Assembly: GCA_001275005.1 (NCBI GenBank)
Contig: JWZX01002498.1
Coordinates: 1-35,330 of the forward strand
DNA: 35,330 nucleotides
From: Chrysochromulina tobinii
Taxonomy: Eukaryota
Direction of reading: 5' to 3'
The notes under the pieces: model-generated
The model's database searches: none
Seen by the model: the letters and a program-made list of their open reading frames with translations, nothing else
What the model was told of the DNA's origin: nothing
Shown: positions 1 through 35,330 of the stretch, in pieces
Numbering within the stretch: the stretch's first letter is position 1
Layout: every line of letters begins with the position of its first letter
Made by a program: the position numbers and the translations under genes

Positions 1-762
1 GCGCTGCGTGCGCATGCGGCCTATCCTCTACCGATGATCGCCACTGCGCTGGAGGCTCGCCGGCTGCCATGCTGGCCGCCTCGGCTCGGCCACGGCTGTC
101 TTGCGCTTGCGTGATGCAAGCGCGGGGACCGTGCGACGCGTCAAGATGACGCGCGAAGATCGCGCCGCGTGCCTCTGAACGGCCCGCTGACCAATCCCCG
201 AGCACGGTCGCAGCCACCAAACGACCAGCCGAGGAAAGGTGGCCCGCTGAGCACCTGCCAGCCGCCATGGCAGCACCTAGGTGCTCGTAATCACGGCCAC
301 CGCTGCCGCTTGACCACCGCCCTGCTCATCCCGGCGACCGCCTTCGGGCCGCTTCTGTTGCTCAAAGCCTGCACACGGGTTTAGGAAGCACGCTGTGTCA
401 GCGATGGGTGGATTGTGCAAGGCGAGCGAGCACGGCAGGATGGTGGCTCGCTCAACGGGGACAGGCCGCTTGCTTGCTGTCCTTGGCTCGTGCCGTTCTG
501 GCCATGACGGGCGCTGACAGCCATGAGGAAGCGCACTAAAAGCCGCTCGAATGGTCGTGAAAAAGCCGTGAAGCTTGCACTAAAAGACTCGCGCGACTGT
601 GGGGAAAGGCACTAAAAGACCCACTAAAAGATCCACCAGCACCGTCCAAAAATCCAAAAAGGTCCTTCATTCTCGCTCGGAGCAAAAGGCTCCGTGAATT
701 CACACCCGTGAGCCATAGAGCGCGCGCCGCTCCCTTACGGCTCTTAATGAAGGCCCTGATGC

Positions 763-3071
763 ATGCGCGTGCTTTCAAAACTGTGCCCAGACGTTCAACG
801 CGCCTCACAAATGGTGGTCGCTTGCACGACGTCAGACACCACCGACGACTCGATATTCCTCACCTCTGCGTCGACTACGCGTGGCTCGGTTGTGAGTTTC
901 GAGGCAGCGCCCACGCCCGGAGATGCCCCCATGCGCTCTCGCAAGCTCAGCATGGACAGCGTCGCCTCGAGTGTGAGTTTCGAGGACCACTGCGAGTCGT
1001 CTCCGGCGAAGGCCAAGGTGCCGGACGAGCCTCAGCACTCGCTGCCGAACGACGTCGCACTGGGCCCGATCATGAGCGAGGCGCTTGCAGCGGTTAGCTT
1101 TGGGGCCGGCGCGCACGAGGCTCGCTTCTCGCGGCTCTGGACGCAGCAGCATTGCCGCGAGCTCACCGCAAGCTTCACGTGGCACGCCGTCTGCGAGCAG
1201 TTCCAAGAGAAGGACGCTGCCACCGCGGACCGCATCTTCTCGCACGTGGCCACCGCGTACGCACGCGCGCTCAGAAGCGCGCGAACGGCCGACCAGAAGG
1301 ACACTCTCGCATGGTACTTACCCCTTACCCCGAGGCTATCGAAACTTCCTGAGGACCCCTGAGGAGCACCTCTGATGACCTTTGATGACCTTTGATGACC
1401 TCTGATGACCTCTCCTTCATCACAGGTACCTACCCGAGGCGATCGCCGCCGCCGCCGTCACCGCGCTGCGCGAGGCCTACCCGACGCTTGGGGGAGAGCG
1501 GGACCAGGCCAGAAGGACGTTTGATGCAACGCTGCGGCGCACCCTGTTCGACCGTTTCGTTTTCTTCTCATCCGGATTTGGGGGCGTGCGCGACGTAGAG
1601 TGCGCCACGACCTCGCGCCACACCGAACGCGCCAGCGTCCCCGAATCGAGTGTGAACGTGAACGAATCGACAGAGGCGGTGATCCACAGGGGAGGTCACA
1701 GGGGAGGTTCGGTAGGAGGTGCGGCAGGAGTTGGAGATGGACGTGGCCACGCGGGCGGTCGAACAGGCATCGCGGGCAGCACAGGCAGCCTGCAGACCAG
1801 AGCTCTCGCGTCAAGCAGCCGTGGTGGCGGCGACGCGCATGCAAAGAGCGCCCGGGACAGCGCGGGGGACTCTCGCCAAGCGGCCCTGGCGCTTTGGACG
1901 GAGCAGCGGAGCGAGGTCGCCGCGCTCAGCGTACGCGAAAGCATCCCGCTGAGCATCGATTGGAAACGGCAGACGCTCGCGTACGCAAGCTGCCATGACC
2001 TGTGCAAAATACCTATATCCTTCTACTTGTATACTTGATGGCCGTTGATTGACGTTGATTGCGACCGATCTCCACACACTGAGTGCCACCGATTGAGAGT
2101 CTTGATTGCTTCCCTCATCAGAGGTCCCTAATTGGGATCTCGAATGCCAACGTGATTGCTTCCCTCATCACAGGTCCCTAATTGGGATCTCGAATGCCAA
2201 CGGCTCGTCGGAGGCGCAGGCGGCGTTTCGGCAAAGCCTTCGAGAGAGGGCCGAAGCGGAGCGCCTTGCGCTCCAAGGTGTGAATGTGAAGAAGCTCGAT
2301 GAGCCTCACTCATGCATCATAGGCACGCTCCCCCCTTGAGGCACTGACGACGCACCCGAAAGCCCATGAATAGGACCTTTGATGTGAATACTCGAGTAGG
2401 ACCTTTGACGGCCTTTGATAGCTTCTGATGGCTTCTGATAGCCTCGGATGGCTTCTGATAGCCTCTGATGGCGCCCCTCATCAGGCACGCTCCCGTCTCT
2501 CCGACGTACTCGACGCGACATGGCGGCATGCTCGCCGCTGATGGGGCGCTTCATCGAGCTTCGTCAACGCGCGAGCGCCGCTTCGGCGCGTGATGGTCCA
2601 TACTACATCCGCCCGAATCCGGTAAAGGCTACTCTCTCTCACGGCCGCTGATGGCATGCTGATTGCCTCCCTCATCAGGTTACATCTGCCCGAATCCGGT
2701 AAAGGCTACTCTCTCTGACGGCCGCTGATGGCATGCTGATGGCCTCTAACGGATCTCTCTGTGACTGGCTCACTGATGACCTCCCTCATCAGGTGGGCTG
2801 CTCCCTCCTCGAGCATCGAGCCTCGGTGCGCGAGCAGCAGCGCGTCGTAATGGGCACTCCCACGCTGCGCGAGGTGCGCGCTCGACTCGGCGCGCCGCAA
2901 CGAGCGCCTCTGCATGCAAGTGCTCACCACGACGCCCGCCCTCCTTCCCTACAGGTGCGCCTCGACTCGGCGCGTCGCAGGGAGCGCGTCGCGAGAGACT
3001 TCGACAAGTGCATCGCTGGCTTCAGGCACGTCGTTGCGCTTTGTGCGCACGATTGTCCGTCAACGCGGTGA
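763..3071 (+). CDS. FAM227-like (FWWh-domain) protein, 6 exons
   Basis: Frame-consistent model: exons 763-1313, 1426-1980, 2174-2277, 2485-2621, 2793-2873, 2955-3071, all introns GT-AG. Spliced ASFTWHAVCEQFQEKDAATADRIFSHVATAYARALRS..QKDTLAWYLPEAIAAAVTALREAYP..TFDATLRRTLFDRFVFFSSGF follows the FAM227 pattern (FWW..F...D.LF.RIS..Y..L....KD.FF..YP..LA.A....F..AFP...F......SG) by eye. Start codon and last exon uncertain. Confidence 0.6.
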
Positions 3072-3438
3072 CCGCACGCGCGCATAGCCACACAGGACCT
3101 TTCAAGGCGGTTTACAAGGTAAAGTGATACGTCGTTCTAAGGTTATATGCGCCTCGCGAAATGCGGCAACACGACAGAATTGAGCATAGACGTCCATACA
3201 CTGCGAGCTGACCCACACCAGACCACAGACCTCACTCGCACCAGCAGCAGCATACACGTGCTGATTATCAGGCTGATTATATTTATAAATTTTGCGCAGC
3301 ACATATACTGCCGCTTCGTGTACGTGTGTTGAATCTCTACTATGACATCAAAATCTCCAACACTTTCATTTACTAGCTGATTCATGTACCATATGTACTA
3401 TATGACAAACCACAGCTCCCAGATTTACTTACCAGCCG

Positions 3439-4188
3439 TCACTCGCTCTCGCGCTCGACCATGTGCGGCATCATGTGGTCCACCCACAGGTCGAAGACAG
3501 CCTGCGCCACCGTCTCGTACTTGGGCAGCCGCGAGAGGCGATGCCCGACAAGCAGCATCTGCACCGCGTATGCGCGCGCATCATCCGGGAAGAGTTCGTG
3601 TGTCGCGCGGCTCCACAGCGCTGCCGCCTTGGGCACGAGCGCCGCCGCCGAGCCCTCGGCCGCCTCGCCCGTGGCGTGCAGCTCGCGTGCGAGCGAGAGC
3701 GGCGTGGGGTCGCCGGGTTCGGCCGCGGCGTGGATGGAGGCGCCCTTGCGGAGAAGGGCGTGGGCGCGGGCGGCGGGGATGATGGCGAGGTGGTGGAGCG
3801 GCGTGGTCCACTTGTGGGAAGTGGTGAGCCAGGTGGTGAGGGCGCTGTGGCTGCTGCGCCGTGCCAGATCCTCAACTGTGAGATTGGTTCCGTTGACGGT
3901 GAAGGCGCGCTCGGCGCCGTATGAGGAGAGGAGCTGGCCCATGGTGAGGTTGCCGTTGAGGCAGGCGATGCTCATCGGCGTTTCTCCATTCGGGAGGGCC
4001 TTGTTCACATCGGCACCGTGCTCGAGCAGCACAGTGGCGATCTCGACGCGGCTGTAGATGCTGGCTACCAGCAGCGCCGTCCAGTCGCGATCAGTAATCA
4101 GTCGCTGATTACTGTCCGCGCCGTCGGCGATCAAGCGCCGCACCTCGGCAGTGTCGCCACGGAAGACCGCGTTGAATAGCTGCGCCAT
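3439..4188 (-). CDS. Ankyrin-repeat protein, intronless
   Basis: ANK motifs WTALLVASIYSRVEIATVLLEHGADVN, GETPMSIACLNGNLTMGQLLSSYGA, TTPLHHL..LLRKGASIH. ATG at 4188 (MAQLFNAV) preferred; ORF is open to 4230. Confidence 0.85.
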   Translation of the reverse strand: MAQLFNAVFRGDTAEVRRLIADGADSNQRLITDRDWTALLVASIYSRVEIATVLLEHGADVNKALPNGETPMSIACLNGNLTMGQLLSSYGAERAFTVNGTNLTVEDLARRSSHSALTTWLTTSHKWTTPLHHLAIIPAARAHALLRKGASIHAAAEPGDPTPLSLARELHATGEAAEGSAAALVPKAAALWSRATHELFPDDARAYAVQMLLVGHRLSRLPKYETVAQAVFDLWVDHMMPHMVERESE

Positions 4189-5066
4189 CCCTCGCCGAGC
4201 GATACACATGCGAACATGCTCGCGAAGCATGCATTTCCCTACTATGAGCTACATGTATGAAGGGCTTTACTTCTAAACATGTCTAAAAAGTGACGTTGGA
4301 CCTTTTGTGCTGCGCTTACATCGTAGTATACAAACACGTACATGGAACATTTCTATCGGGTGCGAGAACCAGCTGAGCTCGGCACGTGCAAGCTAGCAAA
4401 ATCCAAAACACGCAGTGACTCGGAGTGACGGCAACCAGGACGGCAACAAGCTGTTACCAGGAGGCACTCCCACGTCCCAGATTCATCCATGATTGCATCA
4501 TCGCCGAACGCAACGCCCCATGCGATCTGGCCCAAGCCGCAAGCGCCATCCACCGGCCACATAGTGTACTCCACACGCTCCACAGGCACAGCGGCTCCAC
4601 CCCATTTCAACGACCCCAAGCCCATCCAGCACGGCGCGATCCGCGTCGTCATAACGAGCAGAAGCTCACCGTTCCAGACCCACAAGCCGCTTGCATGCGC
4701 CACAGACCCAACTTTGGAAAGCGCAAGCTGCTTGCATGCGCCACAGACCCAACTTTGAAAGCGAAAGCAGCTCATGGCCTCGAAACCTTGCATCCACGTG
4801 CCATCGTCACATGCGCTTCACATCACATGCGCTTCACACACATCACATGCCCATCAAGCATGTGCCGACGCCCAAGCTAGTGCCATCCAGCGTGTGCCTC
4901 TACACGTCGAGTGCACCTCGTTCTGCACGAGCGACCTCGCTGAGTGACCCTGCGCAGGGGAGATCACCATCTCGAGGGAGATCACCATCTCGAGAGTAGC
5001 AGAGCGAGCTCACGTCTCTCAAGTTGATCTCCCTCGAGATGTTGATCTCCCTCGAGCTCACGTCTC

Positions 5067-5191
5067 TCAAGAGACCCAAAACGCCCGGCGCAGCGCGCTC
5101 AGGAATCGTCAAGAGACCCAAAACGCCCGGCGCAGCGCGCTCAGGAATCGTCAAGAGACCCAAAACGCCCGGCGCAGCGCGCTGAGGAATC
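5067..5191. repeat. 42-bp tandem repeat x3 overlapping the stop of the EF-hand gene
   Basis: tcaagagacccaaaacgcccggcgcagcgcgct(c/g)aggaatcg starts at 5067, 5109 and 5151. Further short direct repeats at about 4688-4768 and 4958-5070. Confidence 0.9.
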
Positions 5192-8100
5192 GCCGTTCAA
5201 AGTCGCGCGTCAGCCTCGCCATCAGCATCTCGTCCTGCAGGTCGTCAAAGCCCGCCTCCTCCTCCAAGCGCTTGACGAGCGCCTCCACCGACCGGGGGAG
5301 CTGCAGAGCCATCGCGCGCTCCTGCGCCCCCTCGATACGCACGAGCTTCTCGCGGAATCGCTGCGCCAACACGAGCACCTCGGGCTTCTTCTTGGCCTCA
5401 TCCGCTGACGTGGGACGCATGGACGCCTTCGCCTTCTCAACCTGTGTGGCGCGGGAGCACGGGTAGTGGCGGTGTGTCGACAGAAGCACATGGCACGCAC
5501 AGCACTACACAGCACTCGCCTGGGTGGGCAGTCCGAGGCACTCAGAGGAGCAGGGCACTCAGAGGCGATCACACGCCTGGTTGGGCCAGTAGCTGTGAAC
5601 AAAGCCACTCATGAGCATCGCCCAAGCCTCGTGCACCAAGCACCAGCCCAGCGGAGGGGCAATTGGCGCCAAGGGCTGTGGAAGAACGGTCGAGGCGCCG
5701 AGCTGGGCGCGTTGTCTCATAGAAGGTGACGGACGAGACGTCCCGAAGTCCTGGGGAGGTGAGGGGTAGGGGTGGGGGTTGGGGTTGGGTTGGGGTTGGG
5801 GGTAAAGTGTTTGGATAGGGTGTGGGGTAGGTGCGGGGGGGGGGTCTGGTAGGGCGTGGGGTACGTGCGGGGAGTCTGGGGTTGGGCGTGGGGTAGGTGC
5901 GGGGTGACCTGCAAGACCGATGTCGACAGGCTAGCGAAGAGCGCGCAGGTGCAGCCCATGGCGCGCCTATACGTGGCTTCCTCCGAAGCTGTCCATGGTG
6001 GCTGTGGCACACAGCTCACGTTTACGAACAGAAAGAGCTCTGAAAGGCTTTGCCGTTTCGTCTCACGATGGAGGTGAGCGATGAGGTTGGCAAAGGCGGC
6101 GCTCGCTTCGGGGCTATCGAGGTCGACCCTCGGCTCGATCTCGGCGACGAGATCGTATCCTAGGGCTCGTGGCTCTACTGCCTCCTTCCCCGCCTCCTTC
6201 ATCGACGCCCCCTCTGCCCGTGTCCCAGGCTGCAATGCCGCCGCGTTGAGCACGAGGATGGAACGGTCAGCACCTGCGATCGCAATCAGACGCACTCATG
6301 GGTACGATCGCAATCCGACGCACGCCGGATAGCGGCAACGGCCTCCTCAGTCGTCATCACTCGTCATCAGTCGTCATCACTCGTCATCACTCGTCATCAC
6401 TCGTCATCAGGGCGCACGTCGGATAGCGGCAACCGCCTCCTCAGTCGTCATCAGTCGTCATCAGTCGTCATCAGTCGTCATCAGTCGTCATCAGTCGTCA
6501 TCAGTCGTCATCAGGGCGCACGTCGGATAGCGGCTACCGCCTCCTCAGTCGTCATCAGTCGTCATCAGTCGTCATCAGGGCGCACGTCGGATAGCGGCTA
6601 CCGCCTCCTCGGGCGTCGCGAAGGCGTCGGCAGGTAGCTCTTGCATGCGCTGGAAGCGCGAGGGCGGCGGGGGCGGCGGGGGCGGCGGGATCGTGTCAAC
6701 CGAGGCGCGGCGCGTGAGCGGGGAAGGGCTGCTGCTTGTCTGGCTGCACGAAAGCGGGGGAGGGCTGCCGCTCGAGCTGCGCGTAAGCGGGGGAAGGTGA
6801 CCGCTCGCCAAGGCGCTCGGCACACTCCTCGCTGCGGCTGTAGGGCCCCCGCTCGAACCTGCATGCAATCGCAAGCACAGACGCCCTCGCATGGTGAGTA
6901 GACAGTGCCAATCAGCGGAGAGATCATATCTCGAAAGGGAACATCAGCGGAGAGATCATTATATTTTTGAAAGGGCCTTTCTCTGCAGGGGCTCGCGCCA
7001 TACCGCCTCCGCCACTGCCTCCGCCACTGCCTCCATGACCGCCTCCGTGACCGCCTCCGTGGCCGCCGCCGCCACCGCTGACGTTGCTCGCGAGAGGGAG
7101 CCCCTGCAGCCCCAGCAGCCAGCTGCACCGCACAAGCTTGAGGACACCCTCAGCAAGCGCCGTCGCGAGCGTCTCGTCGACGGAGCTCATCGTTGATTGC
7201 ACCTGCTCGCGGAAGCTCGGGCCGGCGGGAGGAACGCCCGCGCCCGTCACGGCGCCCTTGCCGACGGCCTGCGAGCGGTGCCCGGCAGCGAGCCCTTTTT
7301 TGCGCTGGTCCGCTAGGCTCACCGCCGTCTGCAGCAACGTGTTGAGCTCCTTGTACTCAATCCTGCCGCCCTCGTCCTTGTCGAGTGAGGCGAAGCGCTC
7401 GTCCGACTCCGCCTGCGTCACGTTAAACCCAAGGGCGCGCAGAGAGCGGAAGAATTCGTGTTGATCGATCTTGCCGTTGCAGTCCTCATCCCATAGTGTG
7501 AGCAGGTCGATTACGCGTGCTGATGAGCGAGAGATCGCTGCGTGCAGCTCATGGTTGATGACCTCCCTGATGTCGACGCTCCCGTCGCCTGTGGTGTCGA
7601 GTGCGTCGAAGCGCCGGCGCAGCGCCTCGTCGCTGAGCCCCTCGCTACGCCCCTCACTGTCCCCCTCGCTGCGACCCTCGCTGCGACCCTCGCTGCGCTC
7701 CCCTTGCTCGCGCGCACGGATGAAGTCGCAGAACTCACCAAAGTCCAGGAGCCCGTCTTGCATGGTGCCCGTGCGCACCTGAGATGATCGAGGCCATATC
7801 AGCATGCAATCAGCATGCAATCACTAGCAATCACCGGAGCCCGCCTTGCATGGTGCCCAGTGCGCACCTGTGATAGGGGAAGGCCATTCGAGGCCATCTA
7901 TCGCAATCAGAGAGGCCCTCAATCGCAATCAGAGAGGTCCTCAGACGCAATCAGAGAGGTCCTCAGACGCAATCAGAGAGGTCCTCAGACGCAATCAGAG
8001 AGGTCCTCAGACGCAATCAGAGAGGTCCTCAGGCGCAATCAGAGGCCCTCTTTTGATTTTGAGTTCTTGGTGCGATTGCATGCAGTGCGCACTTCGTCTA

Positions 8101-10969
8101 CAGATCGAGCTGCTTGCCTCCCTGCTGCGCGCACATCGCGTTGCTTGGCCTCCTTCTCCATGAGTTTCGTCACCTGTGATGAGGGAGGCAATTCGAGGCC
8201 ATTCGAAGACATCAGATGCAATCAGAGGCCATCAACGAGGTTCTCAATGGGCTTCGTCACCGCCGTTCGGGTGCGCATTGCCCCTCTCATCGACTCGAGG
8301 AGCTGATCGACAGCCACATTCTGACATACCTGTGGTGACGAGGGAAGCAATCAGAGCTCATCAGAGGATTCGTCACACTTGTTGCCAATAGAGGCCCAAT
8401 ACTGACGATGGGTAACGATGGGCTCGACGCTCAAGCAATCAGAGCTCATCAGAGGGTTCGCCACACTTGTTGCCGGTAGAGGTCCAATTTAACGATGGGC
8501 TCGACGATCAAGCGTCGAGCCCGGCGCTCTTCGAAGACACTCTCACTCAGGAGCGCGGGAGGTTGCATCTCCCCGCGGTTCGTCAGGAGCGCGGGAGATT
8601 GAATCTCCCCGCTTTTCGAGCGCGAGCCACGGCTCGAGCCCCGGCTGGACAGCGCCAGCCGTTCCCACTTGCTTGGAGGCTTGGCGGGCGGCGGCGGCTT
8701 CGGGCCTGTCTTGCGTGAGGACTTATTCGCAAGGGCAAGCTCGCCGCGGCGCAGCATCCGATAGATTGTGAACGGGCTCACCTGCATGCACAGCCATCAA
8801 TATTCGATCAGCCTGCATCCAGCCTGCCATCAGCCTGCCATCAGCCTGCCATCAGCCTGCCATCAGCGTGCAATCGGCGCGTCATCCTATAGAGTACCTA
8901 ACGATCACATCAGCCATCAATCCATCAATCACCGGAGCAAGCTTCGCAAAGAGCTGATCCACTTGATGAAGGAGGCAATCAGCATGCGGATCACCGGAGC
9001 AAGCTTCGCAAAGAGTTCATCCACTTGATGAGGGAGGGTCGTACTGAACCCAAGGTCGATCATCGTCGCCAATTGGAAGTCGGCACGCAGCAGCTTGCCG
9101 TCGCCATCATAGTCCCATTTGCGGAAGAAGGCGAGCGCCTCGTCCGCGTGCTCGGCGAGCTGCAAGCTGAGTGGCTGCACGGCTTCAAAGTACTGGAGGA
9201 CGAGTGCGTGAGGGCTCGACTCATCCTGAGCACCGCCCGCTCGCGACTGCGCGCGAAGGGCATGCAAGTCCTCAACCTTCACCCTTCCGCGCGCTTCGGC
9301 ATCGAAGGCCAAGAAGAGCTTATCGACGCCCAACGGGTTGATTCCGACACTCCCCGTGCGAGGGAGGGCGGCCCCAAACTGGCGGCGGTTGAGCGCACCG
9401 CCATGCTCATGCGCCTGGGAGAGGAGGACCTCGATCAACAGACCTTTGGCGTTGGCGCCCCGCGTGACGCCCCAGCAACCCGCCGTCTCGAAGAAAGAAT
9501 CCGCGAACATCAGTTTCTCCCTCGATCTCCGTCGATTCATCGAGCCGTTACTCCACTCGTCGAGGACCTTTTTGGCGGCCGTGTCCCCAGCCTGACCCCC
9601 GGGTTCAAGCTCGTGTGGTGAGCCTGGCTCCGCCGGCAGCGGGGAGCCGGGCTTGGGAGGTGGCATTTCGCAGATCTCCTTTTGGGTGATCGGATGACGT
9701 GTCGTGCGCTTGACGAAACGCGTGGGTCCGCCGTGACGAATCATGCGGTGCATCTCGAGGAGGGTGAGCTCACCATCGCCGTCCACATCCAAGCGTTCAA
9801 AGAGGGCATGCAAGTCATGCTTGTCCGCTGGGCGAGCCCGCCGCCTTCAGGGCGGCTCCAAACTCCTTCTCGTCGACGCTGTTGGTCGCGTCCGTGTCCC
9901 ATTGACGGAGCATGTCGATCGTGCGCGCGCCACTTCGAATGAGGCACTCCTGCAGCTTCTCTACGAGCATATCGCCCGAGTACGTCTTCGCCTGTGGCCA
10001 CACGATGGCCATCGTCGGCATGTAGGAGAGGGTCGGGCGATTGCGCAAGTGCGACCTCGTCGGTCTCCCGTCGTCCTTGAGCGACTCCAGTGCGGCCGAA
10101 GAGTCCGCCACGGCACGTGGCGGCACATTGCCACGAGCGAGGGCGCGCAGCAGCTCATGCGCAGCCACGGATCGGGAGGCATGCCTGATGAGGGTCTCGT
10201 GCTCAGGCTCGATGATGGCACGACCAAGCTCCGGCTCAGGGCTGTCGGCATCGGGGGCGGCATCGTCGATGCCGCCGTCGAGGTCGAAGTCCGCAGATCC
10301 AGAGGAGAGCGCACCGCCGTCCTCGGAGTGATTGCATGCTGATTGCACGCCGTCCTCGGAGGAGGTGAGCAGCTCCACGCCGGGTAGAGCGTCGAGCAGC
10401 CCTTGAATCTCAACCACCGAGATATTGAGCGGCGGCCACACCGACTCGTGCTGCGTTATCTGCCAGAGGCCATCCGCGAGGATCGTCTTGTCGACAAAGC
10501 CGTGGCCGTCGTCGAGCTTGGTGAGCAGCTCTCGGATCCGCATGCGTTCCTGCGCCCAGACCCGCACGTTCAGGAGCCGTGCCACCTCGATGGGCGACCT
10601 GTGGAGCACTCGTCCGAGTGTGGAGAGCGGCGCGAGGGTCGGCGACGACCTGCACTTGATGAGCTCGCTCTTCCGACGAGACGGATCAAGCCGAGCACCA
10701 TCACTGAGGAGCTTGGTGAGCTTGGATTGTGGAGCCCCGTACAAGGCAGCCGCAGCATCCACGCCCGGTGGTGGTGGCAGCGGGCCCGGCGCAGAGACGC
10801 AGTACTCAAATATCAGAGGTGGCACGGATCGGCCGCTTGTTCTTTCGCGAGGGGACATGTGCAAGGCTGTTCTCGACCTCGCCGCGTCGTCGGGCGACGC
10901 TTCGGTTGAGTGAGACGCGACCACCCGCCGAGGCCGTGGCGGCGGGATGCCCAAAGTTGGCGACAACAT
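5151..10969 (-). CDS. Large multi-EF-hand protein with C-terminal HET-like region; 9 exons, one apparent frameshift
   Basis: EF-hand loops DTDATNSVDEKE, DVDGDGELTLLE, DYDGDGKLLRAD, DTTGDGSVDIRE, DEDCNGKIDQHE, DKDEGGRIEYKE. Proposed exons 10969-8995 (frameshift near 9830), 8781-8467, 8329-8261, 8173-8093, 7778-7004, 6858-6586, 6273-5909, 5750-5577 (GC donor), 5441-5151; phases are compatible at every junction. Confidence 0.7.
6274..6585 (-). repeat. Intron filled with (GTCGTCATCA)n arrays and nested copies of the upstream exon end
   Basis: 10-bp unit arrays at about 6348-6410, 6442-6514 and 6545-6578, separated by copies of gggcgcacgtcggatagcggc(a/t)accgcctcctc. Confidence 0.85.
7903..8046. 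repeat. 22-bp tandem repeat (CGCAATCAGAGAGGTCCTCAGA) inside intron 7779-8092
   Basis: About 6 copies seen directly in the sequence. Confidence 0.9.
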
Positions 10970-11314
10970 CGAGCGAGCTCCTCCGGCTGGACGGCCTCCT
11001 CGTCTCGAAGACGCGCACAGTGGGGGACTTGTGAAACGTCCGATATTCCCTTTTGCACAAAACCCCGATTGCATGCATTTGTGGAAGTAAGCTACAGTTG
11101 GCTTCGATGGACACATTGCAATTCACAAGCCAGTTCACGAGTTGATTCACGCAAGGATCGCTCTCCCTTCCCGTAAAATGTTCTCCCTCATGCCAGACCA
11201 CGGTGAGCCTCGCGCCCGATCTAACGTGCCCGAGCGACCTTCCGAAACCCCCGCTCAACTATATCCCATTCTACGCGCTCCGCAGGCACGACGGTCAATC
11301 GGCAATCGGAGTTC

Positions 11315-12723
11315 ATGCGACGTACTTCCGAGCAGCGCAGCACGCTGCCAGCATGGTGGACGCGACTAGAGGAGGCCGGGCCAACGAAAAAATGGAAGCC
11401 GCACTTCGTGCCGTACGATGCTGCATGTCCTGCTCGCCCCATGCGCTGGATGAGCACTCGCTGGCGTGGCCAGCATAATCTATCGGATCCTTGCTTCCAT
11501 TTTCCGCAGGGCATCGCTCGACGTTGCGATTGGACAGTATTGATGCACGGACAGAAGACCAAGCAAGGGTCCAAAGGCATGGAGCTGCGCGTCTATGGCA
11601 GTGCGTCGCGGCAGCCACGACACATCTTCGTGAGAGCCGATAAATGGATCCTCGAGCGCTTCTTCGCACGGGTGCTCCCACTCATAAGAAACACGACACG
11701 TTTCGTGCTGCTCACGGGCGATTCGGATATGACGGTTCCAAAGCAGGTCGACAGCCGCTTCCCATCGTACGTTGGAACCGAGCTCGGCCGTCAGCTCGAC
11801 GCTCTACGAACCGACCCGCGGCTGGTGCACTGGTTCGCAGAGAACCTCGACACGGCTGGCTTGCCCAAGATGTCGGCACTGCCCATCGGCATGATTGAGG
11901 CGCGGCCCGAGCTCGATAGGGTAGCGATGAGCCCCCCGGTGCGTCGAAGTTGCTCCGTACCGGGCGTCGTACCGGGCGCGCCCCGGTGCCCCCCGGCGCG
12001 TGCTCTGTGCGTGGCACGGCTGCCACCGGTGATGCGTCCCCAGTGGTTGGACCGGCAAGACGTGCAGAAGCTCTGTCGTGGCCCGTGGGCGGGATTTACG
12101 AGCACGTCCGCGACACGCAGGGGCGACGCGGGGGGGAAGGTCGACCTGATTTCGTCCGAGCAGTGGGTCGCGACACTGGCTCGACACGAGTTCACACTCT
12201 GTGTGCACGGAGGCGGTCTCTCGCCCAATCCGAAGGCGTGGGAGGCATTGCTCGCGGGCTCGATTCCGATCCTCGCACGCGACCCCGAGGGAATGGGCAG
12301 TCTCACCGAAGTGTTCGAGGGGCTTCCCGTCGCGTGGGTGACGCGCTGGTCAGCCGATGCGTTGTCGCCGACCAAATTGCAGGCATGGCTCAAGGAGCTT
12401 CGCCCGGCGTTTGAACAGCCGGAGAAGCGCGCGGAGGTCCTCAAACGGCTTAGTATGGAGTACTGGTGGCAAAAGGTGGAGGCAATGGCAAATAAGGGCG
12501 GCGGTGGCGGGAGCGAGGGCATCGCCGAGACAGGGGTGGAGGGCGGCGGCGGCGGCGAGACTGAGGACGAGGCAAAGAAAGCGCGCAGGAGGCGGAAATT
12601 GGAGAGGATGGCCAGGATGGCGAAGGGGGGCGGCGACGGCGGGAGTGAGGACGAGGCACGGGCAGGCACGAGTAAGAGGCGGGAGAAGGACGCGCAGGCG
12701 GAGGAGCAGCCTTCTACGGTGGT

Positions 12724-12756
<33 letters not shown>

Positions 12757-12964
12757 CTCCAACTCACCAGGAACATGGTCACAGGACTTGGAGGCAAAGG
12801 CCCGGCGACGGAAGGAGAAGCAGCGGCGGAAGCTCGAGCGCGAGAAGGTCCTGTCGAAGCAGCGTACCGGTAGGAGTGCTTCCGAGGGGTCACCTGCAGT
12901 CGTTCATGTTCATACCGGGCGGAGTGCTCCCGAGGGGGCACTGGCGGCTAACAGTGGAAAATGA
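11315..12964 (+). CDS. Exostosin/GT47-related glycosyltransferase-like protein with charged low-complexity C-terminus, intronless
   Basis: Motifs FVLLTGDSD, LVHWFAENLD, ALPIG, HEFTLCVHGGGLSPNPKAWEALLAGSIPI, FEGLPVAWV..W resemble the GT47-like F.L.P.G.G....R.WEAL..G.IP motif. Start codon uncertain. Confidence 0.6.
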
Positions 12965-13466
12965 GCACCCCGCACTCCTCAGTCGCAGCTGCTTCGACGT
13001 GAAATTGGGTTCTTTCGCCGCCCGCACAATCGTTTAGAGCCCACAAACATAATGCGCGAAAATGATCCCCTTGTCCCATGTCCCGCCTTCCGACCACTCT
13101 GCTTCTTACAGCAAGCCCTGCTGTGGTCTCGTCGATGGTGCATGGTCTCGTCTCGCCCCAGTGTGTCAGTGTACCGGTGTGTGCCCCGCCCCCGGCTCCC
13201 CCCCGGTGTCTTTGTGCAGGCTCTTCAGGAGTGTCTTTTTGCCTTGCTTGTTGTCTTTTTCGGTAAACCGGTCACCTTGAAACACGTATAGAGTTGCGAG
13301 TTGGAATCTTCTGACGATGCGACGACGACAAGACACACACTTTTTCCAACGATAACGACAACTACGGTACATCATCAACGAACCCCATCCTGCATGCCCT
13401 CGAGTAGGCGGCCGAGTATTAACAGCCAGTTCACACGAGTTGGATGTGAACGTGAACACGAGTTGG

Positions 13467-14579
13467 ATGCCGAAAATGGAATTTGGAAAAATGCAAACGC
13501 CACGTTCGACCGACATGCTGCTCCATCACGAGGTGTTCAAGAACGAGGGAGCCACGCCCGGCCCCGCCAAGGCACATGAGTGGCGTGACTCGAACAGCAC
13601 GCCAACCTCGGTCCTCGATGCGATGCAAGAGCTCGAAGCGATGCAAGAGGGTCGAGCGCAGATTGACGCCGATTGGGCGGCGGCGGCACTGCCATCGCCG
13701 ACTGTGCCGCCGGCTGCTGCGGAGCCACTCACACCTGCACCTGCGCCGCTGCCGCCAACCCCACTGCCAGTGCCGCCTCCACCCACGAATGTGGCGGAGC
13801 TCCGCGTCACGCCATGCGCAGAGCTGCCCCTCGTGTCCACAGTCGAGGGGTTCGCGACTGCGGCGGAGTGCGAGAGCCTCATTGCGGCGGCTTACGAAGT
13901 GCTGGCTTCGTACGACCGGGAGCCCCAGCCACGCGAGCGCATCCCCGTTGCTGCGAGCAGTGAGGCACGGCGCCTGCACGCGAGGCTCCACGCTCGTCTG
14001 CTCTCGCTCATCGAGGCGTGGCCAGGCGATGAGCTGCGATGGGCCACGGACCTTTTTGGACAGGGCGCCGGGCTAAGTGAGATGACGTTCCGATACTCAG
14101 CCGGGGAACCTGCGATCAACATCTACACGGTCGGTGGCGAGTTCGCGCCGCACACGGACGAGGAGCACCTCACCATGCTCATGCCGCTCAGCGGCGGCTT
14201 TGAAGGCGGGGGCACTGCGTTCTGGGGGGCGACCAGCCACCTCCGTCCCGATTTGGGAGTGGACGGTTTGAGCACGGAGGAGCGTATGCGCGCGCATGCG
14301 GACCGCACGAACTGGCTGCCGCCTCAGCTCGTGCTCAAGCCGCCCGCGGGCACGGCAATCCTCTTCGGGGGCGATGTAACGCACGCGGGCTTGCCTGTTT
14401 TGGAAGGCACGCGTCACTTGTTCGTGATGTCGTTCTCGCTCAAGCCAGCTTGGAGGCCACGCGTCATCTACGTGCACGAGGAGGACGAGGAGGACGAGGA
14501 GGACGAGGAGGACGAGGAGGACGAGGAAGACGAGGAAGACGAGGACGAGGACGAGGATATTGATGACGATGCGCGGTGA
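13467..14579 (+). CDS. 2-oxoglutarate/Fe(II)-dependent oxygenase (prolyl-4-hydroxylase-like) with acidic tail
   Basis: NIYTVGGEFAPHTD (HxD), FEGGGTAF, HAGLPVLEGTRHLFVMSF (distal His and Arg); (EDE)n tail from a gaggacgag repeat at about 14478-14560. First in-frame ATG is 13467. Confidence 0.85.
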   Translation: MPKMEFGKMQTPRSTDMLLHHEVFKNEGATPGPAKAHEWRDSNSTPTSVLDAMQELEAMQEGRAQIDADWAAAALPSPTVPPAAAEPLTPAPAPLPPTPLPVPPPPTNVAELRVTPCAELPLVSTVEGFATAAECESLIAAAYEVLASYDREPQPRERIPVAASSEARRLHARLHARLLSLIEAWPGDELRWATDLFGQGAGLSEMTFRYSAGEPAINIYTVGGEFAPHTDEEHLTMLMPLSGGFEGGGTAFWGATSHLRPDLGVDGLSTEERMRAHADRTNWLPPQLVLKPPAGTAILFGGDVTHAGLPVLEGTRHLFVMSFSLKPAWRPRVIYVHEEDEEDEEDEEDEEDEEDEEDEDEDEDIDDDAR

Positions 14580-14754
14580 AGAGGAGGAAGACGATAAGGA
14601 GCTCAGCGGTCGAATGGATATGGGGATGGGGAGCATCAGTCAGTACGGTATGCATGATAGTTAGATCAGTCGTGAAGTATAAATCTATACGTAATAGGTT
14701 TGCGATCTCCCAGGGGTTCCGGCGTTCCGCGGAGTTCTCTCGTCTCAAATATAA

Positions 14755-17700
14755 TCACGTGAGGTCCATCACGTTGGCACTCGCATCACTCTCACCAGCA
14801 GCAGCAGCGCTCCGCGATGCCCCAAGCGACGCCGAGACGAGCGCGGAGCCGGCAAACCCGTCCTCGGGTGCACGCGGTTTGCCTCCACTCGCGCTGCCGA
14901 ACGCCTCCTCGATCGCGGGCATCTCTGCCACGCGGCTCGTGTCGATGTAAACGTGGATGAACGAGTTCGGAAGCACGCCAGCATCGGAGAGCGTCTGCTC
15001 GTCATTGAGCAGCTCATCGCCGTCAATAAAGAGGCGCTGCTGAGACGGCGACCATTCGGTCGCTTGGTAGATACGCAGCTTCAGATTGAGGACGTTGATG
15101 GACGAGCTGGCGCGAACGCTCAACTTCGAGCCTGCCGACGCACGCGACGATCGGCGGGCGGGCCGCCCGCTGTCGCCGCCGCCGCTGCTGTCCGCCACAT
15201 CGACGCTGCCGCCCCCGCCGCCCCCGCCGCCGCCGCTGCCGCCGCCGCTCCCGCTTGCTTTATCCACGTTTGGCAGAGCCGCCAGCTTCTTCAAATGCAC
15301 GGGCTGCTCCGTGTACTCGAGGAGCGCACCGAGCACTTCTAAGCCCAGTTTCGTCGAGCACCCCTCGCACACGGGGGGCTGACATACGAAGCTGCCGTCG
15401 TCACGCAGCTCGCAGCTCGGCAGCCGCAGATCCGTGAGATCGGACAGCGAAGCTCCGTTGGCAAGCTCGAGCGCTTCCTCTGCAGTGACCATGCACAAGC
15501 GTGCGCCTAATTGCTTGTCTCGCTCGGCCTCACGGCGGCTGAGCGCACCGCCGCTGCCGCCGCGCTCTCCATAGCGGCCTTCAAAGGATCCATTCCGAGG
15601 CAGAAGGCCCATCACGTTGCGGACACACAGCTCAGGCTGAATGAGCAGCTTGCCATGATCCGTGCAGCACTCGGCGCCGCGTGGCGCGCCAGGCTTGCTT
15701 ACGTGGGTCGATTGCACGGCATGGCGCCATTCGGCGATCCATGTGCCATCCAGGAGGTAGAGCGGCCTCGTAGAACGTAGGACGTCGGGGTCGAGCCGCC
15801 CATCCTCCTGCAGCAGCCGCCCCAAGCGCTGCCGCTGCGCTGAGCGTGAGGCGATCTCCGACTTGGCGCTCAACTTGGCGCTCATCTTCTCATCCGCCTT
15901 GGCGGCTTCCCTCTCGCATTCCGACACCAGGCACGCCGCGCACTCGACCAGACGGCCATCGCCGTCGCCTCTGCCAACGGCCTCGACCAGTATCGGAATG
16001 CTGTCGGGGAACAGGGCAAAGAGATGCCCCCACGCCTCGGCGCCGATCGTGCGTGCATGCGCCTCGAGCCGCAGCAGCTTATCGTGTGGGCAGAAGAGCT
16101 CGCGTGTCGCATCCCTCTGTCCCTCGCTAAGCCATCTGACCCATTTGCTTCCAGTGAGCCTGGGCACGTAGTAGTAGTCGTCATGCGGCACGCCCCCATC
16201 GCCTCCGTTCGCCTCCACTGAGGCGTGTTTCGTCAGACTGGACGAGGCGCTGTTGAGGGCGACCGCCAGCGCGGCCTTGTGCGCCTCCTTGGCCATCTCC
16301 AGCTGCCTCCTCTCCCATTCCGCGTCCGCACACTCGACGCACCCGGTCGCAAGTAGCTCCGGTCCTCCTCCAAAGAGCCCGAGGAGCTTTTGCCATGCGG
16401 CTACCGAGATGAGTTTCATCGCGCCGGTGCTCACGTGCTTCGGGTCCGCCGCTCCACCGTGGCAGCACTCGATAAATTGGTTGCGAATGGGTCCGAGCTC
16501 GTCGGTGGTGCCTCGTGGCCCCAGTGTCAGGCACGCTTGCAGCCACCTGCTCTCGATCCATCGGCCGTCGTGGCCATCAGAGCGAAGGATCGGACGGAGC
16601 TCGTCGATAAGAGTCTGCCGCGCCGTGAGGCGCTCAGTGTGCGCGCACAGAGCGTCCTGATACTTCTCGGTGGCGGCACGCAGCGCCACATTCGCCGCAT
16701 GCACCGCCTCGCGCACCGTCGCCGGCGCCTGCACCTCCGCGTGCGTCGCCTGCGCCTCCGCGATCACATCGTCGCGCGTGTACATGAGCATGTACGCCTC
16801 GTGCGATGCAAAGAGCCGCCCGTCGCAGGGGGCGCTCTGCTTGAGGAGCGTCACGCCGTTCGGCTTGGGCTTGGTCGCCGCCTTGGCAGGGTCGAAATCT
16901 TCCTCTGTGACGAGCTCGTCGTTCACCGTCAGCCAGCGTGCGGCCGGACTCTGTTCGAGAATACGCGCCGTATAGTGCCCCGAGTGCGCCGACGCCCCCG
17001 AATGCATCAAGACCGCCGTCAGTCGATAGGTGTTCACAGCTTGGGTCGAGGGCGCATTGCTGTGAACATGGCTGTGGCCGCCAGCCGGGCCGAAGACAAG
17101 CGAGCTCGTGTCAAGGAGCTCTGGGAAAATGATCGGGTCGCTCACCTTCTTCTTGGCATCCTTGTTCGGATCGTACACAAAGCGCTTGAGCTGCAGGCAG
17201 AGCACCGGCGGCAGCTGGCGAATCGCGATCTGCCGTGTGGCGTCGCGACGGCCCTTGCAGTGAATGCACTCGTACTGGTTGCTCCCGTCGAGATGCTCCA
17301 CTGCTATATACTCGTCGAGCGCTTGCTGCAGCGTCGGGCGCACATTGAGATCCAGTTCATAGAACGGGAAGCAGATGGACGACGAGTCGGAGGGCGTGCG
17401 GCAGGTGCAGCACTGCGTGTGGTAGCAAAACGAGCCGCGAAAGTGGTCCTGAACGAGGGTTTGTATGGCCGGCTCCGGAGAAAGCTTCAGCTGCTCCTCT
17501 AGGAATGAGAGCAGCAGCTTGCAAAACTCCGACGCATCCTGCTGCACGGACACGTCGAGGCTGAGCGCGGACGTGAGGGCCGCCGGGTCGTAGCACGCGG
17601 AGTCCGAATGCTGAAGATTCGCAAACAGGAGTTGCAGCTGGCGGCAGACCTCATCGGCCCGCACCTCCTCTGGGCGGCGCGACGAGCCGGTGGAGGCCGC

Positions 17701-18108
17701 CGCCGCCGCTGCCTCGGGCGGTGGTGGCTGCCCACTGCTACCGCCACCAGCACCTGCCCCACCAGCCCACTTGTAGATGCCACGGCGGAATCCGACATTC
17801 ATGTGCAGGCATTGAAGCAGCGAGTTCATGTAGCATGTTGCCCCGAGATTGCGGAGACCTGTGCCTGCCGTGGCGTCGGTACGCACTTTGTCTCTTGGCT
17901 CCAACCCGAATAAGAGCTTCGCGTCTGCATCCTTGGCGGCCTTCTTTGCGGCCGCCTCCACAGCCTGGAGATCGGTCGGATCTGCCGCGCTCTTCTGCTT
18001 CTTCGCCGCAGCTTGCGTGGCCAGTCCATAGATGTACTGTTGCCGCGCCTTGGCGTCGGACAGCTGCGGCATCGGCATCGCGTCGCGACGCACTTTCTTG
18101 CCAGACAT
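14755..18108 (-). CDS. Ubiquitin-specific protease, USP48/UBP26-like (C19 peptidase, DUSP-like segments, C-terminal ubiquitin-like domain), intronless
   Basis: Cys box GLRNLGATCYMNSLLQCL, QQDASEF, LQLKRFVYD, His box HSGASAHSGHYTA, DUSP-like C.HG segments, C-terminal UBL (LKLRIYQATEWSPSQQRLFIDGDELLNDEQTLSDAGV). ATG at 18108 (MSGKKV) preferred over 18306. Confidence 0.92.
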   Translation of the reverse strand: MSGKKVRRDAMPMPQLSDAKARQQYIYGLATQAAAKKQKSAADPTDLQAVEAAAKKAAKDADAKLLFGLEPRDKVRTDATAGTGLRNLGATCYMNSLLQCLHMNVGFRRGIYKWAGGAGAGGGSSGQPPPPEAAAAAASTGSSRRPEEVRADEVCRQLQLLFANLQHSDSACYDPAALTSALSLDVSVQQDASEFCKLLLSFLEEQLKLSPEPAIQTLVQDHFRGSFCYHTQCCTCRTPSDSSSICFPFYELDLNVRPTLQQALDEYIAVEHLDGSNQYECIHCKGRRDATRQIAIRQLPPVLCLQLKRFVYDPNKDAKKKVSDPIIFPELLDTSSLVFGPAGGHSHVHSNAPSTQAVNTYRLTAVLMHSGASAHSGHYTARILEQSPAARWLTVNDELVTEEDFDPAKAATKPKPNGVTLLKQSAPCDGRLFASHEAYMLMYTRDDVIAEAQATHAEVQAPATVREAVHAANVALRAATEKYQDALCAHTERLTARQTLIDELRPILRSDGHDGRWIESRWLQACLTLGPRGTTDELGPIRNQFIECCHGGAADPKHVSTGAMKLISVAAWQKLLGLFGGGPELLATGCVECADAEWERRQLEMAKEAHKAALAVALNSASSSLTKHASVEANGGDGGVPHDDYYYVPRLTGSKWVRWLSEGQRDATRELFCPHDKLLRLEAHARTIGAEAWGHLFALFPDSIPILVEAVGRGDGDGRLVECAACLVSECEREAAKADEKMSAKLSAKSEIASRSAQRQRLGRLLQEDGRLDPDVLRSTRPLYLLDGTWIAEWRHAVQSTHVSKPGAPRGAECCTDHGKLLIQPELCVRNVMGLLPRNGSFEGRYGERGGSGGALSRREAERDKQLGARLCMVTAEEALELANGASLSDLTDLRLPSCELRDDGSFVCQPPVCEGCSTKLGLEVLGALLEYTEQPVHLKKLAALPNVDKASGSGGGSGGGGGGGGGSVDVADSSGGGDSGRPARRSSRASAGSKLSVRASSSINVLNLKLRIYQATEWSPSQQRLFIDGDELLNDEQTLSDAGVLPNSFIHVYIDTSRVAEMPAIEEAFGSASGGKPRAPEDGFAGSALVSASLGASRSAAAAGESDASANVMDLT

Positions 18109-18304
18109 GTGAAGAGGTTCTCTCCGAGAATACGGGAGCTGACTTTTTTCGCAATGACACAGTGATCTTCTGGACCGTGAATGAGTGGTGGAGTTGATTG
18201 AATACATGTGCTGAACTTGAGACGAAACACTGCGTTCACGAGTTCGTTCACACGTCGCGGGCCTACTCGCGCGGCAAAGGACGAAACGCGTCTCGCGGGA
18301 CATC

Positions 18305-18898
18305 ATGCTGCGGCTGCCGCTCCAAACCGCCCTACTGGGCGGCGTGCTCTACGGCCCGGCACCCTGCTCCCAAGCACCTCTTGGAGAACAGTGCAACGGC
18401 TCCCGGTGCCATCCCGACAACAGCAATTGCCCGCCAGTGTCGACTCACCCATCTTGCGGAGAGCATCCTCACTCCGGGCGCGATGGTGCGCTCCTCACCT
18501 GGGGCAAGGACTTCCGCGCCGGCTCTGCGCAGGAGTGCTGCGACAAGTGCAAGGCACACCCGAAGCACTGCAACTCGTGGACGTTCTGCCCGTTGCCCGT
18601 CTGCTGGGGTCTCGACTCGGGCAACAACCACACGTTTGGCGAGTGCTGGCTGCGACGTCTCCAGGACGTGCAGGCGGACTCAAGCTTTCGTCAGCGCGGC
18701 AAGTACACGCAGGAGTGGCTTCTTTGGCACCGGCGCGTGCGCCCAGGCTGCAAGCACAAGGAACCGTGGCATTGTTCTCCGACTCACGTGCCGTATACTT
18801 CCGGAGCGATCGGGGGCCCGCCGTACGACCCGACGGCCGAGTTCCGTACCGGTGGCAAGTGGGGCAACGTGTGGGTGAAGCCGGGGAGTGGTAGTTGA
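18305..18898 (+). CDS. Secreted Cys-rich PAN/apple-like domain protein
   Basis: Hydrophobic N-terminus; SAQECCDKC..CNSWTFCP..C......GECWLR..VPYTSG pattern typical of plant/algal PAN-like proteins. Confidence 0.7.
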   Translation: MLRLPLQTALLGGVLYGPAPCSQAPLGEQCNGSRCHPDNSNCPPVSTHPSCGEHPHSGRDGALLTWGKDFRAGSAQECCDKCKAHPKHCNSWTFCPLPVCWGLDSGNNHTFGECWLRRLQDVQADSSFRQRGKYTQEWLLWHRRVRPGCKHKEPWHCSPTHVPYTSGAIGGPPYDPTAEFRTGGKWGNVWVKPGSGS

Positions 18899-19292
18899 CG
18901 ACGGGCTGGTCACAGTCGCAGACGTCACATCCGCCACAAGCTTTGCACTGTGTTCTTTTACGCTCGGCATTATACAGACTTAGCGGCACCGGCGTTTAGT
19001 TTTAAGGGAAACGAAAGCGGTTTGGGGCGTTGCGCGGCCCCGGGTTACTAACACGCGCCGCGCGCCGCTGTTTTTGTGCCCGCGCGAGGCTGTTTTTGTG
19101 TACGGGCGACCGCTGCCATCGACCTTGTGGGATGGTCTTCGAGGAAGATATTATGAATATGAGATGCGTGAATTCCTTGGTCCGCACACGGCACCCATCG
19201 CATGCACGTCGATCCGCCTGGAACACGTGGAGACACTTCACGCACTTCCAAAAATATGTGAGCTCTGCCTCCGGCATCTCTCAACGGATTCG

Positions 19293-21191
19293 TCACCGCA
19301 TCTCAGGGGATGCGTTCTTGGCGCCCGACTCGTCGCCCAGGAAGGTGGCGAGCACCGCCGCCGCGAGCGCGAGCTGCTTCTTGAGCGAGAGCCGGTACGA
19401 GACGAGCGCAATCTGGCACGGGAGCACCGGATCTCCCCGCGCAGATGCCATCTCGAGCGCGAGCAGCTCCTTCGCGTCCTCATCGAGCGAGGTCGTCATC
19501 TCGCCCAATCTCCACCGGATGGCGGCGAGCAGCGGCGCGGGTCTGATGGGCTCCTCGCCCTTGGGCACCTGATGAGGGAGGCCATCAGCATGCAATCAGG
19601 CGCGGGTCTGATGGGCTCCTCGCCCTTGGGCACCTGATGAGGGAGGCCATCAGCATGCAATCAGGCGCGGGTCTGATGGGCTCCTCGCCCTTGGGCACCT
19701 GATGAGGGAGGCCATCAGCATGCAATCAGACTCAATCAGTCTGATGGGCTCCTCGCCCTTGGGCACCTGATGAGGGAGGCCATCAGCATGCAATCAGACT
19801 CAATCAGTCTGATGGGCTCCTCGCCCTTGGGCACCTCCCCCAGCAGGCACTCGAACGATGATGATGGCCATGCAAGGGCAATCAGCGCACCTCCCCCAGC
19901 AGGCACTCAAACACAGCCGCGAGCCGCGCCGACGAGGCCAGCGACGAGCCGCGATGCGCGTCAAACGCCGCCAGCAAACCGCCGATCGCCGCGCTCGACT
20001 CGGTGAGCGGTGTCGAGGGACTTGCGGCGGCAGCTGCCGTAACCCCCGGGGCGTTGGCCGCGATGGCAGCGCCGAGGGTCGCACGCAAAAGCTTCGCATC
20101 CTTGGCACACCCGTCGCTTGGCACGAAGCCATACTGAGCGAAGAGTTGCTCACCTGATGAGGAGGCACGCAGATGCCATCAGATGCGAGCAGAAGACGCA
20201 AGCAGACGCAAGCAGAAGGTGCAAGCAGACGTAATTGATGATGGATGCAATCAGGTGCAATCAGATGCAATCAGTCCTCACTCGAGTAGTCCGGATCGTA
20301 ATTGATGGTCACCTCCTCCCCTGGCTTGAGGTCGGCTAGCGCGGTGAGCGTCGCGCCGTCTTGGGCATCGACGCGGAAGTTGGCCGTGGGCACGTCCGCG
20401 TGCTGCGCCATGTCCAAGAACGGCACGAAGGCGAATGTGTCGCCGTCGGCCATCGCAAAGCAGCGCGAGACCACGAGCGCATACGCGTAGGGCAGTGGAC
20501 GAGGGATGTATTCCATCGGGAAGCCCCTGTTTGTGTAGGAGGCGGTGACCGGGTGCGTCGCGTGCGCGTGGAGCGATGGGTGCAGATCCTGGAAGAGCGC
20601 CCTCTTGGCCTGCACCTTCGCTTGCAGCTCCACATTCTGCAGCTCCGGCAGCATAGCCTGTGGAAGACAGAGCGGGTGCGTCATCGACGGCGGCGGCGGC
20701 ATCAACTTGCGATAGTCGTCCCAGAAGCCGCCCGCTCCGCCCGCGGTCGCTTCGTAGACGGCGAGCGCGAGCCGCACATCCCATGTGGCGCCGCGCTGGA
20801 AGAGCTCCTCGCCGACCTCCTCGCGCAAGTCGCCAGCGGCCTCCCACATGACTTCCGTTTGGCCCTGAAGACCACCGATGCGTCCTGAGCGATGCGCGGT
20901 GAGCAGCAAGCTGGCGGGAACCGAGAGTACAATGTCACCCTTGCTCACTGCGCGACGCGTCACCAGCCGCCGGCCGCCGCTGCCACGCGCTGACCCTTCC
21001 AGCGTGATAGCGGTCAGCGGATCGTGCTCGGTGAGGAGCGCCGTAAAGAGTGCCGTGGGTCCGTCCGGCGGCTGCTGCAAGCTGATGGCGCTCACTCGTT
21101 GCCTGCAACGATGGCCGGCGCTCAGCCCGTAGGAGGCGCATGCGACAGCGTCGAGTGCTGAGTGGAACCCGAGCATGTTTGCGGCGAGCAT
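19293..21191 (-). CDS. SET-domain lysine methyltransferase, Rubisco-LSMT-like, 3 exons
   Basis: Exons 21191-20282, 20153-19891, 19568-19293. Motifs GRRLVTRRAVSKGDIVLSVP, VSRCF, VPFLDMAQH, GEEVTINY; splicing restores YSSEQLFAQYGF; C-terminal TSLDED..YRLSLK resembles the LSMT substrate-binding domain. Confidence 0.88.
19536..19835. repeat. 65/68-bp tandem repeat spanning intron acceptor and exon start (about 4.5 copies)
   Basis: Unit gtctgatgggctcctcgcccttgggcacctgatgagggaggccatcagcatgcaatcag, with acceptor-like AG at 19569, 19634, 19699 and 19767. Confidence 0.92.
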
Positions 21192-21341
21192 TGTGGTTTG
21201 GCGTCGCAAATGGATCTGGAAAATCTCAAATCTGAATTCGGTGAGTGTTTGGAACAGGACACGGTTCGCGCTCATTGCCTTGGCGGCTCATTGCCTGGAT
21301 GCACCCGCTCGCCGTATGCCCTTCCACACCCTCGTCTTGTC

Positions 21342-23728
21342 TCAGCCCGCGAGCTGGACGCACTGCCGGCGTACCCGAAGCTGCTTGCCGTTGCCGAGCT
21401 CGACGAGATAGCGCGCCGTCTCGGTATCGTGCTCGAGCACGCGCGCGAGCTCACCATTCAGATGCGTCGCCGTGGACGCCTGCAAGCCCGCGACGACGCC
21501 GACGCTCTGCACGGGCAGCACCGCCGCGCCGACGGGCAGCGGGATTGCATCTCCCGAGCCGAGCTCGACGCCGTACAGCTGCGCGGCTTCGTCAAACTCA
21601 AAGACGGTCGCGCTCGCGCCGTTGTGAGCGCTGTGCTCGCCCACGAGCCCTTCAATGCGCACCTGATGAGGGAGGCAATCCGAATGAAATCAGCATGCAA
21701 TCAGCATGCAATCGGCATGCAATCAGCATGCAATCAGCATGCAATCAGCGCACTTCGAGCATCTGGAGCAGATTGAGACGGCGCACGCGCAGCAACGTGC
21801 CGTCCCGCAGCGCCACTGTGTATCGATCCGCCTCGCTCTCATACCCCTTGAGGACGCCCACCTGCCCATCCGATGAGGGCGGCCATCAGCATGCAATCAG
21901 CTTGCAATCAGCATGCAATCAGTACCCCTTGAGCACGCCCACACCTGCCCATCTGATGAGGGCGGCCATCAGCATGCAATCAGTTCCCCTTGAGCACGCC
22001 CACACCTGCCCGTTGCGTTCGGCAGCCCCCTTGAGCCCGCGCAGCTTGACGTACCTGATGAGGGAGGCAATCAGCATGCAATCAGCATGCAATCAGCATG
22101 CAATCAGCATGCAATCAGCATGCAATCAGCATGCAATCAGCATGCAATCATTCCCCTTAAGCGCAGCTTGACGTACCCGTCGATGGGCAGCGTCATCAGA
22201 GCGCCGTGTGGAGCGCCACCTGACGAGGCGGGTGCCGCCCCCTCCGCTGCCGCCATTGCCGCCGCCGCCGCAGCCGATGGCTGACCGGTAGAGGCGCACG
22301 CGGCGACTCCGGTCGGTGCTCGGGACGCCGCCGCCGCCGCTGGCTCGGGCGCTCGGTACAGCGCGTGTGGCTCCGGCGGTGCTGGCGGCGGCGTGGTCGG
22401 CCGTCGTAACGACATCCGCCGCGCCTCATCGACCGTGCCATCCGGGGCGCGCTTGCGATTGCCATCGTACAGGGACGCATGCAACCGCCGTTCGTTGAAC
22501 CAACGGCCATCCATGGCGGCGAGGCATGCCTGATGATGGGAGCAATCAGGCGCCATCAGCTGTCGCACTCAGAGGCTTTCGGTGGCGAGGCCTGCCCTGA
22601 TGATGGGAGCAATCAGAGGCATGCCTGCCTGATGATGGGAGCAATCAGAGGCATGCCTGCGCGCTTGCCGCCTGTGTGAAACGGACGGCCATCGGCCCGT
22701 CCATCTCTGCCGCGAAGGACTGCACTCGCTCGACCTCGCCGAAACGCAAGCACTCGCACCTGCCATCAGCAATCAGCATGCAATCAGCATGCAATCAGCA
22801 TGCAATCAGCATGCAATCAGCATGCAATCAGCATCTCGCTCGTCGTGCAATCGTCATCCAATCAGCATGCAATCAAAGCACTCGCACCAGACAGATTCCT
22901 CAAGGGCACCGAGAAAAGCGCGCACCTGCCATCAGCACGTCATCAGCACGTCATCAGTTGACCAGCATAGGCAATCATACGCACTCCAATGCAATCATAG
23001 CCAATCATACGCACGTCGCCGCAGCTGCCCATCTGATGAGGGCGGCAATCAGCATGCAATCATACGCACGTCCCCGCAGCTGCCAAGCTCTTCGATGGAG
23101 AAGAGGTTCGTCAGCACCACCACGCGTGCCCAGTCCTCCTTGGGCACGGCGCCGCGCGCCTCGAAGTGCGCTGCGCTCACCTGTGGGAAAGAGGGTGGGC
23201 GCGCCGTGGTGAGCACCTGCATGCAACGGCGTCTCCCTCCGCCAAGTGCGCCGCGCTCACCGTGAGCGTGTCGCCGAAGAGAGCCCAGTCGCGCGAGAGG
23301 GCGGCCTGCAGGCCCGCGTCGGTCGCAAAGGTCACCAAGCCATCGCCCTTCGGCTCACCGGCCGCATCCTTGTACAGCTTGACCCTGCGCACCTCGCCCG
23401 CCTTCGAGAAGAGCGTCTGCACCGCTGTCCAGACGACCTCCTTCGGGATACCCGTAACGTAGGCGGTGAAATTGGCCACGTTGGCCTCGGCGGCGGCGGC
23501 CTTCTCCTTGCGCCGCTCGGTCTTGCGCTGCAGCTTGCGCCGGCGCTGCTCCTCGGCTGATTCGGCGCCCGCCGCGCTCGTCGAGGCGAACACGGAAGCC
23601 CACGCTTCTTCCTTGGTGTCGCGCTCGTCGTCACTGCCGCCGACGGAGCCGCTGGCCATTTCGAAATTGCGCTTCTGTGCCTTGGCCAGGCGCTCCTGCT
23701 CGGCCATCATCGCGGCTTGGTACGCCAT
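21342..23728 (-). CDS. Tat-SF1/Cus2-like two-RRM splicing factor with three C-terminal SH3/KOW-like repeats, 8 exons
   Basis: Exons 23728-23261, 23180-23070, 22925-22888, 22759-22657 (GC donor), 22529-22177, 22054-22006, 21861-21754, 21662-21342, phase-consistent. RRM1 AYVTGIP..FSKAG..VKLYKDAAGEPKGDGLVTF; UHM-like RRM2 VVVLTNLF..ECLRFGEVERV..ACLAAMDGRWFNERRLHASLYDG. Confidence 0.8.
21689..22150. repeat. (GCATGCAATCA)n 11-bp arrays in introns of the RRM gene
   Basis: Arrays at about 21689-21748, 21886-21922 and 22067-22150; the same unit also at about 22769-22833 and 7798-7823. Confidence 0.9.
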
Positions 23729-23882
23729 TTTGCTTCCCCTCGAAGACACTAGACATCCGATTTCACGTGAATGCGCGGCGTGCGGCAGATCCTCAACCTT
23801 GCATCGGCATCACGATTACAATCGCATAAGAAGGAGTCCATAAGAAGCTCTATTGAGCGCGACGCCGAGTTTCGGCGACATT

Positions 23883-24929
23883 ATGCTGGTCGGATTCGGC
23901 GGGGTCGCAGTCGGTCCATGGCGCTCCCGCAATCCGCTGGCGTGCGCCGTGGACGACAAGCCGTGGCGCGAGCCCTGGCGTGAGGAGCTGTACGATCAAC
24001 TGCAGCATGAGCTGGATTGGAGCCACGTGAACGAAGCCATCTCCCGTGCCGTCTCGTCCGGAGTGGCGCTGCCAGGTGACCTTCAACCCGCACCGCTGTC
24101 GCCTCTGCCTACGCCTCGGCCGCGGCATGCCCACGAGCCTCCTCGCCATACATGGGCGTTGCGAGTCGCCTACCACGGCCCGTCCTACTGTGGGTTTGCT
24201 TGGCAGCCAAGTGGCACCTCCGTGTCAGGGTGCGTGGAGGCGGCGATCGCCTCGCTGCTCGGAGAGCGCACGGTGCTTGCTTGCGCCGGGCGCACGGATG
24301 CGGGGGTGTCTGCGATCGGCCAGCTCGTCACGTTCAGCACCTTCGATCCCACACTCAACTTTGAGGCGCTCAGCCGCGCTGTCGCCGCGGCAGCGCCGTC
24401 GGTTGGCACGCTCCGCCTCGTGTCGGCGCAGACGGTGCCGCGCTCCTTCCACGCCACCTTCTCGACGGCGTGGAGAAAGTACGTGTACCTGCTCCCCGCC
24501 AACGACGCCACCCTCGGCGCCGACGCCGACGCGATCGACCGGCAGCTCCGTCCGCTCGTCGACGCGGGTGAGGCCCACTACGGCGCACTCGGTCGAGGGC
24601 TGCCTCGAGGCAAGAGCCCACGGATGAGGCTGCAGCATGCGAGTGCGCGCGCGGTGCAGCTCGAGGGCGGCGCACGCGCGATCCGGTTCGAGCTCGTCGG
24701 AGATCGCTTCTTGCGCCGACAGGTGCGCACCCTCGTCGCAACGGCGGTGCATGCTGCCAGGGAATGCGGCTCTGGCGACGCGATGGGCGACGTCGAGGAA
24801 GGCGATGACGTGGCTCCTGGGTCCACGCTGCTTCGCATGGCCACGTCGGGGCGGCAGGAGCTGACGGCGCATCCCGCGCCACCCACCGGGCTGGTGTTTG
24901 CGGACAGCGGCATTCTCGAGGCCGGCTGA
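23883..24929 (+). CDS. tRNA pseudouridine synthase, TruA family, intronless
   Basis: LRVAYHGPSYCGFAWQ, AGRTDAGVSAIGQ (catalytic Asp), FHATFSTAWRKYVY, GDRFLRRQVR, APPTGLVF. First ATG is 23883. Confidence 0.92.
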   Translation: MLVGFGGVAVGPWRSRNPLACAVDDKPWREPWREELYDQLQHELDWSHVNEAISRAVSSGVALPGDLQPAPLSPLPTPRPRHAHEPPRHTWALRVAYHGPSYCGFAWQPSGTSVSGCVEAAIASLLGERTVLACAGRTDAGVSAIGQLVTFSTFDPTLNFEALSRAVAAAAPSVGTLRLVSAQTVPRSFHATFSTAWRKYVYLLPANDATLGADADAIDRQLRPLVDAGEAHYGALGRGLPRGKSPRMRLQHASARAVQLEGGARAIRFELVGDRFLRRQVRTLVATAVHAARECGSGDAMGDVEEGDDVAPGSTLLRMATSGRQELTAHPAPPTGLVFADSGILEAG

Positions 24930-25688
24930 GCCTCCGTTTGGGGGCCACATGGAATCCGGAGCCGGACTACAGGCTCCCGGAACGCTTGCATCCCTTTTGG
25001 AGGGGCCACAGTAATAAAACAGTAACAGAGTAGTCTCCTGGTTCCTCCCGGACGGACTGAAAGCTGAAAGGTGCTCTAGGGCATCACACTGGACACTCTC
25101 CACGACTCGCTCGCGCGGAAAAGCTCCGCTCCCATCCGATCCTGCGTTCGACTTGTTCGAGCATGTCCATGTGTTCGAGTTCGTCCGGTCTGTCGTCCGG
25201 TCCAACATTACTCGACCTAACAGCTATTTCATTACTCGACCTAACAGGTATTCCGTTCTGTAACAGCTATTTCCATGGAAACAGGAATGTAACGCTCTAG
25301 TCGGAACGTAATGGACTCCGCTCCTGTTTGCCACAAGTCGACGAGGACACGACGATCAAACATGCCACGCGTCCGTTTACGCGTAAAGACTCCTTCAACT
25401 CCCGACCTTGCGGTGGGCGGAGCCGGGAACAGACAGCAAGGCCTTGCAGACTGAGCGTAAACCTCTCCACCACGTTCCGAATTCGCTCATGATTTGTGTC
25501 TGTGAAGACCATGCCCGTTGGTTCTCGACCACATTCACACGGTTCCACATCCTCTTCCTCGATGCATGATCGTCGCCGTGCCCCAGCCTCGGGACTCGGT
25601 CTGCCAAGGTGCAGCTGCAGGAGAGCCGCTGCTAATCTCCTCTTCAATTAAAGATCACCATGGACATGCACAAGCGCGCCACAAGCGG

Positions 25689-28600
25689 TTAATAGAATCC
25701 GCCCGCCTCCGCAATCGCCGCCCTGATGGCGGCGTCGCCGTCCGCCAGAGTCCGAATCGCCACCCTGATGGCGGGGTCGCCGAGCGCCAGAGTCCGCAAC
25801 GCGCCGGCAGCGTTTGCCAAAAGCGCACCTGATTCCCAGAGTTTGATCATCCCGTCGACCGATCCCGACACGATCTTCGATCCGTCCGGGGAAAACGCCA
25901 CCGACATGACGTGGCTGCTGTGCGCGTCCGTCTTCTCGCTCAACAGCTCCAGCTCTGCCAGACAAGCCAGCATCCGTCAGTTTTGGCCAAGGAGGGGCGA
26001 TTCTGAGGGCTCACGGCGCACCTGAATCCCAAACTTTGATCGTCCCGTCGTACGATCCAGAGACAATCTTGGTCCCGTCCAGGGAGAACGCCACCGACAT
26101 GATCTCGCTGCTGTGCTCGTTCGTCTTCTCGCTCAAGAGCCCCAGCGCGCCTGCGAGACAAGCCAACAAGCGTCAGTTTTGGCCAAGGAGGGGCGATTTT
26201 GAGCTCGCGGCGCACCCAAATCCCAGACTGTGATCGTATTGTCGTCCGATCCGGACACAATCTTGGTCCCGTCCGGGGAAAACGCGACCGACCTGATCCA
26301 GCTGCTGTGTGCGTTCGTCTTCTCGCTCAGCATCTCCAGCTTGCCTGCCAGACAAGCCAAGAAGCGTTAGTATTGGCCGAGGAGGGGCGATTTTGAGCTC
26401 GCGGCGCACACGAATCCCAGACTTTGATCGTCCTGTCGTGCGATGCTGAGACAATCTTGGTCCCGTCTGGGGAAAACGCCACCGAACTGACGATGTTGCT
26501 GTGGGCGTCCGTCTCCTCGCTCAACAGCTCCAAGTTGTCTATCAGACAATCCAACAAGCGTCAGTTTTGGCGAAGGAGGGGCAATTTTGAGGGCTCACGG
26601 CGCACCTGAATCCCAGACTTTGATCGTCCCGTCGACCGATCCCGAAACGATCATGGTCCCGTACGGGGAAAACGCCACCGACATGACGATGCCGCTGTGC
26701 GCATCCGTCTCCTCGCTCAACAGCTCCAAGTTATCTGTCAGACAATCCAACAGTGTTGGCCAAGGAGGGGCGATTCTGAGGGCTCACGGTGCACCTGAAT
26801 CCCAAACTGTGATCGTCCCGTCCTCCGATCCCGACACAATCTTGGTCCCGTCCAGGGAGAACGCCACCGATTTGATCTCGCTGCTGTGCTCGTTCGTCTT
26901 CTCGCTCAAGAGCCCCAGCGCGCCTGCGAGACAAGCCAACAAGCGTCAGTTTTGGCCAAGGAAGGGCGATTTTGAGCTCGCGGCGCACCCGAATCCCAGA
27001 CTTTGATCGTCCCGTCGTACGATCCTGAGACAATCTTGGTCCCGTCTGGGGAAAACGCCACCGAACTGACGATGTTGCTGTGGGCGTTGGTCTTCTCGCT
27101 CAACAGCTCCAGTGTGCCTGCCAGACGAGCCAGCAGGAGTCACTTTTGGACAAGGAGGGGCGATTTTGAGCTCGCGGCGCACCTGAATCCCTGCAGACTT
27201 CGATCGTCCGGTCGTCCGATCCCGACACGATCGCCTCCATCGCCGCTTGGATGGCGGCGTTGCCGGCAGCCAGAGTCCACAACGCGCCGGCCGCGTTCGC
27301 TTTGCCCTGAGCGTCACCGTCGCGCACGAGCGCCACGAGCGCCTCAACGGCGCCCGCCGCCGCCATCGCCGCCTTGTTGGCTTTGTTGTGCGCTAGCTTC
27401 CCCAAGGCCTCCGCGGCTGCGGCACGCTCCTCAGCGGTACCATCTCTGAGCATCGCCACCAGCGGCGGGAGGGCGCCGGCCGCGGCGAGTGCCCCACGCA
27501 TCGGATCCGTCGATTGAGCTGGCGGTGCGTCGGCGAGACTGGCGATGCCACTCGCCACCGGCGTCCGCGCACCGATGGCGCACGCTTGGAGCAATGCCAC
27601 CAGCGCCGCAGCCGGATCCACGTTAGCCACAGCGCGCTCCACCTCCTCGGTGGTGAGAACGCTCTCCGAGGCGATTCCGAGCACCTCGAGTGTCTTTGCC
27701 TTCATCGGCTCCACCTGAAGCATCTGCTCGCGGATCATGACGCGCTCGGCCGCACAGGCCTCCTTCCAGTCCGTCATCTCGTTGGCCGCCTCGAGCACGA
27801 GCTCCGCCGTCGACTGCTCGCGCCAAACAAACGTGCCGCGCTCGTGTGAGGCCTGCGTTTGCAGCTTTGCCACGATCGCCTCGGTAAACGCGGGGAATCG
27901 CTGCAACTTGAAAGTTGAGGCGTCAGCGGCGAACGCCTGCTTCGCCTGGCTCACAAACCTGTGCTGGCTCTCCATAGCGCTCTTCACCATCGCCAGGTGC
28001 ATCGCGGCGAGCCCAGTGCAACCACCAGGCTTCACCAGCTTCGAAACCGTCGGCTTGATGATGCTATCAAAGCATTCATCAGCCACCCCACCCATCGCCT
28101 CGTCCAGCACCGCCTCGGCAGCTCGGCACGCCGCCGCCCGAAGCTCGTCGAGGGCCGGGCCGGTCGGCGCCTCGACCGCCTCAGGCAAGCCGAGCGCATC
28201 GCACTTCGCCTGCAGCCGCTTGAGCTCTCCGTTGAGGCGGATCAGCGTCTGTGGTGCCCAGGTGCTGCGCAGATATCGGGCGTAGACGCTGCTCAGCTTG
28301 TCCACGAGCGCGTCGCACGTCAGCAGGCCATCGGACAACAGCGGCGCTAGCAGCGGCTGCGACGCAAACCACTTGCGCTCGGCCGTCGCCATCGCCTCAA
28401 GCCGCTGCACGTTGCTCAAACCCTCACCCTTGATCGGCTCCGTCATCGTGCCGATGAAGCCGTGCGGTGCGAGCTGAAACGCATCGCCCGACGTCTGCCT
28501 CAGCCGGTCCGGCAGCTTCTTCATGTCCAGCTTCCCGACGTTGTCGCACATCGTCACCACGCCGATCGTGTCGCTCTGCAGGCCCAACTCCTCCACCAGC

Positions 28601-29466
28601 TGCAAGCCGAGCGACTGGGACGGAGGCATGGAGGCTGTGCAGCTCACGAGGAAGATGGCCGATCCCTTGTGCTGCTCGACCTGCGCCTTGACCAGGGCCT
28701 TTGCCTTCTCCGGCATGTCCGCCGCGTCCGAGCCCGCCGACAGCTTCAGCCCGGGTAGGTCGACCAGGTCGATGCTTGGCACCGCCGGCGAGTGCACGTG
28801 CACCTCGATCGTGCGCGTCATGCTGACCGAGGTAAGGCCGCCGTGCTCGGCAGCAAGCACGCGCTCCATCTCATGCCGCACGTCCACCTGCCCGCCCGCG
28901 AGCGACACTGTGCGCCGCACCTCCTCCTTGCCCGTCGCGCTGTCGCGCACCACCAGCACCGGCAGCTGCGCCTCCTTTGTGTGACGCAGCTTGAGCAGGA
29001 TGGGCAGCCGCGTGCACGTGTCCTCGCCGCGCGGCAGCAGCGGCATCATCGCGAGTCGCTCGAGCAGCGACGACTTGCCGCTCGTCTCCTGGCCGAAGAC
29101 GATCACAACCGGGGTCTTCCAACCCTCCAGCGTCGCAGCCAGCAGCTCCGACAGCGGGTCCAGCACATCAAACACCACCTTGAGGGCCTCGAGGCTCTTG
29201 AAGGTGACGGATCGTGCCTGGCGCGCCTTTAGCAGCTCGCCGTCCGCGCGCAGCTGCGCCAGCGCCGCAACCACGTCGGCCGGCGCCTCGCCCAACTCCT
29301 CGTGCATGGGCTGCTCCGGGTCCTGAGGCGAGACAATCGGCAGTCCTTCGGACTTGCGGGCGGCAAAGTACTTGAGGAGCGAGGAGCGATCGTAGACGTG
29401 GCCATCGGCCGCGAGCACCGGGTCGCGGATCAGGTCGTTTGTGAATGCGTCGATCAGCTCCAGCAT
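25689..29466 (-). CDS. U-box + dynamin/Mx-like GTPase + ARM repeats + 7 WD40 repeats, 8 exons, about 1107 aa
   Basis: Exons 29466-27183, 27117-26989, 26923-26795, 26734-26606, 26538-26410, 26344-26216, 26150-26022, 25954-25689 total 3324 nt; all introns GT-AG, phase 1. U-box ([25 protein letters not shown]), dynamin G1 [10 protein letters not shown]2 CTRLP, G3 DLPG, G4-like TMCD; ARM ([46 protein letters not shown]); WD40 HS....[22 protein letters not shown]. Confidence 0.88.
25825..27231 (-). repeat. About 194-bp intron+WD40-exon tandem array (7 full units plus a partial WD40)
   Basis: Intron consensus gtgcgccgcgagctcaaaatcgcccctccttggccaaaactgacgcttgttggcttgtct(c/g)gcag (60-67 nt) followed by a 129-nt exon; the last WD40 unit is one codon shorter. 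Confidence 0.95.
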
Positions 29467-29892
29467 GACTCTCACGCTCGCAACGTCGCAAGTTGAGTGT
29501 GAATAGGACGGGCAGGCTCTATGTTCTGTACTCTGCCGTCGTTGTCTTGCCGCAACATACGTAGCCTCTTAGGTATATGTACTGACGTGTCGGGTCCGGT
29601 CGGACCCGCACTGTACGAACACTTTATTTCGAGCGCTCATGGAAACGCATGTGGAAACGCTGTGCCAAGGGGATTTTCTTGTCAAAAGCCAAGGTCATAA
29701 CGGTCGGGTGTTTTAGTATACATTCGTGTACATTAGGATGTCCCCGAGATGGACCAAACATGAACGTCACGATGTGCCGTACCGTCGCCGATCACGATTC
29801 ACCGCGCACAGCACCGAGACGCGTGCATACTGCATTCGGTGAAGGAAAGTACGAGAAATAGGATGCATCGCCACCCCCATTAGGCTTTACGG

Positions 29893-32265
29893 CTACGCAG
29901 CCAGTGCCGCACCGTCAGGGTAGGCTGGCGCAGACGACGGTGCGCTCGGCGGCGAGGCCACGCTCCTCAGCTTGTGACTCAGCTTGCGGCGCCCTCCCAA
30001 GCTCTGGTCCGAATTTGGGGTCCCAGGGGGGGTCCAAGGCTGTGCGTCGTGGAATTGGGTCCGGGGGGGAGGCTCTGGGGCATCCCCGTCATTTCCGGGA
30101 GGGGTGCTTGGCTCGGCATCTTGGAAATCGTCGAGGGAGGCGAGCGAGGCGGAGGAGGAGGAGGCACGCGAGGCTCGTCGGGCCTCGTCGCACATCAGCC
30201 GTCGAGAGGACAGAGCGGAGAAACCACCGCCGCCGACGCCGCTGCCGAAGCCATCGCCGCCGCCCGCTCTGGCACCTGCGCCAATGCCAGCAGCCCTTCC
30301 GCTGTCCTCAATCGCCACGAACGCACGCCACCGATGAAGGCTCGCGAAGACGAGCGAGCGGGCCCAGTGGCGAGCCCACGAGCGCACAAGAACCGCACCA
30401 CACCAGTGGCCGAGCGCTCGCTGCTCCTCGCCCATCACGGCGCGCGTGCGGCGCAGCGCCCAGTGTGCCTGCACTAGGCGCTCCCGCCAAATGGCCTCGC
30501 CCTCGGCGGCAACGCTGCCCGCGGAAGCGCCGGAAGCGGCGGCGACGCCAGTAGCGGAAGCGCTGGAGGCGGCGGAGACAGTAGGGTTAGGGTTAGGGTT
30601 AGCGGTGGAGACGGTAGGGAGAGCAGGTGCGTTGAGTGCCTCTGATGACGTGCGTTGCATGCAAGCGCTCACCACGACGCCAGTAGCGGAGGCGTTGGAG
30701 ACAGTAGGGTGGCGGTTTGGCGGCGGCAGCCCCAGCGTAGTCGTTGCGCAACGGGCAGCGGCTTCAGCGGCGGCAACCTGCTGCTGCTGCGGCTGCGGCT
30801 GCTGCTGCTGCACGAACGCTCGCCACACCCGGCACGCGTCCTGCACTCTCCGCGCATCCCAGCACTGTCCGAGGGTGTTCAGCAGGCTGAGGGCATGGGC
30901 ATGGCTACGTGCCCGGGCATAGGCCGTCGCTCGATGGGTCGCGCGTCGACTGCCCTCGAGCGCCGCCACCACCAATGTCGAGTGCCAGCGGCGGAGGCAG
31001 TGACGTGTCGACCGCTCGTCAGACAGGCGGATGGCGCGGCGTAGCGTCTGGCGGCACCGCACCACACGTGCCGCATCGCCAGCCGCGAGCGCGTCGTCCT
31101 GAGCGCCACGGATGTGGCCGATGAGGGGCGCGTCGTCCTGGGCGCTACGGGGGTGGCCGATGAGGGGCGACGTGGTAGCATCGATGGCGGCGTGGGCATC
31201 ACGTGCCGCATCGGTGGCGGCGGCCGCCGCTTTGCATCCCTTCCTCCCGAGATCGTCCCTTCCTTCCGAGATTCCTCCCGAGATCGCCGCTTTGCATCCC
31301 TTCCTCCGAGCCCTCTCGAGATCATCCCGGAGGGTCTCGATGATCGGCTCAACCTCCCGAAGAGCTCCGACGGAGATCGGCTCAACCTCCCGAAGAGCTC
31401 CGACGGAGATCGGCTCAACCTCCCGAAGAGCTCCGACGGACGCCGCCTCCATGTGCGTCGCAATCACAGTGTCGTCAATCTCCCGAAGAGCTCCGACGGA
31501 CGCCGCCTCCATGTGCGTCGCAATCACAGTGTCGTCAATCTCCCGAAGAGCTCCGACGGACGCCGCCTCCGTGTGCGTCGCAATCACAGTGTCGTAGAGG
31601 GAGAGCAGCGCGCGCATGTCCGCCGCCGGCAGCTCCTCCGCTACCGCGCCGCCGCCGCCACCACCACCGCCGCCACCACTACCACTACCGTTGTCGCCAC
31701 CGCTGCCGCCACCGCCACCGCTGTCGCCACCGCCACCGCCACCAAGGGTGAGTGTGAGAGAGCGCAGAAGCGCCGGCTCGAGCACCGTCTCGGGCGCCGT
31801 CTCGGGCGCGTGCTCATGGGCCGCGAGCAGCGCCCGGAACGACGCGAGGGCGACGGCGCGCTGGTTGGCGCGGCAGCTTGCGGCCAGGAGCGTGGTGACC
31901 CCGGCGACCGGGGGCGTCCAGCCGGCGTCCACTATCTGTGTGAGGAGGGCGTGGGCCGCACCGACTGCGTCCGCGTTGGCCATCGAGAGTGCGGCGCGGC
32001 TTGTGAGGGTGAAGATAGCGCCGTACGCCGCCTCGCTCGGCGTGTAACCGTCGCGCTGGATCGCCGTGAAGAGCGACGTGGCACGCGACGTCATCGCCGC
32101 GGACGGCTCTGCGGCGAGCTTGACGACAAGGGCGCTGCGGTCGCCCGATGTTGCCTGGTGGCCGAGAGCGGTGAGCTCGTGCTCGAGGTTCAGGCACTGC
32201 TCAAGGGTGCCCTCGGCGAGACACGCGCGCAGCAGCTGCACTAAAGCATCGACGCCCAGGGAAGC

Positions 32266-32297
<32 letters not shown>

Positions 32298-32364
32298 CCG
32301 CGGGTGCCTTCATCGAGGGTTTCGCAAGTGTGGGGAGGGACTGTGGAATGTCCAGCGGCAGCAT
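29893..32364 (-). CDS. Hypothetical Ala-rich protein with N-terminal PPR-like helical repeats and in-frame tandem duplications
   Basis: Long ORF (29893-32478); ATSLFTAIQRDGYTPSEAAYGAIF and AHALLTQIVDAGWTPPVAGVTTLLAASCR resemble PPR motifs. First ATG is 32364; introns cannot be excluded. Confidence 0.55.
30582..30602 (+). repeat. Interstitial telomeric repeat (TTAGGG), about 3.5 units, inside an ORF
   Basis: tagggttagggttagggttag; translated as NPNPNP on the minus strand. Confidence 0.85.
31343..31595. repeat. In-frame coding tandem repeats: 33 bp x3 adjoining 60 bp x about 3
   Basis: Translate as (SVGALREVEPI)n and (DTVIATHMEAASVGALREID)n. Confidence 0.9.
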
Positions 32365-32519
32365 GCAACAAACTAAGTGGGGAGATAAGGGGGGAAGGGG
32401 GGGAGCGGTTTCATGCGAACGCAATGCGGCAACGCCATGCCTTGATGTCTGCCTGGATGTCCGGAAGCTTCGCATCACTCAGAATATGGGTTCACCATGT
32501 CCGTAGCAATGCGCAGCGA

Positions 32520-33120
32520 TCAGCTGACGCGCCACCGGCGTAGGATCGTCTGCGGCCCAACCTCGCACACGAGCTCGACCGCGAGCGCCGCCATGAGCTC
32601 CATGGGAGAGGACGGCGGTGGCGGCGCGGTCGAGGTGCTGCTGGCGCCGTCGCTGCCCGAGCCTTCGCTGCCGCCGCCGCCGCCGCCACGGACCCACGGT
32701 CGAGGCGCTGCTGGCGCCGTCTCCACCGCCGCCTCCGCCTCTGCCGCCGCCTCCGCCGCCACTGCGGCCGCTGCCGCCGACAACACCCCCACCGCCCAGC
32801 CGATTTGCGGCGCCACCGCCCCGACCTCCGACCGCACCCCCGGCGATGCCGTGCGCGGAGAGGTGGACACCGCCGTGGGCGCCGATGCCCCCGTCGCCAT
32901 TGGGCGGTGCCACAGAAACATTGGCAACGACCTCGGACTGCCCGCTCACCTCGGCCTCTTTGGCCGCCATGTCGAAGAGAGTACAAAGGTCCCCCCCCTG
33001 AGCAATTTCGAGCGTGACATGTTTCCCAACTCGGAATGTGATCTTCTCCCTTGCATCCCGCAGGCCGAGCACCGTGCGTCGAAACTGCTGCGTATTCGTC
33101 GTGCCCTCCTTGATCTCCAT
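32520..33120 (-). pseudogene. Possible frameshifted small gene or decayed element
   Basis: MEIKEGTTNTQQFRRTVLGLRDAREKITF..Gly-rich in one frame appears to continue as GGGGSEGSGSDGASSTSTAPPPPSSPMELMAALAVELVCEV in another, switching near a duplication (about 32627-32722). No family recognised. Confidence 0.3.
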
Positions 33121-33131
33121 CCTTGACAACT

Positions 33132-34293
33132 ATCCCGCCGTGCAGCTGCGAGCGGGCGCGGAAGAATGCCAGGGTGCCGTCGGTCGCGAGCGGCCGGGAT
33201 CTTGACGATGTGGTGCGCGCGCTCCGCCTCCAGCGCAGCAATGGCGGCCATGTAGTCGACTGGCGCCTTGCCTGTTGTCCAGCTTGGCAACAGGCACGAG
33301 GAGCGAGTCGTCCGGCCGGGATCTTGATGATCAAGTCGAAGATGCCGCTATGAGCTTGTTGAGCTTCGGGAGAGATGTCGCGGGCCGTTGTGGTAGATGT
33401 AGTTTTCTCCTCTTGCGATGCACATCGCGTTGTCTGCCCCAGGAGCCGCCCAAGCATCCAGCGGTTTGCAGCATCGCGGGTTTCCGCAGTGCCAGTTTCC
33501 CTTTGCAAGGGCGAAGAAGACGTCGACCTGTTGAGGCGGGCGCCGCCGCGTCCACCACGTTCAGGTTGTGGCAGAGGGAACGTCGACCTGTTGAGGCGGG
33601 CGCCGCCGCGTCCACCACGTTCAGGTTGTGGCAGAGGGTCAGCTCGCCGTTCGACTTGGTCTTGGGCCTCGGCGCTCCGAGCGCGATCTGGCCGGCCGGG
33701 GAGCACATAATGATCGCCGCCGCATTACGGCACCCCGAGCGTCTGTCCTCCTTGACCACGTAGCGGCCGATGTACTCCTCCTTGGAGGTGTCAATGTTGC
33801 GCTCCTTGTCGGCGAGATGCACATCGCGTTGTCTGCCCCAGGAGCCGCCCAAGCATCCAGCGGTTTGCAGCATCGCGGGTTTCCGCAGTGCCAGTTTCCC
33901 TTTGCAAGGGCGAAGAAGACGTCGACCTGTTGAGGCGGGGGTGGTGGGGGGAGGGTGTGCAAATGAGTCATCTGGAGTGAGTTTGTGAGTGACAGGGCAG
34001 GCAAGGTTGGGGCTGCACGTGCCTGTCCCATCGGGACCGAATTGACTGGTTGCCGGATATTCGCCGGACCGTGCCACCGGGGCAACTGGCACGTCTCGCC
34101 AGTCTGCGCTCGTTGCGGCTCAGTCCGCGGCGGCTGTTGGGCGCGTCGTGCGCATCCCGCCGTGCAGCTGCGAGCGGGCGCGGAAGAATGCCAGGGGTCG
34201 CGAGCGGCCGGGATCTTGACGATGTGGTGCGCGCGCTCCGCCTCCGGCGCAGCAATGGCGGCCATGTAGTCGACTGGCGCCTTGCCTGTTGTC
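33132..34293. repeat. Nested direct repeats A-B-C-C-B-A
   Basis: A: 33132-33279 vs 34154-34293 (8-nt indel); B: 33417-33540 vs 33816-33939; C: 60 bp x2 at about 33520-33638. Followed by (AACTTG)n at about 34334-34362. Confidence 0.88.
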
Positions 34294-34704
34294 TGGACCT
34301 CTGATGGCTCGATGGCCCCTTATTGAGGAAAATAACTTGAACTTGAACTTGAACTTGAACTTCTCCAACCAGCGCGCGCCGACGCTCCGCAATCAAGTTG
34401 TTTTCTGGGCAAGCGTGAAACAGCGCGTTTTTGTCGCAAGACCAAGAGCGCCGTAACCGTCTACATGTAACCGTTCCCTGAACCCCCTTTGCTGAGAGGA
34501 CTCGGGGCAAGAGGACAAGCACGAATGCAGTAGCCACTCTCCGACACGCGACCTACCGGAATTCTATGCACGTACCACTTCTGTCCAATTCATTGGGTAG
34601 GTATCGTCTGATTACCTGACTCATTTCGCGACGATTTTTTCCCAAAAAGGCGACTTCGGTTCTCTCGAAAACGATTAGGGTCGAGGTGGAGGGTGGACTG
34701 ATCG

Positions 34705-35330
34705 ATGCGCTCGTCGCGCTCGTCGCGCTCTTCCAGCAGCAGGAGGAGCAGCAGCAGCCACAGGTCACCTCGAGGTTCGAGCCCGGGTTCCTCGAGCTCG
34801 ACGCCCATCAGCTCGCGGCACCAGCCGGACGGCGTCAAAGCGCTGCAGGCGGCGCTGAGTGAGGCCGTCACCATCGCTGTCTTGCTGCGGCCCTCAGAGC
34901 AGGCCGCACACATCAGCGAATGCCTATACGCGCGGCTCAACAACCAGCCACTGCCGAGCGTGAAGCCATCGCGGCTACGATCGGGCACGATGAGCGCTGC
35001 CGACGTGCAAGCGCTCCAGGTTCAGCTCAAGAAGGCGCTGTCGCTCGCACGACGGCATGTCTGCCCGATGCGGTGCGCCGCCGAGTACTTTTGCCGGCAG
35101 GGTCTGCAAGAGTCGTTGGCAGCGCCATCAGCCGCTGCTGCCCTCGCTCCGGCAGCCGCTGCACCGGGGACCACGTCGTCACCAACACCGGTGTCACGCT
35201 TTCTGCGCGCCGCCGCCGCCGCCGCCGCCGCGCCCGCCGCGATGATGCCGGCGGCGCCGGCGGCGGCCGATCTGCAGGATGAGCTCGAGCGTGTGCGCGC
35301 CGAGCTCGAGGCGGCACAGGCGACACTGCA
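34705..35330 (+). CDS. 5' part of a hypothetical protein (Ser/Arg-rich N-terminus, possible Dpy-30/RIIa-like helix pair, coiled coil), truncated by the window edge
   Basis: Frame open from ATG 34705 to the window end: MRSSRSSR..LQAALSEAVTIAVLLRPSEQAAHISECL..DLQDELERVRAELEAAQATL. Absent from the ORF track because it has no stop in the window. Confidence 0.6.
   Translation, partial: MRSSRSSRSSSSRRSSSSHRSPRGSSPGSSSSTPISSRHQPDGVKALQAALSEAVTIAVLLRPSEQAAHISECLYARLNNQPLPSVKPSRLRSGTMSAADVQALQVQLKKALSLARRHVCPMRCAAEYFCRQGLQESLAAPSAAAALAPAAAAPGTTSSPTPVSRFLRAAAAAAAAPAAMMPAAPAAADLQDELERVRAELEAAQATL

Follow-up and report, generated by a model that had tools for sequence, protein, structure and literature searches.

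The U-box-dynamin locus

The window analysed here is a stretch of 35,330 nucleotides from Chrysochromulina tobinii (contig JWZX01002498.1), and the gene described below lies on its minus strand (Table 1). An open frame runs from the ATG at 29466 to the TGA at 27100 and encodes 788 aa; the length of 791 aa given in an earlier sequence-only reading is reached only from a GTG at 29475. The same reading had proposed that seven phase-1 introns unite this frame with a WD40 array, and the predicted spliced frame was indeed found to be open over its 3324 nt, which give 1107 aa and a stop codon and hold no internal stop. All seven predicted introns are of the GT-AG type, 60-67 nt long and in phase 1. 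A CTRAC branch motif is located at -23 in five of the seven introns and is absent from introns 1 and 3. Retention of intron 1 leads the frame into the stop at 27100. A tandem repeat with a 194-nt unit in 7.3 copies was detected by TRF at 25823-27232.

Table 1. Features of the U-box-dynamin gene, with positions in the window
Feature	Position	Strand	Remarks
Exon 1, encoding U-box, dynamin G domain, stalk/BSE, two ARM units and part of a WD repeat	27183..29466	-	2284 nt, intronless
U-box, residues 3-58	29293..29460	-	Pfam; family profile; consensus counts
Dynamin G domain, residues 118-385	28312..29115	-	Pfam; G1-G4 motifs
Helical stalk and closing helix, residues 386-598	27673..28311	-	Predicted dynamin-like BSE and stalk (AlphaFold2, Foldseek)
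Two ARM/HEAT units	27232..27498	-	Likeness to close paralogs stops at 27232, the tail-swap point
Intron 1	27118..27182	-	65 nt, GT-AG, phase 1; branch motif GTGAC, not CTRAC
Exon 2, WD40 repeat 1	26989..27117	-	129 nt
Intron 2	26924..26988	-	
Exon 3, WD40 repeat 2	26795..26923	-	129 nt
Intron 3	26735..26794	-	60 nt, without branch motif at -23
Exon 4, WD40 repeat 3	26606..26734	-	129 nt
Intron 4	26539..26605	-	
Exon 5, WD40 repeat 4	26410..26538	-	129 nt
Intron 5	26345..26409	-	
Exon 6, WD40 repeat 5	26216..26344	-	129 nt
Intron 6	26151..26215	-	
Exon 7, WD40 repeat 6	26022..26150	-	129 nt
Intron 7	25955..26021	-	
Exon 8: WD40 repeat 7, read-through donor remnant (25828-25823), in-frame ARM remnant with 42-nt duplication, TAA end	25689..25954	-	266 nt

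The proposed order of U-box, dynamin G domain, helical region, ARM and WD40 repeats was borne out by Pfam and by an AlphaFold2 model. Pfam matched Dynamin_N at residues 121-306 (E 4e-19), Arm at 694-734 (E 2e-10) with a weaker HEAT/ARM unit at 657-691, and WD40 in both of the exons tested. With Pfam, neither a NACHT, NB-ARC or death domain nor a RING or B-box was found in the protein. ARM repeats are present as claimed, but merely about two units precede the WD40 block, which is an insertion within the ARM array. The block starts mid-repeat at 27231 and is followed on its 3′ side by the 6-nt donor remnant at 25828 and an in-frame ARM fragment. PADLOC returned weak P-loop/HEAT matches alone, for 3 of 4 proteins.

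The dynamin core and its relation to Mx

The G motifs of the protein are GQETSGKS (G1), T152 (G2), DLPG (G3) and TMCD (G4), and residues G125, G130, K131, S132, T152, D236, P238 and G239 were invariant in 54/54 sequences. The AlphaFold2 core model (pLDDT 89.8, pTM 0.83), which replaced an earlier model with a pLDDT of 75, gave Foldseek matches to dynamin, MxA/B and Drp1 over 500-740 columns (E 1e-17 to 1e-21); measured on the entire chain of the predicted model, TM was 0.37-0.49. Judged by its G1-G4 motifs and the modelled BSE and stalk fold, the protein belongs to the classical-core dynamin superfamily. The core is under purifying selection, its pN/pS across 6 loci being 0.40 overall and falling to 0.29 in the G domain, and the constraint within it is weakest in the U-box (pN/pS 0.62).

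At the position of dynamin Gln40, Glu is found in 149 of the 169 family members with a readable P-loop, while MxA and the Mx-like protein P0026 retain Gln. According to the available part of PMC3561337, the Q40E substitution in dynamin leads to a selective loss of assembly-stimulated GTPase activity.

The designation "Mx-like" given to the protein in the sequence-only reading could not be upheld as membership. In a single-sequence PDB search MxA was the best match, at 72 bits versus about 55 for other dynamins, and the top nine matches were MxA and MxB. The family profile, however, scored CmDnm1 (146) over MxA (130) and Drp1 (123), and for comparison the score between MxA and a true Mx-like protein is 225. 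In the G-domain tree, which leaves the family unplaced, its members formed one clade (35/43 rows, SH-aLRT 100) on a stem of 2.36 substitutions; this clade joins an open fork with Mx-like, dynamin and viral sequences and is, under thin sampling, not nested in Mx-like. The tree was made by a quick method from 43 of 64 candidates, with P0201 and L012 left out because their P-loop was not found and others thinned by hand; its references were three Mx-like, one dynamin, three viral and one ambiguous sequence, without human MxA, PADS or MADS. Candidate viral stretches numbered 0/79 and 4/97 in two scans. These four carried no U-box, and the three placed in the tree lie outside the family. Dynamin-type matches in BFVD were 9-17% identical.

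The U-box

The U-box was placed by Pfam at residues 3-37 with 21.2 bits, just under the cut-off of 21.4. The family profile matched the U-boxes of PUB12, CHIP and LubX (E 3e-14 to 1e-5), and the U-box of the window copy was modelled confidently by AlphaFold2. Relative to the family consensus, the window copy reads D-A-F for C-P-I, Y for W and S-P-Q-D for S-P-x-T. As far as the aligned residues tell, the consensus is intact in the family and altered in the window copy at I8F, W33Y and T49D; Phe takes the place of the usual Ile or Leu in 1 of 38 rows, and Tyr was found in 3 rows versus Trp in 43. The divergent positions of the window subfamily are presumably E2-contact positions.

Distribution of the family

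The search for family members gave 692 representative clusters at E<=1e-30; relaxing the threshold to E<=1e-10 gave 5453, a set which likely takes in other dynamins. By an HMM built from the family, a U-box was detected in 123 of the 127 members with room upstream (181 examined), and by Pfam at E<=1e-4 in 36/58 and 35/70. An Atlas cluster of 84 members displayed Dynamin_N in 95% and a U-box in 92%, all of them eukaryotic (score 0.97). U-box-dynamin fusions are widespread, in at least six eukaryotic lineages: named members are from Chrysochromulina, Mallomonas, Symbiodinium, Cymbomonas, Tetraselmis, Hemiselmis and Stephanoeca, and represent haptophytes, chrysophytes, dinoflagellates, chlorophytes, cryptophytes and choanoflagellates. 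A single-copy housekeeping DRP with invariant architecture is ruled out, since paralogs with different tails share assemblies.

The earlier remark that this architecture was not recognised as a described family agrees with the literature, in which no description of a U-box-dynamin family was found; the supplement of PMC10280142, which was unreadable, might bear on novelty. The word "U-box" is absent from the main text of PMC11789081, and no description of the family was found in its supplements 1-12 (file 9 in part). The Cymbomonas and Symbiodinium accessions shown in the available part of that paper differ from the family members. The U-box-dynamin family is thus apparently undescribed.

Exchange of C-terminal tails

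Ten proteins with cores 88-96% identical were found to end in unlike tails: ARM only, ARM plus ankyrin, decapeptide, MIF4G, H2B-like and others, and the tails among close paralogs also include FG-rich and WD40. The H2B-like tail matches H2B at E about 1e-13 and the MIF4G tail matches eIF4G at E 2.5e-42; the MIF4G fusion is known from one contig and could be an assembly chimera via ARM repeats. The paralog loci are non-syntenic, and two assemblies, one with L004/L008 and the other with L001/L002, each contain two architectures. In distant members the tails are NHL, Kelch, WD40, LRR, ankyrin, ARM, filamin, TLDc, Neuralized, C-type lectin, pentapeptide and SUMO-like, with WD40 and NHL tails in separate tree regions. 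The tail is shorter than 100 aa in 60 of the 96 members traced to the last helix, and some of these short tails may be due to introns or contig ends. Going by the sequences, the sensor tail is evidently optional, and the WD40 tail does not define the family, which is wider and has this tail as one option among others. The in-frame state of the tails was rejected as proof of selection, because recombination via ARM homology preserves the frame regardless.

Variation in the WD40 repeats

In the seven WD40 repeats, codons 12, 30, 14 and 32 occupied ranks 1-4 of 40 by nonsynonymous divergence, with pN 0.58 versus 0.08 elsewhere and pS 0.26. One of 91,390 four-codon sets was equally high in pN, the test codons having been fixed after the codon table had been inspected; the codon register was verified on HET-R P0097. 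Relative to fourfold-degenerate sites the diversity of the hot sites was marginally higher (0.52 versus 0.27, p 0.049), and without two near-duplicate repeats the excess had a p of 0.065. The same four codons are listed as diversifying or positively selected in HNWD receptors in the available parts of PMC12222747 and PMC1805685. Rather than being selected at the locus, this variation may go back to a genome-wide pool of WD40 repeats from which it was inherited. A search with a single WD40 exon brought up fungal NACHT-WD and bacterial WD40 proteins of a generic kind, and no named haptophyte donor was among the best 120 of 3069 matches. The analogy to HNWD proteins drawn from the sequence alone stands for the sensor, in which these four codons are the most variable, but not for the NTPase switch or the death effector. 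By Pfam the NTPase of the protein is a dynamin, and no STAND NTPase was matched.

Contigs across the junctions

The 5′ (ARM-to-WD40) junction is spanned by RNA-library contig X13 record 30 (27187-27340, 0 differences), and the 3′ junction by two contigs, X1 record 1 from DNA and X12 record 17 from an RNA library. A join between the predicted donor at 26988 and acceptor at 26345 was present in 3/3 RNA runs but absent from the DNA run; at a likeness of 90%, the contigs concerned may derive from paralogous arrays. No locus-specific splicing was seen among the contigs listed from the DNA and the three RNA runs, nor was intron 1 spliced at its own locus in any of them, and intron 3 was unspliced in one locus-identical RNA-library contig (X12 record 18). 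The segment 29486-29600 had no cover in the three RNA runs and was covered in DNA, which is a weak hint of transcription. DNA run X1 displayed a cover gap at 27194-27303, which carries no weight as proof. Identity to the window is 99.95% for L008, which is not independent support, and 99.9% for L009, which stops ahead of the junction.

Proposed function and alternatives

Giant viruses shape haptophyte blooms. To our knowledge, the defence of algae and other protists against them is largely unknown. We put at about an even chance that the U-box-dynamin family is a modular, TRIM-like restriction factor in which a polymerising scaffold links an E3 ligase to a swappable sensor, with the window gene as one tail variant. 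Its working may be depicted as follows: The tail would bind a foreign or damaged target, here via the top face of the propeller, and the stalk would polymerise the protein round it. The clustering would gather many U-boxes, and the target would be ubiquitinated for proteasomal or autophagic removal. The family-wide Glu at Gln40 would weaken assembly-stimulated GTP hydrolysis, so that the polymer would persist as a lasting coat or scaffold, with no membrane cutting. Recombination in the ARM array would generate new specificities by adding new modules, some of which resemble virus-targeted host proteins (eIF4G MIF4G, histone H2B, FG repeats), and giant viruses would be the likeliest candidate target. 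This reading builds on the domain order, the family itself, the exchange of tails between close paralogs, the Glu at Gln40 and the hypervariable propeller codons. Weighing against it are the divergent U-box of the window subfamily, the short tails of 60 of the 96 traced members, the marginal excess of diversity at the hot sites, the unspliced intron 3 in a locus-identical contig, the independence of ligase and GTPase activities in RNF112 and the chance that the window copy is a recent chimera.

A more far-reaching version is offered tentatively. The family might be an ancient, unrecognised dynamin and ubiquitin-ligase clade and the protist counterpart of TRIM, its slow-hydrolysing polymer coating and ubiquitinating viral or microbial structures while sensor or decoy tails (WD40, NHL, Kelch, LRR, eIF4G MIF4G, H2B-like, FG repeats) are swapped at the ARM-repeat recombination site. 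If true, TRIM-like logic, possibly with integrated decoys, has evolved independently on a dynamin scaffold. Present in at least six eukaryotic lineages and uniting a dynamin with an E3 ligase and interchangeable binding modules, the family is a concrete and testable candidate for protist antiviral defence, and it would add a clade not found in the available parts of two recent dynamin surveys. Even if it is not immune, it provides a natural Q40E dynamin bearing a ligase domain.

It is rather unlikely, though worth weighing, that the core family is real and the WD40-bearing copy a recent chance chimera, made when a block of a multicopy array of WD40 exons and introns dropped into a young duplicate within its ARM repeats, the tail having no selected role. 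Both junctions are ragged, with a mid-repeat start in which a 3-nt insertion destroys a Trp and an end made up of the donor remnant and a duplicated scrap of ARM, and yet 1107 codons stay open across both of them and the seven introns. The paralogs are of recent origin (pS about 0.07) and weakly constrained, the branch motifs of introns 1 and 3 are weak, and the sole intron-informative locus-identical contig is unspliced. A chance insertion sits less easily with exactly seven complete repeats, one propeller's worth, with the reservation that short-read assemblies can misbuild such WD40 arrays (PMC12222747, available in part). The WD40 exon of the window was present in 0/10 other loci examined, whereas elsewhere in the family unrelated beta-propeller tails (WD40 in P0017/P0021, NHL, Kelch) have been separately recruited.

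We regard as improbable a housekeeping or stress quality-control ligase, in which the dynamin scaffold on organelle or vesicle membranes would ubiquitinate host proteins and the tails would serve as host-substrate adaptors. The core has the fold of a membrane-remodelling dynamin and most members have no long tail, but copy number and architecture are unstable, and near-identical cores bear unlike tails within one assembly, as do three close Cymbomonas copies. Filamin, TLDc, CAP-Gly and SUMO-like tails are ordinary adaptor modules, and RNF112 is a non-immune RING-GTPase precedent (PMC12012479, available in part); the WD40 variation, on the other hand, is centred on recognition-surface codons, and the named members are scattered over the lineages.

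An Mx ortholog with an HNWD-style switch, whose WD40 sensor would free the NTPase switch and turn the N-terminal effector on, is very improbable: the nine leading PDB matches, an MX2 annotation on one member, the presence of Mx-like proteins in haptophytes (PMC11789081, available in part) and the resemblance of the WD40 repeats to fungal NACHT-WD and HET-type proteins are in its favour, but the profile ranking of CmDnm1, the long stem at an unresolved fork, the Glu in place of the Gln kept by MxA and P0026, and the Pfam result for NACHT, NB-ARC and death domains all speak against it.

Comparison with known systems

Plant U-box-ARM (PUB) ligases share the combination of U-box and ARM, and their U-boxes are matched by the family profile. 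In the present family a whole dynamin lies between the two, and most members are without ARM.

TRIM ligases such as TRIM5alpha/TRIMCyp, TRIM21 and TRIM-NHL consist of an N-terminal E3, an oligomerising middle and an exchangeable C-terminal binding module. By analogy, the U-box-dynamin family would be alike in functional logic, and NHL and filamin tails recur in it. The RING-B-box-coiled coil is absent, the scaffold is a dynamin GTPase and there is no homology, so the family is perhaps TRIM-like in its working, but not TRIM.

RNF112/neurolastin likewise carries an N-terminal E3 ligase domain on a dynamin-superfamily GTPase. According to the available part of PMC12012479, it has a C3HC4 RING, an atlastin-like GTPase and a transmembrane anchor, with ligase and GTPase activities independent of each other, whereas the protist family has a U-box, a classical dynamin-type core and variable tails. 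Mx (MxA/MxB) and the lineages termed Mx-like by Langley et al. 2025 (PMC11789081, available in part) share the dynamin-type G domain, BSE and stalk, the lack of a PH domain and the turnover of paralogs. To these the family adds the U-box at the N-terminus, optional ligand-binding tails at the C-terminus, Glu in the Gln40 position and a G4 that is often T-M/K-C-D, and it is not nested among the available Mx-like sequences.

In the fungal HNWD NLRs (HET-D and HET-E as well as HET-R; PMC1805685 and PMC12222747, both available in part) the WD40 repeats are also highly similar and vary chiefly at codons 12, 14, 30 and 32. The window gene differs by having no NACHT/HET, seven repeats versus the usual 11, one exon per repeat, and repeats 76-95% identical at the DNA level. 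In brown algae, the ROCO-LRR genes and the NB-ARC-TPR genes (Zambounis et al., PMC3341825, available in part) resemble it as candidate immune receptors combining an algal GTPase with a sensor array of one repeat per exon. They are composed of Roc-COR or NB-ARC with LRR/TPR, whereas the window gene has a dynamin, a U-box and WD40, and belongs to a family in which whole tails are swapped.

A family of U-box-dynamin proteins

A search with a family profile built from 11 sequences recovered 692 50%-clusters at E ≤ 1e-30. By an HMM built from the family itself, a U-box was found upstream of the G domain in 123 of the 127 members having room for one. An Atlas cluster of 84 members was eukaryotic, with a U-box in 92% and Dynamin_N in 95%, and the named members are haptophytes, chrysophytes, dinoflagellates, chlorophytes, cryptophytes and choanoflagellates. 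Two U-boxes were present in 11/127 members, and in others the core was accompanied by a domain resembling ubiquitin or SUMO (P0168, P0172, P0175, P0200, P0211 and P0190 for both types). Scans of viral sequences revealed no viral family member with a U-box. The AT-rich viral contigs L012-L015 encode dynamins of about 590-645 aa that lack a U-box.

Among the 96 members whose sequence could be followed as far as the last helix, 36 continued into a tail of at least 100 aa. In one batch of 58 members, NHL tails occurred in seven and filamin tails in four; others recognised in the family include Kelch, WD40, LRR, ankyrin, ARM, TLDc, Neuralized, C-type lectin and pentapeptide.

The sequence-only reading had not recognised this architecture as a described family, and our literature searches likewise found no published description. 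The main texts of the dynamin surveys Langley 2025 (PMC11789081) and Sheikh 2023 do not mention a U-box in the portions available, and their supplements may include members. RNF112 is also an E3-GTPase fusion but has an atlastin-like core, and its ligase and GTPase activities are described as independent of each other (PMC12012479).

Paralogs and exchange of tails

A C. parva protein was 90% identical to the query over 35% of the query length, and a C. tobinii protein fragment fell in one cluster with a paralog of the gene; both point to a Chrysochromulina-like haptophyte as the probable host. Ten proteins shared a core that was 88-96% identical and parted ways after the ARM units, continuing into long ARM arrays, ARM plus ankyrin, decapeptide repeats, an MIF4G tail matching eIF4G, or an H2B-like region interrupted by an insert.

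Among eleven metagenome loci, L008 and L009 are the same locus as the gene and L010 is a fragment. In the remaining loci likeness to the window stopped at 27232 (27500 in L005) and, where the 5′-end was present, at or just above the ATG; they are therefore duplicates, at non-syntenic positions, of a 2.2-kb cassette without introns. The C-terminus of L004/L011 is an FG-rich tail. Over six loci, two being near-duplicates, the overall pN/pS was 0.40, with values of 0.29 for the G domain and 0.62 for the U-box. In L005 (about 6970-7300), core and ARM array are separated by a Cys-rich insert resembling a zinc finger (CxxC...CxxC). L002, L003 and L007 represent one ARM-only paralog whose ARM units differ between assemblies in both order and sequence, reflecting either repeat shuffling or assembly ambiguity.

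Gene model and junctions

The open frame runs for 788 codons from ATG 29466 to TGA 27100 on the minus strand; the long frame reported earlier was thus confirmed, whereas its length of 791 aa counted from an upstream GTG. The proposed joining of this frame to the WD40 array agrees with the predicted gene model, in which removal of seven phase-1 GT-AG introns (60-67 nt each) links exon 1, six 129-nt exons and the last exon into 1107 aa without an internal stop. Pfam recovered the proposed order of U-box (borderline), Dynamin_N, Arm and WD40.

Copies of the WD40 unit were 76-95% identical in exons and 75-98% in introns, so the unit of duplication is exon plus intron. One repeat per exon is also found in brown algal ROCO genes (PMC3341825). 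The block starts mid-repeat after 27232, inside the ARM array, and ends in a donor remnant read in frame into an ARM scrap; by its sequence the block is an insertion into the ARM array.

An RNA-library contig (27187-27340) spanned the ARM-WD40 junction with 0 differences, and the 3′ junction was bridged by contigs in one DNA run and one RNA run. This makes it unlikely that the junctions are assembly errors; misassembly could still affect the number and order of repeats, which short-read assemblies are reported to misbuild in the fungal HNWD genes (PMC12222747). The predicted donor and acceptor types were joined in RNA contigs of all three RNA runs and not in the DNA run, thereby validating these sites for the WD40 repeat family but not for this locus. 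Among the contigs listed, none showed intron 1 spliced at this locus, and one locus-identical RNA-library contig retained intron 3 and may be pre-mRNA or carried-over DNA. CTRAC at −23 was absent from two of the seven introns (1 and 3).

WD40 codons and candidate function

Numbered as in HNWD repeats, with the register verified on HET-R, the most divergent of the 40 WD40 codons were 12, 30, 14 and 32. Their pN was 0.58 against 0.08 elsewhere (pS 0.26), and 1 in 91,390 codon sets was this high, the codon table having been seen before the test sites were fixed. The excess over fourfold sites was borderline (p 0.049-0.065). The selected HNWD codons are reported at the same positions, on the top face of the propeller (PMC1805685, PMC12222747). 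The variation may be older than capture of the array by the gene.

The best reading of the family, held at about even odds, is a TRIM-like restriction factor, TRIM ligases being the comparison behind it. What is observed in the family is its parts and the pattern of its evolution; each biochemical step we infer. The tail would bind a target, the stalk would polymerise, the clustered U-boxes would ubiquitinate the target, and slow GTP hydrolysis would hold the coat in place. Glu occupies the dynamin Gln40 position in 149 of 169 readable P-loops, and the G4 motif keeps Asp, its Lys often being replaced by Met. In dynamin, Q40E is reported to cause selective impairment of assembly-stimulated hydrolysis (PMC3561337). 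Since the U-box of the gene's subfamily deviates from the family consensus, this copy may have weak ligase activity or work alongside others.

A clearly smaller share of our confidence goes to the gene copy being a chance chimera, and it is rather doubtful that the family is a housekeeping quality-control ligase. It is very improbable that the protein is a genuine Mx carrying an NLR-type switch: MxA was the best match of a single-sequence search (72 bits), as the earlier Mx-like label would have it, but the family profile scored CmDnm1 (146) above MxA (130), followed by Drp1 (123) and Vps1 (120), and an Mx-like control protein scored 225 against MxA. The predicted structure of residues 1-639 (pLDDT 89.8, pTM 0.83), with U-box, G domain and long helical stalk, resembles dynamin, MxA/B and Drp1 about equally. 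In a G-domain tree of 43 rows, the 35 family rows formed one clade (SH-aLRT 100) on a stem of 2.36 in an unresolved fork, and three viral dynamins from L012-L015 all fell outside it; with its few references, this tree is compatible with the family lying within or outside Mx.

Neighbouring sequence

Within the window the neighbours are ordinary genes, and the U-box gene lies outside any evident defence cluster. The deubiquitinase frame, about 7 kb away, is probably an unlinked neighbour.

Features neighbouring the U-box gene
Feature	Position	Strand	Remarks
Ankyrin, EF-hand protein(s), 2OG-Fe(II) oxygenase, SET, RRM, tRNA pseudouridine synthase	3439-4248, 6924-11122, 13356-14579, 20271-21287, 23180-23809, 23844-24929		Neighbours
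Short tandem repeats	7798-22957		Many ATCAGCATGCA-like 10-11-mers
UCH (USP deubiquitinase), DUSP and ubiquitin-like domains	14755-18348	-	1197-aa open frame; Pfam
861-aa open frame	29893-32478	-	Just upstream of U-box gene, same strand; no Pfam match
Rearranged duplicated segments	33170-34250	-	Blocks of about 150 nt repeated; no Pfam match
Perfect 60-nt tandem	33520-33638		Inside the rearranged segment

The short tandem repeats look intronic or intergenic. The 861-aa frame contains internal perfect tandem repeats of 33 and 60 nt, and the rearranged segments look like shuffled gene debris.

Follow-up and report, generated by a model that had tools for sequence, protein, structure and literature searches.

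The closest described counterparts of the gene reported here are found in fungi and brown algae. Fungal HNWD/NWD genes, among them HET-D and HET-E of Podospora, combine an N-terminal HET domain and a central NACHT domain with near-identical WD40 repeats (80–100% identity) that are gained, lost and exchanged between genes, are polymorphic in number and serve a non-self recognition leading to cell death (accessible portions of PMC12222747 and PMC13449251), with hypervariability reported at WD40 positions 10–12, 14, 30 and 32 (39) (same portion of PMC12222747). The ROCO-LRR and NB-ARC-TPR genes of brown algae, in the available parts of PMC3341825 and PMC11378527, are candidate receptors with a central NTPase, carry one repeat per symmetric exon and show signs of shuffling and diversifying selection. 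Mx-like proteins have been reported from haptophytes (PMC11789081).

Here, we describe a stretch of 35,330 nucleotides from the unicellular haptophyte Chrysochromulina tobinii (contig JWZX01002498.1, hereafter the window) that contains an array of exon-encoded WD40 repeats in a U-box–dynamin–ARM gene. Quite probably, this array belongs to a set of dozens of spliced WD40 cassette arrays in Chrysochromulina, in which DNA-level recombination is likely to reshuffle the repeats and selection to favour new residues on the top face, and it is likely to be the variable sensor of an innate-immune-type receptor. No published description of this family was found in the open-access literature, supplements aside, on haptophyte WD40, NACHT and NLR genes and exon shuffling, on WD40 exon shuffling and on U-box dynamins; the paper describing the C. 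tobin genome (PMC4580454) names no WD40, NACHT or dynamin in its main text, and the covered parts of PMC13449251 make no mention of haptophytes.

The locus resembles the HNWD genes in the similarity of its WD40 repeats (82.3% mean nucleotide identity in the window) and in the NACHT-type domain of its relatives L013, L016 and L021. Unlike HNWD genes, the window gene has a U-box and a Dynamin_N domain with neither HET nor NACHT, its host is a unicellular haptophyte, and every repeat occupies an exon of its own next to a conserved intron, whereas HNWD repeats form contiguous coding sequence. With the brown-algal genes, as far as the parts of their descriptions available go (PMC3341825, PMC11378527), it shares the one-repeat-per-symmetric-exon layout, the central NTPase of a candidate receptor and the signs of shuffling and diversifying selection. 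It differs from them in that the repeats are WD40 rather than LRR or TPR, the exons are phase 1 rather than phase 2 (LRR), the introns are short (60–67 nt in the window) and homogenised, a closed seven-repeat fold fixes the repeat number, and the window introns contain no spare or inverted exons; Pfam found neither ROC-COR/LRR nor NB-ARC/TPR in the window gene or its scanned relatives. We regard the cassette family as working like HNWD sensors in a brown-algal style of exon layout, and as a member of neither group.

The cassette array in the window

Tandem Repeats Finder reported a 194-nt period in 7.3 copies at 25823–27232. The earlier note on this DNA had described six 129-nt, phase 1-1 exons plus a terminal unit, and both coordinates and sequences hold, as do, to the letter, the variable motifs listed there (Table 1). 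All seven introns are on the minus strand with GT..AG ends, their donors being the higher of the two positions given in the table. The unit pattern was matched seven times in the window and never in 100 shuffles. The introns, previously called almost as conserved as the exons, are more conserved than these (88.2% vs 82.3% mean identity within the window), and five variable codons are 55% identical among the window units, against 88% for the remaining codons. A second, short-read-type assembly (L006) contains the array letter-identical, which speaks against an assembly artefact; across the gene region it departs from the window at six places, all in the multi-copy dynamin part.

Table 1. Positions of the features discussed in the text, numbered from the first letter of the window
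Feature	Position	Strand	Remarks
Ankyrin gene	3439..4248		
EF-hand gene	6924..9846		
UCH deubiquitinase with ubiquitin-like domain	14755..18348		
SET gene	20271..21287		
RRM gene	23177..23809		
tRNA pseudouridine synthase	23844..24929		
Entire gene, from the U-box through the dynamin-family GTPase, helices and ARM repeats to the seven WD40 repeats and the ARM-like tail	25689..29466	-	ORFs, splice model, Pfam
3' graft junction: leftover donor GTGCGC (25828) read as coding, ARM-like tail, stop	25689..25828	-	
Terminal WD40 unit, 126 nt (SHVM, VDG)	25829..25954	-	L070 allele: GMIW, NDG
Intron 7, 67 nt	25955..26021	-	
Cassette exon 6 (SEIM, YDG)	26022..26150	-	near-duplicate of exon 2
Intron 6, 65 nt	26151..26215	-	differs from intron 2 by 1 nt
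Cassette exon 5 (SWIR, DDN)	26216..26344	-	
Intron 5, 65 nt	26345..26409	-	
Cassette exon 4 (NIVS, HDR)	26410..26538	-	mosaic: 5' part unit 3-like, middle unit 1-like
Intron 4, 67 nt	26539..26605	-	removed in RNA contigs
Cassette exon 3 (GIVM, VDG)	26606..26734	-	GTVM allele in L070
Intron 3, 60 nt	26735..26794	-	kept in one RNA-library contig (X12)
Cassette exon 2 (SEIK, EDG)	26795..26923	-	
Intron 2, 65 nt	26924..26988	-	
Cassette exon 1, 129 nt (NIVS, YDG)	26989..27117	-	
Intron 1, 65 nt	27118..27182	-	
5' graft junction: partial WD40 repeat (strands b-c), in-frame ARM fusion	27183..27231	-	RNA contig
ARM/HEAT repeats, cut off at WD40 start	27232..27498	-	PF00514 E 2e-10; paralogues go on with further ARM repeats
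Long helices, aa 383-595, stalk-like by model	27682..28320	-	structure model, fold search
Dynamin-family GTPase domain, aa 121-306	28549..29106	-	PF00350 E 4e-19
U-box-like domain, aa 3-37	29356..29460	-	PF04564 E 3e-4, 21.3 bits vs cut-off 21.4 (borderline)

A U-box–dynamin–ARM gene as host

The splice model of the whole gene has eight exons, 3324 nt and, by arithmetic, 1107 amino acids. Its borderline U-box scores higher in relatives (PF04564 at 1.8e-7 in P0016 and 3.6e-11 in P0022), and at E 0.01 no HET domain was matched by Pfam in the window gene, the N-terminus being U-box-like. The GTPase carries the motifs G1 GQETSGKS, G3 DLPG and G4 TMCD, the last departing from the TKxD form (TKPD in MxA). 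Among PDB sequences, human MxA (2e-19) and MxB were its best matches, with dynamins at 1e-14 or weaker, whereas a fold search with the GTPase model ranked dynamin-3 first; because the two rankings disagree, we do not name the GTPase Mx. Unlike Mx, moreover, it has the divergent G4 and is accompanied by U-box, ARM and WD40 domains. Pfam matched neither Dynamin_M (the middle domain) nor GED, and the model predicts long, stalk-like helices.

Both ends of the array are covered by RNA-library contigs without differences, the 5' graft junction by X13 (27187–27346) and the 3' junction, crossed unspliced, by X12 and X16. The 46-codon ARM-like tail is 81% like the ARM repeat at 27239–27300, the array being flanked by two such ARM pieces. 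As far as the letters go, these junctions show that a multi-copy U-box–dynamin gene has received the WD40 array in the midst of its ARM repeats. Eleven of its 32 homologues are 88–96% identical, and the close ones are annotated as Chrysochromulina tobinii or C. parva. Full-length dynamin heads within that identity range (P0001–P0009) end in different C-termini, namely ARM arrays, ankyrins, MIF4G and decapeptide repeats, and the U-box–dynamin family looks as though it captures C-terminal domains. In copies of the multi-copy head (window 27400–29466), the modules differ from beyond the first ARM repeats onwards. Distant relatives (P0016 and P0019, 31–33% identical) likewise combine U-box, dynamin and WD40. 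Related GTPases occur in Symbiodinium (ankyrins and U-box, named MX2) and Mallomonas (P0022, P0020), and the U-box–dynamin pairing thus also exists outside haptophytes.

Ragged junctions, with a partial repeat and a leftover donor, would suit a genuine family of which the window copy is a recent, non-functional chimera produced by illegitimate recombination, as would the window type of host being found for just one of 34 arrays, the odd captured pieces such as MIF4G at the ends of paralogous heads and one allele that apparently lacks three units. We consider this unlikely, given a frame that is open throughout, the splicing of intron 4, the occurrence of the same locus and tail in another sample (L070) with changes mostly at the variable codons, and the pairing of GTPase with WD40 in the distant P0016 and P0019 as well.

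The neighbouring genes at 760–24929 look like housekeeping genes (Table 1). On the other side of the window gene, a minus-strand ORF of 861 codons (29893–32478) without Pfam match contains perfect 33- and 60-nt tandem repeats at 31342–31595. A motif with 11-nt tandem repeats recurs on both strands (19534–19836, 21661–22150, 22529–22875 and 2647–2680); it probably marks where members of an abundant family of introns or Introners in Chrysochromulina tobinii begin and end. Unlike Introners, the cassette intron was not found at unrelated sites, since all 553 intron-profile matches adjoined a WD exon, over 800 kb of loci that had themselves been picked by WD exons.

Members of the cassette family

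Family members were collected from metagenome contigs, in a scan covering 43 of 64 parts. An exon-pattern search returned at least 129 stretches, from which 126 loci were taken, and a profile search gave 646 unit matches, the window's eight and redundancy included; summed contig depths were not taken as copy numbers. Other copies of the cassette, for which the earlier note had proposed to look, do exist: 383 internal intron-plus-exon units reduce to 228 distinct ones, all but two of them (226) frame-preserving, and stop codons are absent from all 208 distinct 129-nt exons. Arrays were counted in the window and in 66 loci, obtained by grouping assemblies by name and identical flanks, and the resulting 73 arrays comprise 34 distinct ones, some of which may be alleles or fragments. 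Three types of protein carry the cassettes: small seven-repeat proteins with a helical tail (22 of the distinct arrays), NACHT–WD40 NLR-like proteins (9 arrays, with the tail found in NACHT-type genes) and the window gene (one window-like array); two arrays are unassigned. NPHP3_N, NACHT and APAF1_C were identified in the three NACHT-type ORFs scanned (L013, L016, L021); the majority of the family lacks an NTPase altogether. When a single exon served as protein query, most of the 120 matches listed were multi-WD40 proteins of fungi and bacteria, and a viral collection yielded no match to the array.

Complete arrays of the small proteins have exactly seven repeats in 19 of 26 cases, the others having 2, 3, 5, 5, 6, 6 and 8. 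Small-protein paralogues have in common only about 500 nt of upstream and 150 nt of downstream sequence, which indicates that the loci are dispersed. The proteins end in a conserved helical tail of 48 residues (L027:4437–4580 and 21 other arrays), which Pfam did not match and for which close relatives numbered only 15. The tail may bear a likeness to ubiquitin-ligase adaptors, a role that stays unsupported.

Several loci depart from the regular layout. In L024 (324–579), L048, L064, L059 and L038, apparent introns of 250 nt are exons with a foreign insertion of about 60 codons, which sits between two copies of the strand-c motif and is in frame in L024, L048 and L059. Two cassettes of L013 (7224–7842) are inverted, back to back with the terminal NACHT-type exon, and would represent an inversion within the array as described for brown-algal genes. 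At L063:1475–1714, two WD40 units, the first degenerate, are joined without an intron beside an unrelated gene, possibly as a processed copy or by exact intron loss.

Splicing and transcripts

Exact removal of intron 4 from the window gene was seen in two of four RNA runs, at a joint (26538–26606, CT..AC) with a 62-nt side in X11 and a 26-nt side in X13; the exon ends at this intron are distinctive, differing from other loci by at least 6 nt. It is the sole intron of the window locus shown to be spliced, and intron 3 is retained in one RNA-library contig. RNA coverage falls to about zero outside the window gene, a weak hint only. A two-base difference in X1 at 26098–26099 was put down to units 2 and 6 having been collapsed and was discarded. 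Among relatives, the intronless contigs L056 and L104 match exons 1–6 and 5–6 of genomic L052 in order and without mismatch. L056 keeps two introns, one of which (63 nt) lacks its AG and is read in frame as an additional loop of 21 residues.

Exon skipping had been put forward in the earlier note as one possible source of diversity, and diversity arising mainly at the RNA level, by skipping of or choice among symmetric exons as in DSCAM or as proposed for brown-algal ROCO genes, would draw on the phase symmetry that makes skipping frame-neutral, on RNA joints that map as long skips (e.g., 26343–26988 in all four runs) and on L076, which has just three exons. The skip joints, however, have family-generic sides of 20–25 nt with extra letters and fit reads from paralogues, and were rejected as exon skipping; the transcripts L056 and L104 keep the genomic order, and L076 joins two genes across a shared stretch of 48 nt, a probable chimera that was not used as evidence of shuffling either. 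Arrays with exactly seven repeats, as in the 19 small proteins mentioned above, leave no spare exons for skipping. Locus-specific skipping was not seen in the RNA contigs, assembled sequences that drop rare forms. We accordingly find skipping unsupported as the source of diversity and regard a mainly RNA-level origin as quite improbable.

Hypervariable codons and their position on the propeller

In 184 non-redundant exons, codons 14, 15, 17, 33 and 35 are hypervariable, with 13–19 amino acids each and 133 distinct motifs at positions 14–17 and 61 at 33–35. The equivalence to fungal HNWD repeats claimed in the earlier note is borne out by spacing, rather than by alignment to HET-E: these codons correspond to HNWD positions 11, 12, 14, 30 and 32, and the equivalent of position 10 is mostly Ser here. 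Diversity counts over the same exons gave a piN of 0.567 at the five codons versus 0.058 elsewhere, with a piS of 0.271. The five-codon piN/piS is 2.09 (bootstrap 1.98–2.22), for codons picked on the same data and under a strong third-position GC bias that may lower piS; uniform purifying selection does not describe these exons. Between alleles, 29 unit pairs from 10 locus pairs had 28 replacements and no silent difference at the five codons, compared with 23 and 27 at the others (Fisher p 2e-7), that is, 0.113 vs 0.016 differences per site. These pairs were hand-picked, with first exons, indel units and units without a clear counterpart left out; two of the 10 locus pairs were joined by array likeness without flank support, and one other has just 401 nt of flank. 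L027 and L045, with a flank identity of 87%, were left out of the allelic comparison.

Neutral concerted evolution of a tandem repeat, with surface positions that are merely unconstrained, would be compatible with loops that tolerate change, with a GC bias that reduces synonymous diversity and with a case for selection built on diversity counts rather than on a formal codon model. Relaxed constraint, however, predicts a piN close to piS, and twice that was observed; the five codons are sevenfold more different per site between alleles, always by replacement, and other loop residues, PDG at positions 23–25, are nearly fixed. Neutrality alone is thus a very improbable account, and we infer diversifying selection at the five codons, putatively on the top face.

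A structure model was obtained from the six-repeat frame of L056, a relative's transcript (pLDDT 77, pTM 0.79), and matches seven-bladed propellers. In this model, the exon border falls in the c-d turn, so that an exon would correspond to a repeat of the sequence, running from strand d of one blade through strands a, b and c of the following one, and not to one blade as supposed earlier. Codons 14–17 are placed in the d-a loop and at the start of strand a, and codons 33–35 in the b-c loop; the variable residues would thus occupy both loops of a single, top face of the propeller. By the sequence rule that defines the WD40 top-face hotspots, as given in the available part of PMC3419727, codons 15, 17 and 33 are hotspots R1-2, R1 and D-1. 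Seven exons are predicted to close one propeller.

Exchange of repeats

For reshuffling at the DNA level, the window itself offers two candidate cases. Units 2 and 6 share an identical run of 91 nt, with introns 1 nt apart and eight differences overall, and unit 4 matches unit 3 over 29 nt and unit 1 over 63 nt. A Sawyer-type permutation test on the 21 pairs of window units was significant for pair 1/4 only (p 0.001, Bonferroni 0.022), which upholds the chimeric nature of unit 4 as described earlier, while units 2 and 6 look like a near-whole duplicate rather than a proven mosaic. Family-wide, linkage is weaker between sites that lie farther apart in the exon (Spearman -0.27, p 0.0005). For 18 of 212 units, a counterpart differing by no more than 4 nt exists in another array, at a different position or in another type of protein. 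One identical exon stands at different positions in L015 and L054, and near-identical units connect L007 with L054 and L072 across protein types. That 190 of the 212 units were nearest to another array was left unused owing to pool-size bias.

The locus of the window recurs in another sample as L070 (827 nt of flank, 96.4%), where units 4–6 are missing from a short contig and a unit 3-like exon directly precedes the terminal unit; the intron between them has two intron 4-like bases and an intron 7-like end, and four of the five variable codons of the last unit are changed. L051, also a short contig, lacks units found in its counterpart. All contigs are short-read-type assemblies, in which repeats can be misjoined. 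Intron diversity (0.167) is lower than exon piS, and 209 of 228 introns contain a CTRAY-like motif, which is consistent with homogenisation together with splice signals. In contrast to diversity-generating retroelements, the variable codons show changes at all four bases rather than at adenines specifically, and neither a reverse transcriptase nor a recombinase was found among the 17 of 55 long ORFs that were scanned. Of the diversity generator envisaged in the earlier note, repeat exchange with diversification of the surface is supported, whereas exon skipping is not, and no dedicated machinery was seen.

Discussion

How such an array might work can be sketched from its sequence features. Each 194-nt unit of intron and exon brings both top-face loops of one repeat and leaves the frame intact. 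The high identity of introns and framework would permit unequal crossing-over and the conversion of short tracts, both inside a gene and from one gene to another, to which the mosaics, shared exons and allelic differences point. Germline exchange of repeats would then supply variants from which a changing ligand selects. The propeller may bind a foreign target, most plausibly a viral one, on which the GTPase and U-box could oligomerise and which they would ubiquitinate; we infer an immune role for the cassette receptors. A more far-reaching picture, possible but doubtful at present, is of an alga that runs a genome-wide library of exon-encoded WD40 modules, with the conserved intron as exchange site, shared among three chassis: STAND proteins of NLR type, small adaptors made of a propeller and a tail, and an Mx/dynamin-like GTPase with a U-box whose C-terminal sensors can be swapped. 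In this picture, the last would found a novel type of immune receptor, built on a GTPase and directed against giant viruses.

The family provides named candidate receptors for virus recognition in microalgae, with a measurable signature: strains can be typed for the five codons and for unit order, and the types set against resistance to viruses. The natural library of 133 and 61 motifs is also a guide for the design of propeller-based binders. In a third lineage, the hypervariable WD40 repeats of fungi and the one-repeat-per-exon strategy of brown algae are combined, and the window gene suggests that a dynamin-family GTPase can replace the STAND NTPase in the effector–NTPase–sensor design.
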